Shown piece after piece: positions 1-64,000 of a stretch of DNA of 64,000 bases. Every line of letters starts with the position of its first letter. The first letter of the stretch is position 1. The translations under genes and the position numbers were made by a program. The notes under the pieces were generated by a model. The model was given only the letters and a program-made list of their open reading frames with translations, ran no database searches and was not told where the DNA came from. Location: the NCBI GenBank assembly GCA_903862655.1, contig CAIOZA010000072.1:3926-67925 (forward strand). The letters run 5' to 3'. The stretch comes from an uncultured Ignavibacteria bacterium (GTDB taxonomy: Bacteria > Bacteroidota > Ignavibacteria > Kapaibacteriales > UBA2268).

Positions 1-3000
1 TGGTTTGAAACAAGTCTGATATTGGACGGAGCTGTAAGCCAAGTTTTATTGACACTGAATTGACCATCTGCATATTTGGTTATTGGAGCAGTCCCTAAAG
101 CAATGCGAGTTGCATAAACATAATATGAGCATTCTGTCAAAGAATCTGATAAAGAAATAGCATATTTTCCGAAACTCGCACTGATTCTACCGATATATTT
201 ACCAGCAAAATTATTATTTTTTGAATCGATAAAAATGTCTAGATAATCTTCTGGTTGATATCCGGTACCATCCCAACTAACATTTACATTCTTCCCGGAT
301 TGAATTGCAGTGATATCAAAACTACGATCTTTATTTAATGAATAAATGAAGATCGAGTCAGTGGGACCTGGTGCTTGTTTAATTATCCAACTGCCAACTT
401 CCGGAGCTATTAAAGCCCATTGTGCAAATGTTCCGTCCGGAGTATCAAAAAGAATTATACTAGAATCAGATTTGGTTCCTGTTATTGTTACACCAGATGG
501 TGTAATTAAAGATGAGGCAGATAGTTTCCCATTGCTGGTGAGCATAATAAAAGCTCTTTTCATATTACTCGTAACTTCGAAAGTATCAATCGCATTTGCC
601 TTCACTAACTGACCATTGGGCAGATTCTCCAAAGGAGTATCCTCTCCATATTTCCTTTTTTGCGCAGATGAAAATATCGATGGAAAAGCCCCTCCAAACT
701 TCATATATGGAGATCCATTTTTTATTCCCGCTTTAATAGATAGTGATCCATAGGTAGATATTATTGGAATTCCAGATGTTGTAACATCAACCATTCCATT
801 AAATTCTAACCCCTGAGTGCTGCTAAGCATCATTGAACTTGAAGCAGTCCCAAGTGTTTTAGGAAAGAAACCCATGGCTTTCAAATGAGTAATAAATTTC
901 CAAAAAGGACCGAATTCATCTGTATTCACTGGGTCACTTGGTATATCTGGAATTCTGACTATTGTTGCACCTGAGTTGTAAAAGTAAGAAATATCATTTT
1001 TCTTAATTTTTATGGCATCTTTATATCCACTGCCAACTGAAAGGACATAATCCTTTGCACCGAAATGAAGAGCATTAATAGAACCATCCAAAATACCAAA
1101 CTCAAATCCATCAGTTAGGTCTGCTCCAAATGTCCCGGATGCCACAACCTGCCATTTATTCGTTACACTTATTTTTTTATTTGCAAACATTCGGGCATTT
1201 ACAGTTCCGGTAATTTTTGGACCTGTGTAGGCTATGTTACCAACAATTTCTAGCTCTATTAGAGATTCCTCTCCTAAAACTTTAGTCAACCAAGGAATTT
1301 CATTCTTGATTAATGCATCATCAGACAAAAAGAATCCAGCAATTTCTGCTGTATAACCTTTCCAGGAAGTTTTGTTTGACCAACCTGATGTGGCTAAACG
1401 TAGACCAATCCATTCAAATGGAATCTCACCACATGGCATTCCTGGCTGTTTTTTTCCTTCAAAAACAAAACCATCAAAATGTCCTTTTTTAGAAGTAACT
1501 TCAATTTTGGCTTTACCTTGGAACAATTTTTGTCCGGTTTTTGCCGGGTCGGGTGTTGAATACTCAGCAGCTGAAGTAAATTTCCATGAATCTTCTATAG
1601 GTTCATATGATAATGCTACATTATCGATGCAAAATCCCGGAAATGCTGCTGTACTAAGATTTGTAGCACCAATTTCAAAGCCCTCAATTTTAACTCCATC
1701 GAGTTCCTCATTAGCAATAGTTAATCCACCAGAAAGTGATGAGAATTCAGGTTGATTAGAGTTGGTTGTGCAATTATCCTTATACAAATTTCCCCATTGC
1801 GCAGTTACTTTAAATTTAACTGCTTTGGCAAAATTCAGATCTGCAAAGCTCAATTCATCCAGAGAAAATTCAATCCCACCAATTTTTACTGCAAGAACGC
1901 CAGGTGTATCCCATTTTAGAAGATTTGCACAATTAAATGACATACCAATGCCTTTTTCAATAAGCAGTTGCTGATTTGTAGCAGCAATATTAACATTATC
2001 AATATACATTGTATAATTGCCGGTTAATCTCTCTACTCCTTTACGTGGATCTATTGTTACGGTCCCGTCAAGAGTTACAACATCATTTAGGTTTATTTTT
2101 CCTGTCGCTGATATAGTTGGTAGAGGATCATCTGATTTAAATTCGTTCCCATCACCTGCATCAAATGTCATAAGAGGACTGTTGGCACAATTATAAACCC
2201 AATAACGACCGGATACATCAAGAGTTCTTTCCACAGTATTTGAAATGACTTCCTCGCCATTAATTTTATTTTTCACATAAAATGAAACTTTATATTTGTC
2301 TGTTTTAGCATCCTTTGGAATATCAACTGTATAAACATATTGACCTTTACTGGATGTAGTCCCAACTTTTGTGTCCTTTATTTTACCCAAGTCATCTGTG
2401 ACAAATAATTCGCATCCTTTAACGCCAACATTTAATAGATTTTTGGCATAAACATTGAAATTGATTTTGCTTCCGGTATTGGTTTTAACTACGGTAGTTG
2501 GTGAAACTTCCAGAATAATACCTAAAGACATCGCCGCTTTAAAATAGCCACCTGTAACATTAGTTACAAAATCATTACCACTTGGTGGATGAGAAGTCAT
2601 ATCAAATGCAAAAGAACCGCCTAGAAGATTTTTATCAAGATCAAAATCGCTGACAAAAACTGGTGCAGTAGAGCTGAATACAATTGATGTTTTGACAATT
2701 TTTGGTTTCCCGTTTTCTGTCCATATATCCTCAAAAGTTGCATTTGAAATGGCGTAAGGTAATGAGGCTAATCCTGCGAACTTATTAATTGTGATTACCA
2801 TTGCTTGATAAGGAACATCAGTTCTACCTGTAGCAAACTGACCGGTAATCGTCAAAGTTTTATTCGCATCAATTGTTGCATAACAAGTGTCAGCACTCCA
2901 ATTTTTGGTTGCCCCTTGCCCCTTAGTTGATGTAAAAGTCATGGATGTAGATTTTTGTGCATAGCATGGCTGCACACCCACTATCAGTGAGCTGAAGATT

Positions 3001-3035
3001 ATTAAACCTAACAAAACTTGTATAATACGTCTCAT
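1..3035 (-). CDS. Large secreted hypothetical protein (partial, >1000 aa; the gene's 3' end / protein C-terminus lies beyond the window start)
   Basis: Reverse complement of 3035..2940 reads ATG AGA CGT ATT ATA CAA ... = MRRIIQVLLGLIIFSSLIVGVQPCYAQKSTSM, a classical signal peptide. The provided ORF track shows no complete ORF >130 aa on either strand in 1-3035, which fits one long minus-strand frame running off the edge. I did not translate the full length. Confidence 0.5.
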   Translation of the reverse strand, partial: MRRIIQVLLGLIIFSSLIVGVQPCYAQKSTSMTFTSTKGQGATKNWSADTCYATIDANKTLTITGQFATGRTDVPYQAMVITINKFAGLASLPYAISNATFEDIWTENGKPKIVKTSIVFSSTAPVFVSDFDLDKNLLGGSFAFDMTSHPPSGNDFVTNVTGGYFKAAMSLGIILEVSPTTVVKTNTGSKINFNVYAKNLLNVGVKGCELFVTDDLGKIKDTKVGTTSSKGQYVYTVDIPKDAKTDKYKVSFYVKNKINGEEVISNTVERTLDVSGRYWVYNCANSPLMTFDAGDGNEFKSDDPLPTISATGKINLNDVVTLDGTVTIDPRKGVERLTGNYTMYIDNVNIAATNQQLLIEKGIGMSFNCANLLKWDTPGVLAVKIGGIEFSLDELSFADLNFAKAVKFKVTAQWGNLYKDNCTTNSNQPEFSSLSGGLTIANEELDGVKIEGFEIGATNLSTAAFPGFCIDNVALSYEPIEDSWKFTSAAEYSTPDPAKTGQKLFQGKAKIEVTSKKGHFDGFVFEGKKQPGMPCGEIPFEWIGLRLATSGWSNKTSWKGYTAEIAGFFLSDDALIKNEIPWLTKVLGEESLIELEIVGNIAYTGPKITGTVNARMFANKKISVTNKWQVVASGTFGADLTDGFEFGILDGSINALHFGAKDYVLSVGSGYKDAIKIKKNDISYFYNSGATIVRIPDIPSDPVNTDEFGPFWKFITHLKAMGFFPKTLGTASSSMMLSSTQGLEFNGMVDVTTSGIPIISTYGSLSIKAGIKNGSPYMKFGGAFPSIFSSAQKRKYGEDTPLENLPNGQLVKANAIDTFEVTSNMKRAFIMLTSNGKLSASSLITPSGVTITGTKSDSSIILFDTPDGTFAQWALIAPEVGSWIIKQAPGPTDSIFIYSLNKDRSFDITAIQSGKNVNVSWDGTGYQPEDYLDIFIDSKNNNFAGKYIGRISASFGKYAISLSDSLTECSYYVYATRIALGTAPITKYADGQFSVNKTWLTAPSNIRLVSN

Positions 3036-3699
3036 GATTTCTCCAAATTATGAATGGTGAAAATTATTATTTTCTTGTAAAATCTTATTCTAAATCCTAT
3101 CCAATCGAATTCAAAATCAGCATATTAGAATATTTTGGAACTTCTATAAATTAATTCAAAAAATTAAAAATTAAAAAAAGCAAGAAAATGGGATCTCCAA
3201 GAGCAAAATGAATAATTTGAATGAAAAATCAAATTATTGAATATGTATTCTTCTGCTGATCTCAGGTGCTTCCAAAATGTAAAACAAAATTAATAATAAT
3301 ATTAGACTAAACAAATTATATTTTATTATATAGTCATCTAATTTAGGGTAGTCTAAATCATCATAACCTTCAGTCGTTTAGAGAGTTTAACATGAATAAA
3401 AGATAAATCATTTACATCTTCTAGTCTGGCATAAATGGAAATGTCTAACACACGAATTCTTATTCTTTAAAACGGTAATTGGTCATCGAATTTGTTGGGT
3501 TTGTATCACAGAATATACTAAGCTTTTCTGCCAGTAAAGTCCGACGGAGCAAGAGAGTGTTAGTTAAATGTTATTGAATTTCGCATAATGATTCGTCGAT
3601 ATGAATATAGTTAATATTTTTTATTAACGCTAAATATTATAGTAATTTTACCGAATATATATATTCAAAATTAATTTATTAAGTCATCATGGGTTTGCT

Positions 3700-4869
3700 A
3701 TGACCGAAGTTGAACGAAAAAATCTTCTTCTTATAATCGACAATTTAAAAAATTTGACAAATGCCAGGAATGATTTGGAAACAATCCTCTTTATCCCAAT
3801 AGGGAAATCCGTCTCTAAGGAAGATAAGGAACTTTATGGGGATTTATATGAAACATATAATCGCTTCCTCGAGAAGCATGCTCAAGCACAATCATATATT
3901 AAATCTCTTGCTAAGGGAGATCTAAATGCTGTGCCGCCTTCAAAGAATCTTCTTGCATCGCCTTTTAAAAACCTTCATGCAAATTTGAATCATCTTGTTT
4001 GGCAGACAAAACAGGTTGCAACTGGCGATTTGAATCAGAGAATGGATTTTATGGGAGAATTTTCTAAATCATTTAACATCCTTATTAGTTCACTGAAAGA
4101 GAAACAAAAGGTAGAGGAAGAATTAAGAGTTAATCAACAAGCACTTGAAGATTCAAATGTAACCAAAGATCGATTTCTATCTATTATTGCACATGACTTA
4201 AGAAATCCTATCGGTGCCGTGAAAAATGCTCTTGATTTTCTTAGGGATCATCCTGAAATGTTAAGTGATTCAGATACACCGGATTTCATTATTGAATTAG
4301 CTGAAACATCCAAAACCGCTTATGATCTATTGGAAAATCTTTTAACTTGGTCAAGATCTCAAAGAGGTATTATTCAATACAATCCCGAAGAAAATGATCT
4401 TTATTATCTGATGAAGGAAGTCATTCCTTTAGTTCAGATCAATGCTGACAATAAACATATAAAGCTATCAACTGATATTGAAGAAAATACTCTTATTGAA
4501 GCAGATTATAATATGGTCGCTACCGTAATAAGAAATCTGGTTACTAATGCCATAAAATTCACTAAAGAATCAGGCGAAGTAAAAATTAATGCTTATCCTG
4601 ACGAAGTAACAAAGGATAAAAATGACAAATATTTAGTTATTTCTATAGAAGACAATGGAGTAGGAATTAGCCAAGAAAATATTGGGAAATTATTTAAAAT
4701 TGACCAAAATTATACATCAGAAGGTACAAACAGAGAAAAAGGATCTGGGCTGGGCTTAATCTTATGTACTGAATTTGTTGAAAAACATAAGGGTAGAATT
4801 TGGGTAGAAAGCCAATTAAACGTTGGTAGTAAATTCAAATTTACCGTGCCATTATCAAAAACAGAATAA
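3700..4869 (+). CDS. Sensor histidine kinase (cytoplasmic, HAMP-like linker + HisKA + HATPase_c)
   Basis: H-box LSIIAHDLRNPIG, N-box VIRNLVTNAIKFT, G-boxes IEDNGVGI and GSGLGL. No N-terminal TM segments. Confidence 0.85.
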   Translation: MTEVERKNLLLIIDNLKNLTNARNDLETILFIPIGKSVSKEDKELYGDLYETYNRFLEKHAQAQSYIKSLAKGDLNAVPPSKNLLASPFKNLHANLNHLVWQTKQVATGDLNQRMDFMGEFSKSFNILISSLKEKQKVEEELRVNQQALEDSNVTKDRFLSIIAHDLRNPIGAVKNALDFLRDHPEMLSDSDTPDFIIELAETSKTAYDLLENLLTWSRSQRGIIQYNPEENDLYYLMKEVIPLVQINADNKHIKLSTDIEENTLIEADYNMVATVIRNLVTNAIKFTKESGEVKINAYPDEVTKDKNDKYLVISIEDNGVGISQENIGKLFKIDQNYTSEGTNREKGSGLGLILCTEFVEKHKGRIWVESQLNVGSKFKFTVPLSKTE

Positions 4870-4875
4870 ATTGAT

Positions 4876-5553
4876 TTATTTGTAATAAATAGTAATTAAT
4901 CCGGTAAATTGCTTAGTGTAGAAAGGTGCATTCGCTGCGAGTGTAGCGATAAAAGATAGTTTTATTGTCTTCTTCTCAAAATCATGATCGATTATATTAA
5001 CTAGTGTATTAAGTTCCATTTTACTAAATGTATAACTATCCATCATGTGTGATGATTTTTTTAATGTGATAGAGAACCAACGATTATCCACTTTTTCCTT
5101 ATCTAGTTCAAATGACTGTTCAACAGCGTTTGCTGCAAATTTAATTTCAAATTCCTTCACCCAATCCCAACGATAAGAATTTGTAAACTCTTGATCGGTT
5201 TTTGTCGTTTGCATAGCAAGAGCAAACCAAAGAAAATTGGATTTAGTCGCAGTGTCGAGAATAATTTCCTTGCTGACTATTCTTCCTTCCCAAAAAAAGT
5301 AATATTCCCTACTATTCAATTTATATTGTTCTTTTAATGTGATTCTTATCGAATCAATATTTAATTTGGTATTTATTGTGTCGGTACCACCATCAGGTAG
5401 TTTCACTGTATCTTTTGTTAAACGATATGTTTGAACATTCGGATCATAACCGAGTGAATCCTTGCAGGAATAAATCAATAATGTCATTATTCCCAGAATT
5501 AAAATAATTGGGATGAATGAGTGTGAGGTTTTATGTGATTGTATTTTGAGCAT
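4876..5553 (-). CDS. Hypothetical lipoprotein, third gene of the ECF sigma/anti-sigma module
   Basis: N-terminal hydrophobic segment followed by LIYSCKD lipobox-like Cys. Directly abuts the upstream anti-sigma-like gene (5554). Confidence 0.45.
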   Translation of the reverse strand: MLKIQSHKTSHSFIPIILILGIMTLLIYSCKDSLGYDPNVQTYRLTKDTVKLPDGGTDTINTKLNIDSIRITLKEQYKLNSREYYFFWEGRIVSKEIILDTATKSNFLWFALAMQTTKTDQEFTNSYRWDWVKEFEIKFAANAVEQSFELDKEKVDNRWFSITLKKSSHMMDSYTFSKMELNTLVNIIDHDFEKKTIKLSFIATLAANAPFYTKQFTGLITIYYK

Positions 5554-6744
5554 CTAAAAATTAAAACCTAACCCGTAAATAATGCCGATTTTGTTCGAAT
5601 TAAACGTATTGTTCTGATGTTTATAAGTTAAAACTCCAGCTTCTCCTCCAAGTATGAAAGATATGTCCTTATATGGTGAAAATTGAACTCCGATCATACC
5701 TCTAGTGACGAGTCCGGTCGCAGTTCCGCCAATCTGGCCTTGTGCTATGCCTTCAAAGCCATTTGCTCTGAAGAAAGTATACTTGCCGGATAAGGATAAT
5801 GACAAATACATAGGATTCTGACGATATTCGAACTGGTCATTTAATTCATTAGTACCTTTGTACACCTGATAAAAATTCTCCTGACGTAAATCAAGACCTA
5901 AATCAAAATTTGAAGAAATCTTATAATTTAAAGTAATTGATGTATTATTCAAAAAAGAATTTGAATAAATGGGTAAAGTAGAGCTGGGTAAAGACCAGCT
6001 TCCATTACCCTTGATTTCAAATGTTAATCCTAAATCCTTATTAATCTCTAGATTATCGGTACATGAGCTGTAAATAGGTTGATCCAGACCGTTCAGATTC
6101 GAATTATAACCTTTAGAATTCAATTGAACAGGTTTTGGTGAATAGAGAAGATTGCTCATATTTACAAATTTTGGAACATCGGGAATATTTTGAACAGGTG
6201 AATCGACTGCCGGAATATCCTTATCCTGATTCTCAGTAATGTAAACATATTTGATAATTGTTCTGACTTTTGGTGTCACTACTTCATTAGAAACTATACT
6301 TGGAACAAGATTGTTAGTCTTCAATGAACTAGTATTTGGCTTATTGATTTGATTTGCCTGGGCTGCAGTTTTCTCATCCGGTTTTGTCTCCAAAGAATGA
6401 AGCCCCAAGAATATTCCTGTGCTGATAGCCAGGGTTGCTAAACCTGCTATAATAGCTTGAGAATATGCACCAAAGAATGAAGACAATGCTGATTTACTGA
6501 CCAACGTTGCTCCGGCAATACCGGCAGCTGTTCCAATACCCAATTGCTGGAAAATGCCAATGGTAGAGGCTGATGTTGGCACAAATGCACTGATTCGCTT
6601 ATTAAAGGCTTTATCGAGAGTAATAGCTTGCTTCAGCTCGTTCCTTAGTTCGTCACTTGTAGATAAACCAAGAAAAAGCTGAGCTTCTCCAGCTTTATCA
6701 AGGGTACCTTCAAGAAATTCATGTATAAGTTGATTGTATTCCAT
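5554..6744 (-). CDS. Putative anti-sigma factor / membrane protein with beta-rich C-terminal domain
   Basis: Immediately downstream of the ECF sigma gene. N-terminal approx. 50 aa soluble region, then a Gly/Ala-rich TM helix (GIGTAAGIAGATLV...IIAGLATLAISTGIFLGL). The long periplasmic part ends in ...IIYGLGFNF (aromatic terminus). Paralog of 26623..27828. Confidence 0.5.
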   Translation of the reverse strand: MEYNQLIHEFLEGTLDKAGEAQLFLGLSTSDELRNELKQAITLDKAFNKRISAFVPTSASTIGIFQQLGIGTAAGIAGATLVSKSALSSFFGAYSQAIIAGLATLAISTGIFLGLHSLETKPDEKTAAQANQINKPNTSSLKTNNLVPSIVSNEVVTPKVRTIIKYVYITENQDKDIPAVDSPVQNIPDVPKFVNMSNLLYSPKPVQLNSKGYNSNLNGLDQPIYSSCTDNLEINKDLGLTFEIKGNGSWSLPSSTLPIYSNSFLNNTSITLNYKISSNFDLGLDLRQENFYQVYKGTNELNDQFEYRQNPMYLSLSLSGKYTFFRANGFEGIAQGQIGGTATGLVTRGMIGVQFSPYKDISFILGGEAGVLTYKHQNNTFNSNKIGIIYGLGFNF

Positions 6745-6756
6745 TTTCTAAGTCGA

Positions 6757-7323
6757 TTATTTATTAGATAATTCTTTTAAGTAAGGATCCAGTAAATCTT
6801 TCATTTTATGTTTTCCGGTAAAAACCAAATATCTTGCTCTTGCCGCAGTTATTTCGAGAACTTCTGCAATATCATCATAAGGCATATCATTAAAAAACCG
6901 CATAATAATAGGTTCACGATATTCAATGTCCAGTAAGTCTAATGCTCTCATCAATAAATCGGATAATTCAGTTTCTTCATAAGATACACCATCTTGATAA
7001 ATGAGATCATAATCATTAATCGAAATCGTATTCTTTGCATCGCGCTTTACGTTCAAACATAGATTCCGAGCTATTGTTATTAGGAACCCAATTATTGTTC
7101 CTCTTTCATATTCAGATTGAACTTTCTGATAAAACCTGATAAAAGTTTCCTGAAAAACATCTTCTGACATTTGCCTGTCATTCAAAATCGTCCGGATATA
7201 AGCATTAATGCGGATACCATAACGATCATATATCTCTCCGAAAGCTGTATCTGAGTCAGGCTTAGCCCCTTTCAGAATTTTAATCAGCTCTTCGTCAGTA
7301 TATTTTGAAAAATCTTTCCGCAT
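6757..7323 (-). CDS. ECF (sigma-70 family, group IV) RNA polymerase sigma factor
   Basis: Region 2 (DVFQETFIRFYQK, ITIARNLCLNVKR) and region 4 (DIAEVLEITAARARYLVFTGKHKM). Size 188 aa. Confidence 0.85.
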   Translation of the reverse strand: MRKDFSKYTDEELIKILKGAKPDSDTAFGEIYDRYGIRINAYIRTILNDRQMSEDVFQETFIRFYQKVQSEYERGTIIGFLITIARNLCLNVKRDAKNTISINDYDLIYQDGVSYEETELSDLLMRALDLLDIEYREPIIMRFFNDMPYDDIAEVLEITAARARYLVFTGKHKMKDLLDPYLKELSNK

Positions 7324-7482
7324 TATAAATCGATACTTTAATAACTACACTAAAAGTAATGTTCTGTTAGAAATGAAACAATATTCAAAAGGTTACAAAA
7401 TTAATAATTATTCTTGCAAAATATTTACTAGAAATTAATTAAATTTGAAAAATTAAAATTAATCTTTTATAGCAGACTAATT

Positions 7483-8223
7483 ATGCACTATTTTATTTCG
7501 GATATTCATTTAGGAATTTTAGAAAGAGAAGCTGATAAGCATCGTGAAAGTTTATTGCTGGATTTTTTGGATAAAATCAAAGAAGACGCGAAATCACTTT
7601 ACATAGTTGGAGATTTATTTGATTATTGGTTTGAGTACAAATCTGTGATACCGAAATACTATTATAAAGTTTTAGCAAAATTAGCTGAAATTAATAAATT
7701 CGGGATTGATATCATTTATCTTATGGGCAATCACGATTTCGGTCATTTTGACTTTTTTGAGAAAGAATTAGATATTCATGTTTACAAGGAAGATTTGGAA
7801 ACCATTATCGATGGAAAGAAGTTTTATCTGTCGCACGGTGACGGTAAAGCATACAATGATGCAGGATACCGTTTGATGAAAAAAATTCTAAGACATCCTC
7901 TATCAAACAGTTTCTTTAGACTCATACATCCTGATTTCGGAATTAATCTTGCATCATCCTCGTCAAAATCAAGCAGATCCTATACAGATTCCAAAGATTT
8001 TAGCGTGAGAGAAGGTTTGGAGGATTTTGCAGAAGATATGATTAAGCGTGGATTCGATTTTGTAATCATGGGACACCGCCACAAAATAAATTTTAAACAA
8101 TACGAGGACGGAATATACGTTAATCTTGGAGATTGGATAAAGCCCGATCCAATTTTTGGTAAATTCGATGGTATCGAATTTAAATTGGTAAAAGTGAAAG
8201 AATTTTTATCTAATCATTTATAG
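7483..8223 (+). CDS. lpxH: UDP-2,3-diacylglucosamine pyrophosphatase LpxH-like calcineurin-type metallophosphoesterase
   Basis: Motifs align with E. coli LpxH: ISDIHLG, YIVGDLFDYWFE, GNHDF, HGDG...NDAGYRLM, GHRHK, LGDW. Confidence 0.7.
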   Translation: MHYFISDIHLGILEREADKHRESLLLDFLDKIKEDAKSLYIVGDLFDYWFEYKSVIPKYYYKVLAKLAEINKFGIDIIYLMGNHDFGHFDFFEKELDIHVYKEDLETIIDGKKFYLSHGDGKAYNDAGYRLMKKILRHPLSNSFFRLIHPDFGINLASSSSKSSRSYTDSKDFSVREGLEDFAEDMIKRGFDFVIMGHRHKINFKQYEDGIYVNLGDWIKPDPIFGKFDGIEFKLVKVKEFLSNHL

Positions 8224-8313
8224 AATACCTGTCGATAATCAATTTTTAACTTTTTTTTATTGAGAATAAGTTAAAAAATTATAATATATGAACTTTTTCC
8301 CATAAGGTGCAAC

Positions 8314-9276
8314 ATGAAAAAGATTGGTATTCTTACTGGTTCCGACGATGTATTTCCATCAGCTATTCTAGACCATATCAACGAAAAAATGATGAGCAAA
8401 GCCTCGGCAGAGTTCATTAAACTTGGAATTGTCAGGATAGATGATCTCAGCGAATATGACATTATTCTTGATTTAGTTACATCAGAAATTCCATATTATC
8501 ATTCATATCTGAAACATGCCTGTTTATCCGGTGTTACGGTTATTAATAATCCATTTCTTTGTTCAGCTAACGATAATTTCCTTTTAGTTAAATTTGCTGA
8601 GCAGCTTGGTATTGATACTTTAAAATCAGCTATTCTCCCAACTAAAGAAAGACCTCAGGGAACTCATTCAGAGCACTTTCGAAACATGATTTTCCCAATT
8701 GTCTGGGAGGAAATATTTGACTACATCGGTTTCCCTGCTGTTATCAAACCCAATTCAGGAATAAGTATAAATCATTCATTCATTGTGTACAATCCCGAAG
8801 AGTTTCATAATGTTTACGATTGCTCAGGTTCAAGAGTAATGATGATGCAGGAATCTGTAGATTATGATGAAACTTTTAGATGTTTTGTAATCGGCAATAA
8901 AGTTCTGACGGTTTATTATGATGCCAGAAAACCTGTACACATGCGTTTTTACAATGGAGAACATGTGATTCCAGTGAAAATCAGAAAAACAATCGAAGAT
9001 GTGAGTTTAAAATTCACTCGCGCAGTAGGGCTTGATTTTAATGCTGTGGATTTTGTTCTAAAGGGAAAAACACCTTATCCGATTGATTTTATTAATGCAC
9101 CTCCCAAGATAGATCATACTCACATGCCTCCAAATGTATTTAGTTGGCTGCTTGAAATGTTATCGGATATGCTCGTTAATAAAATCAAAAATAATGCAAA
9201 TGTCCCCGTCGGAATTTTCACATTGCCTAAAGAAACAAAGACAGTAAAGGAAACCAAGAAAGCAAAATTAAATTAA
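8314..9276 (+). CDS. ATP-grasp-like hypothetical protein
   Basis: Central region FPAVIKPNSGISINHSF...VMMMQESVDYDETFRCFVIGNKV resembles the ATP-grasp fold (RimK/glutathione-synthetase-like). No closer assignment possible by eye. Confidence 0.35.
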   Translation: MKKIGILTGSDDVFPSAILDHINEKMMSKASAEFIKLGIVRIDDLSEYDIILDLVTSEIPYYHSYLKHACLSGVTVINNPFLCSANDNFLLVKFAEQLGIDTLKSAILPTKERPQGTHSEHFRNMIFPIVWEEIFDYIGFPAVIKPNSGISINHSFIVYNPEEFHNVYDCSGSRVMMMQESVDYDETFRCFVIGNKVLTVYYDARKPVHMRFYNGEHVIPVKIRKTIEDVSLKFTRAVGLDFNAVDFVLKGKTPYPIDFINAPPKIDHTHMPPNVFSWLLEMLSDMLVNKIKNNANVPVGIFTLPKETKTVKETKKAKLN

Positions 9277-9296
9277 CTATCTTTTTTAATGTATTT

Positions 9297-9340
9297 ATGG
9301 TTGTACTATTTCACAAAATGCTACAACCATTTTTTTTTCT
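9297..9340 (+). terminator. Rho-independent terminator after 8314..9276
   Basis: Stem atggttgta / tacaaccat (9 bp) with a 16-nt loop, followed by TTTTTTTTT. Confidence 0.55.
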
Positions 9341-9394
9341 ACACGCTTTTTTTTGTAATTTGCATAGTTATAAATAAATGGTAGTATAAGGTTT

Positions 9395-10852
9395 ATGTCT
9401 GTTAGAGTTAGATTTGCACCATCACCAACCGGTTATCTCCATGTAGGAGGGTTAAGAACCGCTCTGTACAATTATCTATTCGCAAAAAAGTACAATGGAA
9501 AATTGATACTCAGAATTGAAGATACAGATAGAAGCCGGCTTGTAGAAAATGCCATGGAGAACCTGATTGAGTCACTCGAATGGGCTGGATTGCACTTCGA
9601 TGAAAGCCCTGTCGATGAAGGTGCGTATGGTCCCTATATTCAATCCCAAAGGCTTGAGATATACAAAAATCATGCTTCCATCTTAATTGAATCAGGTCAC
9701 GCATATTATGCTTTCGATACTCCTGAAGAAATTGATAATATGAGAAAAAGACTTCAGGAAAGCAATGCCGATTCAAAATATGACAGAATGAATATGAGTA
9801 ATCAATTTACTTTGGGCGATGATAAAACAAAAGAATATCTCATTCAGGATAAACCCTATGTAATCCGCTTGAAAATCCCAGATGAATTGATTGAATTTAA
9901 TGATATAATTCGAGGGAAAGTCGTTGTCCATGGGAAAGAAATTGATGATCAGGTTCTGCTCAAATCTGACGGATTCCCTACATATCATCTCGCAAATGTT
10001 GTCGATGATCATCTTATGGAAATAACTCACGTCATCAGAGGCGAAGAATGGCTGCCATCCACACCTAAGCATATTATTCTTTACAACTATTTCGGATGGC
10101 AAATACCTCAGTTTGCCCATTTGCCACTTTTACTCAATAAGGATAAATCAAAACTGAGTAAAAGACAAGGAGATGTAGCTGTAGAAGATTACAAATCAAA
10201 AGGTTATTTCAGGGATGCATTTATCAACTTTATAGCTCTTTTAGGTTGGAATCCATCTGCTGATAAGGAAATCTATACAATTGATGAATTGATTGAATCG
10301 TTTAACCTAGAAAAAGTAAATAAAAGTGGAGCTGTCTTCGACATGGTTAAGCTCGATTGGATGAACGCTCATTATCTTAGAAATATAGAATCTGTAAATA
10401 TTCTGGCTGTTCAACTAAACGAAATTCTAATTAAAAATAACATTGAACCAACAAAATTCAACCAGGATTATCTGGAAAAAGTTATATTGCTTTTTAGAGA
10501 AAGAGTAACATTCATTCATGAGATTCCATCACTCGCAACATACATGTTCAGTGATCCCAATGAATTTGACGAAGAATATAAATTAAAATACTGGAAAGAA
10601 AATACTGGCGAATTGATATCTGAACTAAAAACAGATTTGAGCAATTTGAATAATTTCGATCATGCAATTGTACATGATGAAGTAATGAAATTCGTTGAAT
10701 CAAAAGGAATTAAACTTAAAGATATTATTCATCCAATCCGATTGATTATTACAGGAAGATCTCAGGGTGCCGGTATGTTCGAAACCATGGAAGTCCTGGG
10801 TAAAGATGTATGTTTGAAGAGATTTGAGTCTTTTATTAACAAGATTAATTAA
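9395..10852 (+). CDS. gltX: Glutamyl-tRNA synthetase
   Basis: RFAPSPTGYLHVGGLRTALYNYLFAKK (HIGH-type motif), KLSKR (KMSKS motif) and the class-I catalytic core. Length 485 aa. Confidence 0.95.
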   Translation: MSVRVRFAPSPTGYLHVGGLRTALYNYLFAKKYNGKLILRIEDTDRSRLVENAMENLIESLEWAGLHFDESPVDEGAYGPYIQSQRLEIYKNHASILIESGHAYYAFDTPEEIDNMRKRLQESNADSKYDRMNMSNQFTLGDDKTKEYLIQDKPYVIRLKIPDELIEFNDIIRGKVVVHGKEIDDQVLLKSDGFPTYHLANVVDDHLMEITHVIRGEEWLPSTPKHIILYNYFGWQIPQFAHLPLLLNKDKSKLSKRQGDVAVEDYKSKGYFRDAFINFIALLGWNPSADKEIYTIDELIESFNLEKVNKSGAVFDMVKLDWMNAHYLRNIESVNILAVQLNEILIKNNIEPTKFNQDYLEKVILLFRERVTFIHEIPSLATYMFSDPNEFDEEYKLKYWKENTGELISELKTDLSNLNNFDHAIVHDEVMKFVESKGIKLKDIIHPIRLIITGRSQGAGMFETMEVLGKDVCLKRFESFINKIN

Positions 10853-10855
10853 ATT

Positions 10856-11320
10856 ATGTCGAGAAACAATTGTTTTAAAAATGGTAACTATTTTGTATTA
10901 TTCGTATTATTATTAATGTTTGAATCTTGCGGAGCAATAAAACCCTACGATTGTTTCAAAGATAAAATGAAGGATATCGATATCACTTGGGGAATAATTG
11001 CAAAAGAGAAGATTGTTGAATCTTACAGAATGCAATCAAATGGTAGAATTACCTTAATGAATGCCGATAGTTCTTTTAAAAAAATAGGAGATCTTAATGA
11101 TTCTCTTTCATGCAGAATTTTCAGAGAGATTAATAGAGCTATGCTCAAAGTACAGGCTTGCATGGATCCGGGAGATACCGTCAGGTTCCTGACAATTGTG
11201 AATACTGAAACAGATTTATTTTTGAGAACCAGATGGAATCCGAATTTTAATAGTGAGAATACTAAAATATTGAATCAATTATACGTTAATTTAGATAGCT
11301 ACGTAAAAACTTTAAATTAA
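10856..11320 (+). CDS. Hypothetical lipoprotein
   Basis: Signal peptide with LLLMFESCG lipobox. No recognisable domain. Confidence 0.4.
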   Translation: MSRNNCFKNGNYFVLFVLLLMFESCGAIKPYDCFKDKMKDIDITWGIIAKEKIVESYRMQSNGRITLMNADSSFKKIGDLNDSLSCRIFREINRAMLKVQACMDPGDTVRFLTIVNTETDLFLRTRWNPNFNSENTKILNQLYVNLDSYVKTLN

Positions 11321-11341
11321 GAAACTTAAACGGTAAAAGTT

Positions 11342-12739
11342 ATGATAGTATTAATCGCCGACGATAATTATGATTTTTGTTCAACAATAGCCGATATTGT
11401 TCAATCTTTTGGATATGAGACCAATACAATTCAGGATCCAGAAGAAGCTCTAATATATCTTGAAAAAAATCAAAAGAAAGTCGGAGTTTTATTGCTCGAT
11501 ATTGAATTTGCCCCCGAAGCCAAACTTAATGGCATAGATGTTCTGGAGCAAAGCAGAAAGCATTACCCTTCAATCCCGGTCATTATGATCTCTGGAAAAG
11601 GCACTATCGATACAGCTGTAAAAGCAACAAGGCTGGGTGCTATCAATTTCATTGAAAAGAGCATCCTTACAAAAGAAAGACTGAAAGAAGTTCTTGCAAG
11701 TGCAATGGAGCGTCATAATTACAAAGGCGAAGCTCGCGAAATTCAGAAATTTCTCGAAATGAATGGTATAATTGGAAAATCGAAATATATCATTGAATTG
11801 GGTGATAGTATCATCAGATTTGGTAGAACTGACCTTAATGTTCTCATTTCCGGCGAAACAGGAACCGGAAAAAAATTAGTTGCCAGAGCACTCCACTCAG
11901 TTAGCAGACGTTCAAAATATCCAATTGTTACTGTCGATATTCCAAATATCCCTAGAGAGTTATTCCAGAGTGAACTTTTTGGCCACAACAAAGGATCATT
12001 CTCTGGTGCTATAGACACAAAAAAAGGACTTTTCCAGCAAGCACATAAGGGAACTTTATTCCTGGATGAAATTGGAGATTTATCAATGGATCTTCAATCA
12101 AGTCTATTTATTCCTATTGAAGAGAAATTAATAAGAAAAGTTGGTTCTGTCGAAACAGAAGAATTGGATGTGAGATTTGTTTCCGCCACAGACAAGGACT
12201 TAGTCTTTGCTATGAAAGAAGCAAAGTTTAGAGAACAGCTCTACCACAGACTTCGCGAATGTGAAATCAGTGTTCCTCCATTAAGAGACAGAATTGAAGA
12301 TGTCCCTGAAATTATCGACCATTATCTGCTCAAACATAATTATGAATATAATCAATCTAAGATTATCTCACCATCTGCTATTGAATTTTTGCAGGAAAAA
12401 GAATGGCCTGGAAACGTACGTGAATTAGCAAGTGTAATGAAAGTTGTTCTTCAAACCACTGCAAATGATACAATTGAAGTTTCTGATATTAGTAAGATTA
12501 TGATCAGCAATTCCTTTGCAGGTCTAAGCGAAGAGAGTTCCAATATTCATATTGATTCGAGTCGTACTCTTAAGGAAGATCTTGCTGAAGTCGATAAAAA
12601 GAAAATAGAATCTACACTTGAAAAATGTGATGGCAATGTGAGTAAATCAGCCGCATTGTTAGGTATTAGCAGAGAAACGTTACATAATAAAGTCAGAAGA
12701 TATGGTATCAACACTCAGCTGTTCCGTGGACGAAAATAA
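11342..12739 (+). CDS. Sigma-54-dependent response regulator (NtrC/AtoC family: REC + AAA+ + Fis-type HTH)
   Basis: Receiver domain (LLDIEF...PVIMISGKG). Walker A GETGTGKK. GAFTGA-like GHNKGSFSGA. ESELFGH motif. C-terminal HTH SKSAALLGISRETLHNKVRRYG. Confidence 0.9.
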   Translation: MIVLIADDNYDFCSTIADIVQSFGYETNTIQDPEEALIYLEKNQKKVGVLLLDIEFAPEAKLNGIDVLEQSRKHYPSIPVIMISGKGTIDTAVKATRLGAINFIEKSILTKERLKEVLASAMERHNYKGEAREIQKFLEMNGIIGKSKYIIELGDSIIRFGRTDLNVLISGETGTGKKLVARALHSVSRRSKYPIVTVDIPNIPRELFQSELFGHNKGSFSGAIDTKKGLFQQAHKGTLFLDEIGDLSMDLQSSLFIPIEEKLIRKVGSVETEELDVRFVSATDKDLVFAMKEAKFREQLYHRLRECEISVPPLRDRIEDVPEIIDHYLLKHNYEYNQSKIISPSAIEFLQEKEWPGNVRELASVMKVVLQTTANDTIEVSDISKIMISNSFAGLSEESSNIHIDSSRTLKEDLAEVDKKKIESTLEKCDGNVSKSAALLGISRETLHNKVRRYGINTQLFRGRK

Positions 12740-12767
12740 TTAAAGTAAGAACAAGATCAAGTTTCAC

Positions 12768-13352
12768 CTATTTATTTTGAAGGCCTCTGCCTGTCTTATT
12801 AATCTTGGATTCAGATTCAAGTTTGCCTAGGATTTTGTCGAGAACACCATTAATGAAATTTCCGCTTTTATCTGTCGAATATCTCTTTGCTATCTCAATA
12901 GATTCATTAATACTAACTTTAGTCGGTATTTCAGGAAAATAAATCAATTCAACAACAGCCATTTCGATCAATATTCTGTCTAGAGATGCAATACGATCCA
13001 ACTCCCAGTTTTCGGCTACAGCTGTTACATATTCATCAATAAGTTCGCGGGTTTCGATAGTCTTTTCAACCAAGCTGAAAGCAAAGTCGATATCTTCACT
13101 TTCCCAAATTATAGCCGTATCTGATTCTACTTCGACTACTTCTGCTTGAGTGAGTATTTTTTCATAATGCTCATCACCGTCGCCAAAATTAAAATCACGA
13201 TAGAATATATGTTCAAATGAACGGATGAGTGAATCATCCGAAATAAGATAGGTGGTTATCACCTGAAGTGCTTTTTCCCGGGCAAGTCGTCGATTGCCTT
13301 TTATCTCTTTGTTTTTTGCCAGTGGGAAAATAAGTGAAAAATTATCCATCAT
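12768..13352 (-). CDS. nusB: Transcription antitermination factor NusB (with N-terminal extension)
   Basis: RRLAREKALQ and DRIASLDRILIEMAVVELIYFPEIPTKVSINESIEIAKRYSTDKSGNFINGVLDKI match the NusB family signature. Confidence 0.7.
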   Translation of the reverse strand: MMDNFSLIFPLAKNKEIKGNRRLAREKALQVITTYLISDDSLIRSFEHIFYRDFNFGDGDEHYEKILTQAEVVEVESDTAIIWESEDIDFAFSLVEKTIETRELIDEYVTAVAENWELDRIASLDRILIEMAVVELIYFPEIPTKVSINESIEIAKRYSTDKSGNFINGVLDKILGKLESESKINKTGRGLQNK

Positions 13353-13401
13353 AAATAAAAGAACAAGAAATCAAATAATCACAATTACAAAAATACGAAA
13401 T

Positions 13402-15078
13402 TTATTTCACTTGTAAGCCGATAACAAAATTTTGTTCTAATGTCCGGCTCATAATAAATTCAACTCTGCGATTCATCGCTCTGTTTTCGTCTGTATCATT
13501 CGGTTGAACAGGTTGCATATAACCTCTTCCATAATGACTTAGTCTTTTGCCTGCAACATTTCTCGATAAAATATAGTTATTTACCTCGCTTGCTCTATGC
13601 TCAGACAGATCTTGATTGTACTTCAATGTGCCCAACCTGTCAGTATGCCCAATAATTGAAATGTTAAAGCAAGAATATTTCAGCATAATATCAGCAATAT
13701 AATCCAGTTCAGGGAAGAATTCTCCTGTAATAGGCACTTCATTGAAACCAAAATAGATTGTTTTTGTATTAAATATGATTTTCTGCAAAATTTCGTTTGA
13801 GATAAGATCCAGATTCTCTGGAACTATTCTCTTCCTTGCGAATTCAGATAGATTTCTCATAGGGATATTGATGTTGACTGTTGTGATTGTGTCAAACTTT
13901 GCTGCGTCAATCAAAATTGGTGCAGATATAAAACTGTCAGAAATTGCCACTACTCTGTACTGCTTATCTATCGGAAGTGTAATTGCGAAATCACCCGTCA
14001 AAGGATTTGATCTCGTACTTCCTGACATTTTACCTTCGTCTGCCTGTTTGTAATAAACATATCCCGAAAGTGGTTCTTTGGTTATTGGGTTTATAAGTTT
14101 ACCTTTAACTACCAGGAATGGATCAGGCTTGAGTTCAACTTTCATTTTAATCTGGAATATGTCAGTTCCACCTTCTGTATCAGTAGAAGAAACAAAATAT
14201 GCTTTATCGCCACGTGAAGTAAGATAATAGCCTCCTTCAGTACCAGTAGTATTGTAAGGTTTCCCTATATTTACAGGCTTTGACCAATTTGTCCAGGTAT
14301 CATCAAGACGCTTCGAGTAAAAAATATCCATGTCTCCATAAGTTTCATGTCCATTCGAACTGAAATAAAGCGTTGTCAGGTCAGCAGACAAAAAAGGTGT
14401 AGCCTCATTAAATTCAGTATTTATTGTAATGCCCAGATTGATTGGTTCCGACCATTCATTTTCATCAATCTTGAAGCACACATAAAGATCCTTGTTGCCT
14501 TGCGAGTCGTCGCGTTCAATCGACAGAAGAAGTGTTTTCCAGTCACTACTTAAGAAAAAGCTTACATACTTGTTAAGATTATAAAAATTCTGAATATTTA
14601 TCTTTTCGGGGTTACTCCATCCGGTTATGGTTCTGTAAGTTATTGAGCATCCCTGATCTAATGTTGTGTCACCGTCATATTCGCCACCAATTAATAAAGA
14701 ATTTCCATCGGGAGAAATTGAGCAAACGTAATTATTTCCACCATTATTTAATGGGTAGCCCATATTTTTTGGAAATGACCATTTGCCATTTTTCTGTAGT
14801 TCTGACACCCAAATGTCATAATTGTCTTTATAATTCTTGTAACCGGTGTTCCTTGGGTCTTTACCTCTTGAAAAATAAAATGATTTACCATCAGCAGATA
14901 TTACTGGGAATGTCTCGTTGAACATCGTGTTGATCTCTGTACCAATATTTTCTTTGATAAAACCCTTTTGTAAAGAATTTTGAATTTCCTTGGTCGAATC
15001 AACCTGAGAATAACAACTTAGAGTCAGCAGGTAGACAGCTGTTATCAGATATTTCATTATGCTTATTGTGGTTTTCAT
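13402..15078 (-). CDS. OmpA-family outer-membrane protein with TolB-like (PD40) beta-propeller N-domain
   Basis: Signal peptide/lipobox (LTLSCYS). Repeated PD40-like segments (SPDGNSL, SADLTTLYFSS). C-terminal OmpA/MotB peptidoglycan-binding motif (NQDLSEHRASEV...NRRVEF). Confidence 0.7.
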   Translation of the reverse strand: MKTTISIMKYLITAVYLLTLSCYSQVDSTKEIQNSLQKGFIKENIGTEINTMFNETFPVISADGKSFYFSRGKDPRNTGYKNYKDNYDIWVSELQKNGKWSFPKNMGYPLNNGGNNYVCSISPDGNSLLIGGEYDGDTTLDQGCSITYRTITGWSNPEKINIQNFYNLNKYVSFFLSSDWKTLLLSIERDDSQGNKDLYVCFKIDENEWSEPINLGITINTEFNEATPFLSADLTTLYFSSNGHETYGDMDIFYSKRLDDTWTNWSKPVNIGKPYNTTGTEGGYYLTSRGDKAYFVSSTDTEGGTDIFQIKMKVELKPDPFLVVKGKLINPITKEPLSGYVYYKQADEGKMSGSTRSNPLTGDFAITLPIDKQYRVVAISDSFISAPILIDAAKFDTITTVNINIPMRNLSEFARKRIVPENLDLISNEILQKIIFNTKTIYFGFNEVPITGEFFPELDYIADIMLKYSCFNISIIGHTDRLGTLKYNQDLSEHRASEVNNYILSRNVAGKRLSHYGRGYMQPVQPNDTDENRAMNRRVEFIMSRTLEQNFVIGLQVK

Positions 15079-15182
15079 CGTATTTCCCGTTTTTACTTTT
15101 TGTTACATAGCAAAAATAATCATTATATTTAGGAAAAGAAATACGGAGAAATACGTAGTTTTTGACTAAAAATGATATTTAT

Positions 15183-15860
15183 TCAAAAATATTTTGGGTT
15201 TACACATTCTTCAGAATCAAAAGAAGAAATATTAACCTTTTTGTCTACCTCATAAAAATCAAATAAGTCAGGATCGGCTGGTAAAAGTAAAATGTCTGTA
15301 TCTGTTTTGGTCAAATTATTTTCCAGCCAATTAATCCTATCATCAGGATTAATAATTACCGGCATCCTGTTGTGTATAGCTGAAAGTTTATCATTTGGCT
15401 GGCAGGTTACAATAGTAACAGAATTGATGATCTCATTTTCATTGTTCTTCCATGAATCCCAAAGACCGGCGAAAGTAAACAATTCATCTTTAGAATTTTT
15501 AATATAATATGGGATCTTTCCCTTACTGCTTGGATCAATTTTCCATTCAAAATACCCAGAAGCAGGAATCAGACATCTTCTGCGCACAATTAAGTTCTTG
15601 AATGATGGTTTTTCGAATATTGTTTCTGCTCTGGCATTTATCATTTTTGAGGCTAAAGAGTCATCCTTAGCCCATGAAGGAATCAAACCCCATTTAAGGC
15701 TGCTCAATTCATCAGTGTTGGCATTCATTATGGCTGAGATATTCTGAGTGGGGGCAATATTATAGCGATTTGTCAATATCGCAGAGATCTTGACTGTCCG
15801 TCCGGGTAACAGTTTTTCTAACTGAGCTGTTTTAGCTGATAGTGCGAAACGTCCACACAT
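15183..15860 (-). CDS. SOS-response-associated peptidase (SRAP/YedK/HMCES family, abasic-site DNA-protein crosslink enzyme)
   Basis: Begins MCGRFAL (catalytic Cys2). About 225 aa with conserved APSWN-like segments (LIPSWAKD). Confidence 0.85.
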   Translation of the reverse strand: MCGRFALSAKTAQLEKLLPGRTVKISAILTNRYNIAPTQNISAIMNANTDELSSLKWGLIPSWAKDDSLASKMINARAETIFEKPSFKNLIVRRRCLIPASGYFEWKIDPSSKGKIPYYIKNSKDELFTFAGLWDSWKNNENEIINSVTIVTCQPNDKLSAIHNRMPVIINPDDRINWLENNLTKTDTDILLLPADPDLFDFYEVDKKVNISSFDSEECVNPKYF

Positions 15861-15971
15861 AATTTCTTAAAATAAAATAAAATTGAAATCAGAAGTCTTA
15901 CTAATTCATCCGAATTATGATTAAATTGCATTATTGATGACGAAATCAACTAAAATAAAATTTATGAGAAA

Positions 15972-18197
15972 TTGATGCCAGAGAGCAAAAAAGACACTTT
16001 ACCATTACAATACATTAAGGGAATTGGTCCTCAGAGAGCGCAGGCACTGGCTAAAGAAGGAATACAAACTCCTGTCGATATGCTTTTTTATCTCCCTAGA
16101 ACTTATGTCACACATTTATTAGTGCCTACTTTAGCCTCATTGAACATAACCTTACGTAAGCAAATGCAGGCTTTCGATGAAAACTCTGTCCCGAATTTAT
16201 CATATCAGCAAGAATACACAATCATCGCTCAAGTCGTATTGCATAAGGAACATGTTTACAGATTTAACAAGAAATTACTTTTGCTTGAATTGTCCGATGG
16301 AAGTGGTAGCAAGGCTTATATCAGATTTTGGTCATATACCGAATTCTATAAAAAGCTCTACCCCGAGGGATCAACAATTATCCTTAATGGTAAGCCACAA
16401 ATGGATACTTTTGGCAAAATATCATTCGATCATCCGGATATCCAGAAATTTGATTTTGAAGATCAAACTGATTATAATGCCGGAGCAATTCTGCCGATTT
16501 ATAAGCTAAACGAGAAATTAGTTAAAGCCCACATCACTACCAGAATTCTGAGGAAGATACTTCAATCTGTTATTGAAACACATTTAGACACAATTAAAGA
16601 TTACTTCAGTCAAAAATTCCGTGAAAAGTATTCTTTAAGGGAACTTCGTGATTCGATCAAGCATCTTCATTTCCCACAAAAAATTGAAGATGTTGAATTG
16701 TCTAAGCATAGACTTAAATTTGATGAAATATTCTTCTATGAATTAAATCTTGCATTAAAGAATAAAGTAGTTCTTGATGAGAAGAAGGGCTTGCTGATAC
16801 CCCCAAAAAGTCTGTTGGCTAGAACATTATTGGAACAACTTGATTTCGAGCTGACAGGCGATCAAAAAAAAGTCATTCGTGAGATTGTTGCTGATTTTGA
16901 ATCAGGTAAACCTATGAACAGGCTCTTGCAGGGAGACGTTGGGTCTGGCAAAACAATTGTTGCTTTACTGACTATGCTCTCAATCGTTGAACATGGTTAT
17001 CAGGTTGCGATCATGGCTCCTACTGAAGTACTTGCAGAACAGCATTTTCACACAATATCTAAACTTGTAGAAGGATTAGATATTCCAGTTACCACGTTAA
17101 CCGGTGGGCAAAAAAGCTCTATCCGAAAAGAGAGTCTGCAAAAGATTGAATCTGGGGAAGCTAAAATAATTATCGGTACTCATGCTCTTTTTGCCACAAA
17201 AATTAATTATCATAAATTAGGCTATGTCATAATTGATGAACAACATAAGTTTGGCGTAGTGCAACGAGCAGATCTGATTGCCAATAGTAGCGAATCACTT
17301 GGAAATGATTTGATACCTCATGTTCTTGTTATGTCTGCAACTCCCATACCCAGAACTCTTTCATTGACAATTTATGGCGAATTGGATGTTTCTATCATAA
17401 AAGAGATGCCCAAAAACAGAAAGCAGATAGTAACAAAAATCGCTTCAGACAGTCAATTAAAGCAGGTATTTGACTTTGTAAAAAAGAAAATCGATGCCGG
17501 AGAGCAAGCCTATATTGTCTATCCATTAGTTGAAAAATCAGAAAAAATGCTCCTGAAATCTGCCATCGAACATTATGAATTGCTTTCCGATGAAGTTTTT
17601 CAGGGATACAAATGCGGACTGCTGCATGGACAATTGAAATGGCAGGAAAAGGAAGAAGTCATGAAGGCATTTCTTGATCGGGAATACCAGATTCTGATTG
17701 CTACTACAGTTATTGAAGTAGGAATTGATGTTCCAAATGCCTCTGTAATGATAATTGAGAATTCAGAACGATTTGGATTATCTCAGCTCCATCAGCTAAG
17801 AGGTAGAGTCGGACGTGGAACCTCACAATCATACTGTATCCTTGTCAGCAACGATAAATTAACTTATGAAATTAAAGGTAAACCCTTAAAAGAAGATGAA
17901 AAAAGAGCTGCCGTGATTAGGCTTAAAACTATGGAAAGAACTACTGATGGTTTCGAAATAGCTGAGGTAGATCTCAAATTAAGAGGTCCCGGTGATTTGT
18001 TGGGAACCAGACAATCAGGTCTTCCTGATTTTAAATATATCGATCTGATTACCGATGGCGAAATAATTACTCAGGCGAGGAAGATTGCATTCGATATAGC
18101 TCTTAATCCTTCCACTTTGACTCCCATAGAAAGAGAACAGATTATGACGGAATTCAGCAAACGTTATGGGGCTGAGAATTTTTACAGAATTGCCTAA
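15972..18197 (+). CDS. recG: ATP-dependent DNA helicase RecG
   Basis: 741 aa. Wedge/OB N-domain. Helicase motifs GDVGSGKT (I), DEQHKFGV (II), SATPIPRTL (III), QLRGRVGRG (VI). Confidence 0.95.
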   Translation: MMPESKKDTLPLQYIKGIGPQRAQALAKEGIQTPVDMLFYLPRTYVTHLLVPTLASLNITLRKQMQAFDENSVPNLSYQQEYTIIAQVVLHKEHVYRFNKKLLLLELSDGSGSKAYIRFWSYTEFYKKLYPEGSTIILNGKPQMDTFGKISFDHPDIQKFDFEDQTDYNAGAILPIYKLNEKLVKAHITTRILRKILQSVIETHLDTIKDYFSQKFREKYSLRELRDSIKHLHFPQKIEDVELSKHRLKFDEIFFYELNLALKNKVVLDEKKGLLIPPKSLLARTLLEQLDFELTGDQKKVIREIVADFESGKPMNRLLQGDVGSGKTIVALLTMLSIVEHGYQVAIMAPTEVLAEQHFHTISKLVEGLDIPVTTLTGGQKSSIRKESLQKIESGEAKIIIGTHALFATKINYHKLGYVIIDEQHKFGVVQRADLIANSSESLGNDLIPHVLVMSATPIPRTLSLTIYGELDVSIIKEMPKNRKQIVTKIASDSQLKQVFDFVKKKIDAGEQAYIVYPLVEKSEKMLLKSAIEHYELLSDEVFQGYKCGLLHGQLKWQEKEEVMKAFLDREYQILIATTVIEVGIDVPNASVMIIENSERFGLSQLHQLRGRVGRGTSQSYCILVSNDKLTYEIKGKPLKEDEKRAAVIRLKTMERTTDGFEIAEVDLKLRGPGDLLGTRQSGLPDFKYIDLITDGEIITQARKIAFDIALNPSTLTPIEREQIMTEFSKRYGAENFYRIA

Positions 18198-18204
18198 ATT
18201 CAGA

Positions 18205-18813
18205 TTATTTGATAACATTGCAATCAGCAAAATTCAAATAAACAGATTTTGGGAATTCCCTCTTTAGCCTCTGGAAGTATCCGGCTGCTAAATCTTTTTT
18301 ATCCATTATGCAGTATAATTGACCTAATCTTACTATTGACTTCTCTAATACCAGATGGTCTGTTGTCGATTTCTCTGTCAATTTTTTCAATAATTCTTCC
18401 GCATTTGAATTTTCACCAAACTGAATCTTGCATTCCGCCAAATAAAATTGAATATTGTAATATTTCTGATTTGGTTTTTCAATTGATTTTATTATTTCAT
18501 TGAAGATTTTTTCTGCTTCCCTATAATTACCATCATCAAAAATTTGTAATGCCTGATCGAATTTATCGGAATCTTCTAATTTTTGCTTTTTCTCTGTCGA
18601 AATACTAACCACAATCGTATCTTCATAACGACTATGATATTTTGATTTCATTTTTTTTAATTCCTTTTCCTTCTTTATTTCAGAATTTTCAGACTTAGAC
18701 TGCTCATCAAGTGGTTTCGTAAGTTTTACTGTTCGTGATTTTACAGAAGAACAATAAGTAAAAGCAAGAAAACAGAAGACAATGACCGAAAATAGTAGAT
18801 AAAAATGTTTCAT
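18205..18813 (-). CDS. Hypothetical TPR-like secreted protein
   Basis: Signal peptide. C-terminal helical repeats (YYNIQFYLAECKIQFG..., LGQLYCIMDKKDLAAGYFQRL). Confidence 0.4.
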   Translation of the reverse strand: MKHFYLLFSVIVFCFLAFTYCSSVKSRTVKLTKPLDEQSKSENSEIKKEKELKKMKSKYHSRYEDTIVVSISTEKKQKLEDSDKFDQALQIFDDGNYREAEKIFNEIIKSIEKPNQKYYNIQFYLAECKIQFGENSNAEELLKKLTEKSTTDHLVLEKSIVRLGQLYCIMDKKDLAAGYFQRLKREFPKSVYLNFADCNVIK

Positions 18814-19007
18814 AGTTATTTATTGGTATTATTGATACTTATGCGAATTTAAACTAAAATGAAAAAACTTAAAAATATGATTTATTATTAATTGTTTGTC
18901 AGTTTATAAATATGTAATTTTGTAACCGATTTTCAGGCAAACTTTTAATTTAATTCAGATTAAATTATGAATTTGCTCGGACTAATTTTTATTTGTCATT
19001 TTTATAA

Positions 19008-21377
19008 ATGCTGATGTTATTAAGCTCAAAATCAAATCTAATAAATTCTTTTGTAATTTTAATATTTATTATCAGTTTTTCATTTCTTAATGCTCAAGAA
19101 AAGAAAGTATCTGTATCTGGTAAAATTACAAACAAAGCCGGAGATCCTGTTCCTTCGGTAAGAATTTTTCTCGCAGACCAGAAAAAGCAAACTTTTTCTG
19201 CCACCAATGGCACGTTTCAAATTAATCTAATTAAACCCGGTACTTTTAAACTTGGAATTGCCAGAATTGGGTATTCGAATCTCGACACACTATTGAACCT
19301 ATCAAAGTCAATTGAGAATCTTGAGCTGGTTCTTCTGGAATCTGATGTCATAACCGATGATGTAGTCATCACCGGTACTCGTTCCTATAAGCATATCGAA
19401 GATTTGCCAATTCCTACTGAAGTTGTCTCAAAAAGTGAAATCAAGAATCAGGGCTATCTCAGACTAAATGAAGTTATCAATCAGGAAATGGGTATCCCTA
19501 TGACTGAAGATAAATTTCGGGGTATGCAGGTTCAGGGCTTAGATGCTGACTATACATTAGTTCTCATTAACGGTGAACCTCTCACTGGCAGAACCGGTGG
19601 TAATCTCGATATATCAAGATTTTCTGTTGCCAATCTTAGTAGAGTTGAAGTAGTAAGAGGCCCTTCATCATCACTATACGGAAGTTCTGCTCTTGCAGGA
19701 GTGGTTAATCTTATCACAGAAAAACCAACCAAACCGTTGACTCTCAATGCCGCAGGAAGATATGGATCTCACGCCACTTACGATATTGCAGGTGATGTTT
19801 CAGCCGCATCAAAAGACAAAACTTTAGGTATAAATCTTTTTGTAGATAGTTACAGGACTCAGGGCTTTTCTGTTCTGCCAGGTGCTGTTATTAAAACTGT
19901 ACCCGACAACCAAAACCTGGCAATAAGTTCTGATTTGTTTTATGATATGACTAATATTGCCACTTCCAGACTTAGCGGACGAATGTATAACGAAGCAGTC
20001 AAAAATGATTTCTGGAAATATACGATTGAAAATGGTATAAAAACAGATTCAGCATTGATTGACGATAAAATTACAAACAGCGAGTACTCAATCGGTTTAG
20101 ATATTAATCATAAGATATCAAACAGATACGGTCTTGAAGGTAGATTATACTTTACAACCTTCAAAACTGAAACTTATGATATGTACAAATCTACAAATCT
20201 ATTTTATGATCAATATCTTTTCAAGCAAAGCACATTTAAAGGAGAAGTTCAATCAACTTCGCTACTAGGTGCAAATCAGATTATTGGTGGATTTGGCGTG
20301 CAGATGGAAGGTGCCCAAAGTGACCGTATTGCCGATACTAATCAAACTGTAAGGTTAATCTATGGCTATCTTCAGGATGATTGGCAGATATCCGATCAGA
20401 TTGATTTAATTGGTAGTATTCGATATGATGCTCACAGTGCTTATGCAGACTATCTAAGCCCCAAACTGGCAGTTTCATGGAAATCATTACCGGGACTGAC
20501 CTTAAGAGCTTCCATTGGAAGTGGGTTCAAAGCTCCATCCTTTGAGGAACTCTACCTAAACTGGTCCCTTGCCTCCGAAGGGTATACAGTTCTTGGTATT
20601 AAGAACTTTCAATCCGACTTCGCTAAGCTTAATGCTACCGGTCAAATAGCGAAAACATTAATAAGCGACGTTACCCAAATCGGTGATTTAAAACCTGAAA
20701 AATCCTGGGCTATTGATTTTGGTGGTGATTATACTTTAAATGATAATCTTGATTTCAGAATAAATTTTTTCAGAAATAACATTACTGATTTGATTGAATT
20801 CCTGCCCGTTGCAATAAAGACAAATGACCGTTTGCTCTATACTTATTTTAATGTTAGAAAAATCCATACTCAGGGATTAGAAACCAGAGTTAGATTTTAT
20901 CCTATTTCCAGTATTAATGTCGAGCTCAACTATCAACTTCTTTACAGTGCAGATGATGAAGTAGAGGCAACCCTAAACGATCCGAATCAGGCAAAATATT
21001 GGAAAAGGGATGGAGACCATGATAGAAAAGTCAGACCCGACGAATACGGAGGCTTGATGAACAGATCAAGACACAGCGGTGCTGTGAGAATAACCTGGGA
21101 TTACAAAACACTCGATTTATATTTCACTCTGAGGGGGATATTCAAATCGAAATATGGATTTGCCGATGCAAATGGCAATACCATTCTCGATGATCCTAAT
21201 GAATATTCACCCGGCTATTCGATGTGGTACCTATCCGCTACAAAAAAAGTTTATAAATATTTTTCATTGCAGGCAGGAATTGATAATCTTGCCGATTATA
21301 AAACACATGGAACGAGATTGATTACTTCTGGAAGAACCGGTTACGTAAGCTTGTTATTCAATTATATATTTGATTAA
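19008..21377 (+). CDS. TonB-dependent outer-membrane receptor (CarboxypepD_reg N-domain + plug + 22-strand barrel)
   Basis: Signal peptide. KVSVSGKITNKAGDPVPSVRIFL (CarbopepD_reg). Plug motifs (VVITGTR, VVRGPSSSLYGSSALAGVVNLIT). Long beta-barrel ending in an aromatic-rich C-terminus. Confidence 0.9.
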   Translation: MLMLLSSKSNLINSFVILIFIISFSFLNAQEKKVSVSGKITNKAGDPVPSVRIFLADQKKQTFSATNGTFQINLIKPGTFKLGIARIGYSNLDTLLNLSKSIENLELVLLESDVITDDVVITGTRSYKHIEDLPIPTEVVSKSEIKNQGYLRLNEVINQEMGIPMTEDKFRGMQVQGLDADYTLVLINGEPLTGRTGGNLDISRFSVANLSRVEVVRGPSSSLYGSSALAGVVNLITEKPTKPLTLNAAGRYGSHATYDIAGDVSAASKDKTLGINLFVDSYRTQGFSVLPGAVIKTVPDNQNLAISSDLFYDMTNIATSRLSGRMYNEAVKNDFWKYTIENGIKTDSALIDDKITNSEYSIGLDINHKISNRYGLEGRLYFTTFKTETYDMYKSTNLFYDQYLFKQSTFKGEVQSTSLLGANQIIGGFGVQMEGAQSDRIADTNQTVRLIYGYLQDDWQISDQIDLIGSIRYDAHSAYADYLSPKLAVSWKSLPGLTLRASIGSGFKAPSFEELYLNWSLASEGYTVLGIKNFQSDFAKLNATGQIAKTLISDVTQIGDLKPEKSWAIDFGGDYTLNDNLDFRINFFRNNITDLIEFLPVAIKTNDRLLYTYFNVRKIHTQGLETRVRFYPISSINVELNYQLLYSADDEVEATLNDPNQAKYWKRDGDHDRKVRPDEYGGLMNRSRHSGAVRITWDYKTLDLYFTLRGIFKSKYGFADANGNTILDDPNEYSPGYSMWYLSATKKVYKYFSLQAGIDNLADYKTHGTRLITSGRTGYVSLLFNYIFD

Positions 21378-21399
21378 TTTTACAATTTTAGGAGGATTT

Positions 21400-21969
21400 A
21401 TGTATAAAGTATTTGCAGTTCTCTTCTTGGTCTCAGCTTTGTTGATTGTTAGCTGTAGTGACAATACGACTAATAACAATAATACTACCAATCTTAATTC
21501 AGTTAAAGTTTCTAACTTTAGTGCAGACACAAGTGGTCAGACATTCAAATTGTTCAGTTTCAAGAATAATGCAGTGGTTCCAGTATCCGATTCAGCAACA
21601 ACCAAGTGGGATATCGGTTTTAAAAAAACAAGTATCATAGTGAACAGTGCCCCTTATGGACCTGGTCTAGCTGGAATCCAGATATTGGCGGGTACAGATT
21701 TTGCTACACTGAAAACAGCACCTGATGCTGGTTATACTTCAGGGAGCATTGATCCATCATCCAAATGGTATAATTACAATCAAGACACACATATTATTTC
21801 TCCAATACCCGGAGTTGTTATCGTCATGAAAACAGCAGATGGTAAATATGTTAAAATGAGAATTTCCAGTTATTATAAAGATAATCCGGCAACTCCCGAT
21901 CAGACAAGTATTTCACCCTTCTATACATTCGATTTTGTATATCAACCTGACGGAACAAAGAATTTCTAA
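21400..21969 (+). CDS. Lipoprotein co-transcribed with the TonB-dependent receptor (possibly HmuY-like accessory binding protein)
   Basis: AGGAGG RBS 7 nt upstream of ATG 21400. Signal peptide + lipobox LIVSCSD. The ORF-track start 21370 is probably too early. The HmuY similarity is a weak recollection only. Confidence 0.45.
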   Translation: MYKVFAVLFLVSALLIVSCSDNTTNNNNTTNLNSVKVSNFSADTSGQTFKLFSFKNNAVVPVSDSATTKWDIGFKKTSIIVNSAPYGPGLAGIQILAGTDFATLKTAPDAGYTSGSIDPSSKWYNYNQDTHIISPIPGVVIVMKTADGKYVKMRISSYYKDNPATPDQTSISPFYTFDFVYQPDGTKNF

Positions 21970-21990
21970 TTCTTATTCAAATCCACTTTT

Positions 21991-22027
21991 AAGCCATATC
22001 TTTTTAAGGTATGGCTTTTTTATTTTT
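21991..22027 (+). terminator. Rho-independent terminator
   Basis: aagccata / tatggctt stem followed by a T-run. Confidence 0.5.
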
Positions 22028-22106
22028 TATTATTAATTAAAAATTAATAAATTATACTTTCTATTTTCAAAATTTTCAAACTCAATGTTAATAATATAAT
22101 TTCCGG

Positions 22107-22964
22107 ATGATAAATAGTTCTGAAATAATGATCGATGTGCAAGGCTTACAAAAGTATTTTGGTGAACACCATATCATCAAAGGTGTGAGTTTCCAGGTAC
22201 GTAAAGGTGAGCTTATCTCGGTTATTGGCCGTTCCGGATGTGGTAAAACAACATTACTCCGTTGTTTGAATTGTCTTGAGCTTTTCGATATTGGTGGTAT
22301 CTTCATTGCCGGCATAGCCTTAAACCGTACATTATCAGGAAAATCACAGGAAGTTGATAAATCGAAGTCACAAAAAATGCTTTCTAAGATGGCACTTCCA
22401 TTCATGGGATTCGAAAAGGAAAAGCAACTCGATGAAGACTTCAGAATCAAAGCTCATACCCTAAGAACACGTGTGGGGATGCTGTTCCAGGGTCTTAATC
22501 TGTTCCCGCATTTAACAGTTCTCGAGAATGTTTCACTGGCACCGATAATTGTTAAAAACGAAAATAAAATTGATGTTCATCAAAAAGCAAAAGAACTGCT
22601 CAAAAAGGTAGGCTTGGAGCAATTCACAGAACGATATCCTTCACAGCTTTCAGGTGGTCAGGCGCAAAGAGTTGCCATTGCAAGAGCTCTCTCTATGTCC
22701 CCGCAAGTTATGCTATATGATGAGCCTACTTCAGCCTTGGATCCTGAGCTGGTCGGCGAAGTTCTCCAGGTAATGAAAAATCTCCATGACGAAGGAATGA
22801 CTCAGGTCGTAGTTACTCACGCTCTTCATTTTGCACAAAATGCATCTGACAGAGTTATATATATGGAAGAAGGCCACATCATTGAAATGGATTCACCAGA
22901 TGTGATATTCAATCATCCCAAAGATGAGAGAACATTGAAGTATATTAATATTTTAAAAGATTAA
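22107..22964 (+). CDS. Polar amino-acid ABC transporter ATP-binding protein (GlnQ/ArtP-like) with approx. 35-aa insertion between Walker A and Q-loop
   Basis: Walker A GRSGCGKTT, Q-loop MLFQGLNLFPH, signature LSGGQAQRVAIARAL, Walker B MLYDEPTSALD, H-loop VVTHAL. Confidence 0.9.
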   Translation: MINSSEIMIDVQGLQKYFGEHHIIKGVSFQVRKGELISVIGRSGCGKTTLLRCLNCLELFDIGGIFIAGIALNRTLSGKSQEVDKSKSQKMLSKMALPFMGFEKEKQLDEDFRIKAHTLRTRVGMLFQGLNLFPHLTVLENVSLAPIIVKNENKIDVHQKAKELLKKVGLEQFTERYPSQLSGGQAQRVAIARALSMSPQVMLYDEPTSALDPELVGEVLQVMKNLHDEGMTQVVVTHALHFAQNASDRVIYMEEGHIIEMDSPDVIFNHPKDERTLKYINILKD

Positions 22965-22972
22965 TTAGAATT

Positions 22973-24493
22973 ATTATAAATAAGATCATTACATATTGCC
23001 TGTTACTCGTAATTTTTACCTTTATTGCCATTAGTGCTGATAAGCCTGTTCTGAGATGGGCTGCAGACGCTGAAGGCAATGCTCCATATATTTTCCTCGA
23101 TCCCAGAATCTCAACTCAAAATATTGGATTCGAAGTTGATATTGCAAATGCTCTTGCCGAAATATTAGGTATGAGAGCTGAATTTGTTCAAAACCAGTGG
23201 GATGGATTAATACCCGGACTTCAAAATAATAATTATGATGTTGCTATCAATGGCATTGAAATCACCGATGACAGAAAACAGGAAGTGAACTTCACTGATC
23301 CATATTATCTAACCTATGAACAATTAATTGTAAACTCCAACAGAGATGACATTAACTGCCTGTCAGACCTTGTCGGCAAGAAAGCCGGTGCTTTAAAAAG
23401 TTCATTAGCTGAGAGAATTCTCCAGTTTCCTGGAGTGGATGTAAAAACTTATGATAGCGAAGTCGCTGCAATGACTGATATGGCTAATGGGCGACTGGAT
23501 GCTGTATTGTGTGATGCACCAATCGCTCTTTATTACGCTAAACCTGACCCAAGATTTAAACTTGTTGGCCAGCCTATCGGTGAAATATCCTATGGTATCG
23601 CTGTCAGAAAAAGCGATACTCAACTCCATGCTAAATTGAATTCAGCAATCAATAAGCTCTCTACTTCCGGCAAACTCAGAGAAATATTAGAAAGATGGAA
23701 TCTTTGGCACTATTTGATGGCAGTATATTTGAATGATAAAGGACCATCGAATATCCTCCCTACAAAATATGATTATTACATGACCAGTCTGGGCAAATCG
23801 AAAACTTTCTACGATAAATTACAAAGATATTGGGAATTCAGATCTCTTTTTATCTGGGGTATCGTTAACACTCTCGGAGTTTCAATTGTTGCAATGATTG
23901 TTGCAATTATCTGGGGACTGTTCATAGCCTTAACTCGTTTGTATGCACCAAAACCTTTTTCGAGGCTGGCGGTCCTCTATATTGAGTTAATCAGAGGCAC
24001 TCCCTTGCTCATTCAATTGTATTTTATATACTATGCATTACCAAATATTGGTATCAGTATGTCCCCATTCCTGGCGGCTGTGATTGGTCTTGGTCTTAAC
24101 TACGCTGCTTATGAAGCTGAGAACTATCGAGCCGGATTATTCTCTGTGCCAAGAGGTCAGATGGAAGCCGCAGTAGCACTTGGAATGAGCCGGAATCAGT
24201 CCCTAAGGCATATTATCGTTCCTCAGGGGATTAGATTAGTCATTCCTCCCATGACAAACGATTTCATATCGCTCCTAAAAGATTCTTCACTAATTGCTGT
24301 CATCACTATGAATGACCTGACCAAAGCCTATTTCCAATTCGCTACCACATATTTCGATTTTCTTGGTGCAGGCGTGCTTGTCGCTATTCTTTACCTCATC
24401 ATCGGACTGCCTTTTGTCAAACTAGCCAAGTATGCTGAAGTAAAATTTTCAACCTTCCGCACCAGAGAAGAAGAAAATAGAATGAAATTATAA
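22973..24493 (+). CDS. Fused periplasmic substrate-binding domain (SBP_bac_3) + His/Glu/Gln/Arg-type ABC permease. The ORF-track ATG (23171) is internal, and the real N-terminus lies upstream with no canonical start codon
   Basis: In-frame translation upstream of 23171 (back to stop TAA 22946-22948) gives ...NKIITYCLLLVIFTFIAISADKPVLRWAADAEGNAPYIFLDPRISTQNIGFEVDIANALAEILG. That is a signal peptide plus SBP N-terminus continuous with MRAEFVQNQWDGLIPGL. The C-terminal half has the permease EAA loop (EAAVALGMSRNQSLRHIIVPQ). The start coordinate is approximate. Confidence 0.7.
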   Translation: MINKIITYCLLLVIFTFIAISADKPVLRWAADAEGNAPYIFLDPRISTQNIGFEVDIANALAEILGMRAEFVQNQWDGLIPGLQNNNYDVAINGIEITDDRKQEVNFTDPYYLTYEQLIVNSNRDDINCLSDLVGKKAGALKSSLAERILQFPGVDVKTYDSEVAAMTDMANGRLDAVLCDAPIALYYAKPDPRFKLVGQPIGEISYGIAVRKSDTQLHAKLNSAINKLSTSGKLREILERWNLWHYLMAVYLNDKGPSNILPTKYDYYMTSLGKSKTFYDKLQRYWEFRSLFIWGIVNTLGVSIVAMIVAIIWGLFIALTRLYAPKPFSRLAVLYIELIRGTPLLIQLYFIYYALPNIGISMSPFLAAVIGLGLNYAAYEAENYRAGLFSVPRGQMEAAVALGMSRNQSLRHIIVPQGIRLVIPPMTNDFISLLKDSSLIAVITMNDLTKAYFQFATTYFDFLGAGVLVAILYLIIGLPFVKLAKYAEVKFSTFRTREEENRMKL

Positions 24494-24547
24494 AAATATT
24501 TTTTTTATAATCTAGTCTAAGTATAATAAATAATAATTGGTAGAGAC

Positions 24548-25972
24548 ATGAAGTATATTCTTATTCTTGTAATAGTAAACATTGCAATTTCAAATAATAG
24601 TTTCACTCAGAAACTACCCAAAATAAATCCGGCTGTTAAGCCAACGGTAGATAAAATAATTAAGCCGGTGATTAAAGAAATCCAATCACTAAAAGACAGT
24701 GTTTCAAAAAGAATCAAACCCTTGAAATCCAATGCTGATACTTCTCTATCGAATGCTGTTAAATCTCCCGAAAACACAAAAAGGTTAAATTTAGCTAATA
24801 AAAATCTTACTCAATTGCCTGCTGATATTCTTAAACTCACTGAATTGGAAGTTCTTATTCTATCCAGAAATAAAATTTTATCACTTCCGCCTGAAATCAA
24901 AAATCTGAAGAAACTCAGAGTTCTGGATTTATCCGATAATTCTCTCGATCAGATTCCACCCGAAATATTTAATATTGAAAGTCTTACGGATCTGATCTTA
25001 TCTGATAATAATATTTCTAATGTTCCGGAACATATTTCTCACCTCTTAAATCTTAAAAATATCGTTCTTAAGAGGAATAAGATTGAGAACCTCCCCGAGA
25101 AATTCTCTGATCTTATTAATCTTCAAAATATTTCACTCGAATTTAATAAATTATCTACTCTGCCTTCATCAATAACTAAAATCTCAGGCTTGCAGAAACT
25201 GAATCTTGCGTCAAACAGTATTCAGCTAATCCCTGCAAGCATTGCCAATTTAGTTAATCTTAGAACATTTGTTATCCAGAATAATAAACTAAGTCAATTG
25301 CCCAAAGAAATTGGAAAATTAAAAAAGCTTACAGATCTTAGCTTAAATGAAAATCAGATTACAATGTTGCCTGATGAAATCTTAGAAATGGATGCTTTAA
25401 GAAGATTATCTATCCAGAAAAATAACCTTACGTCCATTCCCAAAGCAATCTTTGGACTGCAAAAGCTTGAAATTTTATATCTTCACGAAAATAAAATCAC
25501 TGAAATTCCTCCAGGTATCGAGCAAATGAAGAAGTTAAGAGATTTGGGTCTTAGTGATAATGCGATCGTCAAGATAAATGCCGATTTCAAAAAAATGCCT
25601 ACTCTTTTGAATTTCAACCTTAGTAAAAACAATTTAAGCGTTATTCCCGATGCAGTGTTCGGGATAACTAATCTCACAGAATTAGACTTGTCTTCCAATC
25701 AGTTGACTAAAGTTCCTGATAATATTTCTCTTCTGAAAAATTTAACTGTATTGAAACTTGATCAGAATCAATTAACCGAATTGCCATCATCTTTAACTCA
25801 ATTAAATAAATTAAAAACTCTGTCCCTGACTTCCAACAAACTTTCGGTTCTTCCATCTGGATTAGAGGCAATAACAAGTCTTAAACTCCTAAACATCAAG
25901 AATAATATGTTTACTGACGAATATAAAAGTAAATTAAAAGGGTTATTCAAAGGAACCAGGCTAAATTTCTAA
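24548..25972 (+). CDS. Secreted leucine-rich-repeat (LRR) protein
   Basis: Signal peptide. About 17 tandem approx. 23-aa repeats, LxxLPxxIxxLxxLxxLxLSxNxL. Confidence 0.8.
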   Translation: MKYILILVIVNIAISNNSFTQKLPKINPAVKPTVDKIIKPVIKEIQSLKDSVSKRIKPLKSNADTSLSNAVKSPENTKRLNLANKNLTQLPADILKLTELEVLILSRNKILSLPPEIKNLKKLRVLDLSDNSLDQIPPEIFNIESLTDLILSDNNISNVPEHISHLLNLKNIVLKRNKIENLPEKFSDLINLQNISLEFNKLSTLPSSITKISGLQKLNLASNSIQLIPASIANLVNLRTFVIQNNKLSQLPKEIGKLKKLTDLSLNENQITMLPDEILEMDALRRLSIQKNNLTSIPKAIFGLQKLEILYLHENKITEIPPGIEQMKKLRDLGLSDNAIVKINADFKKMPTLLNFNLSKNNLSVIPDAVFGITNLTELDLSSNQLTKVPDNISLLKNLTVLKLDQNQLTELPSSLTQLNKLKTLSLTSNKLSVLPSGLEAITSLKLLNIKNNMFTDEYKSKLKGLFKGTRLNF

Positions 25973-26028
25973 ATAATAATTTCATATTTTTTGAAACTTT
26001 TTTGCTTTCTTAGTGTTATTGCTTTAAG

Positions 26029-26589
26029 ATGAGTAATCTTGACCAATATAACGATATTGAATTGTTTGATATGCTGAATTCTGATAAGAAGACGGCAGAG
26101 TTGGCGTTTGCCGAGTTGTATTTAAGACATTCATCAAGGATCTATGCGTATTGTAGAAGATTTCTCGGCAATAAGGATGATGCACAAGATGTTTTCCAGG
26201 ATACATTTGTAAAATTTGTTGAAAGTGCTAAAAAACCTAGATCAATGACAAATGTTCCGGCTTTTTTGCTGAGAATTACTCGTAATCTATGTGTTAACGT
26301 CAAAAGAAAAGAAAAATATCCTATTACTTTTGAAGATTATATGGTTCCTGATGTTCACGAAAACAATGATAATGAAGAACTGTTAAAACTTATTAAAATG
26401 GCAATGGATATCATCCCTGAGGAATACAAAGACATATTCATTCTTAGGGAATACGATGGCCTTTCTTATACTGAAATTGCAGAAGTAACTAATACAACAT
26501 TAAGCGCCGTTAAAATAAAATTATTTAGAGCTAAGCAGAAAATCCGGGAGATTTTATCTCCTTATTTGTCTGAATTAAATAAATACTAA
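26029..26589 (+). CDS. ECF sigma factor (paralog of 6757..7323)
   Basis: DVFQDTFVKF, ITRNLCVNVKRK, EIAEVTNTTLSAVKIKLFRAKQKI. Shares ITRNLC.NVKR and (I/L)L.PYL.EL(S/N)K with the first sigma. Confidence 0.85.
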   Translation: MSNLDQYNDIELFDMLNSDKKTAELAFAELYLRHSSRIYAYCRRFLGNKDDAQDVFQDTFVKFVESAKKPRSMTNVPAFLLRITRNLCVNVKRKEKYPITFEDYMVPDVHENNDNEELLKLIKMAMDIIPEEYKDIFILREYDGLSYTEIAEVTNTTLSAVKIKLFRAKQKIREILSPYLSELNKY

Positions 26590-26622
26590 TAAATACAATG
26601 TTAAACTAACTATAAATTTAAA

Positions 26623-27828
26623 ATGAACAATTTAACAGGTAATAATTCATCCGAAATGCTCCATCTTCTTCTTGACGGAGAATTGGCTTCGGTTCAGGAA
26701 GTGCCATTGTTTTCTGCACTGGCAGCAAACGAGAATCTTCGTGGGGAGATGAAGGATCTTATTGCAATCCGCAATTCGGTTCATAGAGATGAAGAGGCAT
26801 TTATACCACCATTTGCCGCAACAGCTGCTGTATTCCAAAGTACTGGATTTAGTCTGCCCTTAGCTGCTTCGGCAGTGGCTGCCGGCACCACCGGTGGTGG
26901 GTTCTATAGCATATTGAAATCTGTCTGGGTTCCGATTTTGGTAGCAGGAATGTCTGCTTTTATTACATATTTCTTAGTTTCAGCAAATTATAACCAACAG
27001 ATCGCCTCTATTAAATCCGGAATTCAGAAGAACTATGCAGTAAATAATGCACAATCCAATGCTGGCAACAGCGGTCAGATAATGAACAATCACCCGACTG
27101 CCCCTAAAGTTATTATTAAATATGTCAAGGTTCCCGCTATTATTTCAAGTGAATCAACAGTTTCTAACGCAGACGCGTTGCCAACTATTGAACCTATTGC
27201 TGACAATATATCAAGCACTCGTATTCACTATCAAAATCCGGCCTCAATTCACTTGAATCCGATATTAAATACTCCATTTAAACCTATGAGTTCTGCTTAT
27301 GAACCAATGTATGCCAAATTGAGTATTCATCCTAAAGAGTATATGTTTATCCTAAGAGGACTAACCGGAGCTACTGTCCCTTCTGTCAATGCTTCGACTC
27401 CGGCAGGTTCTGGATTATCAAATATTTCTCTGGGTTTTTATTTCCTTTCTCCATATAACAACATTCATATTGGTGTAGAAGGTGGGCAGGAACCATTTTC
27501 TCAGAATTTCGTAAATACTGAAGGTGGCAGGAAATTCCGTTACGAACAACGACCTAATGTTGTTTTTGGAGGAGTGGGAGCAATTGGTAAATTAAATTCA
27601 AAAATAGACTTCTTATATGATGCCCAACCTTTTGGTCAATTATTTGTTGGTGGTTCCGAATTAGGGCCATTGGGCAAAATGATGGCTGGCCTCACTTGGG
27701 GTTCTGATAATTTGGGATTAAATGCATTCCTTGCATTGGAAGGGTCATTCCTTGCATACCAAAATCAGAGTATCTGGTACACATCCCAGAAATTTGGCAT
27801 CACTTATGGTTTTTCTGTACAATTTTAA
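26623..27828 (+). CDS. Putative anti-sigma factor / membrane protein (paralog of 5554..6744)
   Basis: Same architecture: soluble N-terminus, one Ala/Gly-rich TM helix, long periplasmic domain ending in ...GITYGFSVQF. Confidence 0.5.
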   Translation: MNNLTGNNSSEMLHLLLDGELASVQEVPLFSALAANENLRGEMKDLIAIRNSVHRDEEAFIPPFAATAAVFQSTGFSLPLAASAVAAGTTGGGFYSILKSVWVPILVAGMSAFITYFLVSANYNQQIASIKSGIQKNYAVNNAQSNAGNSGQIMNNHPTAPKVIIKYVKVPAIISSESTVSNADALPTIEPIADNISSTRIHYQNPASIHLNPILNTPFKPMSSAYEPMYAKLSIHPKEYMFILRGLTGATVPSVNASTPAGSGLSNISLGFYFLSPYNNIHIGVEGGQEPFSQNFVNTEGGRKFRYEQRPNVVFGGVGAIGKLNSKIDFLYDAQPFGQLFVGGSELGPLGKMMAGLTWGSDNLGLNAFLALEGSFLAYQNQSIWYTSQKFGITYGFSVQF

Positions 27829-27832
27829 GGTA

Positions 27833-28573
27833 ATGAAAATGAAAATGTTAATAAGGTTAAATATTATTTTTGCAGCACTTGCTCTTTTTATTTCAGCATG
27901 TACTTCACCGATGGATGTCGATACTCCTCGAGATAAAAAGTTAATTCCCGGAGAGAATTACAAAATCTCCGGAAAAATCTCAGAAATGAGTTTCGAAGAA
28001 AATGGAGTTTTATGCAAATTCAATTTAGGTGAGAATACTTTTCAGATAGACTCTACTGTAAATCCACCAAGAATCTGGATGAGAATTAAGTTAGCTGATA
28101 GCGATAACTTTAATACTACTCAAAGCAGGATTTCGGTTAAAGGTATTGACATCAGATTAGATTCCTTGGATATTTCTAGTCCTTATACTTTTACTGGAAG
28201 AAAAATTGGTGATAATTTCGCTATTATGGATATTGAGCGCGGTTTGAATACATCCAAAGATACTTCGGTCTATTTTGGGCACGACTTAAACTCTGCTGAG
28301 GTCACATTCAATTATAATAAGGCTAAAGGAGAACTTTGGGCATATACTCTCTCTAAAGTCTATGAGAATAAAATCTGGCTTGAATACCGCGATTCCACAT
28401 ATACAGATTTTATTACTGTCACTAGACCCGATACCACCTATGATAATAGTGGAAAAATGATTATTACTTTAAAAACTGAGAAAATAGCTAAAGAAGTTAC
28501 AATTAAATTAGAAGAAGAAAAAATGCTGAAAGATTCTTTGTTTTTGACCGGAAAGCTTAAGTTTAAATTCTAA
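27833..28573 (+). CDS. Hypothetical lipoprotein (third gene of the second ECF module)
   Basis: ATG 27833 right after the upstream stop with an AAGG RBS. MKMKMLIRLNIIFAALALFISACTSP. The ORF-track start 27722 overlaps the previous gene and is unlikely. Confidence 0.5.
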   Translation: MKMKMLIRLNIIFAALALFISACTSPMDVDTPRDKKLIPGENYKISGKISEMSFEENGVLCKFNLGENTFQIDSTVNPPRIWMRIKLADSDNFNTTQSRISVKGIDIRLDSLDISSPYTFTGRKIGDNFAIMDIERGLNTSKDTSVYFGHDLNSAEVTFNYNKAKGELWAYTLSKVYENKIWLEYRDSTYTDFITVTRPDTTYDNSGKMIITLKTEKIAKEVTIKLEEEKMLKDSLFLTGKLKFKF

Positions 28574-28644
28574 TTTTAATTTTAATTTTTATTCCTTATA
28601 TTTGAGAAATTAAACTTACTTACACGTTATTAAGAGGTGGTATC

Positions 28645-31185
28645 ATGAATAAAATTTACCGTTATTTTTTAGTTATTTTAGCTTTTATACTTCAGCTAAC
28701 ATTTGCTAATGCTTACACTCTCGATGCCCCGCAAAGGCTGTCCGCTTCAGTAGGGCAGGATAATCAAGGCACTTATGTCGATTTATCCTGGTTTTTCCAG
28801 AGGAATAATGACCAACCTTTTGGATTCTATATCTACAGTGCTCCAAAAGAATCACAAGATAGAAAAGAATTTCAGCCTGTCAGTAAAGCAGTTTTTGATG
28901 TCAATATTACTAACTACTCTATTAGACAATACCTTAAACCAGGGACATTCAGCTTCTTCGTGGTTGCTATCGGGTTCAATAATAATCAGCTTGTTGAAAG
29001 TGATCCTAGCAATTTTGTTACTGTTCAGGTTGCTTTTGATCCGAACAAACCGTTTATTCAAATTGTTTCAAAACCAAATCTATATTCAAAGATTGGTGAT
29101 AAATATTCTTATCAAGTCTTAGCAAAAACAAATCTTGATCCATCCTGCACATTGGTTTATAAATTGCTCGATAGTCCCAAAGATATGACAATCGATGATA
29201 AAACAGGCTTAATTTTATGGGCTCCATCAAGTAATGGCTCTTTCCCTGTTGCTGTTCAGGTCGGAACAACTTGCAAAATCGCAGTTGAATTTCCTGTTCA
29301 AAAGTTCATGATCAATGTCGGTGACGCCAATAACGGACCTTATGTTAGATTCGAATCTAAACCCAATCCTGTGGTTCCAGTTGGTAAGCCCTATGTTTAT
29401 CAGGTTGTTGCTAGTTCTAATGTAAAATGCCCAATTAAATTCGAACTAATGTCTCCTCCAATGCCTGAGATGAAATTTGATAACATCACAGGTGAACTTA
29501 CTGTTTATTCTGATGTTCCTCGTATGATAACCGGTGGAATAAAGGCGTATCTCGAATGTGATCCTAAAGTTGTGGCTATTCAGCAGTTTGCCATAAATAT
29601 TGTTCAGGATCAACCTAAGGAAGATCTTTGCGCCAATATCAAAGGTAATGTTGTTTTCGAGGATGGAACAATTGCAAAAGAAGGTAAAGTTATTGCTTGG
29701 AGACTTTCAGAAAAATCAAACAGACTCCCTGCATATCCTGGATACATCAAAGACGGTAAATTCGAAATAAATGTCCCTGTAGGGACTTTCATTCTTGAGT
29801 TCGACAGTCCTCTGTTCATGCATGAATATTATTTGGATGCTATTGCTTTAGATAAAGCTCAGAAAATTGAAGTATTATGCAAAGATGTAGTTGATCTAAA
29901 CATAACTGTTACTGCTCGTCCGGTTCCAAAGACTAACCCGGTCAGCGGTACAGTGACATCAGCAGAAAATAACAACCCAGTATTTGCCGTTGTTGAATTC
30001 TATCCTGTTGATCCAAACAATAACGTTAATGTAAAAACCGGAATGGTTTTCATGACCAAAACCGATGCCGAAGGTAAATACTCTATCGATCTTACTGACG
30101 ATATGACCTATCGTGCCCATTGCAGACCGATGGATCAGGTTCCTTACAAGGATCAATGGTACGATCAGGTTGATAATCCAAATCAGGCAGATCTTATTTA
30201 TCCGGATCAACCACTTACCGGAATAGATTTCAAATTAAATAATGCCGATCAAATAAAAAATAGCTTCGCTGGCTTAGTTAAAGATGATAATGGAGCTTTT
30301 GTAAGGTCACGTATTCTTGCATTGCCTGTCAAACCTAGTCCTAACACCAATGCTAACGCAGGTCAATTCATAACTGAATCCAAAGATGACGGATCATTTA
30401 TGTTCCAGAATCTTCCTTATGGTCCTTATGTTTTACTTTCAATTCCATTTGACAGAAAATATTTGCCGGGATACTACAAAGTGTCGGATTTTGCCACTTT
30501 AAAATGGCGTGAAGCCACTCAGATAGTGGTAGGCGATAATATGCCGACTATGATCTACGAAATCAAACACAAGCTAAGAACAGGCTTTAAAGGAATGATT
30601 AGAATTGACGGAAATATCATAGCCAGTGGAATGGCTATGAAGAATATCGATATCCCTCAATCCAATGGAACTCCCGTAGAAGATGCCATAGTTTATGTAT
30701 TAGATGAACAGGGTGAAGTAAGTGATTTCGCATTAACTGATGCTGCAGGTTACTTCGCAATGTCTGAAGTATCCGAAGGTAATTGTAAACTCCTTGTCGA
30801 TAAAGTCGGATTCAATACTTTCGAAAAATCATTGACAAATGATTATACCAAGAGTTTCTCATCAAATGTTGATGTAGTCTTAGAACTTGAAGTAGCCGGA
30901 GTAGAAGAAGAACAAGTAAGATTTGAATCAGTATATGTTTATCCTAATCCAGCTCAGAATGTAGCAAATTTGATTATTAAATCAACTGGAACTTCTAAGG
31001 CTGTTTTAAGAATTATGGATGTTATGGGTAATGTTGTTGTTTCTAAGACAATTGAGTTATCATTTGATGAAACTGGGGATTCACATACACCAATAAATAT
31101 TAGTTCTTATGCTCAGGGTATATATATCATTGAACTTATTTCAGGAAGCACAAGAACACAAACAAAACTGAATGTTATAAGATAA
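28645..31185 (+). CDS. Large secreted protein with CarboxypepD_reg/Ig-like domains and T9SS C-terminal sorting domain
   Basis: Signal peptide. Repeated beta-sandwich-like segments. C-terminus VYVYPNPAQNVANLIIKS...GIYIIELISGSTRTQTKLNVIR is a typical Por_Secre_tail. Confidence 0.7.
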   Translation: MNKIYRYFLVILAFILQLTFANAYTLDAPQRLSASVGQDNQGTYVDLSWFFQRNNDQPFGFYIYSAPKESQDRKEFQPVSKAVFDVNITNYSIRQYLKPGTFSFFVVAIGFNNNQLVESDPSNFVTVQVAFDPNKPFIQIVSKPNLYSKIGDKYSYQVLAKTNLDPSCTLVYKLLDSPKDMTIDDKTGLILWAPSSNGSFPVAVQVGTTCKIAVEFPVQKFMINVGDANNGPYVRFESKPNPVVPVGKPYVYQVVASSNVKCPIKFELMSPPMPEMKFDNITGELTVYSDVPRMITGGIKAYLECDPKVVAIQQFAINIVQDQPKEDLCANIKGNVVFEDGTIAKEGKVIAWRLSEKSNRLPAYPGYIKDGKFEINVPVGTFILEFDSPLFMHEYYLDAIALDKAQKIEVLCKDVVDLNITVTARPVPKTNPVSGTVTSAENNNPVFAVVEFYPVDPNNNVNVKTGMVFMTKTDAEGKYSIDLTDDMTYRAHCRPMDQVPYKDQWYDQVDNPNQADLIYPDQPLTGIDFKLNNADQIKNSFAGLVKDDNGAFVRSRILALPVKPSPNTNANAGQFITESKDDGSFMFQNLPYGPYVLLSIPFDRKYLPGYYKVSDFATLKWREATQIVVGDNMPTMIYEIKHKLRTGFKGMIRIDGNIIASGMAMKNIDIPQSNGTPVEDAIVYVLDEQGEVSDFALTDAAGYFAMSEVSEGNCKLLVDKVGFNTFEKSLTNDYTKSFSSNVDVVLELEVAGVEEEQVRFESVYVYPNPAQNVANLIIKSTGTSKAVLRIMDVMGNVVVSKTIELSFDETGDSHTPINISSYAQGIYIIELISGSTRTQTKLNVIR

Positions 31186-31204
31186 TATCTAATCTCTAAT
31201 TAAC

Positions 31205-31236
31205 AAGAAAAGCCGGGTTTTGCCCGGCTTTTCTGC
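31205..31236 (+). terminator. Rho-independent terminator
   Basis: aaaagccggg-tttt-gcccggctttt, GC-rich stem + T-tract immediately after the stop of 28645..31185. Confidence 0.65.
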
Positions 31237-31600
31237 TATAAAAATAATTAGAGCAATAAACTAAATCGTAACGCTAAACAGGACTAAATATTGTATTAGT
31301 TAATGCTGATAAAAACATTAGTTGCCATAAAAATACAACTATTTAAATTTATTTTCATTTAATTTTAGATTTCCTGTAACTTTTCTATCTACCATGTGTT
31401 ATATAAGAAATTCTTTTGTATTTTTGAATAGTTAGAAAAATGAAATAAAGAATTGGCAAATGGTATATCTCTGATTTTGAATTTATTGTTTTAATATAGA
31501 TTTAATCACATTTCAAACGGGAATATTATGCGACAACCAACACTAAAGAGCGGATTGAGTCGTCTTCAATTCAATCTTTTTCTTTAAAATCAATATTTTT

Positions 31601-32968
31601 TTGATTTTAATTCTATTTTCAACTATGTTGAATACCAAATTATCTGCTCAAATCCCTTGTAATAATATAATACCACCATCTACAGGTGGAAATCTCGGGA
31701 TTGGCACTACTCAAGCTTACAAGCCTATCCATATAAAAGGATGGGGAAAGCCAGAATGTGAAGTTAATTGCTCGGATCCAACCCTGAGATTGGAATATGA
31801 TAGCTATCTATCCTCGTGCACGGGTGATGTTCTGAGTTACTTTGGGCATTTAGCATTAACAACAACTACGAATTTTAATTTTTATTCAACTTTGACTCCA
31901 AAACCTACATTAGGGAATCCGGGCGATCTTGTTCTACAAGCAGAGACTGCAAGAGATATTGTTCTAACTACCAGAAATCCATACGGAAGATTGAGGTTCG
32001 CAACTACTCCGACTCTTGGTGGAGCAGATGTAGAAAGAATGAGAATTTCGAATAATGAATACACAAGTTTAATAGATATCAAAAGAGCTGAAATCCCAGC
32101 AACACCAAACTATTGGCATAGAAATTCGCTATTAAGATTTATGCAGACGGATTTAGCTGGCAACGTTATTGCTACACCTGGCTCTATGTGGAAAGTAGGA
32201 ATAGATGGTTTGGCAGGCTCAGAATCCACTTTCAAAAATTTATTTAAAATAGGGGCTGATCCAATGCCTTCAAATACAAGCTCAATTTTTGATAATAACA
32301 ATACAGCAATTACTATAAAACCAAATAATTTAACAATTATCGGACACCCCGATGCCAATTTTATAATAAATAATTCAGCCACTCTTTCCATTATTTCAAA
32401 GCCCGCTTCAAATTTACCGGCATTATATACTTTGATTGAGCCAACTGATGGTTGGAGATATTCTATGATTAATTTTATCAATGGTAGCAATGCAAGTATT
32501 ATTAATAATACGGTTGCGTTTACTGTTGTTAATGCTTTGAATCAAGGATCATGGAGACAAGTTTTCACTATATGGGGTAATGGTGAAACTGATATTGACG
32601 GTAAGGTACATATTGGGGATGGTTCAGGAACAGTTAAGAAACAACAAAATCATCTCGATGCCCGTCTCTCGGTTGACGGAACCGTAGTTGCAAAAGAGAT
32701 TTTTGTAGTGGTTGATAATTGGAGTGATTATGTATTCAATAAAGACTATGCATTACCCGAGTTAACTGAAGTAGAAAATCACATTAAGGCAAATGGACAC
32801 CTACCCGGAATACCATCAGAAAAAGAAGTAAAAGAAAACGGTATAAGCCTCGGAGAAATGAATGCAAAACTTCTCCAAAAGATTGAAGAACTAACTCTCT
32901 ATCTTATAGATATGAAAAAATCCAATCAGGATTTAACAAATAGAATTCAAACATTAGAAATTAAATAA
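31601..32968 (+). CDS. Secreted hypothetical protein with phage tail-fibre-like conserved C-terminal module
   Basis: C-terminal approx. 80 aa (DNWSDYVFNKDYALPELTEVENHIKANGHLPGIPSEKEVKENGISLGEMNAKLLQKIEELTLYLIDMKK) matches a module I recall at the C-termini of tail-fibre-like proteins of Bacteroidota. N-terminus weakly signal-like. Confidence 0.45.
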   Translation: MILILFSTMLNTKLSAQIPCNNIIPPSTGGNLGIGTTQAYKPIHIKGWGKPECEVNCSDPTLRLEYDSYLSSCTGDVLSYFGHLALTTTTNFNFYSTLTPKPTLGNPGDLVLQAETARDIVLTTRNPYGRLRFATTPTLGGADVERMRISNNEYTSLIDIKRAEIPATPNYWHRNSLLRFMQTDLAGNVIATPGSMWKVGIDGLAGSESTFKNLFKIGADPMPSNTSSIFDNNNTAITIKPNNLTIIGHPDANFIINNSATLSIISKPASNLPALYTLIEPTDGWRYSMINFINGSNASIINNTVAFTVVNALNQGSWRQVFTIWGNGETDIDGKVHIGDGSGTVKKQQNHLDARLSVDGTVVAKEIFVVVDNWSDYVFNKDYALPELTEVENHIKANGHLPGIPSEKEVKENGISLGEMNAKLLQKIEELTLYLIDMKKSNQDLTNRIQTLEIK

Positions 32969-32978
32969 AGGAGATGAA

Positions 32979-33497
32979 ATGAAAACAATAATTATTGTTT
33001 TATTTACAGGATTTTTCTTGCTATCTTGTACAAAAGAAAATAATATTAATACAACTGAATTTACACCCGAAAAATTCCAACAAATACTGAACGATAATAC
33101 ATGGTATGAAATTACCGATACGATAAATCATAATATGTTGCCGTTATTCTTTGACAGCGAGGGAGTTGTTTTAAATAGCAAAAAAGAAGCTATAGATCTA
33201 TACATAAGTTATTTATCAAAGACACATTTTAATCCTGATGATACATCATGGATTAATGGGAATCCCAAAATTGATTATGATCAAAGAACTTTGCTAATTC
33301 ATTATTTGCCTTCTTCTTCGTTTTATGAACATAATTTCAAAATTTTTCGAAATGATTATTCAAAAAAATATCTATCAGTTATTGAAATCATATCCACAGG
33401 CTTCTATGATAATATAACAATTTTAGAGACAGTTTCTGTCCCAAAATTGCCAAATGGCTATGCAGTTGATTTCAAACATTACTATTCAAAAAAATAA
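32979..33497 (+). CDS. Hypothetical lipoprotein
   Basis: GGAG RBS. Signal peptide + LLSCTKEN lipobox. Tightly coupled to the upstream gene. Confidence 0.45.
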   Translation: MKTIIIVLFTGFFLLSCTKENNINTTEFTPEKFQQILNDNTWYEITDTINHNMLPLFFDSEGVVLNSKKEAIDLYISYLSKTHFNPDDTSWINGNPKIDYDQRTLLIHYLPSSSFYEHNFKIFRNDYSKKYLSVIEIISTGFYDNITILETVSVPKLPNGYAVDFKHYYSKK

Positions 33498-33528
33498 TTC
33501 TAAATAAAATGCTTATAAAGAGGTTAAA

Positions 33529-34260
33529 ATGAAAAGCTCATTTTTAGTAATATCTTTAAGTTTCTATGCATTCTCTATGTTTTGTTTTTCCCATTCAATT
33601 ATTCCTTTATCCTTTTCAAATACTAATATTATTAGGTCTTTTGATTATTCCGATACTAATCAAGTTTCTATTGCTGACGTATCTTTAATTGACTCATTTA
33701 GCAATTTAGGGAATCACCTAAAGCTTAATTTTTACGGAATAGAAATTCCATTAAATATCAATAATCATAGAGGTTTAATTGACACCTTAGATAATAATGT
33801 AATCTGGCGCTTTAAGTTTATAAATCCTCAAGCTAAAACAATAAATATTTTGTTTTCAAATTTTCATTTAACAGATAGTGCAAAGGTATTCATTTATTCT
33901 CCCGATGGGTCCTGTTTTTTGAATCCATTGACTAAGAAAGATATCTCCTCTACCGGTCACCTTTCTACTTTCAGAATACCTTGTGATACTATTATTATTG
34001 AATTGAACGTAACCTTACAAGAAGCAGATTCAACCTTTTTCAAAATATTTGGAATTGTTTATGGGGTTAAAGAAATTGAAAATATAAATGAATACATGAA
34101 AGAAAACAACGAGATGTTGAATACTCCATCTAGTAACTGTGATTTAGATGCAAATTGTACCCAAGGAGATAATTTTTGCAGAGAAAAATATTCTGTAACT
34201 TTTCTTTTGTTAAAGTGTTATAATAAAAAAAAGAATGGGGAATTGTTAAAATGTTTATAG
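33529..34260 (+). CDS. Hypothetical secreted Cys-rich protein
   Basis: AGGTTAAAATG RBS. Signal peptide. Cys-rich C-terminus (NCDLDANCTQGDNFC). Confidence 0.4.
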   Translation: MKSSFLVISLSFYAFSMFCFSHSIIPLSFSNTNIIRSFDYSDTNQVSIADVSLIDSFSNLGNHLKLNFYGIEIPLNINNHRGLIDTLDNNVIWRFKFINPQAKTINILFSNFHLTDSAKVFIYSPDGSCFLNPLTKKDISSTGHLSTFRIPCDTIIIELNVTLQEADSTFFKIFGIVYGVKEIENINEYMKENNEMLNTPSSNCDLDANCTQGDNFCREKYSVTFLLLKCYNKKKNGELLKCL

Positions 34261-34415
34261 ATTTATTATATAAAATTTGAAAAGATCAGATTGAATTATA
34301 TATATTTTGCTATTTAGAACTTATCCCTGATGAAATTTGACCTTTAAAGTTTAATAAGATGATTATTTGTCTCAAATAATATATATCTTTTTTAACTATT
34401 TTTAAGGTAAATTTT

Positions 34416-34648
34416 ATGAAAACAGGAACTTGTAAAATCGCTTCGAAACGCACGAACACCACGGGATGGCTAAATTGATAATCGCGAACGAGAATGGGTC
34501 AGAAATTTTTCAGAATTTCGAAATCTGCAATGGGAAACCCTGTCAAATAACAATTTCATCAAAAGATTTACAAATCGGAGTTTATATTTATGGTATTGAG
34601 ATAAATGGTAGAATAGTAAGAGCAAACAAAATGATGATAATTAAATAA
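34416..34648 (+). pseudogene. Possible remnant of a T9SS cargo gene (C-terminal sorting-domain fragment, frame-disrupted)
   Basis: ORF 34466..34648 ends ...LQIGVYIYGIEINGRIVRANKMMIIK, resembling a Por_Secre_tail terminus. A 20-codon ORF with RBS (ATG 34416) lies just upstream in another frame. No intact N-terminal part. Confidence 0.3.
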
Positions 34649-34662
34649 ATGGAGAAAATATT

Positions 34663-35874
34663 ATGAATTTGCTAAAAACAATAATATGCTTATTCTTATT
34701 AACCAGCTATCACATGTTTGCTCAATGGTCGAAGATTTCTTTTCCAGATTTCAGTGTAATGGACATTAGTAACGACACTATTATAGCTTCAACTTATAAG
34801 CACGCTCTTCTATATCGTACAACCGATAATGGTGATTCATGGAACCAATTGAATACTGTTGATTTATGGACTACAATTATTAGGAATGTTATTATTAAAG
34901 ATAATAATTATCTTATTGGTTCAAATGGCCAAGGTTTGTATATTTCCCATGATTTTGGAAAAACATGGAAAATATCTCCTATAAAAATTGCTTATACTAC
35001 TCTATTAGCTGAGTTTGACGGAAAAGTTTATCTAAATCAAGATATAGGCTTATATAGATCGATGGACTATGGTGATACTTGGCAGTTTTTTTTCTACTCA
35101 GATGATACAATAACAACAGGATTTTCAGATATCTATTGCTTTGATAATAGTTTATTTGTAAATGCAAATGTAAAAATCAAGTATAAACCTAACCAAAGTC
35201 ATAATGATGGAAAGGGTATTTATTTTTCTTCGGATAAAGGGCATACTTGGGAAAAAAAGTGCGATGGAAATGCTTACTCATTTGCTCGTCTCGACGATAA
35301 GCTGTATTTTATTTCTGGTGATTATGACACATGCTCAATAAATTCTATTGATATTACTGGTGAAAATTGTCAAAAAATATATAATTTTCATGATACAATA
35401 ATACGAAAAATTATAACATGTGAAAACAATATATACGTCGGTACAGATCGATATGGTCTTCTGTTTTCCTCCGATTCCGGAAAAAGCTGGAAAGCTGTTA
35501 CTGATAGTTCAATCAATTTATATGCATCTTATGATATTTTTCTTAATAATAAATATCTCTTTATTGGTCCTGGTAATTATGATTTAGGTAATAGCGGTCT
35601 ATTTCGAGCAAAAATGAAGGATTGTGAAATTGATTTTTCAATCGATGTGGCTGAGCAATATGAGGTAGAAAATGTGATTATTTATCCGAATCCGGTATCG
35701 GATTTTCTTTATTGTCCTAATAATACATCAAATTTAAGAATAAAAATCTATTCTACTATTGGGATATGTATTTCTGATTTTGATCCTTGTGAAAAGGTGG
35801 ATGTCTCCGGATTGGCTCCGGGTATGTATTTTGTGAGGATCGGCGATAAAGTCAGCAAATTTATAAAGTTGTAA
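34663..35874 (+). CDS. BNR/Asp-box repeat beta-propeller protein with T9SS C-terminal domain
   Basis: Signal peptide. Asp-box motifs S-x-D-x-G-x-T/S-W (TDNGDSWNQ, SHDFGKTWK, SMDYGDTWQ, SSDKGHTWEK, SSDSGKSWKA). C-terminal VIIYPNPVSD...GMYFVRIGDKVSKFIKL. Confidence 0.75.
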   Translation: MNLLKTIICLFLLTSYHMFAQWSKISFPDFSVMDISNDTIIASTYKHALLYRTTDNGDSWNQLNTVDLWTTIIRNVIIKDNNYLIGSNGQGLYISHDFGKTWKISPIKIAYTTLLAEFDGKVYLNQDIGLYRSMDYGDTWQFFFYSDDTITTGFSDIYCFDNSLFVNANVKIKYKPNQSHNDGKGIYFSSDKGHTWEKKCDGNAYSFARLDDKLYFISGDYDTCSINSIDITGENCQKIYNFHDTIIRKIITCENNIYVGTDRYGLLFSSDSGKSWKAVTDSSINLYASYDIFLNNKYLFIGPGNYDLGNSGLFRAKMKDCEIDFSIDVAEQYEVENVIIYPNPVSDFLYCPNNTSNLRIKIYSTIGICISDFDPCEKVDVSGLAPGMYFVRIGDKVSKFIKL

Positions 35875-35895
35875 AAAGTTTTTTATTATTGCTAA

Positions 35896-35940
35896 TAAAA
35901 TGAGAGACCGTACTACTATAGCACGGTCTCTCTTTTAAAA
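35896..35940. terminator. Bidirectional rho-independent terminator between convergent genes
   Basis: gagagaccgt / acggtctctc 10-bp stem flanked by an A-run upstream and a T-run downstream. Confidence 0.6.
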
Positions 35941-35952
35941 TAGAACATAAGA

Positions 35953-36129
35953 TTATTTAATTGCTTTTTTTATCTTCTCTACTGATGCCGGGCTATAATA
36001 AGCACAGACACCTCTTTTTGCATCCGGTTCAAGATTTAAAGACTCAATAGCTTTCTTGACTTTGCCTACAGATACGCCAACTTCTTCTGCAATTTTTGCT
36101 GATGTTAATAAATCTGATTTTTCTGCCAT
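35953..36129 (-). CDS. Small (58 aa) HTH-like protein co-oriented downstream of the LRR gene
   Basis: Reverse-strand ORF MAEKSDLLTSAKIAEEVGVSVGKVKKAIESLNLEPDAKRGVCAYYSPASVEKIKKAIK. Below the ORF-track size cutoff. 24 nt after the LRR stop. Followed by the bidirectional terminator. Confidence 0.35.
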   Translation of the reverse strand: MAEKSDLLTSAKIAEEVGVSVGKVKKAIESLNLEPDAKRGVCAYYSPASVEKIKKAIK

Positions 36130-36153
36130 AATTCCGCCTATTGTAACTTTAAA

Positions 36154-37104
36154 TTAATCTTCCCAGTTAATTCTAGTCTGATGAAGAAGCTGAGCTATCT
36201 TCTTGGCATTCTCAGGTGAGAAATTATTTTTACCAAGTTCTAAACTGTCCAAATGCCCAAGATTTCTGATCGAATCAGGTAAAGCAGTAAGTTCATTACA
36301 ACTAAGATCCAATTCCTCAAGTTTAGTCAAATTACCGATTGAATCAGGAATAACCGAAATTTCATTTTCATGAATGAAAAATTTCTCCAAATTGACTAAA
36401 TCTCCAATACTATCAGGAATTTCAGTAAGAATGTTCTGGAATAATCTCAGTTTGGTAAGACTTTTCATGTTCCCGATTGCTTCTGGTATCAAACTCAAAT
36501 TATTTGTTTGAGCCTCGAGCTTCTCTAATTTGGTTAAATTACAAATACTGGTTGGAAGAACTGATAAATGATTGCTCGAAATTCTCAGCTTGAGCAAATT
36601 AGTAAGATTACCAATCGAATCAGGTAATGATGTGAGCTCATTATCATTAAGTACCAGAATTTTAAGATTGACTAACTTACCAATGGCACTTGATACCGAT
36701 GTCAATTTGTTGTGATTAAGGCTTAAATCTTCCAGATTAGTCAATTCACCAATCGAATCAGGTAATGAGCTGATCTCATTCCAACTCAAAACAAGGGTTC
36801 TGAGGTTATGAAGTTTTGTAATTTCTTCAGGGAACTGTGTAAAATTATTTCCACTAAGTTCAAGCTTTCTCAGATTTGCTAACTTCGAGATATTAGCAGG
36901 AACAGAGCTGAGTTTGTTGTTCAAAAGATTCAATTCCTGAAGGTTAGAGAATTCAAAAACCTGTTCTGGAATTTCTGTTAATTTTTTTAAGTGTAAATCA
37001 AGTCGTAATACTTTTTGTGGATTCTGAAGTGCTTTATCGATGGAATAGTATGTGTTTTCAGGAGCGATTGCTCCTGCTGGTTCTACAGGCAACTCATTGT
37101 TCAT
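36154..37104 (-). CDS. Leucine-rich-repeat protein (no obvious signal peptide)
   Basis: About 11 LRRs LxxLPDSIGNLTxLxxLxLSxNxLT, close paralog-type of 24548..25972. Confidence 0.8.
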   Translation of the reverse strand: MNNELPVEPAGAIAPENTYYSIDKALQNPQKVLRLDLHLKKLTEIPEQVFEFSNLQELNLLNNKLSSVPANISKLANLRKLELSGNNFTQFPEEITKLHNLRTLVLSWNEISSLPDSIGELTNLEDLSLNHNKLTSVSSAIGKLVNLKILVLNDNELTSLPDSIGNLTNLLKLRISSNHLSVLPTSICNLTKLEKLEAQTNNLSLIPEAIGNMKSLTKLRLFQNILTEIPDSIGDLVNLEKFFIHENEISVIPDSIGNLTKLEELDLSCNELTALPDSIRNLGHLDSLELGKNNFSPENAKKIAQLLHQTRINWED

Positions 37105-37276
37105 TTGTACCTCCTTATTCGGTTTAAGCTATTATAATGATTAAAATTATTGAAACTTAATACGATGTAAATTCTATTTTATTATTGATTTAAATATTTC
37201 AAACAATTTAATAAAATCTTTAGTAAATTAAGGGAAATAATTCATAAAATACAAAAAAACTTGCTAACATTTATCG

Positions 37277-39298
37277 GTGTCGTTAATGAAATTGCTTTTT
37301 ACTATTTATTTTCTCGTATTTATTCTTGGTTTTTTCAATGTTTCGTTTGCCGAAAAAGTTAGAAATCCTGTGCCTCTTCAGTCAGTTGAGATCTCTTCGC
37401 CTACTAACTATCTGGAACAGGCATTTGATGTAATAAATTATTCGGCAGTTATTGATTTAAGAAAAGCTCCATCAACTGAAATGATTGGTATTTCAAAAAT
37501 TAAAATTTTATGGAAGTATAATCCCGATGAAAATTTGTTCTACTTTCATCTAAGAAGTTTAATTGTTGACTCTGTATTCTATAATGACTCTAAGGTTTCT
37601 GCAACAGCCGTTGACATTCCGGAATCACCTGTTTATCATTACAATGTCGAGCCGCCAGCAGGTTCACCTCAGGATACTGCAGTAATCAGTGTCTTTTATC
37701 ATGGAAATATGACAACCGCTATCGATGATAGTTTCGGAGGTGTCTTCTCGCAGGATAGTATTCTTTATGCTATTGGTGTCGGTATTCATAATAACTATGT
37801 TTCAACGACACAGCATTGGCTAGCCTGCTTCGATCATCCGTCGGACAAAGCTACTCTTGATTTTCGATTTATCACTGATAATGGATTTGTTGTTGCATCC
37901 AACGGATTAGTTAAACTAGAGAAAACAACTATAGATGGTAAAGAATATGAAGTCTATCATTGGAAATCTGACATTCAGACAGCGACATACTTAATGACAT
38001 TTGCCTGCGGAAAATTCAAAACTGTTAACTTAGGTAGTTCCCCTAATCCAATGGTTGTTTATTGTAGACCTGCAGATACTAATTCAGTCAAATATACATT
38101 TCAAAAATTGCCAGAGATGCTTACTTCATTCCAGAAGAGATTTGGAAAGTTCTTATTCGAAAAAGCAGGATATGTTCTTACTCCGATGACCGGAGGTGCG
38201 ATGGAGCATCAAACAATGATCAGCATGCCTGAGGTAGAAATTAGGAAACTTTACCAGTCAAAAGATATGATTAACAAAACTGCAGCTCATGAGTTATCTC
38301 ATAGTTGGTTTGGCAATTCAGTTTCTCCTTTCGATTTCCGGGATGCCTGGCTAAACGAAGGCTTTGCAAAATTTGCCGAAACTACCTGGCTTGAAGACAA
38401 TTATGGTTATGATAGCTATCTTACCGGTATTGGGAATGCTGTTAATAATTATTTAGTTACCGATTTGTACTATGAAGGTGCTTTTCCATTATATGATTTT
38501 CCACACAATAGTCCATCCTCAAACTATCCATATACTATTTACGATAAAGGTTGTGTAGTAACCGCCATGCTTAGGTATTATCTGGGTGATGATAAGTTCT
38601 ATTCTGCTATGTTGAGTTACCTCGATCATTATGCACTAAGCAATAGCACAACTCTTACTCTTGAAAAATATTTGAATGAGTTTACAGGGCATGACCTTGG
38701 ATGGTTCTTCAATCAGTGGATCTACAAAAAAGGGTTCCCGATAGTTGATATTAAAATTTCAAAGAGCAAAATACAAACAAATGGCCTTTTTAATGCTGAA
38801 GTAAACATTAGTCAGGTGCAACCTCTTGATTATGGAATATATACCAATCTCCCAGTGGAAATAACTTTCAGCCTGGCTAATGGTACAAATAAAAGTGTTC
38901 TATTCAACATGACAGGAAAGGATCAGATTTTTTATGCCGATTCACTCCCAGATTTTAAATTAACCACTGTCAACAAAGGCCCTACTGTCAGGGCTTTATT
39001 GAAGTTGAGGAATCTCACTACTTCTTTGGAGCAATCTGAGGATATGGTTGATGAAATTAATTTTTACCCAAATCCGGTAACAAATATAATAAATCTGGTT
39101 ATTAAGGGTATATCTCATAATCTGAATTATTCGATTGTAAATCTTGACGGTGCAGAATTGTCAAAAGGGACAATAGAAGCTGATGATAACGGAATTATCT
39201 ATAAAAAGTTTTTTGTCGAAGATTATTCTATCGGTAATTATTATCTAAGATTAGATGGTAAGAACTACTTTAGGATTTTAAATTTTATTAAGTTGTAA
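37277..39298 (+). CDS. M1-family zinc aminopeptidase (gluzincin) with T9SS C-terminal domain
   Basis: HELSHSWFGN (HExxH) + EGFAKFAE (third zinc ligand Glu). GAMEH exopeptidase-like motif (GGAMEHQT). C-terminal INFYPNPVTNIINLVIKG...YYLRLDGKNYFRILNFIKL. Confidence 0.85.
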   Translation: MSLMKLLFTIYFLVFILGFFNVSFAEKVRNPVPLQSVEISSPTNYLEQAFDVINYSAVIDLRKAPSTEMIGISKIKILWKYNPDENLFYFHLRSLIVDSVFYNDSKVSATAVDIPESPVYHYNVEPPAGSPQDTAVISVFYHGNMTTAIDDSFGGVFSQDSILYAIGVGIHNNYVSTTQHWLACFDHPSDKATLDFRFITDNGFVVASNGLVKLEKTTIDGKEYEVYHWKSDIQTATYLMTFACGKFKTVNLGSSPNPMVVYCRPADTNSVKYTFQKLPEMLTSFQKRFGKFLFEKAGYVLTPMTGGAMEHQTMISMPEVEIRKLYQSKDMINKTAAHELSHSWFGNSVSPFDFRDAWLNEGFAKFAETTWLEDNYGYDSYLTGIGNAVNNYLVTDLYYEGAFPLYDFPHNSPSSNYPYTIYDKGCVVTAMLRYYLGDDKFYSAMLSYLDHYALSNSTTLTLEKYLNEFTGHDLGWFFNQWIYKKGFPIVDIKISKSKIQTNGLFNAEVNISQVQPLDYGIYTNLPVEITFSLANGTNKSVLFNMTGKDQIFYADSLPDFKLTTVNKGPTVRALLKLRNLTTSLEQSEDMVDEINFYPNPVTNIINLVIKGISHNLNYSIVNLDGAELSKGTIEADDNGIIYKKFFVEDYSIGNYYLRLDGKNYFRILNFIKL

Positions 39299-39311
39299 CT
39301 TTGGAGTATTT

Positions 39312-40040
39312 ATGGAAAACAGGCTTTTAGAAGTCTATGACTTAGAGCAAAATTGGGATGCAATTCAGGATAGAATTGAGATAGCTGCAAAAAAAGCCGG
39401 TAGGAATATAGCAGATATTCAAGTAATCGCTGTAACAAAAACACTTCCTCCCGAACTTCTTGAAAAAGCATTGAAGGCAGGTATAAAGATATTTGGCGAA
39501 AACTATGCTCAGGAAATTAGAAATAAACATGAAGCTCTGTCCTTGTACCAAAACCAAATTATCTGGCATTTCATCGGTCATCTCCAATCTAACAAAATAA
39601 AGTACATTTGCCCTTTTGTAGATACTATTCATTCTGTTGATTCTATTGAGCTAGCTCAGGAGATATCAGGCTATGCAGAAAAACACGAAAGAAATATAAA
39701 TATTCTGCTTCAGGTTAACACTTCCGGAGAGCCTCAAAAATCAGGTTGTTCACCGGAAAATATCTATCAAATAGCAGAAAAAATTCATCTGTTACCTAAT
39801 TTAAAGGTAAATGGATTAATGACTATTGGCTCATTTTCAGAAAATGAGATTAAAGTTAGGTCGGAATTTGCTTTGCTAAGATCTACTTCTGAAAAATTAA
39901 ATGAGACATTCCCTAATCTGCAATTAAAGGAATTATCAATGGGAATGTCAGGAGATTATCATTGGGCGGTTCAGGATGGAGCTACAATGCTTAGGATTGG
40001 TACAGCCATATTCGGTCACAGATTTTATATAGAAGAATAA
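39312..40040 (+). CDS. yggS: YggS-family pyridoxal-phosphate homeostasis protein
   Basis: About 240 aa Ala-racemase-N fold. IAVTKT (PLP Lys). Typical YggS N-terminus RL..V..RI..AA...GR. Confidence 0.85.
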   Translation: MENRLLEVYDLEQNWDAIQDRIEIAAKKAGRNIADIQVIAVTKTLPPELLEKALKAGIKIFGENYAQEIRNKHEALSLYQNQIIWHFIGHLQSNKIKYICPFVDTIHSVDSIELAQEISGYAEKHERNINILLQVNTSGEPQKSGCSPENIYQIAEKIHLLPNLKVNGLMTIGSFSENEIKVRSEFALLRSTSEKLNETFPNLQLKELSMGMSGDYHWAVQDGATMLRIGTAIFGHRFYIEE

Positions 40041-40049
40041 GGTCAAATA

Positions 40050-40877
40050 ATGAATCAGGTAGATTTACAAAAAAGAGTCAAAGATGCTTTTGGTGCTATA
40101 TCCTCCAGAACAAATGAAAAGCCTGCAATTGGGATTATTCTGGGCACAGGTCTTGGTGATTTAGCTCATCATATCGAACCAATTGAAATTATTCCATACA
40201 GTGAAATCCCAAATTTCCCAATATCAACAGTCGAATTTCACTCCGGTCAATTTATTATCGGCAGACTGAGCGGAAAAATTGTTGTAGCCATGCAGGGCAG
40301 ATTCCATCACTATGAAGGATATTCTCTTCAGGAAGTGACGTTCCCGATTAGGGTGATGCATCAGATGGGAGTCGAAACTCTGATTATCTCTAATGCATGC
40401 GGATCTATGAATCCAGATATTCCTAAAAAGAGCATTATGCTTATTGAAGACCACATTAATCTGTTGGGAGCCAATCCTCTGACAGGCATTAATGATGATT
40501 CATTTGGTCCGCGTTTTGTGGATTTAAGCGAACCATATTCTCATAGATTGATAAGTTTAGTCGAAGAAATAGCAAAAACTAAAAATATTAATATTAACAA
40601 AGGCGTCTATTGTGCTATGACAGGGCCGAGCCTTGAAACAAGAGCTGAATACAGGATGATGAAAATTATCGGTGCTGACGTTGTTGGTATGAGTACTGTT
40701 CCTGAGTGTATTGTGGCCAGGCAGATGGGTATGGAAGTTCTCGGATTATCAATAATAACAGATGACTGTGATCCCGATAATTTGAAGGCTGTTAATATTG
40801 ATGAAATCATTGCCAATGCAGTTTGCGCTGAACCTGATTTAACAACAATAGTAAAATCTTTGGTAGAAAAACTTTGA
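40050..40877 (+). CDS. Purine nucleoside phosphorylase (PNP/MTAP family I, PunA-type)
   Basis: IGIILGTGLG, QGRFHHYEGY, MSTVPE motifs. Confidence 0.85.
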   Translation: MNQVDLQKRVKDAFGAISSRTNEKPAIGIILGTGLGDLAHHIEPIEIIPYSEIPNFPISTVEFHSGQFIIGRLSGKIVVAMQGRFHHYEGYSLQEVTFPIRVMHQMGVETLIISNACGSMNPDIPKKSIMLIEDHINLLGANPLTGINDDSFGPRFVDLSEPYSHRLISLVEEIAKTKNININKGVYCAMTGPSLETRAEYRMMKIIGADVVGMSTVPECIVARQMGMEVLGLSIITDDCDPDNLKAVNIDEIIANAVCAEPDLTTIVKSLVEKL

Positions 40878-41914
40878 AAAAATACTTTAAAATATTGCTA
40901 ATTATCTTACTTGGAATTTCGGCTCTGTCTTGCGGTAATGAAAAGATAGTAGAAAATACTCAAGATAGCTGGAAGTTACTGATTTCAATAAAAAATCCAA
41001 CACCTGCACTCGCTTTATATGAATATCCATCCGGAAAAATTCTTTCTCAGGATGTATATTCAGAAAACAATGGAACTTCTCTAACCTCAGCTCCAGAGAA
41101 AATGGCAGAATATGCAAATGCTATCTTTCTTATATGTACTGAAGCTAAAAAAATAATCTCTTTGAACTCAAAGTCATTCAAGAAGAATGGAGAGCTTGAT
41201 TTTACTGCTGCCAACAAATCTCCGCTCAGTATCTGCTTTGCTAACGCTACTACTGCTTATATTATCTATAAAAACGATTCAATTGTTGATGTTTTGGATT
41301 TAACTGTATTCCAAATAACGAGTTCTATCAATATAAGAAAGATCACTACTGCTATCGCTTGCTATGGCAATCGGATTGTTATTGCAAACGGTCCCAGTAA
41401 TACAGTTACTGTCATCGCAACCAATGATAATTCCGTCATAGGCACCATTAATGTTGAGCCTTATCCTTGTTTGGTTGATTTTACAGCCGATGGCGCTAAA
41501 GCCGTTGTAATTTCTGCAGGCTCCGGAAAATTTGATTCTACAGCCATAACCAATGCTGTGGCTCAAACAATTGATTATGCCCTCATGCAACCAATGGAAA
41601 AAGTTGATCTGGGTGTCGGCATTGTTAAACCAATAGAGCAGATCCCTCAGTCCTTGGCTCACAATTCCAAGGTTTATTGCTTCGTTGGAACTCATCAGTA
41701 TTTATTAAGATACATCACTCGCACCGGAACTCAGATTTCGAGAATTGATAATGGAAACTTTCTGTCTGTCATATATAATTTCAAAAGGGAAGAAATGATT
41801 TTTGTTAAACAGGCTGGTGATTTATTACAGCTGAAAACAGCCGATCAATTCACCTCAGAAATTAAAGCTACATATACTTTGCCGGCAGGATATATTGCTT
41901 TATTACCTTTATAA
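40874..41914 (+). CDS. Lipoprotein with YVTN-type beta-propeller repeats
   Basis: TTG start overlapping the PNP stop. LSCGNE lipobox. Repeats like NTVTVIATNDNSVIGTINV. Confidence 0.45.
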   Translation: MKKYFKILLIILLGISALSCGNEKIVENTQDSWKLLISIKNPTPALALYEYPSGKILSQDVYSENNGTSLTSAPEKMAEYANAIFLICTEAKKIISLNSKSFKKNGELDFTAANKSPLSICFANATTAYIIYKNDSIVDVLDLTVFQITSSINIRKITTAIACYGNRIVIANGPSNTVTVIATNDNSVIGTINVEPYPCLVDFTADGAKAVVISAGSGKFDSTAITNAVAQTIDYALMQPMEKVDLGVGIVKPIEQIPQSLAHNSKVYCFVGTHQYLLRYITRTGTQISRIDNGNFLSVIYNFKREEMIFVKQAGDLLQLKTADQFTSEIKATYTLPAGYIALLPL

Positions 41915-41920
41915 AAATAT

Positions 41921-43603
41921 ATGAGTAATAAATCAGTACTTCCGATTAATCTTGAATCCTTGATTGAGTTGAGTGCCAGACTTAACGAAACACATGATTT
42001 TGAGTTTATCCTTAATTCAGCTTTATTAAGTTTGATGGGTAAACTTAGGGTTTTTAGCGGCTGTGTTCTCATCCCTGACATGGAAAAAAAAAGATTCGAC
42101 ATTCTAATCTGCAAAGGAAAACACTCCTTTTATAAAGCTGAATTCAAAGAGATTTTAGAATTCCGCATTGTTGAAAATAACTCTGATGATAGCTTTTTTT
42201 ATGATAATGGTGTGCGGTATTTTAGTCCGATTGTCTTTCAGAATGAATTGATTGCATTGATCTGCTTAGGAAAGAGATTAGTCAGTCATGAACTTACTAA
42301 GACAGAACTTCAGTATGCCAACCTTGTCTCGTCGATAACTGCAAATGCCCTTCAGAATGCAAAGAACCATCTGACATTGCTGGATACCAAAAATAAAGTA
42401 GAACAACGCAATCTGATGCTATCTTCTCTATTCGAGATCAGCAGAGATTTCTCAATGCTTCTGTCCCGGAACCAGATTACAAAAATGCTCTCTTATAGAT
42501 TGATGGGTCAGCTCATGGTAAGTAAATTTGCCGTTTATCTCGACGATAAGGATTACGGCTATCAGCCCCTGCTTAATAGATTTGACAAAGATATTGGTTC
42601 TGAATTTTTTGATAGTATCGACATCGATTCAATTCGGTTTGTCAGGGATATGGAATTAACTGACACTTATGCAGAAATGATGGATGCAATGGGCATTGAG
42701 CTGATTTCTCCTATGATCAACCAGGGATTGATAAAAGGTTTTCTCTTGATCGGGCATAAAATGTCCGGAGAACTGGTAACCAATGAGAATCTCTCATTTG
42801 CCGAGGCATTGGGCAATACAGCTCTGTTTGCACTGGAGAATGAAAGACTTTTCCTCGAAGAATTGGAAAAGAAGCGCATGGAAAGTGAAATGAATCTTGC
42901 ACTCGATATCCAAAAGCGGCTTCTTCCTAAATCAGCTCCAATCATTGAAGGATATGATATCGCCGGAATGACTGTTCCTTCCAGGCATGTTGGCGGTGAT
43001 TATTATGATTATATTAAACTTCCCAGCGGCGAAACGTTGTTTGTAATAGCCGATGTTTCAGGCAAGGGAATGCCTGCATCGCTCATTATGGCTAATCTTC
43101 AGGCTGCACTTAAAGTACTTTGTCCATTAGGTCTTAGTTTGAACCAGCTGATAATTAATCTCAATAATTTAGTTTTTCAAAATACTTCAGCTGATAAGTT
43201 TGTTACTTTGTTCTGTGGTATTCTTAATCCGGAAGAGCATACATTCCATTATATTAATGCAGGCCACAACCCACCATTTTTGATCAATAAAGACGGAAAG
43301 TTTAATACCCTGTCCGAGGGTGGATTGATTCTTGGAATAGTTGATTATGAATATCCTTATGAGGATATGACAATTGTTCTCTCTGAGGGCGATTTAATCC
43401 TGATGTACACAGACGGAGTTACTGAAGCTAAATCTAAGGATGACGATGAGTACGGTGAAATAAGATTGGAAAATTTTGTTGTCAATAATCGCAACCTTAG
43501 AGCTAGCGAACTAACTGACGCTATTTACAATGACCTTCAGCATTTTTTCACCGGGGCAATTCAATCCGACGATATTACATTGACTGTACTAAAGAGGATG
43601 TAA
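41921..43603 (+). CDS. GAF-domain PP2C-type (SpoIIE/RsbU-like) serine phosphatase
   Basis: N-terminal GAF-like region. C-terminal PPM motifs HVGGDYYDY, IADVSGKGMPASL, YTDGVTEA, DDITLTVLK. Confidence 0.85.
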   Translation: MSNKSVLPINLESLIELSARLNETHDFEFILNSALLSLMGKLRVFSGCVLIPDMEKKRFDILICKGKHSFYKAEFKEILEFRIVENNSDDSFFYDNGVRYFSPIVFQNELIALICLGKRLVSHELTKTELQYANLVSSITANALQNAKNHLTLLDTKNKVEQRNLMLSSLFEISRDFSMLLSRNQITKMLSYRLMGQLMVSKFAVYLDDKDYGYQPLLNRFDKDIGSEFFDSIDIDSIRFVRDMELTDTYAEMMDAMGIELISPMINQGLIKGFLLIGHKMSGELVTNENLSFAEALGNTALFALENERLFLEELEKKRMESEMNLALDIQKRLLPKSAPIIEGYDIAGMTVPSRHVGGDYYDYIKLPSGETLFVIADVSGKGMPASLIMANLQAALKVLCPLGLSLNQLIINLNNLVFQNTSADKFVTLFCGILNPEEHTFHYINAGHNPPFLINKDGKFNTLSEGGLILGIVDYEYPYEDMTIVLSEGDLILMYTDGVTEAKSKDDDEYGEIRLENFVVNNRNLRASELTDAIYNDLQHFFTGAIQSDDITLTVLKRM

Positions 43604-43621
43604 GTTTCTTAAAGAATCAGA

Positions 43622-43655
43622 AAACAAAAAAAGCCGCAAAAGCGGCTTTTTTTGT
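43622..43655. terminator. Bidirectional rho-independent terminator
   Basis: aaaaaaagccgc-aaaa-gcggcttttttt between convergent genes. Confidence 0.7.
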
Positions 43656-43672
43656 TGAATTATATGATTGAC

Positions 43673-44020
43673 TTATTTCTTTACTGCGTTTGGTTGACTC
43701 TGAACGGGTGGAGGTGCTAAATTGGATGCGGGAAGCTTTGCGCCTTCAGTTACTGGCTTTACTACCTGTCCGGTTTGACTGCCTACACTTGAAACGAAGA
43801 ATCTGTTTACCAATAAAGCAAAAACAAAAATTATTCCTATAAGTACTTTCGTTGTCGATGATAGTATGTTTTTGGTTTTCTGCATACCAAACATTGTACC
43901 GAACTGACCGCTTAAACCGCCGAATGTAGCAGTTAAATCGCCTTTACCGGGCTGCAGTAGTACGGCTATTATAACAAACAACGAAGCCAGTATGATTAAA
44001 ATTCCTACTAATGAGAACAT
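43673..44020 (-). CDS. secG: Preprotein translocase subunit SecG
   Basis: MFSLVGILIILASLFVIIAVLLQPGKGD...FG (SecG signature), two TM helices. Confidence 0.8.
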   Translation of the reverse strand: MFSLVGILIILASLFVIIAVLLQPGKGDLTATFGGLSGQFGTMFGMQKTKNILSSTTKVLIGIIFVFALLVNRFFVSSVGSQTGQVVKPVTEGAKLPASNLAPPPVQSQPNAVKK

Positions 44021-44116
44021 TTCTAACTCTCCACACTTTAATTTTTAAGAACTACAAAAATAAGAATAAAATTCAATTTTAAAAAATCTATTTTGATTTT
44101 TCATATTTGATATGTT

Positions 44117-44980
44117 TTATCGCAACAAGTACACGATATAAAGATAGATAAATACTGCAGGTACAACGAACATAATGCTGTCAAATCTGTCTAAGGCTCC
44201 ACCATGTCCGGGTAGAAGTGCAGAACTATCCTTAACCTCAGCATCGCGTTTCAGCTTTGATTCTGCTAAATCTCCAATCTGTCCGATTGTGCCGATTATA
44301 GCCCCTATAATTGCAGCATTAATCAACGGGAAACCACCAAGCAGGAATGGGACATTAGCAAAACCGATCATTGCAAGCACACCACCGAAAAAGCCTCCTA
44401 TGGCACCTTCCCATGTCTTTTTGGGACTAACCGAGGGGAACAGCTTGTGTTTACCAATTGATTTCCCCACAAAGTAAGCAGCTGAATCACAAATCCATAT
44501 TGAAAAGATAATGCAGAGTAAAAGCATTGCAGAAAAATGATTCGACATTTTCGGATCGCTTATAGTGAAGAATTCCCGTATCAGAATTAAAAAGCTGAAT
44601 GAAAATGTAACATATAGTATCCCTGCAATCGTCACAGAAAAGTTAACAAGTGAATTTGGATTCTTTGACCAGAGTGTGATGCTCAGCGCAAGTATTGTTA
44701 TCACCGATAATGCCATCAGGACAAGAATAGCAGGATTTGAAAACAGCTGATTAACTGTCGAAAAATATACTGCAATAATTAAAATAACATTCACACTCAA
44801 TCCAAACTTGACGTGTGGTGTTATATTCCTCTTTTCAGTGAGTTTGTAGAATTCCCACAAAGTGATCGCAGATAATCCTGCAATTACTGATGCGAATAGC
44901 AATCCTCCGGCTATGATTAGGTAAATTGATATTGGAATACCAATCAGTGCAACTAGAAGTCTTTTGGATAAGTCGTTCAA
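44117..44980 (-). CDS. cdsA: Phosphatidate cytidylyltransferase (CDP-diglyceride synthase)
   Basis: Polytopic membrane protein. C-terminal signature SKLKRDAEVKDSSALLPGHGGALDRFDS. Confidence 0.85.
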   Translation of the reverse strand: MNDLSKRLLVALIGIPISIYLIIAGGLLFASVIAGLSAITLWEFYKLTEKRNITPHVKFGLSVNVILIIAVYFSTVNQLFSNPAILVLMALSVITILALSITLWSKNPNSLVNFSVTIAGILYVTFSFSFLILIREFFTISDPKMSNHFSAMLLLCIIFSIWICDSAAYFVGKSIGKHKLFPSVSPKKTWEGAIGGFFGGVLAMIGFANVPFLLGGFPLINAAIIGAIIGTIGQIGDLAESKLKRDAEVKDSSALLPGHGGALDRFDSIMFVVPAVFIYLYIVYLLR

Positions 44981-44992
44981 TATTAATCCGAT

Positions 44993-45418
44993 CTATTTGA
45001 TTTTAATCTCTAACTCTGCGAACACATCCGATGTTTCATGAAATCTGATCTTCAAAGTATCTATATTGGGATGATCCTGGAATCTAAACTTTAATGTATC
45101 GATAATACTGGCAGCGATATTCTCTGCTGTTGTTGTGAACGGTACAACCACATGTTTGAATTTATTTGCACTGAGGAAATTCAGCATCAGCTCGTCATTT
45201 TCATCCACTAAGAAAGCATGATCCATCTCGTGAATTACCGGAGCTACTATCTTGGATAGGTCATAATAATCTATCAAAATGCCGTTCGAGTCAGTTTCAC
45301 CTTCTATCTCAACTCTTACTTTATACGTGTGACCATGAATATTCTTGCAGTCTCCATTATGGAAAGGCAATCTGTGGCTCATTTCCCAGATAAATTCTTT
45401 AGCTATTCTAATCCGCAT
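44993..45418 (-). CDS. queD: 6-carboxy-5,6,7,8-tetrahydropterin synthase QueD
   Basis: EFIWEMSHRLPFHNGDCKNIHGHTYKV (CxxxHGH zinc motif). 141 aa. Confidence 0.9.
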   Translation of the reverse strand: MRIRIAKEFIWEMSHRLPFHNGDCKNIHGHTYKVRVEIEGETDSNGILIDYYDLSKIVAPVIHEMDHAFLVDENDELMLNFLSANKFKHVVVPFTTTAENIAASIIDTLKFRFQDHPNIDTLKIRFHETSDVFAELEIKIK

Positions 45419-45771
45419 TAATCTTCTTCCTCACATTTTATATACTTTGCATTGATTGTTGAATGCAGACCTCCACGTGGCGTCCAGTCTGATGTAACCT
45501 CCATTTCGAGCGGTTCACAGGCTTTTACCAAATCGTCGAGTATCAGATTTGTTACTGCCTCGTAGAAAATTCCTTTGCTTCTAAATTCAAAAAAGTAGTA
45601 TTTTAGTGATTTGAGTTCAACGCAGAGTTTATCAGGAATATATTTTATTGTAATCGTACCGAAGTCGGGCATTCCCGTTATTGGGCACACAGACGTAAAT
45701 TCGGGGTTTACGTGAGTAATTGTATATTTTCTTCCGTGATGCGGATTCTCAAAAGTTATTATCTCAGCCAT
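45418..45771 (-). CDS. queF: NADPH-dependent 7-cyano-7-deazaguanine reductase QueF (type I)
   Basis: EFTSVCPITGMPDFGTI (catalytic Cys + QueF motif). 117 aa. Confidence 0.9.
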   Translation of the reverse strand: MAEIITFENPHHGRKYTITHVNPEFTSVCPITGMPDFGTITIKYIPDKLCVELKSLKYYFFEFRSKGIFYEAVTNLILDDLVKACEPLEMEVTSDWTPRGGLHSTINAKYIKCEEED

Positions 45772-45795
45772 GTTTAAACTAATTTAGAAAAATTT

Positions 45796-46554
45796 ATGGA
45801 AAATGACCTCAACTACATCTATGGACGAAATGCTGTAGCAGAAGCAATTGTAAGTGGTAAAACGATTGAAAAAATATTTATTGCTTTTGGCGTTCAGGGC
45901 GACAATATCGGTAGAATTTTTAGCCTGGCTAAAAGAAATAAAATCGCTGTTACAACTATAGATAAGCGTAAGTTCACTCTGATGGAAGAAAAAATAAATA
46001 TTCCTTATTCCAAATCTCAGGGTATCATTGCCTTGTTGAGGCAGTTCGAGCTGCTAACAATCGATGATGTTATCGAAGAAAGCTATAAAAAGTCAAAAAT
46101 GCCGATAATAGTCATTCTTGATGAAATCGAGGATCCACAGAATCTGGGAGCTATTGCCAGATCTGCCGAGTGTTCCGGCTGCGGCGGAATGATACTGACA
46201 AATAAAAATTCTGCTCCGATCAGTCCTACTGCAGTTAAAGCTTCTGCAGGAGCTCTCGAGCTTATCCCAATAGCTAAGGTCGATAGTCTGGTGCAGGCAC
46301 TGGAAAAGCTGAAAGAAAATGGCTTCTGGATAGTAGGCACCGATGCTCAAGGCGATAGACTTTACTCCGATGAAATTTACGATTCTCCTATCGCTCTAGT
46401 TATCGGTAGCGAAGGCAGAGGTATGAGGCCTTCGACTATAAAGCATTGCGATCATCTGATAAATATCCCGATAGTAGGTCAGATTAGTTCTCTGAATGCC
46501 TCGGCATCGGCCGCCGTAGTGCTGTTTGAGATATTGAGGCAAAGAGCCAAATAA
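45796..46554 (+). CDS. rlmB: SpoU/TrmH-family RNA 2'-O-methyltransferase (RlmB-like)
   Basis: N-terminal L30e-like substrate-binding domain + SPOUT motifs (VILDEIEDPQNLGAIARSAE, LVIGSEGRGM, NIPIVGQISSLNASASAAVVL). Confidence 0.85.
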   Translation: MENDLNYIYGRNAVAEAIVSGKTIEKIFIAFGVQGDNIGRIFSLAKRNKIAVTTIDKRKFTLMEEKINIPYSKSQGIIALLRQFELLTIDDVIEESYKKSKMPIIVILDEIEDPQNLGAIARSAECSGCGGMILTNKNSAPISPTAVKASAGALELIPIAKVDSLVQALEKLKENGFWIVGTDAQGDRLYSDEIYDSPIALVIGSEGRGMRPSTIKHCDHLINIPIVGQISSLNASASAAVVLFEILRQRAK

Positions 46555-46562
46555 TTATATAA

Positions 46563-46602
46563 TAAGTATTTATTCCACAGCTCCTGCTTTGGAATAAATA
46601 CT
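46563..46602. repeat. Perfect 14-bp inverted repeat (hairpin) downstream of rlmB
   Basis: aagtatttattcca [12 nt] tggaataaatactt. No T-tract follows. Confidence 0.5.
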
Positions 46603-46892
46603 TAATCCTGTCAACCGAAGCTTCCATCATTCCAGTACTTTCGCTCATTCTGAATTCCAAATTTAAATAAAAAATATAAATCCAAATCCAAATTCAGGAT
46701 TATCCTTACCAATGTGCACTTCTTCCTCTCTTCGTATTATTTACAGCTAAGGTTGAGATTCATAAATTTACCTAAATGTCTAACAGAATTAATTTTTGTT
46801 ATTAGGCAATTCTTCATTTGAAATTCGGAATAATTTTTCTTAATTTAAGTCCGCCTCAAATTAATAAATCAAAAATTTCGTTTCTTTATATG

Positions 46893-47633
46893 AATTTTAC
46901 TGGAAAAACTGCAATCGTTACGGGTGGATGCCGTGGTATAGGCAATTCGATTCTGATTAAGCTGGCTGAATTGGGTGCCGATATCGGTTTTGTCGATATT
47001 GTTCCTGTGACCGATGCTCAGTTTACAATTGATCAGGTGACCTCACTTGGTAGAAAATGTGAATTTTTTAAAGCCGATATATCCGATTTTTTGCAAGCTG
47101 CCAGTGCTATTAAGTACTTTCACGAGTTGTTCGGTCATATTGATATTCTTGTCAATAACGCAGGTGTTAACAAGGATTCAGTTATCTGGAAGATGACAGA
47201 GGATCAGTGGGACACTGTGATTAATATCAACCTAAAGGGATATTTCAATTATATCCATGCTGTGATTCCTTACTTCAAAGCACAAAACAGCGGTAAGATT
47301 GTCAATATTAGCTCTATCAACGGGATGCGCGGCAAGTTTGGTCAGTCCAATTATTCAGCTGCTAAAGCCGGAATTATTGGACTGACTAAGTCTATTGCCA
47401 AGGAGATGGGACGCTATTCGGTAAATGTGAATGCTGTTGCACCCGGATTGATTGAAACTGAGATGACAAGAAATCTACCGGAGGATGCACTGAAAGCAGC
47501 TCTTCAGGAAATCACACTGAACAGATTCGGTAAACCCGAGGATGTAGCCAATGTTGTAGCATTTTTATGCAGTGATTACTCATCGCACATCACTGGCGAG
47601 GTTATTAAAGTCGATGGCGGTCAATATATTTAA
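46893..47633 (+). CDS. Short-chain dehydrogenase/reductase (FabG / acetoacetyl-CoA reductase-like 3-oxoacyl reductase)
   Basis: TGGCRGIG (Rossmann), NNAG, S-Y-x3-K catalytic tetrad (SSINGM...YSAAKAG), PGLIET. Start moved to the internal Met (MNFTGKTAIVTGG). Confidence 0.85.
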   Translation, partial: NFTGKTAIVTGGCRGIGNSILIKLAELGADIGFVDIVPVTDAQFTIDQVTSLGRKCEFFKADISDFLQAASAIKYFHELFGHIDILVNNAGVNKDSVIWKMTEDQWDTVININLKGYFNYIHAVIPYFKAQNSGKIVNISSINGMRGKFGQSNYSAAKAGIIGLTKSIAKEMGRYSVNVNAVAPGLIETEMTRNLPEDALKAALQEITLNRFGKPEDVANVVAFLCSDYSSHITGEVIKVDGGQYI

Positions 47634-47682
47634 TGTAAAAAAAAGTCAAAAAAGCATTTTAATTTTTTAAGAGTAAATTTAC

Positions 47683-48873
47683 GTGAATCTTAGTGATATA
47701 GTTGTAATTTCTGCTGTCCGTACACCAATGGGCAAATTCGGCGGTTCTTTGCGTGGGATGTCCTCCTACGATATCGGAGCAGTTTCGGTTCGTGAAGCCG
47801 TTCGCCGCACTGGACTAAATCCAAATGTTATAGATAATGTAATATTAGGTAATTGCCGTCAGGCAGGGAATGGTCCGAATCCTGCACGTACCGCTGCAAT
47901 CAGGGGAGGAATAGGCCTTCCGGTTCCTGTGTTCACTGTTAATATGGCTTGTCCATCGGGAATGAAGACTCTCGAACTCGCATCCAATGCAATTCGCCTA
48001 AATAAATCTACCAATGTTCTTGTTGGCGGATTCGAGAGCATGAGCAATATCCCCTACCTGCTCAAGGGTGCACGCTGGGAAGGCTTCAAGATGGGCAACA
48101 AAACGCTTGAAGATGGCTGGAGCGATAGTATTGATCCGCTGATCGGCATGGGCATGGGTGAAACTGCTGAAAATTTAAACTCTAAATATAGTTTATCACG
48201 TGAGCTACAGGATGAATTTGCCGTTCAGAGCCACATAAAAGCAGCAGCAGCTCAGAGCAACGGTTGGTTTAATGATGAAATTGTACCTATTAACATTCCT
48301 GCTTCACATACTAATGCAGAAATAATATTCGATAAAGATGAAACCATTCGGTTTGATATAGATAAATCAAAAATAGCAAAGCTAAAACCTGTATTCCGTA
48401 AGGATGGAACTGTCACTGCGGCTAATTCTTGCGGGTTGAGCGATGGTTCTGCTTCAATGGTTGTTACTAGCCGAGCAAATGCGCTTAGTAATGGTATTAA
48501 ACCGCTGTTCTCGATTGTTGAATTCTCAGAGCTTGCAATTGATCCGGCATTCATGGGTGAGGGTCCTGTTTATTCGATTCCAAATGTGTTGTCGAAGGCC
48601 GGGATGACTCTCGACGATATCGATTTGATTGAGATAAATGAGGCTTTTGCCGTTCAAGTATTGTCTAATCAGCAAGCTCTGGGTTTTAATATGGATAAAT
48701 TGAATGTAAACGGTGGAGCGATTGCATTGGGGCATCCTACTGGTATTAGTGGTGCTAGGATAATAATTACATTGTATCATGCACTGTTAAGATTGGATAA
48801 AACGTTCGGACTTGCCTCTATATGCGGTGGTGGTGGTGTGAGTACATCGATTATTATTAAACGGGAATTTTAA
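47683..48873 (+). CDS. Acetyl-CoA C-acetyltransferase (thiolase II)
   Basis: GTG start. VNMACPSGMK (Cys nucleophile), NGGAIALGHP (His), GLASICGGGG (C-terminal Cys). Confidence 0.9.
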   Translation: MNLSDIVVISAVRTPMGKFGGSLRGMSSYDIGAVSVREAVRRTGLNPNVIDNVILGNCRQAGNGPNPARTAAIRGGIGLPVPVFTVNMACPSGMKTLELASNAIRLNKSTNVLVGGFESMSNIPYLLKGARWEGFKMGNKTLEDGWSDSIDPLIGMGMGETAENLNSKYSLSRELQDEFAVQSHIKAAAAQSNGWFNDEIVPINIPASHTNAEIIFDKDETIRFDIDKSKIAKLKPVFRKDGTVTAANSCGLSDGSASMVVTSRANALSNGIKPLFSIVEFSELAIDPAFMGEGPVYSIPNVLSKAGMTLDDIDLIEINEAFAVQVLSNQQALGFNMDKLNVNGGAIALGHPTGISGARIIITLYHALLRLDKTFGLASICGGGGVSTSIIIKREF

Positions 48874-49290
48874 AAATTATTTCAAAAATATTGGTTTTTT
48901 TAGCGAATTTTTGGTAATTTCATTTTGTTCTTTTTATTGTTTCTTTGAAAGAGTGATGGAAGCAAAAGTCACTCATCATTAATCTAAGTTTGGCAAATAA
49001 GCCATCTTTATCAATTCAAATATATTAGTTTCTTTATTGTTATTCTTTGCTGAGTTTATTCGTCTATATTTCATTACTTATGCCTTTGTTTTTTTTGATT
49101 ATTGACTAAATCCAACCCAAAATATTCGCAGCTTAGATCTGTATTTTTGGGAGAATATTTTTTTGTCTTAAATAATCTTCAAGTGGTATTATTATCGAAA
49201 GTAATAGGACTAAATTAGTTCCATTTTATTTTAAATGATTTGAATAATTATTAACAGTAAATATATTTACCTAATTTATAAGGAGTTTAA

Positions 49291-50418
49291 ATGATTGATA
49301 AATTTGTGCAATGGGAAAAAAATCGACATCAATATGCTAAAGACTGGAAGGCTAGGACTGGTGGCAAGGTTATGGGTTACTTTTGCACCTATGTTCCCGA
49401 AGAAATTCTTTATGCTGCAGATATATTGCCTGTTAGGATATTGGGAAGTCACGAACCTCACGATGTGACTGAAGCTCATATATTTGGAATGTATTGTCCA
49501 TTCAGCCGCGACTGCCTGGCTCAGGGATTGAAAGGACGCTATGACTATCTTGACGGCATTATGATTGCCCAGTCGTGTCTTCACATCAGGCAAGCATATA
49601 CAAGCTGGACCAAACACATACCGGTTGATTTCGAGTACTATCTGCCTATGCCAAATAACGTGCAGAGTCCTCATGCAACTCCATATCTAACTGAAGAAAT
49701 TACTCAGTTCAGAAAAGCCCTTGAAAAATGGATTGGAAGAGAGCTGACCGATGAAAATATCCAGAATGGCATTGATATAATGAACGAAAACCGTGCTCTT
49801 ATGCACGAACTATATACCTACAAAAAAAATGACAATCCACCTGTTTCCGGTGCTGACACTATGGAAATTGCAATTTCTCAGCAGATGGTTGACAAAAGAG
49901 AACACACTCAGGCATTAAAGGAATTGCTCGCAGAGCTTAGTGGAGGCAAATCATATTCTAAGAATTCAGGTACTCGATTGATGGTGCTTGGTAGCGAAAA
50001 CGACGATATCGCCTTTATTAAGATGGTAGAATCAGTTAATGGAACAGTCGTCGCTGACGATCACTGCATCGGAACACGCTACTTCTGGAATAACGTGAAA
50101 CCAAACGAAAATTTGGTAGAATCAATCGCTACAAGATATATTGAACGTCCGGCATGCCCAAGTAAGGACTGGATTGACAGAACCAGAATACCCCACATTC
50201 TCTCAATGGCTAAAGAATTTGATGTAAAGGGAGCTATTGTAATTCAGCAGAAGTTCTGCGATCCACATGAACTTGATATACCCGCGATTACAAAAGCATT
50301 GCAGGCTAATGATATCAAAACGTTGTTCCTCGAGTTCGATGTAACAGTGCCAATCGGTCAATTTAAAATCCGTGTTGAAGCATTCCTGGAAATGCTTCAA
50401 GAAGATGATTTATTCTAA
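49291..50418 (+). CDS. 2-hydroxyacyl-CoA dehydratase / class-I benzoyl-CoA reductase family, small catalytic subunit (HgdB/BcrC/BzdN-like)
   Basis: AAGGAG RBS. N-terminal GYFCTYVPEEILYAADILPVRILG typical of this family. 375 aa. Confidence 0.8.
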   Translation: MIDKFVQWEKNRHQYAKDWKARTGGKVMGYFCTYVPEEILYAADILPVRILGSHEPHDVTEAHIFGMYCPFSRDCLAQGLKGRYDYLDGIMIAQSCLHIRQAYTSWTKHIPVDFEYYLPMPNNVQSPHATPYLTEEITQFRKALEKWIGRELTDENIQNGIDIMNENRALMHELYTYKKNDNPPVSGADTMEIAISQQMVDKREHTQALKELLAELSGGKSYSKNSGTRLMVLGSENDDIAFIKMVESVNGTVVADDHCIGTRYFWNNVKPNENLVESIATRYIERPACPSKDWIDRTRIPHILSMAKEFDVKGAIVIQQKFCDPHELDIPAITKALQANDIKTLFLEFDVTVPIGQFKIRVEAFLEMLQEDDLF

Positions 50419-50433
50419 TTAGAAAGGAAAATA

Positions 50434-51738
50434 ATGTCTATACCTACTTATAAAACTGAAACTTTAAAATGCTGGAATAAAGCTAAAGAAATTCGTAATG
50501 ATTTCTATACAAATTATGCAAGTGCTCATGAAAAAGGCGGATTGAGATGGGCTGGTGGTGCGTGGAGCTTTGGAGCTATCCCCGCCGGACTCGGAAATGA
50601 TATCTTCCCCATCACCGGAGAACCATACGGAGCAAGCATTGCATTCAATAAAGAATTTTCTTTGCGTTGCCTCGAAGCAACTGAAAAAAAAGGTTATGCA
50701 CGCGATCTTTGTTCATACATGCGCTCATATTGGGGATCAATCATCCTTGATGAATATGCTTTTGGCGGAAAGTTTCCAAAACCTGATTTTATGTGGCAGG
50801 ATCATATTTGCTGCAGTCATTCCAAATGGTATCAGGTCGCTTCTGAATTGGAAGGTGGAATACCAACGTACAGCATAGATGTTGCAGTTGGTCCATACAA
50901 TAGTGTTTCTGATAGTAAAATTGAGTATTTAGTCAATCAGATGCACGACGGGATTGAATGGCTCAAGAAAACAACAGGTAGAGAATATAACGATGATCTT
51001 CTCATCGAAGCTGTAAATAACGAATGTCGCGCAACAGCTCTGTGGGCTGAGATTTGCCTTTTGAATATGACCGTACCAACTCCAATTGACGAAAAGAGTA
51101 TGTACTCTCTATATGTTCTCGGAACATTAGAAAAACACTCAAAGGTCGTCGCAGACTTTTATGAGGAACTTCTTGATGAAGTAAAATACAGAGTCGCAAA
51201 TGGAATTGGTGCAATTGCACACGAAAGATGCAGATTGATGTCAGATACACAGCCACCTTGGGGATTTCTCAGCGTATTCAGATATCTCGAAAAATTTGGA
51301 GCTGTATCCGTTGGTTCACTTTATACATTTGGATTGATTGGTGTTTGGGAAGATAAGCCCGATGGTACATGGGGACCTCGCACCACACCCAAGGAATTAG
51401 GTATAGATATCACAACCCGCGATCAGGCTTTGAAAATTCTCGCCGACTGGAATCTCAGCAAACCAGAGTGGCAACACTTCTACTCACCACACCTGAAAAG
51501 CGATATGATGATTAAAATCGCCAAGCAATGGAAGATCGACGGTGTGTTACTTCACTACAACCGCGGTTGTGAAGGTCTATCCCTCGGTATTGCTGAAAAT
51601 CGTCTTGCATTGATTGAAGCTGGATATCCTGTTATGGCTTTCGAAGGTAACATGGGCGATGAACGTGAATTCGATGAAGCTAAAACAATGGGCAGAATTG
51701 ATTCCTTTATGGAAACATTGGGAATGACCATTATTTAA
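50434..51738 (+). CDS. 2-hydroxyacyl-CoA dehydratase / benzoyl-CoA reductase family, large catalytic subunit (HgdA/BcrB/BzdO-like)
   Basis: [25 protein letters not shown] motif. 434 aa. Confidence 0.8.
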
Positions 51739-51764
51739 TTTTCAAATTTTAAAAGGAGCTTAAT

Positions 51765-52526
51765 ATGATAAATGTTGGAATAGATGTCGGGGCTAAGAAT
51801 ATTAAAATCGTTATTGTCAATGGACAGGAAATAATCGCCAAAGGCAAGGTCCTGTCTGGTTTTGAAACTAAGGAAACAGTTATGGCTTTATACGATCAAC
51901 TTCTTGGCGAAGCAAATGTGACTAAAGATCAGATTAATCTGATAACTTCAACCGGTAGCGGAAGAAAAGCCGTGGACTTTGCACAAAAGAGCGTTACTGA
52001 AGTTACAGCTGCTGCTAAGGGAGCTACAACTCTCTATCCTAATGTACATTGCGTTATTGATGTCGGTGCCGAAGAAGGAAGATCTATTCGAGTCGATTCA
52101 AACGGGAAGATTGTCGATTTCGCATTGAATGAGAAATGCGCAGCCGGTGCAGGTGCTTTTATCGAATCGATGGCACGTGCTCTTGAGGTATCCATAGAAG
52201 ATTTTGGTATGCTTTCCCTTCAGTCCGACAGGGAAATTCCTATGAATGCTCAGTGTGCCGTATTTGCAGAATCTGAAGTAGTATCGCTTCTGCACTCCAA
52301 AACGGATAAAAAAGATATAGCAAAAGCTGTCAACGATGCTGTTGCCTCTCGTATCACATCGATGACACGTAAGGTTGGATTCGAAAACGATATAGAGCTC
52401 ATCGGCGGTATGGCTAAGAATACAGGGTTCATCAATGCCTTAAAAAAAGGACTCGACTCTGAAATTATTGTCCCTGAAAACGCAGAATACGTCACTGCTT
52501 TCGGTGCCGCTATTTATAATGATTAA
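51765..52526 (+). CDS. CoA-substrate-specific enzyme activase (HgdC/BcrD/BadG-type ASKHA ATPase with bridging [4Fe-4S])
   Basis: Aligns along its length with Acidaminococcus HgdC: GIDVG...TGSGR, NEKCAAGAGAF, VFAESEVVS, GGMAKNTG. 253 aa. Confidence 0.9.
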   Translation: MINVGIDVGAKNIKIVIVNGQEIIAKGKVLSGFETKETVMALYDQLLGEANVTKDQINLITSTGSGRKAVDFAQKSVTEVTAAAKGATTLYPNVHCVIDVGAEEGRSIRVDSNGKIVDFALNEKCAAGAGAFIESMARALEVSIEDFGMLSLQSDREIPMNAQCAVFAESEVVSLLHSKTDKKDIAKAVNDAVASRITSMTRKVGFENDIELIGGMAKNTGFINALKKGLDSEIIVPENAEYVTAFGAAIYND

Positions 52527-52562
52527 AAATATATTTATTTCAAATAAAATTGGAGGTTTTTA

Positions 52563-53429
52563 ATGGCTAAAGAATTCTGGCGTTGGAAAGAATATAATTG
52601 GAAAAGCGAAACAATAGATTGGAAAGATGGTAACACTGTATCTTGTGGTATTGATGTTGGTTCAGTTAGTTCTCAGGCAGTCATCCTCGTAGATGGCGAA
52701 TTATATGCCTATTCAAGTATGCGTACCGGATCTGACAGCCCTATGAGTGCAACTAATGCAATGAATTGGGCTTTGGAAGATACAGGTATGACTCAGGATA
52801 ATGTCCATTACGTTGTCGGTACTGGTTATGGAAGAGTTAATGTTCCATTTGCTAACAAAACTATTACTGAAATTGCATGCCATGCCAGAGGAGCTAATCT
52901 GATGTATGGCAATACTGTTCGCACAATCCTCGATATGGGTGGACAGGATTGTAAAGCCATTCGTTGCGATGAAAAAGGTAAAGTTACTAACTTTTTAATG
53001 AATGACAAATGTGCAGCAGGAACCGGGCGTGGTATGGAAGTATTTGCAGATCTGCTCTCGATTCCAATCGAAGATGTGGGTGAATTATCCTTCCAGGTCG
53101 ATGAAGAGCCACCTCCCGTCAGCAGCACTTGTGTCGTTTTTGCTAAAACAGAAGCAACAGGACTTCTTCGCGAAGGTTGGCCCAAGAATAAAGTTATAGC
53201 TGCTTACTGTTCCGCTATGTCCCATAGAGTGGTCACTTTGCTTCAGCGTATTGGCGTTGAAAGTGATTTCGTTATTACCGGCGGAATTGGAAAGAATGTT
53301 GGAATAGTCCGCAGATTATCACAGGAACTTGGTTTCGAAACACTCAAAACTAACTATGATTCACAGATCGCCGGTGCTTTGGGTGCCGCATTGTTTGGAA
53401 GAGCTCTTGCAGAAAAAGCTAGAAATTAA
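52563..53429 (+). CDS. Second, distinct activase-type ATPase (BcrA/BzdQ/BadF-like partner)
   Basis: GIDVGSVSSQ, NDKCAAGTGRG, VFAKTEATG, GGIGKNVG. Paralog of the preceding gene with an approx. 25-aa N-terminal extension. Confidence 0.85.
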   Translation: MAKEFWRWKEYNWKSETIDWKDGNTVSCGIDVGSVSSQAVILVDGELYAYSSMRTGSDSPMSATNAMNWALEDTGMTQDNVHYVVGTGYGRVNVPFANKTITEIACHARGANLMYGNTVRTILDMGGQDCKAIRCDEKGKVTNFLMNDKCAAGTGRGMEVFADLLSIPIEDVGELSFQVDEEPPPVSSTCVVFAKTEATGLLREGWPKNKVIAAYCSAMSHRVVTLLQRIGVESDFVITGGIGKNVGIVRRLSQELGFETLKTNYDSQIAGALGAALFGRALAEKARN

Positions 53430-53457
53430 AAATTTGATATAAATTGAGATAAATATC

Positions 53458-53745
53458 ATGATTGCAAATTTTGGATACAAAGACGGATCAGGGGATTTCT
53501 ATATTAGTATCGATACCGATAAGTGCAATGGATGCGGTGATTGCATTCCTGCATGTCCCGTTGGTCTGTTGCAGATACGGGAGAATGAATATGATCCTAT
53601 GGCCGATGACAATATGGTAGTAGTACTCGAAGAGCATAGAAAGAAAATTAAATATTCATGTGCTCCTTGCAAAAATGAAGGTAAAGATAGTATCTTACCT
53701 TGTGTTAAGGTATGTCTGCCTAATGCAATTACACATTCCTGGTAA
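53458..53745 (+). CDS. Ferredoxin ([4Fe-4S] Cys cluster protein)
   Basis: CNGCGDCIPACP canonical 4Fe-4S motif plus a second Cys group CAPC...C...C. 95 aa. Confidence 0.7.
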   Translation: MIANFGYKDGSGDFYISIDTDKCNGCGDCIPACPVGLLQIRENEYDPMADDNMVVVLEEHRKKIKYSCAPCKNEGKDSILPCVKVCLPNAITHSW

Positions 53746-53760
53746 TTATTAGGGATTTAA

Positions 53761-56322
53761 ATGGATAAAATATCATTAAAGATAAATGGAATTGATTTGA
53801 CAGTCGATTCAGGTACAACTGTCTTAAATGCCGCTCGCAATGCCGGTGTATTTATACCCGTATTGTGCAGCCATCCTGATTTTGGATCATTCCAGACAAT
53901 CCAGTTGAGTGATTTCATTTATCAGGGTAACAACCGTATTGAAAGCGATCCAGACGCTGATATTACAAAATTACGTGGTTGTGGCATTTGTCTCGTTGCT
54001 GATGAAAATAATAATACTTTGATTCCTGCTTGTAAAGCTGTTGTTGAAGACGGAATGGCAATTCAGACAGATTCTGAAGTAATTAAGAAAAAGCGTCAGG
54101 AAAATCTTGCTGTAATTCTTAGCACACATCCTCATTCCTGCCTCACATGCAGCCAGCATGAAGGATGTATTCCAATGACAGATACATGTGCGGGGAATGT
54201 AAATACAATTGATCGCTGCTGCGCTTTGCTTAACAGATGTGAGATTCAGAAAATTGCAGATTATGTTGGTATTCCTGGGGAAACACAAAGATACATTCAC
54301 GGAAATCTACCTGTGGTTGATGATGATCCATTGTACAAAATTGATTACAATCTCTGTATCTCGTGCGGACGTTGTGTTCGTGTATGTCAGCAGGTAAAGG
54401 GTGTTTTCGCACTCGGAGCCGTTATTAAGGCTGGCAAACTGTTGATTGGCACTAGCGGTGGTCCTGGATTCAACTCTGCAGAATGTAAATTCTGCGGCTC
54501 CTGTGTGGAGGTATGCCCCACGGGATCATTGATGGATAAACGAGTCTACCGTCTTAAAGATGTTAATGAATTTGTTCCTTGTCGTGCCAATTGCCCGGGA
54601 GATGTAGATATACCTCAGTATCTGCGTCTTGTCTCCGAAAATAAACTTGACGAGGCGGCAGAAGTTATTGCTTCCAGACTTACTTTCCCATCAGTATTAG
54701 GCAAGGTATGTTTCCATCCTTGCGAAAGTACATGTAAACGTAATGAAGTCTCTGAGATTCTCAATGAGAATAAAGAAGCAGTTAATATTCGCATGATCAA
54801 GGATTATGCTATGACCTACGGTCATCTTCAAAAAGTTGAAAAACCATCCTATACATCAGGAAAAAAAGTATCTGTTATCGGTGCCGGTCCTGCCGGATTG
54901 ACTGCGTCTTATATCCTTGCTATGAAAGGGCATGCTGTTACTCTTTATGAGAAAGAGGATAAATTAGGCGGAATGCTGCGTTACGGGATTCCACGTTACC
55001 GTCTCCCAGGTGAGATATTGGACAAAGATCTCGATCGGTTGATGGAATCAGGCATGCAGGTTGTCACTGGTAAAACCTTTGGAAAAGATATCACTTTTTC
55101 TGATTTGAAAAATAACGGTAGTGATGCAGTCTTTATAGCAACCGGACTGTCAAAAAGCCGAAAACTCCCGTCTGATGGAGCTTCTAATGCAAATGTTATT
55201 GATGGGATGGATTTTCTGAACGATCTGAATAAGAACAATCTTGATTTGAATTATTTTGAGAACCAAACTGTTGTTATTATTGGTGGTGGTAACGTAGCCA
55301 CTGATGCTGCTAGATGTGCTGTTAGACTAAAAGCTAAGAAAGTAAGGATTATTTGTCTGGAGTCCAACAGTGAGATGCCTGCTTATCCGGAAGAAATAAA
55401 AGAAGCAAAGGAAGAAGGAATAATAATCAAGAATGGCTGGGGAGTTAATTCCATTGCTGACATTGGTAATTCGGAATTAGAAATCAATTTAAAGAAATGT
55501 ACTTCAGTTTTTAATGATACCGGGGCATTTTCTCCATCATTCAATGAATCTGTTAGTGAATCTGTAACGTGTAATAAAATTATTACCTGTATCGGGCAAC
55601 AATCAGATCCGATAGTGGCTAATGATGAGCAGATCAATAAACTCATTCATCATGGTTTAATCAAAGTAAATTCTGAAACTCTTCAGACCGACATCAGAGG
55701 ACTTTATGCAGGTGGAGATTTTGTTTCGGGTCCGGCATCAGTTATTGATGCTGTCGGAGCCGGACGAAAGGCTGCCATTTCTATTGATGTTTTCCTGGGT
55801 GGGGATGGCAATATCGAATTCAATCAAAATCTTGATGATTCATTTGATATGTTCATCGGACGTGAGGAAGGTTTCAACAAGCTGAACAGAATGTATGCCG
55901 AACTGATTGATCCTGATCAACGAGTAGACTCCTTTGTCGGAGTTGAGCAGACTTTAAATGAAAACAATGCATTGTGCGAGGCTAGCCGTTGTCTCCAATG
56001 CGATCTAAGAATGAAGCTTGGGCACAATCCAATGCCGCCTGAGAAATATATTAAATTTCATCCTGAATTTATTTCTGTTGTACCCGATATGGCAGGTGTA
56101 ATTCAGCTTCTCGATGACAAAAAGGAAGTCTTCTTTATTAAGGGAAGCGATAATCTAAAGCAATTTATACAAGAATTGCTCGATGATGGAAAAGAAGCTT
56201 CATACTTTATTTATGAAGAAGAACCTATGTACACAAAGAGAGAAAGCGAACTTTTACAGCAATATCTGCAGAAACATGGCAAAATGCCAGATGCAGGTGA
56301 CGATTTGGATGATTTGTTTTAA
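53761..56322 (+). CDS. Multidomain flavo-iron-sulfur oxidoreductase: NuoG/FdhA-like N-terminal [2Fe-2S]+[4Fe-4S] domain fused to GltD/NfnB-like NAD(P)H-dependent FAD subunit, with approx. 150-aa C-terminal extension
   Basis: 2Fe-2S ferredoxin-like start (LCSHPDF...CGICLV). His-ligated cluster HPHSCLTCSQHEGC. Two 4Fe-4S motifs CISCGRCVRVC and CKFCGSCVEVCP. GltD-type CRANCPGD / CFHPCESTC. Dinucleotide fold VSVIGAGPAGLTAS and second GGGNVATDAAR. Confidence 0.8.
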   Translation: MDKISLKINGIDLTVDSGTTVLNAARNAGVFIPVLCSHPDFGSFQTIQLSDFIYQGNNRIESDPDADITKLRGCGICLVADENNNTLIPACKAVVEDGMAIQTDSEVIKKKRQENLAVILSTHPHSCLTCSQHEGCIPMTDTCAGNVNTIDRCCALLNRCEIQKIADYVGIPGETQRYIHGNLPVVDDDPLYKIDYNLCISCGRCVRVCQQVKGVFALGAVIKAGKLLIGTSGGPGFNSAECKFCGSCVEVCPTGSLMDKRVYRLKDVNEFVPCRANCPGDVDIPQYLRLVSENKLDEAAEVIASRLTFPSVLGKVCFHPCESTCKRNEVSEILNENKEAVNIRMIKDYAMTYGHLQKVEKPSYTSGKKVSVIGAGPAGLTASYILAMKGHAVTLYEKEDKLGGMLRYGIPRYRLPGEILDKDLDRLMESGMQVVTGKTFGKDITFSDLKNNGSDAVFIATGLSKSRKLPSDGASNANVIDGMDFLNDLNKNNLDLNYFENQTVVIIGGGNVATDAARCAVRLKAKKVRIICLESNSEMPAYPEEIKEAKEEGIIIKNGWGVNSIADIGNSELEINLKKCTSVFNDTGAFSPSFNESVSESVTCNKIITCIGQQSDPIVANDEQINKLIHHGLIKVNSETLQTDIRGLYAGGDFVSGPASVIDAVGAGRKAAISIDVFLGGDGNIEFNQNLDDSFDMFIGREEGFNKLNRMYAELIDPDQRVDSFVGVEQTLNENNALCEASRCLQCDLRMKLGHNPMPPEKYIKFHPEFISVVPDMAGVIQLLDDKKEVFFIKGSDNLKQFIQELLDDGKEASYFIYEEEPMYTKRESELLQQYLQKHGKMPDAGDDLDDLF

Positions 56323-56334
56323 GAGGTTAATTTT

Positions 56335-56541
56335 ATGAATGAAATAATATTCAATGAGTCCGAATGGACAAGAAGAAATGTTGCCGAGGAACCGCGTTTG
56401 ACCGAATTGGTCGATCTATACACCGAATTGGGATTCGAGGTCTATCTGAAGGAAGTTGGCAAGGAAGAATGTCCATCTGACGACTGCACAACATGTTTGA
56501 TGGCTAGCCCCGATAAGTACAAGGTTATTTTTACAAGATAA
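56335..56541 (+). CDS. Small hypothetical protein (68 aa, Cys-containing)
   Basis: AAGAGG RBS 8 nt upstream. CPSDDCTTC. Sandwiched between the oxidoreductase and the acyl-CoA synthetase. Confidence 0.35.
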   Translation: MNEIIFNESEWTRRNVAEEPRLTELVDLYTELGFEVYLKEVGKEECPSDDCTTCLMASPDKYKVIFTR

Positions 56542-56567
56542 AATTTTAGAAATCAGAAAGTACATTT

Positions 56568-58643
56568 ATGCTTCAATCATTATTCGAACCGAGATCTGTT
56601 GCTATTATCGGAGCTTCAACGAAAGAATTGTCTATCGGTAATGTGATTATCAAAAATCTGCAAAAATTTAATTTTACAGGAAATATATACCCAATTAATC
56701 CAAAAGCACCTGATGTTCGCGGAATCAAAGCCTATAAAACGATTTCTGATGTACCTGAAGATATCGATGTTGTTCACTTGGTTATTCCCCCAGATAGAGT
56801 ACCTGATGCAATAGAAGAATGTGGCAGGGTGGGAGTTAAAAATGTTATCATCAATACTGCCGGATTTAAAGAAATGGGCGAGCATGGAGCTGCATTACAA
56901 AATGATTTTGTCGCCCGTGGTAAGAAATATGGCGTTAGAATGTTTGGTCCTAATTGTCAGGGTATAATCAATACAGATCCAGAATTTAATGCTTATTGTG
57001 ACTTTACTTTTACTTATCCAAAGCCCGGAAATATTTCAATTGTGGCTCAGAGTGGGGGAGTCGGAGCTGTTATTATGCAGAATATCTTCGATCTCGATGT
57101 CGGAATGCGAATGTATGCTTCCAATGGAAACGCCTGCGATATCTCGATACCCGAAATAATTAAATATTGGGGAGATGATGACGAGACTAAGGTTATCATA
57201 CTCTATATCGAAAGCCTTGATGATCCTGGTTATTTTATGGATGTTGCCAGAGAAGTTGCGGCTAAGAAGCCAATCCTGGCGATGAATGCGGGTAGAACAC
57301 TTGAAGGAGCTAAAGCCGCTACATCTCATACCGGCGGTCTTGCCGGAGGAATTGTAACAGATCTGATTTTCAAAAAAACCGGAATCTTATCATTCAAAGA
57401 TACTCAGGAAATGTGTCAGGCAGCTATCGCATTCGCGGCTCAGCCGATTCCACGTGGTAAACGTGTTGGGATGATTACCAACACCGGAGGTCCGGCAATC
57501 ATTGCTACTGATGAACTTGTCGATGGTGGACTCGAAATTCCCGAACTTTCAGCAAAAGCCGAAGAAGTTCTGAAAAAGACTATGTTTGCATCTGCATCGA
57601 TTAACAATCCGATTGATGTTGTCGCTACTGCTGGCGCACCTGAGTTCAGAAGTGCACTGGATGTGATGATGAACGAAGAACAGATTGATAGTATTTATAT
57701 AAATTTTGTAACACCGCCTTTTGTGGACTGCGAAAGTGTAGCAAAAGAATTTGCTGAGGTGTCATCTAAACGCATTAAACCTATTGTCTGCAATTATATG
57801 ACTGATAAAGCTCAGTGGGTTGAAACAACAAAGATTCTGAGCGATGGCGGAATTCCTTTCTATGATTTCCCTGGCACGGCAGCCAAAGCTCTTGTCGCTC
57901 TTACCAAATACTATGAATTAAAATCCAGAGATAAAGGAACCATACCTGATTTTAAAGATATTAATGCCGATGCTGTTAGTGCAATCATAAGTAAAGCCAA
58001 GGCAGAAGGACGTGAAATTCTTTCATCTTTTGAAGTTTATGCAATTCTAGATTATTATAATATTCCAACTTCGGAGTGGTTCATTGCCGAGAACAAAGCC
58101 GATGCTATGCTCGGAGCCGAGAAAATTGGTTATCCGTTAGTGCTAAAAGCTGACGCACCGGAGCTTGTGCACAAAAGCGATGCAGGCGGTGTGGTTCTAA
58201 ATCTGGCAAGTGCTATTGCTTTCTCCTCTGCTGTGGCTCAAATGTCACAGAAATTCAGTGATATCAAGCATAATTATTTCATACAGAAATTCATGCCGGG
58301 TGGAAAGGAACTCATTATCGGTGCTAAATCTGAAAAAGGTGTTGGGCACATGATTATGTTCGGTATGGGCGGCATTTATGTAGAAGTTTTAAAGGATGTG
58401 TGTTTTGAACTTGCTCCTATTAGTGATACAGAAGCTCTTGAGATGATTACTTCAATCAAAATGTACCCGATTATCAAGGGTGTGCGCGGTGAGAAAGGTT
58501 TGAATATTCAATCAATTATGGATGTTATACTCAAAATCTCGAAGCTTGTTCAAAATCATCCTGAAATTTTGGAACTTGATTTGAATCCTGTCATGGCTTT
58601 TGAAAACTCTGTGGCAGTCGTTGACGCAAGAATTAAAATATAA
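56568..58643 (+). CDS. ADP-forming acyl-CoA synthetase (NDP-forming, fused alpha/beta: CoA-binding + ligase-CoA + ATP-grasp)
   Basis: N-terminal PRSVAIIGAS...NIYPINP CoA-binding fold, GPNCQGI, catalytic-His region SHTGGLAG, C-terminal ATP-grasp_5 (GYPLVLKADAPELVHKSDAGGV). 691 aa. Confidence 0.85.
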   Translation: MLQSLFEPRSVAIIGASTKELSIGNVIIKNLQKFNFTGNIYPINPKAPDVRGIKAYKTISDVPEDIDVVHLVIPPDRVPDAIEECGRVGVKNVIINTAGFKEMGEHGAALQNDFVARGKKYGVRMFGPNCQGIINTDPEFNAYCDFTFTYPKPGNISIVAQSGGVGAVIMQNIFDLDVGMRMYASNGNACDISIPEIIKYWGDDDETKVIILYIESLDDPGYFMDVAREVAAKKPILAMNAGRTLEGAKAATSHTGGLAGGIVTDLIFKKTGILSFKDTQEMCQAAIAFAAQPIPRGKRVGMITNTGGPAIIATDELVDGGLEIPELSAKAEEVLKKTMFASASINNPIDVVATAGAPEFRSALDVMMNEEQIDSIYINFVTPPFVDCESVAKEFAEVSSKRIKPIVCNYMTDKAQWVETTKILSDGGIPFYDFPGTAAKALVALTKYYELKSRDKGTIPDFKDINADAVSAIISKAKAEGREILSSFEVYAILDYYNIPTSEWFIAENKADAMLGAEKIGYPLVLKADAPELVHKSDAGGVVLNLASAIAFSSAVAQMSQKFSDIKHNYFIQKFMPGGKELIIGAKSEKGVGHMIMFGMGGIYVEVLKDVCFELAPISDTEALEMITSIKMYPIIKGVRGEKGLNIQSIMDVILKISKLVQNHPEILELDLNPVMAFENSVAVVDARIKI

Positions 58644-58668
58644 AATTAACAATAAATTAGTAAACAAT

Positions 58669-59868
58669 ATGCATAAAATTGAATCAGCAAAACTCTTAAA
58701 ACAGGTAATGACAGACTATTTCATTGGTCTGGGGAATAAAGAAAAGAAAATTGCCTGGTGCACAAGTGTTGGTCCGGCAGAACTTCTCAGGAGTTTTGGC
58801 TTTGAGGTCTATTTTCCGGAAAATCATGGAGCTCTTCTCGGGACAGCAAGACTCTCGGGTGAGTTCATTCCGGTAGCGGCAAAACTTGGTTATTCCAGCG
58901 AAATATGCTCGTATTTGACAAGTGATATTGGGTCTTATTTGAGCAAGAATACTCCTATGACCAAGCATTACGGCTTAGAGTCTGTTCCCAAACCTGATCT
59001 GCTTGTTTATAATACCAATCAGTGCCGTGAGGTTCAGGACTGGATGATGTTTTATGCAAATGAATTTAAGTGTCCAATCCTTGGCATTCAGTCACCACGT
59101 TATCTCGATGAAGTTAAGACTTCAGATATTGATAATGTTACTGCTCAATTCAAAGCAATGATTCCTACTTGCGAGGATGTTACAGGTCTCAAATTCGATT
59201 TGGATAAATTTAAAGCAACCCTAAAGATAAGTAAGGAAGCAACTCTGCTGTGGAAGCAATGCTTAGAAACTGCCCGTAATGTCCCTGCACCTATTTCATT
59301 CTTCGACAGTACAATCCACATGGGTCCAATAGTAGTTCTTCGTGGTACTGAAGTTGCTAAATCGTATTATGAAGCTTTATTATCTGAGTTGAACACTCAT
59401 GTTCAAGCTGGCTCAGGAATTCTTGAAAACGAAAAAGTTCGCGTGTATTGGGAAGGAATGCCAATCTGGGGCAAACTGCGTTATAGTTCAGACTTATTCT
59501 CAAGTCACAACGCCGCTGTTGTAGCATCAACATATTGTAACAGCTGGATATTCGACGATTTCGATGAAGATCATCCATTCGAATCATCAGCTCTGGCTTA
59601 TTCAACAATCTTCATTAATATGAGCGAAGCTACAAAAACAAATAGAATGATTAAACTAATTGAAGAATATCAGATTAAAGGCGTTGTTTTTCATGAAGCA
59701 AAAACCTGCTTCAATAATTCAAATTCATCGTTCGGAATGCCTCAAAGACTCAAAGAAGCAACAGGTGTTGAAACACTTGTCATCGAAGGCGATCTCTGCG
59801 ACTTGAGATTCTTTTCTGAAGCACAAACCACAACTAAAATTGAAACATTTATTGAACAAATTCTTTGA
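58669..59868 (+). CDS. Third 2-hydroxyacyl-CoA dehydratase-family subunit (HgdB-like, orphan)
   Basis: KIAWCTSVGPAELLRSFGFEVYFPENHGA and EICSYLTSD motifs. Start moved to ATG 58669 (MHKIESAKLL) to avoid overlapping the upstream gene. Confidence 0.75.
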   Translation: MHKIESAKLLKQVMTDYFIGLGNKEKKIAWCTSVGPAELLRSFGFEVYFPENHGALLGTARLSGEFIPVAAKLGYSSEICSYLTSDIGSYLSKNTPMTKHYGLESVPKPDLLVYNTNQCREVQDWMMFYANEFKCPILGIQSPRYLDEVKTSDIDNVTAQFKAMIPTCEDVTGLKFDLDKFKATLKISKEATLLWKQCLETARNVPAPISFFDSTIHMGPIVVLRGTEVAKSYYEALLSELNTHVQAGSGILENEKVRVYWEGMPIWGKLRYSSDLFSSHNAAVVASTYCNSWIFDDFDEDHPFESSALAYSTIFINMSEATKTNRMIKLIEEYQIKGVVFHEAKTCFNNSNSSFGMPQRLKEATGVETLVIEGDLCDLRFFSEAQTTTKIETFIEQIL

Positions 59869-60827
59869 TTCTTATGGATGATAAAAAGTTAAAAATTGGC
59901 GTAATTGGCATGGGGTCAATCGGATTAGTTCTTGCCGTTACTCTTCAGGAAGCCGGATGCGAGGTTGTGGTCTGTGATTACGACAAAGAAAAAATGAACA
60001 GGATACGCAATGAAGGCATTAAGATCATCGGTGCTTTTAATAAAACCTGCTTCTTTGATTATAATTATACATCGGTAGCCGATCTTCTGGAGCATGATGT
60101 CGATATTCTCATAAGTGCTGTCAAGTCCTATCGAGTAGATCTGTTGCTGGATCAGATAGAACATTACAGCCATAACGGCATGTATCTTCTCTGTGCACAG
60201 AACGGAATAGACATCGGATTGAAATATATAAGCCACTTCAACGAATCTCAGATCCTGAGAATGGTTATTAATTTTGCTGGTGTGCTCAATGCACCCAATG
60301 TTTCGAGTGTTACTTTCTTCGAACCACCGAACTATATAGCTTCAATAAATGATGCTCATCCGGAAGTATCAGCAAAACTGGCCGATCTGATGACAAAAGG
60401 CGGGATGCAAACTGATAGCATTGATTCATTCACTATCACCAATCATGTTTGGGCAAAAACTATTCTTATCGCGTCTATCAGCCCGCTGTGCGGAATATCC
60501 AATCTTGTAATCAATGAAGCGCTCAAAAATCCTGATACTATGGAAATCGTCGAAGGAATAATCATGGAATCCCTGGAAGTGGCTAAAGCCGAAGGGATCA
60601 ACCTCGGGGCGAATATTTCAAAACATCTTCTGCGCAGTTTAAAAAATTCCGGAAGTCATCTCCCTTCAATTGCCGTTGATATGTTGAATGGACGTGAGAC
60701 TGAGATTGATTATATTAATGGAAAAATTGTGGAATTTGGAAGAAAACATTACATCCAAACTCCATTAAATCTTATTTTTACTAATTTAGTTAAAGCAATA
60801 ACCAAGAAGAACATGGGGTTACATTGA
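59865..60827 (+). CDS. Ketopantoate-reductase-family (ApbA/PanE) NAD(P)H-dependent 2-oxoacid reductase
   Basis: KIGVIGMGSIGLVLA Rossmann. C-terminal SIAVDMLNGRETEIDYINGKIV (PanE signature). Alternative start ATG 59874. Confidence 0.8.
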   Translation: MILMDDKKLKIGVIGMGSIGLVLAVTLQEAGCEVVVCDYDKEKMNRIRNEGIKIIGAFNKTCFFDYNYTSVADLLEHDVDILISAVKSYRVDLLLDQIEHYSHNGMYLLCAQNGIDIGLKYISHFNESQILRMVINFAGVLNAPNVSSVTFFEPPNYIASINDAHPEVSAKLADLMTKGGMQTDSIDSFTITNHVWAKTILIASISPLCGISNLVINEALKNPDTMEIVEGIIMESLEVAKAEGINLGANISKHLLRSLKNSGSHLPSIAVDMLNGRETEIDYINGKIVEFGRKHYIQTPLNLIFTNLVKAITKKNMGLH

Positions 60828-61912
60828 ACATTAAAATACCCCAACATATTATAGACCTCAAGCCCTACGTGCCGGGCAAGCCAATAGAAGAACTCCAAAA
60901 AGAATTTGGATTCGAAAGAGTCGTTAAACTTGCTTCAAACGAGAATCCGATTGGAGTGTCTCCTTTAGCTATTCAGGCAATGTTCAGTGCTATATACCAG
61001 CTCAACCGTTATCCCGATATTGCCAGTTTGATGCTCAGGCAAAAATTATCAGAATTCTTCAGTATACCATCGGAGAATATAGTAACTGGACATGGTTCAG
61101 AAGCCATCATACAGACTGTAATAAGAGCATTCGTTGCCGACGATGAAGAAGTCCTGACCGTGAACGGCACTTTCGTCGGATTTTATGTTATTTCGAGAGC
61201 TCGCGGTATAAAGATGAATCTTATCCCACTGAAGGAGTACCATTTCGATCTTATGGCTCTGGCAGAGGCTATCACTCCAAAAACAAAAGTAATTTATCTT
61301 GTCAATCCTAATAATCCTACTGGCACCATATTCTCTAAAACTGAGTTCGATGAATTTCTTAAGGTTGTTCCTGATAATATCATTGTCATTGTCGATGAAG
61401 CATATTTTGAATTTGTTAAGGATAATCCTTTGTTCCCGAACACCATGGAATATAAGCAGGATAATATCATAACTCTTCGTTCATTTTCTAAGGCTTATGG
61501 ATTAGCCGGAATCCGCTTGGGTTATGGGTTTGCTAATGCTGAACTTGTCTCCTATATGCTCAAAGTGAGGTTGCCATTTGAACCTGGGATACCATCTCAG
61601 GCTGCCGGCATTGCTGCTTTGATGGATACCCAGTTTTTGGAGTATTATCTGAGCCTTAACCGGCAGGGTAAAGAATTTATCTACAGTTTATATGATGAAC
61701 TTGGTATTCACTATATAAAAACAGAAGCAAACTTCATCATGAGCGTTTTCGAATCTGAAGAGCGTGTGAATGAAATTAATGAAAAATTACTTCGTAAAGG
61801 TGTTATCATCCGTCCTCTCAAACCATTCGGATTGCCGCATTGCTTGAGAGTAACCATAGGGACCCCGGAAGAAAACGAAATTTTTGCGAAACATTTGAAA
61901 TCTATATTTTAA
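60824..61912 (+). CDS. Class-II (HisC-family) pyridoxal-phosphate aminotransferase
   Basis: TTG start overlapping the previous stop. IDLKPYVPGKP, LASNENP, PLP-Lys region RSFSKAYGLAGIRLGY. Confidence 0.8.
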   Translation: MNIKIPQHIIDLKPYVPGKPIEELQKEFGFERVVKLASNENPIGVSPLAIQAMFSAIYQLNRYPDIASLMLRQKLSEFFSIPSENIVTGHGSEAIIQTVIRAFVADDEEVLTVNGTFVGFYVISRARGIKMNLIPLKEYHFDLMALAEAITPKTKVIYLVNPNNPTGTIFSKTEFDEFLKVVPDNIIVIVDEAYFEFVKDNPLFPNTMEYKQDNIITLRSFSKAYGLAGIRLGYGFANAELVSYMLKVRLPFEPGIPSQAAGIAALMDTQFLEYYLSLNRQGKEFIYSLYDELGIHYIKTEANFIMSVFESEERVNEINEKLLRKGVIIRPLKPFGLPHCLRVTIGTPEENEIFAKHLKSIF

Positions 61913-61934
61913 ACTTGAGAATCTTACTAAGATT

Positions 61935-62900
61935 ATGGAACCTAATAAGTTAAAAATCGGAGTGCTGGGACTTGGCCCAGTAGGATTGACTATTGCTGTT
62001 CATTTGAAAGAAGCCGGTTGCGATGTTGCAATTTGCGATGTTATAAAAGAAAAAATTAACTTGATCAGAACAGCCGGTATTCATCTTGTAGAGAAAATTG
62101 AGAAGCAGTGTTACATTAATCATACATATTATTCATTAAAGGATATGCTTGATAGTGGAATTGATATCCTGATATGTGCTTCCAAAGCTTACCATGTTGA
62201 TAAAATTCTTGATGAAATCCGCGAGCACAATCAGAATGAAAAATTGCTGATCATTAGTGCTCAGAATGGAATCGGAGTTTCTCAGATGTATGCTGATCAT
62301 TTCAATGAATCTCAGGTATTCAGAATGGTTGTTAATTTTGCTGGCAACATGAATGCTCCGAACGTTGTGAAGGTGACATTCTTCAATCCTCCGAATTATA
62401 TTGCTTCAAAAGACGACACCAAACGTGATGTATCGGATTGGTTCGCTGCCTTACTCAATTCTGTAAATTTGAGCACATATAGTATTGATTCCTTCACTCT
62501 AAGAAATCGAATCTGGGAGAAAACATTGCTCAATGCAGGGCTTAGTCCTCTTTGCGCCATATCTGGTCTGACTATGCGTGAAGCCATGGTGGATCCTGAT
62601 ACAAATGAAATCGTTGAGAAATTAATTCTCGAATCAATTGCTGTTGCTAAGGCTGAGGAAATAGTTCTGCCGGAGAATTTTGTGAAACTCTGCATCAGAT
62701 ACTTTAAAGGTGCTGGCGACCATTTCCCTTCACTGGCCGTTGACTTGATGAATAAAAGCAAGACTGAAATTGATTTTATGAATGGAAAAATAGTCGAATT
62801 TGGCAGAAAGCATTATATAAGAACTCCTTTAAATCTGACATTAACAAATTTGGTAAAAGCTATTACTCAAAAGAATCTATCTGATGAAAAAGGGGCTTAA
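61935..62900 (+). CDS. Second ketopantoate-reductase-family reductase (paralog of 59865..60827, about half the residues identical by eye)
   Basis: KIGVLGLGPVGLTIA. SLAVDLMNKSKTEIDFMNGKIVEFGRKHYIRTPLNLTLTNLVKAI is near-identical in the C-terminus to the first copy. Confidence 0.8.
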   Translation: MEPNKLKIGVLGLGPVGLTIAVHLKEAGCDVAICDVIKEKINLIRTAGIHLVEKIEKQCYINHTYYSLKDMLDSGIDILICASKAYHVDKILDEIREHNQNEKLLIISAQNGIGVSQMYADHFNESQVFRMVVNFAGNMNAPNVVKVTFFNPPNYIASKDDTKRDVSDWFAALLNSVNLSTYSIDSFTLRNRIWEKTLLNAGLSPLCAISGLTMREAMVDPDTNEIVEKLILESIAVAKAEEIVLPENFVKLCIRYFKGAGDHFPSLAVDLMNKSKTEIDFMNGKIVEFGRKHYIRTPLNLTLTNLVKAITQKNLSDEKGA

Positions 62901-63474
62901 AGGTATTGCCTGCGTTATTCTTTCCGCCGGTCAATCAAGGCGGATGGGTACCCATAAAGCACTGCTGAAGTTTAATGAGAATCTGAGATTTATTGACAGA
63001 ATTATAGAAGTTTATAAAAATTTTGGAATTACTGAAGTTATTGTCGTAGCAGGCGAATCTTTGAAAAATGAACTGAATGTTGCATCTGATGTGAAGATTG
63101 TTACTAATCAGCATCCCGAGTTTGAGAGGTTTTATTCTGTCAAGCTTGCTTGTGAGGCTCTTAGCCGTGAAGTTGAATTGTGTTTCTTGCAGAATTGCGA
63201 CAATCCTTTTGTTAATGAAGAATTGTTAGAGAATATGATTAATCTGCCTGAAGAATCAGATTGTGCTGTGCCTGTTTATATGAATCAAGGTGGACATCCG
63301 GTTTTGATCAATAAAACGATAATTGAATATATCCAGTCAATCGACGGAAAAAATTCAAATCTGAAGGATATTCTTTCAAAATTCAGAACAATGAAGATTA
63401 TCACAAATGATGAAACAGTTAAGATAAATATCAATTCACCTGAAGAATATGAGAAATACTTTATAAATAAATGA
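62884..63474 (+). CDS. MobA/MocA-like molybdenum-cofactor nucleotidyltransferase
   Basis: GIACVILSAGQSRRMG (NTP_transf_3 N-terminal motif). 196 aa. Confidence 0.75.
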   Translation: MKKGLKGIACVILSAGQSRRMGTHKALLKFNENLRFIDRIIEVYKNFGITEVIVVAGESLKNELNVASDVKIVTNQHPEFERFYSVKLACEALSREVELCFLQNCDNPFVNEELLENMINLPEESDCAVPVYMNQGGHPVLINKTIIEYIQSIDGKNSNLKDILSKFRTMKIITNDETVKININSPEEYEKYFINK

Positions 63475-64000
63475 TTGAGATCTACGAAAAATTATCAGAA
63501 CTGGTTCTAAACGGCAGAAGATGTGCCGTTTGTACTGTTGTTGCAACTCAAGGATCTACGCCGAGGAAGACCGGATCCAAAATGATTGTAACAGATGATC
63601 TGAAAATCTATGGTACAATTGGTGGAGGCACTCTCGAAAAACATATAATCGATTTGTGCCCTGGAATAATAAATAAATGCTCATCTGAACTGGTGAAGCT
63701 TAATCTTACTACAGATTTGGCTATGAAATGCGGTGGCTATGTTGAGGTATTTATTGAGCCTGTTTCAACTCCATTCAAACTTTTAATTTTTGGAGGCGGT
63801 CATATTGGTAAAGCACTATCTGAAATTGCTTCCAACCTAAGCTTCAGTGTTTCCGTTATTGATGAACGAACAGAAATCTTTTCAGATTATCGGCAAAATA
63901 ATGTAGATATAATTATTGAAAATTTTGAAGACTATCTTAGCCATATTACAATTGATAATTACACTTTTATCGTTGTTGTTACCAAAGGACACGATACAGA
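63471..64000 (+). CDS. XdhC/CoxI-family molybdoenzyme maturation protein (partial, continues past window end)
   Basis: ATG 63471 overlaps the upstream TGA. N-terminal XdhC_CoxI motif CAVCTVVATQGSTPRKTGSKMIV...GTIGGG. Second-domain Rossmann LLIFGGGHIGKAL. Confidence 0.75.
   Translation, partial: MIEIYEKLSELVLNGRRCAVCTVVATQGSTPRKTGSKMIVTDDLKIYGTIGGGTLEKHIIDLCPGIINKCSSELVKLNLTTDLAMKCGGYVEVFIEPVSTPFKLLIFGGGHIGKALSEIASNLSFSVSVIDERTEIFSDYRQNNVDIIIENFEDYLSHITIDNYTFIVVVTKGHDT

Follow-up and report, generated by a model that had tools for sequence, protein, structure and literature searches.

A probable Bzd-type class I benzoyl-CoA reductase gene cluster in an Ignavibacteria/Kapabacteria-like bacterium

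Introduction

The closest described counterpart of the gene cluster studied here is BzdNOPQ-BzdM-BzdV from the denitrifying betaproteobacterium Aromatoleum (Azoarcus) sp. CIB, in which BzdV is a 'putative NADPH:ferredoxin oxidoreductase' (PMC5658619) and the ring-opening genes bzdWXY are contiguous with bzdQ/M. Structures of Aromatoleum BzdNO are available (8S02/8S1T/8S2R; Fuchs et al. 2025, PMC11971306); in the crystal structure with benzoyl-CoA, Glu65, His131, Trp46, Tyr97, Gln274, Tyr298, Leu302, and Leu383 touch the ring or the thioester, and Bzd-type dimers were predicted to associate only transiently (PMC11971306). A composition of four subunits, ATP-coupled electron activation, a ferredoxin donor, and the reaction class also characterize BcrCBAD/BadDEFG (Thauera/Rhodopseudomonas) and MbdONQP, the latter being a 3-methylbenzoyl-CoA reductase (PDB 9G87/9GAI). 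Two further systems share individual features: HadBC with its activator HadI (Clostridioides difficile; PDB 3O3M, 4EHT) belongs to the same superfamily and has an open-site [4Fe-4S] cluster in the alpha subunit and an ASKHA activator with a bridging cluster, and the double-cubane cluster protein (DCCP; PDB 6ENO/7YYL) has the six-Cys [8Fe-9S] site of BzdN.

Results

Organization and integrity of the locus

In the 64 kb stretch of DNA analyzed (the window), the bzd genes stand at the head of a long array of genes in the same orientation, with SDR and thiolase genes upstream and ACD, HGD-D, PanE, HisC, PanE, MocA, and XdhC genes downstream (Table 1). The five ORFs proposed in an earlier sequence-only reading were reproduced exactly in coordinates and lengths, all on the plus strand with gaps of 15 to 36 nt, and the motifs named there (GYFCTYVPEE, DLCSY, and CAAG in both ATPases) were present. 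The claim of two distinct ATPases with their own ferredoxin in an FCB-group organism was likewise borne out, the order being bzdNOPQ-fdx. Pfam E-values were 1e-44 to 1e-83 for BzdN, BzdO, and both ATPases. The order N, O, P, Q, ferredoxin, NAD(P)H-type ferredoxin reductase is that of the Aromatoleum cluster, with the ferredoxin and the 853-aa protein matched by position.

Table 1 Features of the bzd locus and its surroundings (positions in the window).
Feature	Position	Strand	Length	Family or motif evidence
SDR-family oxidoreductase	46818..47633	+		Pfam adh_short; FabG-like NCBIfam matches below cut-off
Thiolase (acetyl-CoA C-acyltransferase)	47683..48873	+		TIGR01930, 425.6 vs cut-off 240.55; syntenic with SDR upstream of bzdN
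Intergenic region, AT-rich	48874..49290	.	417 nt	AAGGAG RBS 8 nt 5' of bzdN ATG
bzdN	49291..50418	+	375 aa	Pfam HGD-D
bzdO	50434..51738	+	434 aa	Pfam HGD-D
BzdP-position ATPase	51765..52526	+	253 aa	Pfam BcrAD_BadFG (PF01869)
bzdQ ATPase	52563..53429	+	288 aa	Pfam BcrAD_BadFG (PF01869)
Dicluster ferredoxin	53458..53745	+	95 aa	Pfam 4Fe-4S dicluster
Fe-S flavoprotein	53761..56322	+	853 aa	Pfam Fer2_4, Fer4, Fer4_20, Pyr_redox_2
Conserved small protein, three clustered Cys	56335..56541	+	68 aa	Public records: hypothetical
ADP-forming acyl-CoA synthetase (ACD, fused alpha-beta)	56568..58643	+		Pfam CoA_binding, Succ_CoA_lig, ATP-grasp_5
Lone alpha-type HGD-D subunit, HadB/BcrB-like	58669..59868	+	399 aa	PF06050
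PanE/ApbA-family NAD(P)H reductase, copy 1	59865..60827	+		TIGR00745, 164 vs 141; Pfam ApbA, ApbA_C
HisC-family PLP aminotransferase	60824..61912	+		TIGR01141, 313.6 vs cut-off 276.55
PanE/ApbA-family reductase, copy 2	61935..62900	+		54% identical to copy 1
MocA-like molybdenum-cofactor cytidylyltransferase	62884..63474	+		PF12804; TIGR03310, 98 bits
XdhC-family maturation factor, cut by window end	63471..64000	+		NF045664, TIGR02964 matches

The sequence preceding bzdN is the probable promoter or regulatory region of the bzd operon. Scans of this region for sigma-70 promoters and terminators stayed at chance level, and therefore no such element is claimed.

An assembly chimera, or a decaying and non-functional remnant of horizontal acquisition, would account for the raised GC content at 46.8-64 kb (0.393 versus 0.348 in the remaining window) and for the presence of 73-75% identical BzdO copies in archaeal MAGs. 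Two contigs obtained independently from other samples (L083 and L084) were colinear with the window, at 93.4% nucleotide identity over 17.2 kb and 94.6% over 14.9 kb, respectively, and carry the same ORFs intact; thus the locus is neither chimeric nor frameshifted. As every ORF is intact, with short gaps or overlaps to its neighbors, and the functional residues are invariant, we consider a chimera or remnant highly improbable. The identity to the archaeal copies does suggest that the cluster was transferred horizontally.

The nearest named BzdO relatives (81-86% identity, shared synteny) derive from Kapabacteria, Ignavibacteria, and Bacteroidetes MAGs, which fits the earlier FCB-group label and points to an Ignavibacteria/Kapabacteria-like host, unlike the betaproteobacterial Aromatoleum. 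A PorE-like (T9SS) match upstream was weak (140 bits versus a cut-off of 600). Close relatives occur across many phyla, in several hundred species-representative genomes, and about 58 of 82 loci, likewise from many phyla, share a core made up of N, O, P, Q, ferredoxin, and the ~850-aa protein.

Catalytic subunits and substrate pocket

Three subunits exceeded the cut-offs of curated NCBIfam equivalogs: BzdN (TIGR03190, 502.4 versus 453.8), BzdO (TIGR03191, 668.8 versus 448.6), and BzdQ (TIGR03192, 451.3 versus 380.2). The best structural matches were BzdN (8s02_B, 475 bits, 53.9% identity) and BzdO (8s02_A, 650 bits, 60.8% identity) of Aromatoleum, compared with 99 and 160 bits for HadBC, 60 for MbdO, and 111 for MbdN. 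We assign the catalytic pair, with a probability of roughly 85%, to the Bzd-type (Aromatoleum/Azoarcus-type) class I benzoyl-CoA reductases, with its electron supply encoded alongside. Similarity to the Bcr/Mbd enzymes is only remote, the Bcr models lying below their cut-offs (BcrC 140 versus 421, BcrB 52 versus 487). BzdN also fell short of the DCCP model (NF040772, 193 bits versus 350); DCCP is a homodimer served by one ATPase, whereas the present locus encodes a heterodimer and two ATPases. Identity to the sole characterized BzdNO is moderate (61% for BzdO, 54% for BzdN).

BzdN is predicted to hold the [8Fe-9S] double-cubane cluster and to serve as electron-transfer subunit; catalysis is assigned to BzdO, predicted to contain the benzoyl-CoA site and the [4Fe-4S]-OH2 cluster. 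All nine cluster cysteines are retained: Cys36/73/100/263/293/327 of BzdN, as in each of 54 homologues, and Cys95/128/380 of BzdO, as in each of 67. Invariant in the same 67 BzdO homologues are Glu65, His131, Trp46, Tyr97, Gln124, Gln274, Tyr298, Leu302, Glu381, Gly382, and Leu383. Subunit sizes, N/O/Q equivalogs, the ligands of both clusters, Glu65/His131, and the benzoyl/thioester pocket are hence shared with the Aromatoleum enzyme, the differences being the sequence identity of 54-61% and two substitutions. With regard to the other catalytic, pocket, and second-shell residues, 12 of 14 are kept, the exceptions being Ser44→Gly and Thr125→Asp; both lie near the active site and are fixed throughout the environmental clade. 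Ser44, located 3.6-4.0 Å from ring C3 in the solved structure, is the only residue contacting the benzoyl or thioester moiety in the BzdNO complex that BzdO does not retain.

The sequence-only reading had regarded the enzyme as an orphan of uncharacterized substrate. This view is countered by the three equivalog matches, the kept ligands and pocket (apart from Ser44), and existing public names, near-identical proteins being already called "bzd-type benzoyl-CoA reductase". The cluster is an ordinary, already automatically annotated copy of a Bzd-type benzoyl-CoA reductase, the ATP-driven enzyme with which anaerobes dearomatize benzoyl-CoA.

The four subunits might alternatively represent a 2-hydroxyacyl-CoA dehydratase (HgdAB/HadBC/FldBC-like) with two activator paralogues. 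Such an enzyme would share the superfamily (PF06050 and PF01869), the first ATPase scored slightly higher against the activator HadI (180 bits) than against MbdQ (177 bits), and the PanE-like reductases and aminotransferase downstream are typical dehydratase companions. However, the HadB and HadC models were missed by far (131 versus 750 and 185 versus 700 bits), BzdN has the six double-cubane cysteines that these dehydratases lack (PMC11971306), a CoA-transferase is absent, and the PanE and HisC genes go with the separate lone HGD-D gene, whose product is the HadB-like protein encoded here. A dehydratase identity of BzdNO is effectively refuted by the equivalog scores and by the ligands kept for the [8Fe-9S] cluster, and is left a negligible chance.

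ATPases and electron supply

The BzdP-position ATPase (ASKHA fold) matched TIGR00241 with 208 bits (versus 125) and is 31.6% identical to BzdQ. Whether one of the two ATPases is degenerate had been raised as a check: besides CAAG, both contain the second bridging cysteine (NAQCAVFAESE and SSTCVVFAKTE). The motifs of BzdQ are canonical (DMGGQDCK, NDKCAAGTG, SSTCVVFAKTE), and the phosphate-2 motif of the BzdP-position protein is a non-canonical variant (DVGAEEGR) kept in 39 of 45 P-type homologues. A protein identical to BzdQ carries the JGI name 'bzd-type benzoyl-CoA reductase Q subunit'. The two ATPases probably constitute the halves of the electron-activating dimer.

The ferredoxin (CxxCxxCxxxCP and CxxC-x10-C-x3-CP motifs, Fer4 Pfam matches) directly follows the second ATPase gene in 40 of 82 loci; comparison with the PDB gave no close solved relative. 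By its BzdM position, it is the putative electron donor to BzdPQ. The subsequent flavoprotein combines N-terminal 2Fe-2S and NuoG/HydA-type 4Fe-4S domains with a C-terminal NfnB/GltD-like FAD/NAD(P)H module (287-327 bits to NfnB-type modules in the PDB). Across phyla, the gene after the ferredoxin encodes a protein of ~850 aa in 58 of 82 loci, and by analogy with BzdV in position and role we infer a ferredoxin-reducing partner.

Family membership, cofactor ligands, substrate pocket, and synteny were observed directly; the mechanism outlined here is drawn from homology to characterized systems, with the direction of electron flow, NAD(P)H as donor, co-transcription, and the physiological substrate as presumed elements. 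Probably drawing on NAD(P)H, the 853-aa flavoprotein would reduce the dicluster ferredoxin (95 aa), which would in turn reduce the [4Fe-4S] cluster bridging the BzdP/BzdQ heterodimer. ATP hydrolysis would lower the potential of the electron, which the [8Fe-9S] double cubane of BzdN would then accept. From the [4Fe-4S]-OH2 cluster of BzdO, C4 of benzoyl-CoA would first receive a hydrogen atom; an electron and a proton (Glu65) would come next, with cyclohexa-1,5-diene-1-carbonyl-CoA as the presumed product.

Ring-opening enzymes and continuation of the array

Homologues of Dch, Had, and Oah were not found by tblastn across the 64 kb window, so that their reported absence holds for the window; it does not hold for relatives, where they accompany the same cluster. 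In five loci (L003/4/6/8/9), the cluster is directly preceded by an Oah gene and a Dch-like gene, and Had, Oah, and Dch are found a few kb past the point where the window stops in four others (L165, L166, L138, L151). L165, the nearest relative that reaches further, encodes bona fide Had and Oah plus a Dch-like protein. Scores of the relatives' proteins were 599 and 585 for Oah (cut-off 464) and 449 for Had (cut-off 339), and TIGR03189 was the top match of the Dch-like protein. Sister contigs with 92-95% identity to the window extend past XdhC (L083, L084, L166) into a 4-hydroxybenzoyl-CoA-reductase-like Mo enzyme, made up of an FAD subunit and a fused Fe2S2/Mo subunit, and then into a third ATPase of the BcrAD type. 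The Mo/alpha subunit reached 936-947 bits, with 947 on TIGR03194 being below the cut-off of 994.55. Because the operon runs on into the Mo enzyme and third ATPase in the sister contigs, and to Had, Oah, and the Dch-like gene in L165, the absence is most likely an effect of the window edge, and the source genome presumably encodes all three. Together, these genes probably make up an anaerobic aromatic-degradation island; in contrast to Aromatoleum, its ring-opening genes do not directly adjoin bzdQ/M.

The same observations bear on whether a Bcr-like reductase acts here on another physiological substrate (a substituted or hydroxylated, heteroaromatic, or alicyclic CoA ester) in an undescribed pathway. 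The clade-wide Ser44→Gly and Thr125→Asp exchanges could widen the pocket around ring C3, the characterized enzyme is only 61% and 54% identical, the window is devoid of Dch, Had, and Oah, and MBR-type class I benzoyl-CoA reductases, mentioned in PMC11971306, accept substituted analogues. On the other hand, all other residues contacting the ring, thioester, and clusters are invariant, the curated cut-offs are exceeded, Oah and Had of the relatives use products of unsubstituted benzoyl-CoA reduction, and the adjacent 4-hydroxybenzoyl-CoA-reductase-like enzyme would itself yield benzoyl-CoA. We regard a different substrate as unlikely, and benzoyl-CoA as the favored one.

Accompanying genes

The SDR ORF opens at TTG; its true start is likely at 46890, giving the 247-aa form used in public records. 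SDR and thiolase genes precede bzdN in 22 loci, and the SDR gene lies between Oah-like and Dch-like genes in L060 and, together with the thiolase gene, in L021. The SDR protein is a candidate 3-hydroxyacyl-CoA or Had-like dehydrogenase of the benzoyl-CoA pathway, and the thiolase probably serves beta-oxidation in the lower pathway. In sister contigs, the MocA-like gene lies 5' of XdhC and the Mo enzyme.

An ADP-forming acyl-CoA synthetase distinguishes the locus from that of Aromatoleum; a bzdA-type, AMP-forming benzoate-CoA ligase was not found within the 64 kb window. The top NCBIfam match of the ACD, 4-hydroxybutyrate-CoA ligase (532 bits), was well under the cut-off of 1300. The lone HGD-D subunit scored far below the HadB (212 bits) and BcrB (157 bits) cut-offs; its three cluster cysteines align with those of HadB in the PDB (170 bits). 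Its homologues (66-99% identity) carry no more specific name than '2-hydroxyacyl-CoA dehydratase family protein', and a HadC-like beta partner and a CoA-transferase are absent nearby. In relatives, too, the next gene encodes a PanE reductase, copy 1 of which is a candidate 2-oxoacid reductase.

The sequence-only reading had extended an undescribed ATP- and ferredoxin-driven pathway to position 64000. Its core turned out to be the known benzoyl-CoA pathway with a 4-hydroxybenzoyl-CoA-reductase-like enzyme, and the unexplained portion is only the ACD/lone HGD-D/PanE/HisC module. The grouping of ACD, lone HGD-D, and PanE recurs in the relatives' loci; the ACD, the lone HadB-like subunit, the PanE-like reductase, and a nearby ATPase of their own travel as a module with both types of benzoyl-CoA reductase in Bacteroidota, and this module may be new. 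KorAB-like genes are also among the neighbors in loci with the same core. Pfam and NCBIfam searches with the 68-aa protein gave no match, and homologues of ~70 aa occupy the equivalent position in at least 13 loci.

Identification of a Bzd-type benzoyl-CoA reductase gene cluster

An ORF listing recovered the five genes that a sequence-only reading had described, with the same coordinates and lengths and all on the + strand (see table), separated by gaps of 15-36 nt. Pfam analysis assigned HGD-D domains to the first two products, BcrAD_BadFG domains to the next two and a 4Fe-4S dicluster domain to the last. The gene order is thus N-O-P-Q, the two HGD-D catalytic subunits coming first and a pair of distinct BcrAD/BadFG ATPases after them. 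The motifs claimed earlier were also found, namely GYFCTYVPEE in the 375-aa protein, DLCSY in the 434-aa protein and CAAG in both ATPases. A frameshift or an assembly chimera at the locus, raised earlier as a possible objection, was excluded because two independent contigs from other samples, the sister contigs L083 (93.4% nucleotide identity over 17.2 kb) and L084 (94.6% over 14.9 kb), are colinear with the window and carry the same genes intact.

Coordinates of the features discussed (window positions unless another locus is named)
Feature	Position	Strand	Length (aa)	Remarks
bzdN	49291-50418	+	375	catalytic subunit
bzdO	50434-51738	+	434	catalytic subunit
ATPase gene in bzdP position	51765-52526	+	253	
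bzdQ	52563-53429	+	288	ATPase
Ferredoxin gene	53458-53745	+	95	
Fe-S flavoprotein gene	53761-56322	+	853	
Small Cys-containing ORF	56335-56541	+	68	directly after the flavoprotein gene
Accessory module, window part	56568-60827 and 61935-62900			
Lone HGD-D gene	58669-59868	+	399	
XdhC-like gene	63471-64000	+		cut by the window end
Continuation past the window end in L083	16904-22076			XdhC, 4-HBCR-like FAD subunit, fused Fe2S2/Mo subunit, third ATPase
Full continuation in L165	985-12552			ATPase, Had, Oah, Dch-like, thiolase and 694-aa ECH-containing protein after the Mo enzyme
OmpA-like protein gene	13402-15078	-		
Leucine-rich-repeat protein gene	24548-25972		474	
ORF	28645-31185		846	
ORF	31601-32968		455	

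Upstream of bzdN lies a 417-nt AT-rich gap with an AAGGAG ribosome-binding site at its end. From 49291 to the window end the genes are co-directional with short gaps or overlaps, an arrangement that suggests co-transcription. Scans for promoters (53 sites versus 55 expected) and terminators (11 versus 12.2 expected) gave results at chance level.

The class of the reductase was read from the differences in bit score between curated models and between chains of solved structures, using as references the sequences recoverable from PDB alignments. BzdN, BzdO and BzdQ scored 502.4, 668.8 and 451.3 bits against the NCBIfam models TIGR03190, TIGR03191 and TIGR03192, all above the respective equivalog cut-offs of 453.8, 448.6 and 380.2. 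The 253-aa ATPase showed no BzdP-specific equivalog match in NCBIfam and passed only the generic activase domain model TIGR00241. In a PDB search, the large subunits matched the crystallised BzdNO of Aromatoleum sp. CIB (8S02) over their full length with 650 (BzdO) and 475 bits (BzdN), in contrast to 99/160 bits for HadB/HadC and 60/111 bits for MbdO/MbdN. The computed amino acid sequence identities to the Aromatoleum proteins were 60.8% for BzdO and 53.9% for BzdN.

Three related enzyme types were weighed against the same data. For a 2-hydroxyacyl-CoA dehydratase (HgdAB/HadBC/FldBC/LcdAB), a single activator gene and a CoA-transferase are expected, whereas the window encodes two distinct ATPases, and no CoA-transferase was found among the neighbour genes of the cluster by Pfam and NCBIfam searches. 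The HadB and HadC models reached only 131 and 185 bits versus cut-offs of 750 and 700, and the double-cubane ligand set of BzdN likewise rules this assignment out. The Thauera/Rhodopseudomonas type of benzoyl-CoA reductase (BcrCBAD/BadDEFG) was rejected with 139.5 versus 421 bits for TIGR02263 (BcrC), 52.5 versus 487 for TIGR02260 (BcrB), at best 154 versus 578 for TIGR02259, and 120 versus 313 for TIGR02261; the locus L167, used as positive control, passed three of these four models. A double-cubane cluster protein is a homodimer of a single catalytic gene, whereas the catalytic pair here is a heterodimer; this type was rejected as well, since model NF040772 gave 193 bits for BzdN (cut-off 350) and 41 for BzdO.

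Equivalog scores and PDB matches thus bear out the earlier family-level claim of a benzoyl-CoA reductase belonging to class I rather than a dehydratase. The phylogenetic placement proposed in the sequence-only reading was answered here by scores, which put the pair in the Bzd type, apart from the dehydratases and from the Thauera type. The suggestion of an orphan enzyme with unknown substrate in an undescribed pathway is not supported for the five genes, of which bzdN, bzdO and bzdQ encode proteins above the bzd-type equivalog cut-offs. The cluster is one more Bzd-type benzoyl-CoA reductase (class I) of a known, widespread and already auto-annotated kind.

Conservation of catalytic and substrate-binding residues

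In the BzdNO structure, the [8Fe-9S] cluster of BzdN is ligated by Cys36/73/100/263/293/327 and the [4Fe-4S]-OH2 cluster of BzdO by Cys95/128/380; Glu65 and His131 of BzdO form the acid/base pair, Trp46, Tyr97, Leu302 and Leu383 line the benzoyl pocket, and Tyr97, Tyr298 and Gln274 serve as hydrogen-bond donors to the thioester (Fuchs et al. 2025, PMC11971306). The PDB sequences were reconstructed out of the printed alignments, and a joint alignment was then made of these, the window proteins and 54 BzdN and 67 BzdO homologues of the fetched loci. All six BzdN cysteines were kept in the window protein and in 54/54 homologues. Cys95/128/380, Glu65 and His131 of BzdO were invariant in the window protein and all 67 homologues, as were the second-shell residues Ala45, Gln124, Ser130, Glu381 and Gly382; Ile127 is present in the window protein and replaced by Val in 3/67 homologues.

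Within the pocket set Trp46, Tyr97, Leu302, Leu383, Gln274, Tyr298 and Ser44, six of the seven residues were invariant, Ser44 being the exception. Compared with the crystallised Aromatoleum enzyme, Ser44 is replaced by Gly in the window protein and in 67/67 homologues, and Thr125 by Asp in the window protein and 66/67 homologues. In the structure, Ser44 is located 3.6-4.0 Å from ring C3 and is among the groups nearest to this carbon. At the sequence level, its replacement is the only reason for keeping the reading that the enzyme acts on a different substrate. The clade-wide Ser44 to Gly exchange beside ring C3 sets these proteins apart from the only solved enzyme in a concrete way, and its bearing on structure and function is testable.

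The two ATPases share 31.6% identity. Both bridging cysteines are present in each of them (NxKCAAGxG and xxxC[AV]VFA), which disposes of another objection considered earlier, namely that the second ATPase might be degenerate and without the cluster cysteines. BzdQ contains the canonical ASKHA phosphate motifs; in the ATPase at the BzdP position, DVGAEEGR replaces the phosphate-2 motif DxGGQDxK of activases. This variant was found in 39/45 P-type homologues, so that it characterises the paralogue by conservation rather than reflecting decay; it suggests that the ATPase heterodimer is asymmetric. PDB matches between the 253-aa ATPase and TAL effectors, with low whole-sequence E-values and no significant aligned stretch (phmmer), were dismissed as a compositional artefact.

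Electron supply and proposed mechanism

In the known bzd cluster, bzdQ is followed by bzdM, encoding a ferredoxin, and bzdV, encoding a putative NADPH:ferredoxin oxidoreductase (PMC5658619, PMC5736913). In the window, a dicluster ferredoxin and an 853-aa flavoprotein occupy these positions and are conserved along with the core. Of the two motifs in the ferredoxin, one is the canonical CxxCxxCxxxCP and the other carries a 10-residue insertion (CxxC-x10-C-x3-CP); the protein has no close solved relative in the PDB. In the flavoprotein, an N-terminal part with 2Fe-2S and NuoG/HydA-type 4Fe-4S domains is joined to an FAD/NAD(P)H module resembling NfnB/GltD (Pfam), and NfnB-type modules in the PDB match the protein at 287-327 bits. 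From position, domain content and co-conservation we infer that the two proteins correspond to BzdM and BzdV. No KorAB was found in the 64-kb window by tblastn; KorAB-like 2-oxoacid:ferredoxin oxidoreductases recur as neighbours in relatives. The 68-aa ORF product contains three clustered cysteines (ECPSDDCTTC) and has a homologue at the same place in 13 or more loci, which belong to several phyla; the product gave no family match in Pfam or NCBIfam and is "hypothetical" in public records.

The mechanism is known for the family (PMC11971306), and by analogy the window enzyme would operate as follows. The flavoprotein would regenerate reduced ferredoxin, which would pass an electron to the cluster that bridges BzdP and BzdQ; ATP hydrolysis would then push it on to the [8Fe-9S] cluster of BzdN. 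At the [4Fe-4S]-OH2 cluster of BzdO, hydrogen-atom transfer to C4 of benzoyl-CoA would be followed by another electron and by a proton that Glu65 supplies, yielding cyclohexa-1,5-diene-1-carbonyl-CoA.

Ring-opening genes and the window edge

The absence of genes for the ring-opening enzymes Dch, Had and Oah, stated in the sequence-only reading, is literally true for the 64-kb window, where tblastn detected no homologue of any of them; an AMP-forming ligase was likewise not found. The window ends inside an XdhC-like gene, and the source contig has a length of 88.5 kb. On the sister contigs, XdhC is followed by genes for an FAD subunit (293 aa) and a fused Fe2S2/Mo subunit (933 aa), resembling 4-hydroxybenzoyl-CoA reductase (4-HBCR), and by a third BcrAD ATPase (255 aa). 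The relative L166 (80% nucleotide identity) shares this gene order, beginning with the 68-aa ORF, and after its third ATPase carries an ORF 88% identical to the Zn-dependent alcohol dehydrogenase (Zn-ADH) of L165. In L165, a further relative whose Mo subunit is 89% identical to that of the sister strain, the continuation includes bona fide Had (449 bits, cut-off 339) and Oah (585 bits, cut-off 464), and the same long gene order occurs in L138 and L151. In other close relatives (L003, L004, L006, L008 and L009), Oah and a Dch-like gene are instead encoded on the opposite strand, a short way upstream. The layout downstream of the Mo enzyme varies: of 50 informative loci from metagenomes, only 13 showed Had or Oah within five ORFs. 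Synteny with the sister and related contigs makes it most likely that the absence of Dch, Had and Oah is a window-edge effect, and from the nearest relatives all three are predicted to lie past the window end.

A recurrent accessory module

Downstream of the core, the 68-aa ORF is followed by genes for an ADP-forming acyl-CoA synthetase (ACD), the lone HGD-D protein, two PanE-like reductases and a HisC-like aminotransferase. The lone HGD-D protein is of the alpha type (170-212 bits for HadB, 157 bits for BcrB), and its three cluster cysteines align; no beta-type partner is adjacent to it in any relative examined. Its homologues (66-70% identical) are widespread in Bacteroidota and bear generic names only. 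PDB matches of the region (58600-59868) to PPR chains had low whole-sequence E-values but no significant aligned stretch (phmmer) and were discarded as a compositional artefact. A dedicated third ATPase adjoins the lone HGD-D gene in L007, L010, L011, L014 and L015, and in L138 and L151; in the sister contigs it instead comes behind the Mo enzyme.

Together, the genes for ACD, lone HGD-D, PanE-like reductase and BcrAD ATPase make up a module that recurs in Bacteroidota. It was found beside Bzd-type reductases in the window, L003-L015, L138 and L151, and directly after Thauera-type BcrCBAD genes (456 versus 421 bits for TIGR02263, 638 versus about 486 for TIGR02260, 325 versus 313 for TIGR02261) in L167-L169, which are from marine Bacteroidetes MAGs. 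In L170 and L171 it occurs with no benzoyl-CoA reductase in view and with the ACD partly disrupted; in all of L167-L171, caprolactamase/acetophenone-carboxylase-like genes follow the module. Its occurrence beside both Bzd- and Thauera-type reductases speaks for a functional link with the metabolism of benzoyl-CoA and against chance adjacency.

Judged from gene content, the module could encode an undescribed peripheral pathway from aromatic amino acids to (4-hydroxy)benzoyl-CoA with a one-subunit dehydratase, an assignment that we consider rather unlikely. In such a route, aromatic amino acids would be converted via aryl-pyruvate, aryl-lactate and aryl-lactyl-CoA to cinnamoyl- or 4-coumaroyl-CoA, with the ACD, the lone HadB-like subunit, one or two PanE-like 2-oxoacid reductases, the third ATPase and, in the window, the HisC-like aminotransferase as candidates. 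Beta-oxidation by SDR/HCDH-ECH and thiolase would end in benzoyl-CoA or in 4-hydroxybenzoyl-CoA, whose hydroxyl group the adjacent 4-HBCR-like Mo enzyme would remove, so that both branches would feed the benzoyl-CoA reductase. Alternatively, the ACD may serve in ATP-saving benzoate activation or in substrate-level phosphorylation from acetyl-CoA. A phenyllactyl-CoA route to benzoyl-CoA has so far been put forward in the literature as no more than a hypothesis (PMC13416013). The module is thus a candidate for an unrecognised route by which aromatic amino acids or 2-oxo acids enter the benzoyl-CoA pathway. If this were true, two things would be new, a 2-hydroxyacyl-CoA dehydratase built as a one-subunit homodimer and an oxidative path from phenyllactate to benzoyl-CoA. 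Any novelty would lie with this accessory module and not with the reductase, which is itself conventional.

Distribution and synteny

A protein search with BzdO retrieved 1,738 homologues, the best 120 of which were 72-100% identical. Among these 120, PGAP/JGI name several "benzoyl-CoA reductase, bzd-type, subunit O"; the hosts are Kapabacteria, Ignavibacteria, Bacteroidetes, KSB1, Planctomycetes, Acidobacteriota and Glassbacteria MAGs. In a scan of one genome per species, at least 576 stretches encoded a BzdO relative, and the best 80 of these (71-85% identical) were from at least 10 phyla and included two archaeal MAGs. The presence of class I bzd-type genes in uncultured lineages was known before, e.g. 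in Chloroflexi (PMC5736913).

ORF clustering revealed the core of N, O, two ATPases, ferredoxin and a protein of approximately 850 aa in about 58 of 82 loci. Elsewhere the recurrent neighbours of this core are benzoyl-CoA pathway genes: Oah/BamA (TIGR03200, 599 versus cut-off 464), a Dch-like crotonase (TIGR03189 as top match with 209-224 bits, below the cut-off of 292), a Zn-ADH, which in L016 has a weak Had match (190 versus 339) and in L165 is the bona fide Had described above, and a 4-HBCR-like Mo enzyme, which is a fused gamma-alpha protein (936-947 bits versus a cut-off of 994.55). In L021 (KSB1), genes for Oah-like, SDR, thiolase, Dch-like, BzdN, BzdO, BzdP, BzdQ and a homologue of the 853-aa protein form one co-directional array. 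This array suggests ring-opening or lower-pathway roles for the SDR and thiolase encoded before bzdN in the window.

The Bzd-type reductase and its fixed partners, the ferredoxin and the NfnB/GltD-like flavoprotein, are thus found in several hundred mostly uncultivated species, with hosts including Bacteroidota, Planctomycetota, Gemmatimonadota, Acidobacteriota and Aminicenantes. BzdO identity is 71-86% among the best-ranked relatives and 73-75% even to the archaeal copies, from Thermoplasmatota and Methanobacteriota MAGs (L041, L070). The GC content of the cluster region (46800-64000) is 0.393 versus 0.348 in 1-46500; together with the archaeal likeness of BzdO, this is consistent with horizontal spread of the cluster. 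In textbooks, class I benzoyl-CoA reductases belong to facultative anaerobes, a statement on which the broad spread of the Bzd type bears.

Other genes of the window

The 846-aa and 455-aa ORFs gave no NCBIfam match at E ≤ 1e-10. The OmpA-like protein has a weak match to PorE of type IX secretion (140 bits versus a cut-off of 600), which is the only support for the earlier label "T9SS-bearing" among the ORFs scanned. The best NCBIfam matches of the 474-aa leucine-rich-repeat protein were to the repeat regions of XopAC, XopL and XopAE, which are Xanthomonas type III effectors; all were below cut-off, and the protein is probably a generic leucine-rich-repeat surface protein.

What the first reader, a model, noticed from the sequence alone, without database searches (positions are those of the whole stretch)
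53761..56322. Unusual 853-aa fusion of a NuoG/hydrogenase-type Fe-S N-domain to a GltD/NfnB-type NAD(P)H flavoprotein, placed as the probable electron donor system for the radical enzyme
The protein chains several cofactor-binding regions: a plant-type 2Fe-2S start, the His-ligated 4Fe-4S cluster typical of NuoG/FdhA/HydA N-domains, two ferredoxin-type 4Fe-4S motifs, then the two-cluster Cys motifs and the FAD/NAD(P) dinucleotide folds of glutamate-synthase small-subunit-like enzymes. It ends in an uncharacterised approx. 150-aa acidic C-terminal extension (…DDGKEASYFIYEEEPMY…DDLDDLF). It sits directly after the ferredoxin. Class-I BCRs need a low-potential ferredoxin regenerated by a dedicated oxidoreductase (KorAB in Thauera, a three-subunit NADPH-dependent enzyme in Azoarcus). 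A single-polypeptide NAD(P)H:ferredoxin reductase of this architecture in that role would be new. It could also be a bifurcating module.
Basis: partly seen in the sequence, partly recalled or inferred. Interest (0 to 1): 0.65.

Follow-up and report, generated by a model that had tools for sequence, protein, structure and literature searches.

The report
NADH-type electron feeder for benzoyl-CoA reductase
This is a real 853-residue iron-sulfur flavoprotein that in every relative examined sits right behind the genes for an ATP-driven aromatic-ring reductase and its ferredoxin, so it is most likely the untested enzyme that passes electrons from NAD(P)H to that reductase.

Summary
The ORF (53761-56322, +, 853 aa) and its domain chain are real, and it is not a frameshift artefact. 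More than 100 full-length homologues (42-97% identity) occur in at least eight bacterial and archaeal phyla.

All 11 full-length homologues whose surroundings I could read lie in the order BzdN-BzdO-BzdP-BzdQ-ferredoxin-fusion. None has a hydrogenase, formate dehydrogenase or NuoE/NuoF gene nearby.

The protein is best read as a BzdV/ThnG-type Fe-S protein with a GltD/NfnB-type FAD/NAD(P)H module inserted. The Fe-S part is a NuoG-like N-domain with two family-specific inserts plus a C-terminal DUF7508 domain. A roughly 367-aa short form without the flavin module also exists. In NaphS2 it sits after the tetrahydronaphthoyl-CoA reductase genes.

The "acidic C-terminal extension" has two parts. 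The first is a GltD-family tail (RCLQC motif). The second is DUF7508, predicted to have a GIY-YIG-like fold, ending in a conserved acidic DDLDDLF tail.

The dinucleotide site carries an invariant Cys-Leu-Glu where five NADPH-using solved relatives have Tyr-Arg-Arg. This predicts NADH rather than NADPH.

Most likely mechanism: NAD(P)H to FAD to Fe-S chain to ferredoxin to BCR, in a linear path. Bifurcation is not excluded. This is a new variant of a known but uncharacterised kind. Nothing has been tested biochemically.

The parts
49291..50418 (+). BzdN-type benzoyl-CoA reductase subunit (HGD-D family)
   Evidence: NCBIfam TIGR03190 scores 502 bits, above the cut-off of 454. Pfam HGD-D.
50434..51738 (+). 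BzdO-type benzoyl-CoA reductase subunit
   Evidence: NCBIfam TIGR03191 scores 669 bits, above the cut-off of 449.
51765..52526 (+). BzdP-position ATPase subunit (BcrAD_BadFG)
   Evidence: Pfam PF01869 and TIGR00241. No bzd-specific model reaches its cut-off.
52563..53429 (+). BzdQ-type ATPase subunit
   Evidence: NCBIfam TIGR03192 scores 451 bits, above the cut-off of 380.
53458..53745 (+). 95-aa 2x[4Fe-4S] ferredoxin, the presumed acceptor of the fusion and donor to the reductase
   Evidence: Fer4 families. Motifs are CxxCxxCxxxCP and CxxCx10CxxxC. A ~94-aa ferredoxin lies at the same position in 10 of 11 loci.
53761..54075 (+). Residues 1-105: NuoG/HydA-type [2Fe-2S] domain (C36, C74, C77, C91) with a ~37-residue family-specific insert
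   Evidence: Fer2_4 is matched in two stretches. The four Cys are invariant. pLDDT is 81-91.
54094..54270 (+). Residues 112-170: His-ligated [4Fe-4S] motif (H123, C127, C130 ... C160-E-I-Q), interrupted by a 24-residue insert with four extra invariant Cys (C136, C143, C153, C154). The insert is a possible additional cluster.
   Evidence: The insert is absent from the NuoF-linked relatives L005 and L027. It is present in the short and intermediate forms. pLDDT is below 50 here, so its structure is unresolved.
54328..54540 (+). Residues 190-260: two ferredoxin-type [4Fe-4S] motifs (C199/202/205/209 and C242/245/248/252)
   Evidence: Fer4_Nqo3 and Fer4_7. The Cys are invariant.
54577..54819 (+). 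Residues 273-353: GltD/NfnB/DPD-type two-[4Fe-4S] domain (C274, C278, C317, C321, C325; K347 aligns with StnC K170)
   Evidence: Fer4_20 at 57.6 bits. Alignment to StnC and Nfn-ABC.
54865..55800 (+). Residues 369-680: FAD-binding (GAGPAGL, 374-380) and NAD(P)H-binding (GGGNVATD, 508-515) Rossmann folds
   Evidence: Pyr_redox_2 at 100 bits. Foldseek to NfnL 5jca_L (TM 0.74 on the target) and to GltD.
55354..55362 (+). C532-L533-E534 at the end of strand beta-2 of the dinucleotide fold, the predicted NADH (not NADPH) specificity determinant
   Evidence: Invariant in 23 homologues and in 7 further BCR-linked loci. Aligned to Y-R-R in 9bov_A, 9n5u_A, 8oh5_C, 4ylf_B and 5jca_L.
55828..56010 (+). 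Residues 690-750: GltD-family tail ending in the invariant R-C744-L-Q-C747 motif
   Evidence: PRK12771 covers up to residue 747. Aligned to RCLEC of StnC and Nfn-ABC.
56038..56322 (+). Residues 760-853: DUF7508 domain (beta-beta-alpha-beta-alpha, GIY-YIG-like fold) with a conserved acidic tail ...DDLDDLF
   Evidence: Pfam DUF7508 at E 5.8e-4 in the window's copy, and above the cut-off in homologues. The domain is always at the extreme C-terminus, in 311 clusters. The AF2 model has pLDDT 77.5. Foldseek's best hit is the UvrC GIY-YIG domain (E 2.7e-3, TM 0.53/0.61).
56335..56541 (+). Conserved 68-aa ORF of unknown function that follows the fusion
   Evidence: Homologous ORFs lie at the same place in L001, L002 and L084-L087. 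No family hit.

Best explanation
The gene encodes the dedicated electron-input enzyme of the adjacent Bzd-type, ATP-dependent benzoyl-CoA reductase.

Proposed path. NAD(P)H, by sequence probably NADH, binds the GltD/NfnB-type module and reduces FAD. Electrons leave one at a time through the two GltD-type [4Fe-4S] clusters. They then pass along the NuoG-like Fe-S chain of the N-domain: two ferredoxin-type clusters, the His-ligated cluster, possibly an extra cluster in the Cys-rich insert, and the [2Fe-2S]. They reach the co-encoded 95-aa 2x[4Fe-4S] ferredoxin. The ferredoxin feeds the BzdP/Q ATPase module of the reductase.

Origin. The protein is a BzdV/ThnG-type Fe-S protein (N-domain plus DUF7508 C-domain) into which the flavin module has been inserted. 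The DUF7508 domain and its acidic tail are proposed to be a docking element for the ferredoxin or the reductase.

Shown: the domains, the invariant ligands, the conserved gene order and the existence of the short form.

Inferred: direction of electron flow, linear rather than bifurcating transfer, NADH preference, and the docking role of the C-domain.
For: (1) Synteny. HGD-D, HGD-D, BcrAD, BcrAD, ferredoxin, fusion lie on one strand in 7 of 7 metagenomic or MAG contigs. The one exception is L082, where no ferredoxin gene was called. The same order holds in 4 of 4 genome loci that keep the C-domain: Ignavibacteriales, Latescibacterota, Planctomycetota and a Thermoplasmata archaeon. None of the other 76 genome loci with more distant GltD-like relatives has Bzd genes.

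(2) The neighbours are true bzd-type subunits, above NCBIfam equivalog cut-offs.

(3) All cofactor motifs are invariant across 23 homologues at 42-62% identity.

(4) No NuoE/NuoF homologue occurs in the 64-kb window or in the 11 loci. Positive controls hit.

(5) In the closest solved relative, StnC, the same GltD module takes a hydride from NADPH. It passes electrons linearly through its two clusters into a NuoG-like chain (PMC10482914). The Lys ligand K170 of StnC is conserved here as K347.

(6) Stand-alone NfnB-like proteins are monofunctional ferredoxin:NADP+ oxidoreductases (PMC12221290).

(7) The short form lacks any flavin site yet occupies the same position after BCR-like genes and a ferredoxin. 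So the N- and C-domains are the BCR/ferredoxin-facing part, and GltD is an added input module.

(8) In cell extracts of culture N47, the related tetrahydronaphthoyl-CoA reductase works best with NADH (PMC12016498).
Against: No biochemistry exists for any member.

NAD(P)H (E0' about -320 mV, my own knowledge) is a poor donor for the low-potential ferredoxins used by class-I BCRs. A simple linear reaction would be uphill. It would need mass action, pull by the ATP-driven reductase, or some coupling not visible in the sequence.

Some related clusters (L093, L094) pair an intermediate form with NuoE/NuoF-like genes. This shows that the N-domain can work with a bifurcating module.

The NADH prediction rests on one motif and the general Rossmann-fold rule.

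The Cys-rich insert is modelled at pLDDT below 50, so the number of clusters is unknown.

I never obtained the sequence of the name-giving Azoarcus BzdV. The link to it runs only through the annotation of the NaphS2/TRIP_1 orthologues.
Confidence: 0.6

Rival explanations
1. It is a self-contained flavin-based electron-bifurcating enzyme. The GltD-type FAD would split the NAD(P)H electron pair as in NfnB. One electron would go at low potential to the ferredoxin. The other would run down the N-domain Fe-S chain to an unidentified high-potential acceptor.
For: The thermodynamic gap between NAD(P)H and a BCR ferredoxin would be solved this way. The GltD module is homologous to bifurcating NfnB. 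The Arg that contacts FAD N5 in NfnB is conserved here as R414. There are more clusters than a simple wire needs, including a possible extra one.
Against: No second nucleotide or acceptor site is detectable. No NfnA-like partner lies in 11 neighbourhoods. The same Arg is conserved in StnC, which does not bifurcate at this FAD (PMC10482914). In StnC the GltD clusters and the NuoG-like clusters form one linear chain, not two branches.
Confidence: 0.12
2. It is the StnC/NfnABC-like large subunit of a Bfu-type complex. Its NuoE/NuoF-like (HydBC-type) bifurcating partners would be encoded elsewhere in the genome.
For: The NuoG-like N-domain is the module that docks NuoF-like subunits in StnABC and Nfn-ABC, the closest solved structures. 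Relatives with the same N+GltD order (L005, L027) sit beside NuoF-like genes. So do the intermediate forms (L093, L094).
Against: There is no NuoE/NuoF gene in the 64-kb window. There is none within 8-10 kb in any of the 11 full-length loci from many phyla. Bfu-type relatives, by contrast, keep these genes adjacent. The BCR-linked family differs from the NuoF-linked relatives by two inserts and the DUF7508 domain.
Confidence: 0.12
3. It serves another enzyme or works in the other direction. It could be a ferredoxin:NAD+ oxidoreductase for redox balancing. It could also be the donor for the 2-hydroxyacyl-CoA-dehydratase-like protein encoded downstream (58600-59868) rather than for the BCR.
For: Oxidation of ferredoxin by NAD+ is the exergonic direction. 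A second HGD-D gene, and in other loci a BcrAD activase, lies downstream in Ignavibacteria-type clusters.
Against: The downstream block is missing in the Acidobacteriota, Latescibacterota, Planctomycetota and L081 loci. BzdNOPQ-ferredoxin-fusion is kept in all of them. Dehydratase activators need only catalytic electrons.
Confidence: 0.08
4. It is a sequencing or assembly artefact that joins two genes.
For: None found.
Against: The reading frame is uninterrupted. More than 100 colinear full-length homologues come from independent assemblies.
Confidence: 0.01

Closest known systems
BzdV / ThnG-type 'oxidoreductase' of bzd and thn clusters. It is called a putative NADPH:ferredoxin oxidoreductase in Azoarcus sp. 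CIB. The NaphS2 protein at the NPH_5892 position is EFK08285.1.
   Same: Same position directly after the four reductase genes, usually with a ferredoxin. Same NuoG-like N-domain with both family-specific inserts. Same DUF7508 C-domain with acidic tail.
   Different: The short form is ~367 aa and has no FAD or NAD(P)H site. The window protein has a ~490-residue GltD-type module inserted between the two domains. The Azoarcus BzdV sequence itself was not available to me.
StnC of the Sporomusa ovata StnABC transhydrogenase (8oh5_C), and the large subunit of the Caldicellulosiruptor and Thermococcus NfnABC complexes (9bov_A, 9n5u_A)
   Same: A NuoG-like Fe-S module and a GltD-like FAD/NAD(P)H module in one polypeptide. 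These are the best sequence and fold matches. The Lys ligand and the RCLxC motif are shared.
   Different: The domain order differs. In StnC, GltD is inserted right after the [2Fe-2S] domain. StnC has a C-terminal molybdopterin-like domain that the window protein lacks. StnC works with NuoE/NuoF-like StnAB, which are absent here. StnC has Tyr-Arg-Arg (NADPH), not Cys-Leu-Glu. StnC has no DUF7508.
NfnB/NfnL, and the Cac_0764-type monofunctional ferredoxin:NADP+ oxidoreductases
   Same: The same two-[4Fe-4S] + FAD + dinucleotide module, at ~30% identity and TM ~0.75 on the target. Ferredoxin is a substrate (PMC12221290).
   Different: Those are ~460 aa with no extra Fe-S domain and no DUF7508. 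They are NADPH-specific. They are not linked to BCR genes.
Known ferredoxin-regenerating systems of class-I BCRs: KorAB 2-oxoglutarate:ferredoxin oxidoreductase (Thauera), and the three-subunit 2-oxoglutarate:NADP+ oxidoreductase (Azoarcus type)
   Same: The same physiological job is proposed. The Azoarcus-type enzyme also contains a GltD-like subunit. An example is the GltD-like + KorA + KorB locus on Aromatoleum EbN1 plasmid 2.
   Different: Those are 2-oxoacid-dependent TPP enzymes. The window cluster has no Kor genes within the operon. NAD(P)H would be the donor here.
GIY-YIG domains (UvrC N-terminal domain, N-terminal domain of plant AtGRXS16)
   Same: The predicted beta-beta-alpha-beta-alpha fold of residues ~775-840. 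Remnants of the GxY and YxG motifs and of the Glu remain in many homologues. One short-form homologue even carries a precomputed PF01541 hit.
   Different: The match is weak (E ~3e-3, 17% identity). The window's copy has Ile for the first Tyr and Lys for the Arg. There is no reason to expect nuclease activity in this context.

Membership tests
GltD/NfnB/DPD-type Fe-S flavoprotein module | N-terminal domain with the Cys ligands of two [4Fe-4S] clusters (Pfam Fer4_20) | tested here: met
   Fer4_20 scores 57.6 bits against a cut-off of 25.8. C274, C278, C317, C321 and C325 are invariant.
GltD/NfnB/DPD-type Fe-S flavoprotein module | FAD and NAD(P)H dinucleotide folds (GxGxxG and GGGNxAxD) | tested here: met
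   Pyr_redox_2 scores 100 bits. G374-L380 and G508-D515 are invariant. TM is 0.74-0.77 on NfnB/GltD targets.
GltD/NfnB/DPD-type Fe-S flavoprotein module | Tyr-Arg-Arg after strand beta-2 of the NADPH fold, as in the NADPH-using solved members | tested here: not met
   Cys-Leu-Glu (532-534) is invariant in this family. YRR is found in 9bov_A, 9n5u_A, 8oh5_C, 4ylf_B and 5jca_L.
NuoG/HydA/HoxU N-terminal Fe-S module | [2Fe-2S] with four Cys, and two ferredoxin-type [4Fe-4S] motifs | tested here: met
   Fer2_4, Fer4_Nqo3 and Fer4_7. All twelve Cys are invariant. The [2Fe-2S] domain carries a 37-residue insert.
NuoG/HydA/HoxU N-terminal Fe-S module | Contiguous HxxxCxxCxxxxxC(ELQ) His-ligated cluster motif | tested here: inconclusive
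   H123, C127, C130 and C160-E-I-Q are present. They are split by a 24-residue, 4-Cys insert. The Pfam hit is only 24.6 bits, below the cut-off of 27. The region is modelled at pLDDT below 50.
NuoG/HydA/HoxU N-terminal Fe-S module | Works with an adjacent NuoF/HoxF/HydB-like flavoprotein | tested here: not met
   No NuoE/NuoF homologue in the window or in 11 related loci. Controls were positive.
StnC / NfnABC large subunit (Bfu-type transhydrogenase) | GltD module inserted after the [2Fe-2S] domain, C-terminal molybdopterin-like domain, StnAB partners | tested here: not met
   Here GltD follows the whole N-module. There is no molybdopterin-like domain (853 aa against ~1170 aa). No partners are present.
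BzdV/ThnG-type BCR-associated Fe-S protein | Encoded directly downstream of BzdNOPQ-type genes (and usually a ferredoxin) | tested here: met
   The window itself. 11 of 11 full-length homologues. Short forms in L089, L090 and L091.
BzdV/ThnG-type BCR-associated Fe-S protein | N-domain with the Cys-rich insert, plus a C-terminal DUF7508 domain | tested here: met
   (insert shared). (DUF7508; the window's copy is sub-threshold at 20.4 bits but aligns over its full length with members).
BzdV/ThnG-type BCR-associated Fe-S protein | Identity with the name-giving Azoarcus sp. CIB BzdV | not testable with these tools
   That sequence could not be retrieved. It was absent from the plasmid collection. 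It was not among the named hits.
GIY-YIG superfamily (C-terminal domain only) | GIY-YIG fold with catalytic Tyr, Tyr, Arg, Glu, Asn | tested here: inconclusive
   The fold match is weak but is the top hit. The motif residues are only partly kept, and the window's copy has Ile and Lys substitutions.

The most novel reading that the evidence does not exclude
The fusion acts as a 'Rosetta stone'. It would show that BzdV-type Fe-S proteins are the adaptor between a GltD-type flavoprotein and the BCR ferredoxin.

In this form, one polypeptide would drive ATP-dependent aromatic ring reduction directly from NADH. It would dock onto the reductase or ferredoxin through a recruited GIY-YIG-fold domain and acidic tail. 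It might overcome the ~150 mV uphill step by an as yet unseen coupling, such as bifurcation or tight complex formation with the ATPase module.

That would define the long-missing electron-donor system of Bzd-type reductases.
Probability: 0.2. Interest if true: 0.75.

Novelty: new variant of a known kind. Interest (0 to 1): 0.55.

Why it matters
Class-I benzoyl-CoA reductases are the key enzymes of anaerobic aromatic degradation. For the widespread Bzd type, the route by which the low-potential ferredoxin is re-reduced has only been guessed ("BzdV, putative NADPH:ferredoxin oxidoreductase").

This family gives a concrete candidate that can be cloned. One gene carries both the dinucleotide site and the BzdV-like Fe-S module, and its ferredoxin is encoded next to it. 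The hypothesis can therefore be tested with two proteins.

The family also sharpens the picture of BzdV. The short form has no flavin or dinucleotide site, so it cannot be an NAD(P)H oxidoreductase on its own.

There is a practical side. Attempts to transplant BCR pathways into other hosts have been limited by the electron supply (PMC6500515). A single-gene NADH-linked donor would help.

Tried and rejected
(1) Frameshift or mis-join: rejected.

(2) Partnership with hydrogenase or formate dehydrogenase: rejected. No such genes lie in any of the 11 neighbourhoods, even though some sources auto-name the protein 'formate dehydrogenase beta subunit'.

(3) StnC/NfnABC membership: rejected on domain order, the missing molybdopterin-like domain and the missing StnAB partners.

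(4) Retrieving Azoarcus/Aromatoleum BzdV failed.
- The plasmid collection holds only the GltD-like + KorAB locus of EbN1 plasmid 2.
- The last two homologue searches returned no protein named BzdV.
- The 2004 bzd paper and the 2009 review are not held.

(6) Reading cluster geometry from the AF2 model was not possible. Coordinates are not exposed, and the Cys-rich insert has pLDDT below 50.

(7) I checked whether the ORF-poor region 1-3700 is an rRNA or other RNA locus. There were no Rfam hits. It is a >1015-aa minus-strand ORF that runs off the window.


Full report
**1. Observation**

The ORF at 53761-56322 (+) is real: ATG start, 853 codons, no internal stop.

Pfam finds, in order:
- Fer2_4 (res 3-38 and a second stretch)
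- a weak NADH-G_4Fe-4S_3 match (112-136; 24.6 bits, cut-off 27)
- Fer4_Nqo3/Fer4 (190-257)
- Fer4_20 (273-353)
- Pyr_redox_2 (369-668)

NCBIfam places residues 262-747 in the GltD-like PRK12771/PRK12814 group. It matches the N-terminus to the N-termini of group A6 [FeFe]-hydrogenase, HoxU and NuoG.

The gene starts 15 nt after a 95-aa ferredoxin with motifs CxxCxxCxxxCP and CxxCx10CxxxC. Upstream are four genes. Three score above the NCBIfam equivalog cut-offs for bzd-type benzoyl-CoA reductase subunits N, O and Q. The fourth is a BcrAD-type ATPase in the P position.

**2. A family, not an accident**

A search of 5.8 billion proteins returned more than 100 proteins of 830-875 aa. They align over about 100% of the query at 42-97% identity. 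Their sources are named Ignavibacteria, Kapabacteria, Bacteroidota, KSB1, Fidelibacterota, Acidobacteriota and Bathyarchaeia.

In a 23-sequence alignment every predicted ligand is invariant:
- C36/C74/C77/C91
- H123/C127/C130/C160
- C199/202/205/209 and C242/245/248/252
- C274/278/317/321/325
- the FAD and NAD(P)H glycine motifs
- C744/C747

A mis-join by frameshift is excluded.

**3. Three refinements to the anatomy**

(a) The [2Fe-2S] domain has a ~37-residue insert between its first and second Cys.

(b) The His-cluster motif is interrupted. In NuoF-linked relatives it reads HPxDCxxC-NKYxNCELQ. Here 24 residues with four more invariant Cys (C136, C143, C153, C154) are inserted before the final C-E-I-Q. 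Seven Cys plus one His would suffice for two clusters. This is inference. AF2 models the stretch at pLDDT below 50.

(c) The "150-aa acidic extension" is two things.
- Residues ~690-750 are still GltD-family tail. The RCLQC motif aligns with RCLEC of StnC and Nfn-ABC.
- Residues ~760-853 are Pfam DUF7508. Distant homologues score above the cut-off. The window's copy scores 20.4 bits, E 5.8e-4.
- A separate AF2 model of this domain (pLDDT 77.5) has a beta-beta-alpha-beta-alpha core. Its best PDB matches are the GIY-YIG domain of UvrC and the GIY-YIG-like N-domain of plant GRXS16 (E ~3e-3, TM 0.5-0.64). The match is weak but consistent.
- The tail ...D-x-LDDLF is nearly invariant.

**4. Genomic association**

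I read the surroundings of seven diverse full-length homologues (P0115, P0093, P0099, P0063, P0082, P0053, P0024). All seven show HGD-D, HGD-D, BcrAD, BcrAD, [ferredoxin], fusion on one strand. The ferredoxin was not called in L082.

Of 80 genome loci recovered with a family profile, only four keep the C-domain. These are Ignavibacteriales, Latescibacterota, Planctomycetota and a Thermoplasmata archaeon. All four have BzdN/O/P/Q and the ferredoxin directly upstream. None of the other 76 has Bzd genes. That makes 11 of 11.

No hydrogenase or formate dehydrogenase genes are present. No NuoE/NuoF homologue occurs in the whole 64-kb window or in these loci, while the same queries hit the control loci L005, L027, L036 and L072.

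**5. What it is related to**

By sequence and by fold the closest solved proteins are the large subunits of the Bfu-type transhydrogenases. These are Caldicellulosiruptor Nfn-ABC (9bov_A), Sporomusa StnC (8oh5_C) and Thermococcus NfnABC (9n5u_A). NfnB/NfnL, GltD and DPD follow.

StnC is also a NuoG+GltD fusion (PMC10482914), so the combination as such is known. But StnC differs in four ways:
- GltD is inserted right after the [2Fe-2S] domain.
- It has a C-terminal molybdopterin-like domain.
- It depends on the NuoE/NuoF-like StnAB.
- It has no DUF7508.

Proteins with the window's domain order but without DUF7508 also exist (L005, 705 aa; L027, 696 aa). They lack both inserts and lie beside NuoF-like genes. 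The BCR-linked family is therefore a distinct branch. It is defined by the two inserts, DUF7508, and the absence of a NuoF partner.

**6. The short form**

I searched 1.84 billion cluster representatives with the C-domain alone. This gave 311 clusters (181 at E up to 1e-10). The domain is always at the extreme C-terminus.

Most short hits are colinear fragments. A separate class of 345-375-aa proteins matches residues 1-260 and 750-853 of the fusion and nothing in between. Several hundred such proteins exist. They keep both inserts.

The contexts I could read were:
- P0137 follows a 95-aa ferredoxin.
- P0322 follows HGD-D, a fused double BcrAD and a ferredoxin.
- P0326 (EFK08285.1, NaphS2) follows the four tetrahydronaphthoyl-CoA reductase genes. 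It precedes the two MaoC genes, the thiolase and the rest. This is exactly the NPH_5892 slot of the published thn cluster (PMC12016498).

The TRIP_1 orthologue of that gene is annotated "BzdV protein" (PMC6849830). BzdV of Azoarcus is described as a putative NADPH:ferredoxin oxidoreductase (PMC5658619, PMC6678401).

I conclude that the window protein is a BzdV/ThnG-type protein with a GltD module inserted between its two domains. Caveat: I could not obtain the Azoarcus BzdV sequence, so the link to the name-giving protein is indirect.

Other module combinations also occur:
- A 509-aa form is followed by NuoE-like, NuoF-like and a 369-aa Fe-S protein in a thn-like cluster (L093).
- A 638-aa form is preceded by NuoE/NuoF-like genes in a Thermoplasmata genome (L094).

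The common theme is a BzdV-like Fe-S core served by interchangeable dinucleotide-dependent input modules.

**7. Dinucleotide specificity**

At the end of strand beta-2 of the NAD(P)H fold (AF2 strand 527-532), the five NADPH-using solved relatives all read Tyr-Arg-Arg-(Thr/Ser). The window protein reads Cys-Leu-Glu-Ser. C532, L533 and E534 are invariant in the 23-sequence alignment and in seven further BCR-linked loci.

An acidic residue at this position is the classical marker of NAD(H) over NADP(H) preference in Rossmann folds (established knowledge). I therefore predict NADH as the donor (inference, moderate confidence). This agrees in spirit with a report on culture N47. In its cell extracts the tetrahydronaphthoyl-CoA reductase reaction was fastest with NADH (PMC12016498).

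**8. Mechanism**

Most likely (0.6): NAD(P)H to FAD, to the two GltD-type clusters (with K347 aligning to the StnC cluster ligand K170), to the N-domain chain, to the 95-aa ferredoxin, to BzdP/Q, to BzdN/O.

Supporting analogies:
- The linear chain is taken from StnC, where the same modules form one wire (PMC10482914).
- Ferredoxin reactivity of the bare module is shown for Cac_0764-type enzymes (PMC12221290).

The short form shows that the N- and C-domains are the part that belongs with the reductase and ferredoxin. I propose that DUF7508 and its acidic tail are a docking device (inference only).

The weak point is energetics. NAD(P)H at about -320 mV against BCR ferredoxins well below -400 mV (my own knowledge) makes the reaction uphill.

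Rivals:
- bifurcation at the FAD (0.12)
- a Bfu-type complex with partners encoded elsewhere (0.12)
- a different client or the reverse direction (0.08)
- artefact (0.01)

**9. Novelty and verdict**

A dedicated oxidoreductase beside bzd-type BCR genes is an old hypothesis, not a new one. NuoG+GltD fusions are also known.

What is new, as far as the searchable literature goes, is this particular architecture and its strict linkage to BzdNOPQ-ferredoxin across at least eight phyla of Bacteria and Archaea. Also new are the short/long relationship, the likely extra cluster, the GIY-YIG-like C-domain and the NADH-type site.

It is a new variant of a known, still uncharacterised kind. It makes the open question of the Bzd-type electron donor directly testable. 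Interest 0.55.

Noticed in passing
window 56335-56541 (+): A 68-aa ORF directly after the fusion is conserved at the same place in L001, L002 and L084-L087. Its motif is W.RRN..DEPRLSEL..Y..LGFEV...C.EC...PEKYKVIYTR. It has no Pfam or NCBIfam match. It may be a further component of the system.
   Followed up: partly
window 56568-63474 (+): A downstream block holds an ADP-forming acyl-CoA ligase, a lone HGD-D protein (its listed ORF starts 44 nt before the ligase stop), two ApbA/PanE-like reductases, a HisC-like aminotransferase and a MobA-like protein. The same block recurs in L084, L085 and L087. In L084 and L085 a BcrAD activase precedes the HGD-D gene (L087 has none). No activase is present in the window. 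It looks like an aryl-amino-acid / 2-hydroxyacyl-CoA dehydratase route feeding the BCR.
   Followed up: no
window 53458-53745 (+): The ferredoxin has an atypical second cluster motif (CxxCx10CxxxC). It also has a ~34-residue insert between the two motifs. This length (~94 aa) is kept in the related loci.
   Followed up: partly
L093 7001-12047; L094 4894-8917: Intermediate forms of the family occur beside NuoE-like and NuoF-like genes. One is 509 aa (N-domain + Fer4_20 + FAD part). The other is 638 aa (with DUF7508). L093 lies inside a thn-like BCR cluster. L094 has no BCR genes within 7 kb. This suggests interchangeable input modules, some possibly bifurcating.
   Followed up: partly
L091/L092 5537-10104: A single HGD-D gene, a fused double BcrAD ATPase (572 aa), a ferredoxin and the short form lie together. 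The BzdV-like/ferredoxin pair therefore also accompanies ATP-dependent radical enzymes that are not four-subunit BCRs.
   Followed up: no
L086 11863-18547: In a KSB1 genome the fusion is followed by a multi-subunit 2-oxoacid:ferredoxin oxidoreductase and a separate 548-aa GltD-like protein. Both kinds of ferredoxin-reducing system therefore sit in one cluster.
   Followed up: no
L088 (Aromatoleum aromaticum EbN1 plasmid 2, 4890-9594): A GltD-like FAD-dependent oxidoreductase (595 aa) lies directly upstream of the alpha and beta subunits of a 2-oxoacid:acceptor oxidoreductase. This is the three-subunit arrangement of the Azoarcus-type 2-oxoglutarate:NADP+ enzyme.
   Followed up: no
window 28645-31185 and 34663-35874 (+): Two proteins carry the T9SS C-terminal sorting domain (Por_Secre_tail). 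Together with 34-40% G+C and a 97%-identical homologue (P0001), this points to an Ignavibacteria/FCB-group host.
   Followed up: no
window 1-~3050 (-): The apparently ORF-free left end is a >1015-aa minus-strand ORF running off the window. The ORF lister does not show it. There are no Rfam hits.
   Followed up: yes

Follow-up and report, generated by a model that had tools for sequence, protein, structure and literature searches.

Genes at the locus

Four open reading frames on the + strand occupy positions 58669-62900 of the window, i.e. the whole stretch of 64,000 nucleotides that was analysed. They code for a PF06050 (HGD-D) protein of 399 aa, HGDorph (58669..59868; E=1e-57), which is proposed to be a 2-hydroxyacyl-CoA (aryllactyl-CoA) dehydratase, a KPR-like protein of 320 aa, KPR1 (59865..60827; ApbA_C E=1.6e-27, ApbA E=3.8e-19), a proposed reductase of 2-oxoacids to (R)-2-hydroxyacids, a HisC-family class I/II aminotransferase of 362 aa (60824..61912; Aminotran_1_2 E=8e-61) and a second KPR-like protein of 321 aa, KPR2 (61935..62900; ApbA_C E=9e-30, ApbA E=5e-19). 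Open reading frames and domain matches confirm the four genes as described in an earlier sequence-only reading. They are preceded by the gene for an ADP-forming acyl-CoA synthetase (ACD) with fused alpha and beta parts (56568..58643, +; CoA_binding, Succ_CoA_lig and ATP-grasp_5 domains), which reached no NCBIfam equivalog, the best being 4-hydroxybutyrate-CoA ligase (532 vs 1300). A MocA/MobA-like molybdenum-cofactor nucleotidyltransferase (62884..63474, +; NTP_transf_3 E=2e-28; 98 bits to TIGR03310 MocA, under the cut-off) and an XdhC-like Mo-enzyme maturation factor truncated by the window end (63471..64000, +; phmmer 178 bits to XdhC of locus L087) follow. From the ACD to the XdhC gene the spacing is tight, with two gaps of 25 and 22 nt and overlaps of 4 to 17 nt, and the cluster continues past the window end at position 64000. 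In relatives, the MocA/MobA-like gene is followed by XdhC and a Mo enzyme resembling 4-hydroxybenzoyl-CoA reductase.

The genes further upstream, likewise on the + strand, are by their family matches those of a bzd-type class I benzoyl-CoA reductase (BCR) with a ferredoxin and an Fe-S flavoprotein. BzdN, the subunit expected to bear the double-cubane cluster (49291..50418; TIGR03190 502 bits vs cut-off 454), and the catalytic subunit BzdO (50434..51738; TIGR03191 669 bits vs cut-off 449) are the two other PF06050 proteins in the window, making three with HGDorph. They are followed by a BzdP-like ATPase subunit (BcrAD_BadFG; 51765..52526; PF01869 E=1e-44; TIGR00241 208 bits) and the ATPase subunit BzdQ (52563..53429; TIGR03192 451 bits vs cut-off 380). 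The [8Fe-9S] ligands of Aromatoleum BzdN are Cys36/73/100/263/293/327 (PMC11971306), and six cysteines of BzdN stand in contexts resembling these ligands when matched by eye rather than by alignment. A small ferredoxin of the 2x[4Fe-4S] type (53458..53745; Fer4 family matches) is kept in all type A loci. The adjoining Fe-S flavoprotein of 853 aa (53761..56322; Fer2_4, Fer4, Fer4_20 and Pyr_redox_2) combines 2Fe-2S, 4Fe-4S and GltD-like NAD(P)H domains, is kept in type A loci at >1100 bits and is a candidate ferredoxin reducer. A conserved ORF of 68 aa that includes a Cys-rich segment (56335..56541), for which a Pfam scan returned zero matches, belongs to no family and has orthologues (58-74 bits) at the equivalent position in type A loci. 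Upstream of the BCR genes lie an SDR resembling FabG and acetoacetyl-CoA reductase, the candidate 3-hydroxyacyl-CoA dehydrogenase of the cluster (46818..47633; adh_short_C2 E=3e-59; top NCBIfam matches FabG/PhaB-like, under equivalog cut-offs), and a thiolase (acetyl-CoA C-acyltransferase; 47683..48873; Thiolase_N/C; TIGR01930 426 bits vs 240). Orthologues of both, those of the thiolase at 570-603 bits, adjoin BCR genes in loci L016 and L086.

The PF06050 protein and its conserved partners

The sequence-only reading had regarded HGDorph as an orphan HgdB-like subunit. Its fold and profile relationships, as judged by PDB sequence search, hhalign and Foldseek, place it instead with the alpha or catalytic type (HadB, BcrB, BzdO) and not with the beta (HgdB) type. 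The PDB sequence search returned HadB with 170 bits and MbdO with 125, and Foldseek gave TM scores of 0.86-0.87 for HadB, 0.87 for BzdO and 0.85 for MbdO. The strongest profile similarity was found to BcrB (hhalign E=5e-52, 30% identity over the full length). The NCBIfam score remained far under every equivalog cut-off (213 vs 750). Five cysteines are invariant in the clade (C31, C80, C119, C290 and C347). The three canonical cluster cysteines agree with HadB and BzdO, as does the fold; the extra pair, C31 and C290, lies inside the predicted active-site cavity and matches double-cubane ligand positions. The protein is under strong conservation: 78 of its residues are near-invariant among 82 sequences.

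Relatives of HGDorph were found at 80 genome loci (51-80% identity); across Ignavibacteriota and Bacteroidota, conservation of the clade amounts to 60-87%. A class I BCR was scored upstream in 46 of the 55 loci that were informative in this respect, i.e. had at least 8 kb of upstream sequence; 41 were of the Bcr type (in locus L088 with Bcr subunits above NCBIfam cut-offs) and five of the Bzd type. Two further loci, L022 and L037, carry fragmented BCR genes, so that approx. 48/55 lie within a BCR operon. The order ligase or ACD, PF06050 gene, KPR gene is kept in >55 loci: an ACD or an AMP-forming ligase is encoded directly 5' of the PF06050 gene in 64/71 loci, and a KPR follows it in 56/65. 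Each operon has one ligase, either the AMP-forming type or the ACD, and ACD loci retain a remnant of approx. 180 aa of the AMP ligase. Benzoate-CoA ligase was absent from the 25 best NCBIfam matches of the AMP-forming enzyme, and the presence of a sole ligase would be accounted for by CoA activation of the acid entering the PF06050 step. An activator of the HgdC type is retained also in loci that have BcrAD. It is free-standing or, in 32 loci, fused to KPR; in the closest, syntenic relatives of the window it is encoded approx. 11 kb downstream, i.e. beyond the window end. A Myxococcota MAG encodes KPR and the PF06050 protein as a single fused polypeptide. Comparative genomics thus shows that these genes belong to one module.

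It had also been suggested that the orphan might borrow the upstream large subunit. Such a partner is unneeded, as the homologues of Deltaproteobacteria, Acidobacteria and planctomycetes are accompanied by an activator alone or by an activator plus KPR and/or ACD, a second PF06050 gene being absent. Four loci (L080, L082, L085 and L094) encode homologues with all five cysteines next to their own single-gene activator, again lacking an N/C-type subunit. We propose that the clade comprises distinct, strongly conserved single-subunit [4Fe-4S] radical enzymes of the BCR/2-hydroxyacyl-CoA dehydratase family, probably homodimeric, that form a functional unit with an NAD(P)H oxidoreductase of the KPR family, an ATPase activator of the HgdC type and a single acyl-CoA synthetase or ligase. 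Our literature search found no paper on this PF06050-KPR-activator module.

The KPR-like oxidoreductases and the KPR1-HisC cassette

Both reductases share the C-terminal motif pointed out in the sequence-only reading, which corresponds to the family's catalytic Ser...Glu (S244/E256 of E. coli PanE). They are paralogs as claimed, but not recent tandem duplicates: their overall identity is 54%, and KPR1 and KPR2 fall in two separately conserved clades of the tree. KPR2 groups with type B KPRs and is orthologous to the KPR found alongside the PF06050 protein everywhere. All KPRs considered here keep the catalytic residues (K/N/E/S/D in KPR1), whereas the ketopantoate-binding N184, N194 and N241 are replaced by Ser, Met/Ile and His (Ser, Ile and His in KPR1). 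At the position of N180, a predicted substrate-pocket residue, KPR2 and 59/59 type B KPRs have Asn, whereas KPR1 has Ile/Val (Ile in the window's protein), which fits the idea that the pair serves two substrates. D-2-hydroxyacid dehydrogenases occur within the KPR family, and its products are (R)-2-hydroxyacids, the stereochemistry required by these dehydratases.

KPR1 is 74% identical to a Kapabacteria KPR that pairs with HisC, and KPR1-HisC recurs as a stand-alone cassette with an identical 4-nt overlap, separate from the PF06050-KPR module. Orthologues of the HisC-like gene accompany either KPR1 or the Mo-enzyme/BCR cluster, and in one differently arranged genome HisC adjoins that cluster. 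A true histidinol-phosphate aminotransferase was to be recognized by its binding residues and by neighbouring his genes. The protein passes the hisC cut-off (TIGR01141 313.6 bits vs 276.55) and retains PLP Lys223 and both phosphate/carboxylate arginines, R330 and R342, with D85 replaced by E and Y110 by F; no his genes (and no pan genes) occur among the window ORFs scanned against Pfam and NCBIfam. From its context, we propose that it is an aromatic amino acid:2-oxoglutarate aminotransferase.

A proposed route to benzoyl-CoA and its alternatives

The locus is best explained as the central part of an extended run of co-directional genes, in an Ignavibacteria-like bacterium from the Fibrobacteres-Chlorobi-Bacteroidetes (FCB) group, by which aromatic acids or amino acids would be degraded anaerobically via benzoyl-CoA. 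The HisC-like aminotransferase would convert Phe/Tyr to arylpyruvate, which KPR1/KPR2 would reduce to (R)-aryllactate. The ADP-forming synthetase would activate this acid, and the resulting aryllactyl-CoA would be dehydrated to (4-hydroxy)cinnamoyl-CoA by the activator-primed PF06050 enzyme. Beta-oxidation involving the SDR and thiolase may then yield (4-hydroxy)benzoyl-CoA, to be dehydroxylated to benzoyl-CoA by the downstream Mo enzyme and reduced in the ring by BzdNOPQ. For this complete sequence of steps, we consider the chances evenly balanced. An origin from amino acids is supported by the recurrence of the KPR1-HisC cassette, by HisC beside the Mo-enzyme/BCR cluster and by the PALP and RidA genes that adjoin the module in locus L003, and an aromatic, para-hydroxylated substrate by the Mo enzyme, whose alpha subunit scores 955-961 bits with TIGR03194 (cut-off 995; next family 576-590). 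The aromatic nature of the PF06050 substrate is deduced from these neighbours.

Several observations speak against the pathway. The PF06050 protein is equally close to BcrB, a reductase subunit, and to HadB, a dehydratase, its two additional cavity cysteines are unaccounted for, and the aminotransferase passes as HisC with both arginines kept. The window contains no enoyl-CoA hydratase, nor were Had, Oah and Dch found in it. A substrate that is aliphatic or derived from glutamate would suit locus L003, where a 69%-identical orthologue is accompanied by genes for hydantoinase, B12 mutase and acyl-CoA dehydrogenase and BCR is absent. Consecutive steps would be a better match for the direct KPR~PF06050 fusions; KPR might then reduce a 2-oxoacyl-CoA, with ligation coming first.

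The sequence-only reading had placed the genes at the entry of a reductive Stickland branch, in which the upstream pair with its ATPases is the dehydratase, the orphan an extra beta-like subunit and the end product either a branched-chain acid or arylpropionate. The genes for the HAD-family protein, the KPR-type reductase and the transaminase do lie side by side, and KPR enzymes include suitable dehydrogenases. Yet BzdN, BzdO and BzdQ exceed their equivalog cut-offs, two different ATPase subunits are accompanied by ferredoxin and reductase as in bzd clusters, no enoyl-CoA reductase/ETF or CoA-transferase is present in the cluster or the syntenic locus L092, relatives carry Had, Oah and Dch, and the orphan belongs to the alpha type. 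This setting is therefore very improbable. What stands is the logic from transaminase through KPR-type dehydrogenase and synthetase to a radical dehydratase-like enzyme, supported by conserved order, fusions and cassette, and the replacement of the missing CoA-transferase by a synthetase, since none follows the cluster in L092. Even less credible is a chance neighbourhood of HisC for histidine, KPRs for pantothenate biosynthesis and an unrelated or decaying PF06050 paralogue: TIGR01141 and TIGR00745 cut-offs are passed, but gene order is conserved across phyla with fusions in several lineages, ketopantoate-binding residues are replaced, his and pan genes are missing among the window ORFs scanned and the PF06050 protein is strongly conserved.

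The remaining alternatives are unlikely rather than far-fetched. HGDorph might be an alternative O/B-type catalytic subunit that joins BzdN (or BcrC) and the BCR ATPases in reducing a second aryl-CoA, e.g. a substituted benzoyl-CoA. Its similarity to BcrB, the high structural ranks of MbdO and BzdO and the location within BCR operons favour this, as does the report that Bzd-type modules form transient complexes only (PMC11971306). We regard it as unlikely, given the five-Cys homologues with a single-gene activator, the dedicated activator kept beside BcrAD, the unexplained KPR fusions and a Val at the position of BzdO His131. Slightly less likely still is a module that connects central metabolism with the lower benzoyl-CoA pathway through glutaconyl-CoA, (R)-2-hydroxyglutaryl-CoA, 2-hydroxyglutarate and 2-oxoglutarate; it would feed a 2-oxoacid:ferredoxin oxidoreductase reducing the ring-reductase ferredoxin, or operate the hydroxyglutarate pathway in the forward direction. 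In strict anaerobes, benzoyl-CoA degradation passes through glutaconyl-CoA (PMC13416013), such an oxidoreductase is encoded downstream in type A relatives, the L003 module adjoins hydantoinase/oxoprolinase-family and acyl-CoA dehydrogenase genes, and an ACD working in reverse could conserve ATP. However, glutaryl-CoA dehydrogenase and glutaconyl-CoA decarboxylase are absent from all operons seen, the AMP-forming ligase of most operons favours acid activation, the residues substituted in the KPR pocket are hydrophobic or His, none being an Arg/Lys that could hold a distal carboxylate, and the Myxococcota link with the Mo enzyme would lack a rationale. Comparably doubtful is an ATP-driven delivery of low-potential electrons to, or co-catalysis with, that Mo enzyme by PF06050 protein and activator (and KPR). 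A compact Myxococcota locus combines KPR~PF06050, activator, Fer2, FAD subunit, Mo alpha subunit, XdhC and a MobA-like protein, and in Ignavibacteriaceae the Mo enzyme, which type A relatives encode downstream, separates KPR from the activator. Its beta subunits (291-295 aa) lack the four-Cys loop, i.e. the [4Fe-4S] insertion through which the FAD subunit of the Thauera enzyme accepts ferredoxin electrons, and the two extra cysteines at double-cubane positions would also fit. Against this, most Bacteroidia operons have the module with no Mo enzyme in view, KPR has no flavin for splitting a hydride into single electrons, and the catalytic-type fold with a Glu51 equivalent points to a substrate-converting enzyme.

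The proposed route from Phe/Tyr to benzoyl-CoA shares its chemistry with the clostridial phenyllactate pathway. There, arylpropionate is formed; here, the same reactions would feed ring degradation, in keeping with an oxidative rather than a reductive context as indicated by BCR, the Mo enzyme and the Had, Oah and Dch of relatives.

Gene layout and the nature of the PF06050 protein

Four co-directional open reading frames occupy positions 58669-62900 of the plus strand. They encode a PF06050 (HGD-D) protein (58669-59868, 399 aa; Pfam E=1e-57, 197 bits), a ketopantoate-reductase-like oxidoreductase designated KPR1 (59865-60827, 320 aa, ApbA/ApbA_C), a HisC-like class I/II aminotransferase (60824-61912, 362 aa) and a second reductase, KPR2 (61935-62900, 321 aa, ApbA/ApbA_C). 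The gene spacing is operon-like. A gap of 25 nt separates the preceding synthetase gene from the PF06050 gene, the PF06050/KPR1 and KPR1/HisC junctions each overlap by 4 nt, and 22 nt precede KPR2, which is followed by overlaps into a MobA-like gene and then into an XdhC-like gene cut by the window end. Reading frames, family matches and spacing thus confirm the four genes that the sequence-only reading had described. Its assignment of the upstream genes to a dehydratase with activators has to be replaced, as their NCBIfam scores exceed the cut-offs for a bzd-type class I benzoyl-CoA reductase (BCR). At 49291-53429, BzdN, BzdO and BzdQ reach 502, 669 and 451 bits (equivalog cut-offs 454, 449 and 380) and lie alongside a second BcrAD-family ATPase.

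The Bzd genes are preceded by an SDR and a thiolase gene and followed by a ferredoxin gene, an 853-aa Fe-S/GltD-like flavoprotein, a conserved 68-aa reading frame and the ADP-forming acyl-CoA synthetase (ACD). The 853-aa fusion (53761-56322) combines 2Fe-2S, NuoG-like 4Fe-4S and two ferredoxin-type clusters with a GltD-like NAD(P)H flavoprotein and a C-terminal extension of about 170 aa that belongs to no family; its relatives at syntenic loci score above 1100 bits. It is a candidate ferredoxin reductase serving the Bzd reductase. The 68-aa frame (56335-56541), which contains the Cys-rich sequence CPSDDCTTC and matches no Pfam family, is kept between the 853-aa oxidoreductase and the ACD at all these loci (58-74 bits). 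The remaining scanned window reading frames, about 30, are housekeeping or typical of the Fibrobacteres-Chlorobi-Bacteroidetes (FCB) group (T9SS sorting domains, TonB receptor, GluRS, RecG). A promoter and terminator scan of 45400-64000 was uninformative, the counts equalling those of shuffled sequence (54 versus 58.6 and 11 versus 12.0). Unrelated to the present finding, leucine-rich-repeat proteins are encoded at 24548-25972 (plus strand, 474 aa) and 36154-37104 (minus strand, 316 aa) amid T9SS-tailed secreted proteins.

Among solved structures, the closest relatives of the PF06050 protein by sequence are HadB (170 bits), MbdO (125 bits) and BzdO (71 bits). Its AlphaFold2 model (pLDDT 82), compared by Foldseek, superposes on HadB (chain A) with TM scores of 0.86-0.87, on BzdO with 0.87 and on MbdO with 0.85; agreement is poorer with DCCP (0.76-0.78) and with the beta/N subunits (0.70-0.73). 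Profile comparison with hhalign gave the same picture for BcrB (E=5e-52) and BzdO (1.7e-22), BzdN and BcrC being only marginal. Sequence, model and profile comparisons together identify a catalytic, alpha-type subunit and not the HgdB-like one previously proposed. The protein is neither a BCR subunit nor a DCCP by the criteria of these families. It remains below the curated models for HadB (NF052455, 213 versus 750 bits), BcrB (TIGR02260, 157 versus 487), BzdO (TIGR03191, 74 versus 449) and DCCP (NF040772, 53 versus 350). Moreover, no beta-type gene adjoins it in the window or at any of 80 related loci, where further PF06050 genes are BCR subunits only; distant homologues have none.

Five cysteines (C31, C80, C119, C290 and C347) are invariant in 82 sequences. 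C80, C119 and C347 fall, in the alignment, on the cysteines that ligate the catalytic [4Fe-4S] cluster in HadB/BzdO. In the hhalign alignment, C290 and C347 pair with ligand cysteines of the BzdN encoded in the window; the correspondence of C31, C80 and C119 to BzdN ligands comes from a motif comparison by eye. In Aromatoleum BzdN, Cys36 and Cys263 are distal ligands of the [8Fe-9S] cluster (PMC11971306), and C31 and C290 resemble them by sequence motif. Cysteines hence stand at five of the six BzdN [8Fe-9S] ligand positions, the sixth having none. The C31/C290 pair is confined to relatives of at least about 37% identity; remoter family members carry V, I, L or T at the first position and T, P or S at the second. 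Of the acid-base pair Glu65/His131 at the [4Fe-4S]-OH2 site of BzdO (PMC11971306), the Glu65 equivalent (E51) is conserved and the position of His131 is taken by Val122. A dehydratase-like use of the protein is suggested by its single-gene activator and by its coupling to a KPR-type dehydrogenase, both described below.

Recurrence of the module across genomes

Database relatives of the PF06050 protein with 66-87% identity are found in Ignavibacteria, Kapabacteria, Chlorobi and many Bacteroidia. We collected 80 genome loci with relatives and mapped their neighbours with phmmer. The protein that had appeared as an orphan turned out to belong to a conserved clade with recurrent neighbours and is no leftover.

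The window and six MAG loci, with PF06050 proteins at 77-80% identity, constitute type A. Its gene order is BzdNOPQ, ferredoxin, 853-aa protein, 68-aa frame, ACD, PF06050, KPR1, HisC, KPR2, MobA, XdhC, ferredoxin, 2-oxoacid:ferredoxin oxidoreductase and a Mo enzyme. At the type A locus L092 the cluster continues with a 253-aa HgdC-type activator ATPase, a Had-like dehydrogenase, a thiolase and a 693-aa protein without a family. This last protein (L092:16147-18228) closes the cluster and matches neither a Pfam nor an NCBIfam family. Its N-terminus is GxGxxG-like and its C-terminus very weakly enoyl-CoA-hydratase-like (19 bits to Dch), and it is a possible candidate for the otherwise missing hydratase/dehydrogenase. 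About 55 loci form type B, in which BcrCBAD, one ligase and PF06050 are followed by KPR plus activator, thiolase, Had, Oah, Dch and FadB. At the type B locus L088, the Bcr subunits and the Had/Oah assignments score above or near the NCBIfam cut-offs.

An activator, free or fused, occurs at 48 of 65 informative loci, and in 32 of the 65 it is fused to the KPR (about 617 aa). Homologues with 50% identity in Deltaproteobacteria, Acidobacteria and Planctomycetes have only the activator nearby, sometimes with KPR and/or ACD; among the high-GC loci, L082 and L085 were annotated, with L078 and L084 left out. An exhaustive search of representatives also revealed a direct fusion of KPR to the PF06050 domain, in a Myxococcota protein whose gene is followed 3′ by genes for an activator, Fer2, an FAD subunit, an alpha subunit resembling that of 4-hydroxybenzoyl-CoA reductase (4-HBCR), XdhC and a MobA-like protein. 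Taken together, the type A, type B and other-phyla neighbourhoods identify PF06050, KPR and activator as a conserved functional unit, to which a ligase is usually added and, in many cases, a 4-HBCR-like Mo enzyme and a class I BCR.

Several loci deserve separate mention. Two further KPR-PF06050 fusion proteins, P0387 (768 aa) and P0369 (603 aa), have the canonical cluster cysteines replaced (S/G/T or S/G/S) and, judging from these residues, may be cluster-less derivatives of the family. The module orthologue L003:13015-21203 (69% identical) has no BCR and adjoins genes for hydantoinase A/B-family proteins, a PALP enzyme, RidA and an acyl-CoA dehydrogenase; a split B12-dependent acyl-CoA mutase is likewise adjacent, with HdrA/FlpD/NuoEF-like genes upstream. 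This different metabolic context could reveal the substrate of the module. In the Kapabacteria assembly GCA_026390695.1, the PF06050 gene, the KPR1-HisC pair and the Mo gamma-alpha gene stand alone on separate contigs with unrelated neighbours (L001, L090 and L093), the Mo gene of L093 having no adjoining FAD subunit. These genes are still 74-81% identical to the window orthologues (PF06050, KPR1, HisC) or to the type A locus L087 (Mo subunit). In some Bacteroidia, a reading frame of about 160 aa without an NCBIfam family lies between the PF06050 gene and the KPR-activator fusion (L088:11225-11707, L040:11219-11710); that of L040 is similar to the AMP-ligase C-terminal domain (114 bits). BCR operons with the module were also seen in MAGs labelled Flavobacteriales, Saprospiraceae, Chitinophagaceae and Weeksellaceae (e.g. 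L037, L038, L044, L050 and L054), groups usually thought to be aerobic.

Dehydrogenases, aminotransferase, CoA activation and the Mo enzyme

KPR1 and KPR2 score 164 and 150 bits on the NCBIfam subfamily model TIGR00745 (cut-off 141). Paralogy had been deduced from a near-identical C-terminal motif, which is indeed shared and is the catalytic Ser/Glu motif of the family; overall identity is 54%. Residues were mapped on E. coli PanE, the sequence of which was checked against 1YJQ. K72, N98, K176, E210, S244, D248 and E256 (PanE numbering) are kept in KPR1, KPR2 and all 59 type B KPRs. In the same proteins, without exception, Ile/Val/Leu takes the place of R31, Ser that of N184, Met/Ile that of N194 and His that of N241. 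At position N180, KPR2 and every type B KPR have Asn, and KPR1 has Ile/Val. We take Asn180/184/194/241 of E. coli PanE to be the ketopantoate-binding constellation and Arg31 to be the contact to the 2′-phosphate of NADPH. As catalytic residues are kept and ketopantoate-site residues replaced, both proteins are predicted to be competent dehydrogenases but are unlikely to be ketopantoate reductases. KPR2 clusters with the type B KPRs. For KPR1, a Kapabacteria KPR with 74% identity forms a pair with a HisC orthologue, with the same 4-nt overlap and no PF06050 gene nearby. The most plausible reading of the layout in the window is therefore that a KPR1-HisC cassette was inserted between the PF06050 gene and KPR2, the reductase cognate to it.

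The aminotransferase exceeds the hisC model TIGR01141 (313.6 versus 276.55 bits). Its PLP lysine K223 and R330 and R342 align with K214, R322 and R335 of E. coli HisC, and Tyr15 and Tyr63 are kept. Glu93 and Phe117 stand in place of Asp85 and Tyr110, as they do in 120 of the 120 closest homologues; in E. coli HisC, the latter two presumably contact the imidazole. According to the sequence-only reading, a full set of histidinol-phosphate-binding residues together with a nearby his operon would have refuted its proposal. The residues are kept in part (Lys and Arg, not Asp85/Tyr110), and no his or pan genes occur among the window reading frames scanned. The residues themselves do not settle whether the enzyme is specific for aromatic substrates or for histidinol phosphate; here, genomic context helps. 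HisC orthologues have KPR1 or Mo-enzyme genes as their partners. In Ignavibacteria GWF2_33_9, the orthologue heads a differently arranged supercluster running from MobA, XdhC, Mo-enzyme and thiolase genes to BCR. The Caldithrix homologue stands alone.

No activator gene lies inside the window, which ends in XdhC. At the syntenic locus L092, the 253-aa activator is located after the Mo enzyme, 11 kb downstream of the PF06050 gene, and the activator of the window lineage is thus expected about 11 kb 3′ of its PF06050 gene, past the window end. The idea that this lineage has no activator of its own and borrows a transiently binding BzdPQ was dropped on account of the L092 gene.

CoA activation is apparently the task of a ligase. 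No CoA-transferase was found in the window cluster or downstream in L092, and an ACD or AMP ligase is present instead, in line with the earlier suggestion that a missing CoA-transferase is perhaps replaced by an ADP-forming synthetase. The type B ligase is either an AMP-forming enzyme of 582 aa, whose 25 best NCBIfam matches do not include benzoate-CoA ligase, or an ACD. Type B loci with an ACD keep what looks like an AMP-ligase remnant of about 180 aa directly 5′ of it, matching the C-terminal third only (L026:6220-6774, L058:7101-7679, L067:6984-7523 and L072:7143-7688). These remnants argue for in-situ replacement of the AMP ligase by the ACD and for a single ligase function. At L037, both enzymes are intact.

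In FCB genomes, the alpha subunit of the Mo enzyme is fused to the 2Fe-2S subunit. In Ignavibacteriaceae, where the enzyme sits between KPR and activator, the fused gamma-alpha subunit reaches 961 bits on the 4-HBCR alpha model (cut-off 995; next family 576). The FAD subunits at L092:9102-9989, L025:12214-13092 and L094:11522-12397 (291-295 aa) have no four-Cys [4Fe-4S] insertion, a feature we assume the Thauera 4-HBCR FAD subunit to carry.

Proposed pathway and comparison with known systems

We propose that a transaminase would supply a 2-oxoacid, which a KPR-type (R)-2-hydroxyacid dehydrogenase would reduce and a ligase or ACD would convert to the CoA ester. After ATP-primed radical dehydration by the PF06050 enzyme, beta-oxidation would yield (4-hydroxy)benzoyl-CoA, which the Mo enzyme would dehydroxylate before BzdNOPQ reduces the ring. 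We consider the generic function of the module, 2-oxoacid to enoyl-CoA, somewhat favoured by the evidence; for the aromatic version the chances seem about even. The model uses every enzyme of the type B operon and explains its single ligase. A ligase rather than a CoA-transferase is needed where the thioester is carried forward. In support of it, (R) products of the KPR family match the stereochemistry of these dehydratases, and amino-acid-deaminating genes adjoin the module in two unrelated contexts (HisC in the window, PALP and RidA in L003). The presence of a 4-HBCR-like enzyme hints at substrates with a para-hydroxyl group, tyrosine for example. A comparable sequence from phenylpyruvate via cinnamoyl-CoA to benzoyl-CoA has so far only been hypothesised, for another organism (PMC13416013).

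Weak points of the pathway are that no hydratase lies within the window, that L003 has no BCR, and that the extra cysteines C31 and C290 are left unexplained. The KPR-PF06050 fusion would fit consecutive steps better, i.e. ligation first and KPR acting on a 2-oxoacyl-CoA. A minor rival runs the hydroxyglutarate route in reverse, from glutaconyl-CoA to 2-oxoglutarate; against it speak the predominance of AMP-forming ligases, the hydrophobic KPR pocket and the fact that neither a glutaryl-CoA dehydrogenase nor a decarboxylase was seen. A further alternative, which we judge improbable, is a new BCR/HAD radical-enzyme class, probably homodimeric, that together with a physically coupled KPR, its own ATPase and in places the Mo enzyme catalyses a reaction not yet described. 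Retention of two of the three distal double-cubane cysteines would make it an evolutionary intermediate between DCCP and the HAD/BCR catalytic subunits. Such a reaction might be the turnover of a 2-oxoacyl- or 2-hydroxyacyl-CoA ester at an unusual Fe-S cluster, or an ATP-dependent supply of electrons to the Mo enzyme, which joins the module in several lineages. It would represent a peripheral route into benzoyl-CoA that was not known before and occurs widely among Bacteroidota and Ignavibacteriota.

Class I BCR operons are common in uncultured Bacteroidota, Ignavibacteriota and Chlorobiota, and nearly all of those seen here carry this extra, highly conserved three-part module. If it is an aryllactyl-CoA dehydratase system, it would connect phenylalanine and tyrosine, or aryllactates, with benzoyl-CoA by a new anaerobic route in which clostridial radical-dehydratase chemistry is coupled to ring degradation, and it would explain mineralisation of aromatic amino acids by abundant proteolytic FCB bacteria in anoxic sediments and groundwater. 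To enzymologists, it offers a single-gene BCR/HAD-family member with an unusual five-Cys signature and natural fusions; evolution of this family from double-cubane ancestors is a current topic (PMC11971306). Our searches of the literature on BCRs, phenyllactate/2-hydroxyacyl-CoA dehydratases and KPRs yielded no description of the module.

The module would work like the clostridial systems FldABC/FldI with FldH (Clostridium sporogenes) and HadBC/HadI with LdhA (Clostridioides difficile) but fails their alpha/beta pair, CoA-transferase and equivalog score. Common to all are the PF06050 alpha-type fold with three [4Fe-4S] cysteines, a preceding putative (R)-2-hydroxyacid dehydrogenase and aminotransferase and, for the module at related loci, the HgdC-type ATPase activator, HadB being the best solved match (27% identity; 213 versus 750 bits on its model). 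In contrast to the clostridial pairs, a single PF06050 gene with two additional invariant cysteines (C31 and C290) is found here. A KPR-family reductase, fused in places to activator or enzyme, stands in for LdhA/FldH and a ligase or ADP-forming synthetase for the CoA-transferase, and the setting is benzoyl-CoA degradation instead of reductive fermentation.

With the class I BCR catalytic subunits BcrB, BzdO and MbdO (PDB 8S02, 9G87), the protein shares fold (TM 0.85-0.87), cluster cysteines, the Glu65 equivalent and operons, and BcrB is its closest match by profile. It differs in equivalog scores below the cut-offs, in the missing His131 equivalent, in its own single-gene activator and in homologues from other phyla that occur without an N/C-type partner. 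DCCP (PDB 6ENO) and its ATPase DCCP-R likewise combine a single-gene enzyme with a single-gene ATPase and agree at five of six [8Fe-9S] cysteine positions, whereas the missing sixth cysteine, 53 versus 350 bits and a TM of 0.76-0.78, below HadB/BzdO, set the PF06050 protein apart.

The reductases have ApbA/ApbA_C in common with KPR-family D-2-hydroxyacid dehydrogenases (Lactococcus PanE; Enterococcus D-mandelate dehydrogenase, PDB 3WFI) and E. coli KPR. They keep the equivalents of Lys176, Glu256, Asn98 and Ser244 and score 66-79 bits to solved KPR and D-mandelate dehydrogenase structures. Unlike the E. coli enzyme they have Ser, Met/Ile and His for Asn184, Asn194 and Asn241 and Ile/Val/Leu for Arg31, and unlike the whole group they are encoded in linkage with, or fused to, a radical-enzyme activator. 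Anaerobic phenylalanine and tyrosine degradation in Thauera and Aromatoleum also starts with an aminotransferase and ends with (4-hydroxy)benzoyl-CoA, 4-HBCR and class I BCR. That pathway proceeds through (4-hydroxy)phenylacetyl-CoA and phenylglyoxylate, for which no phenylpyruvate decarboxylase or PadBCD-type enzyme was seen here, whereas the route proposed for the present module would pass through aryllactyl-CoA, cinnamoyl-CoA and beta-oxidation.
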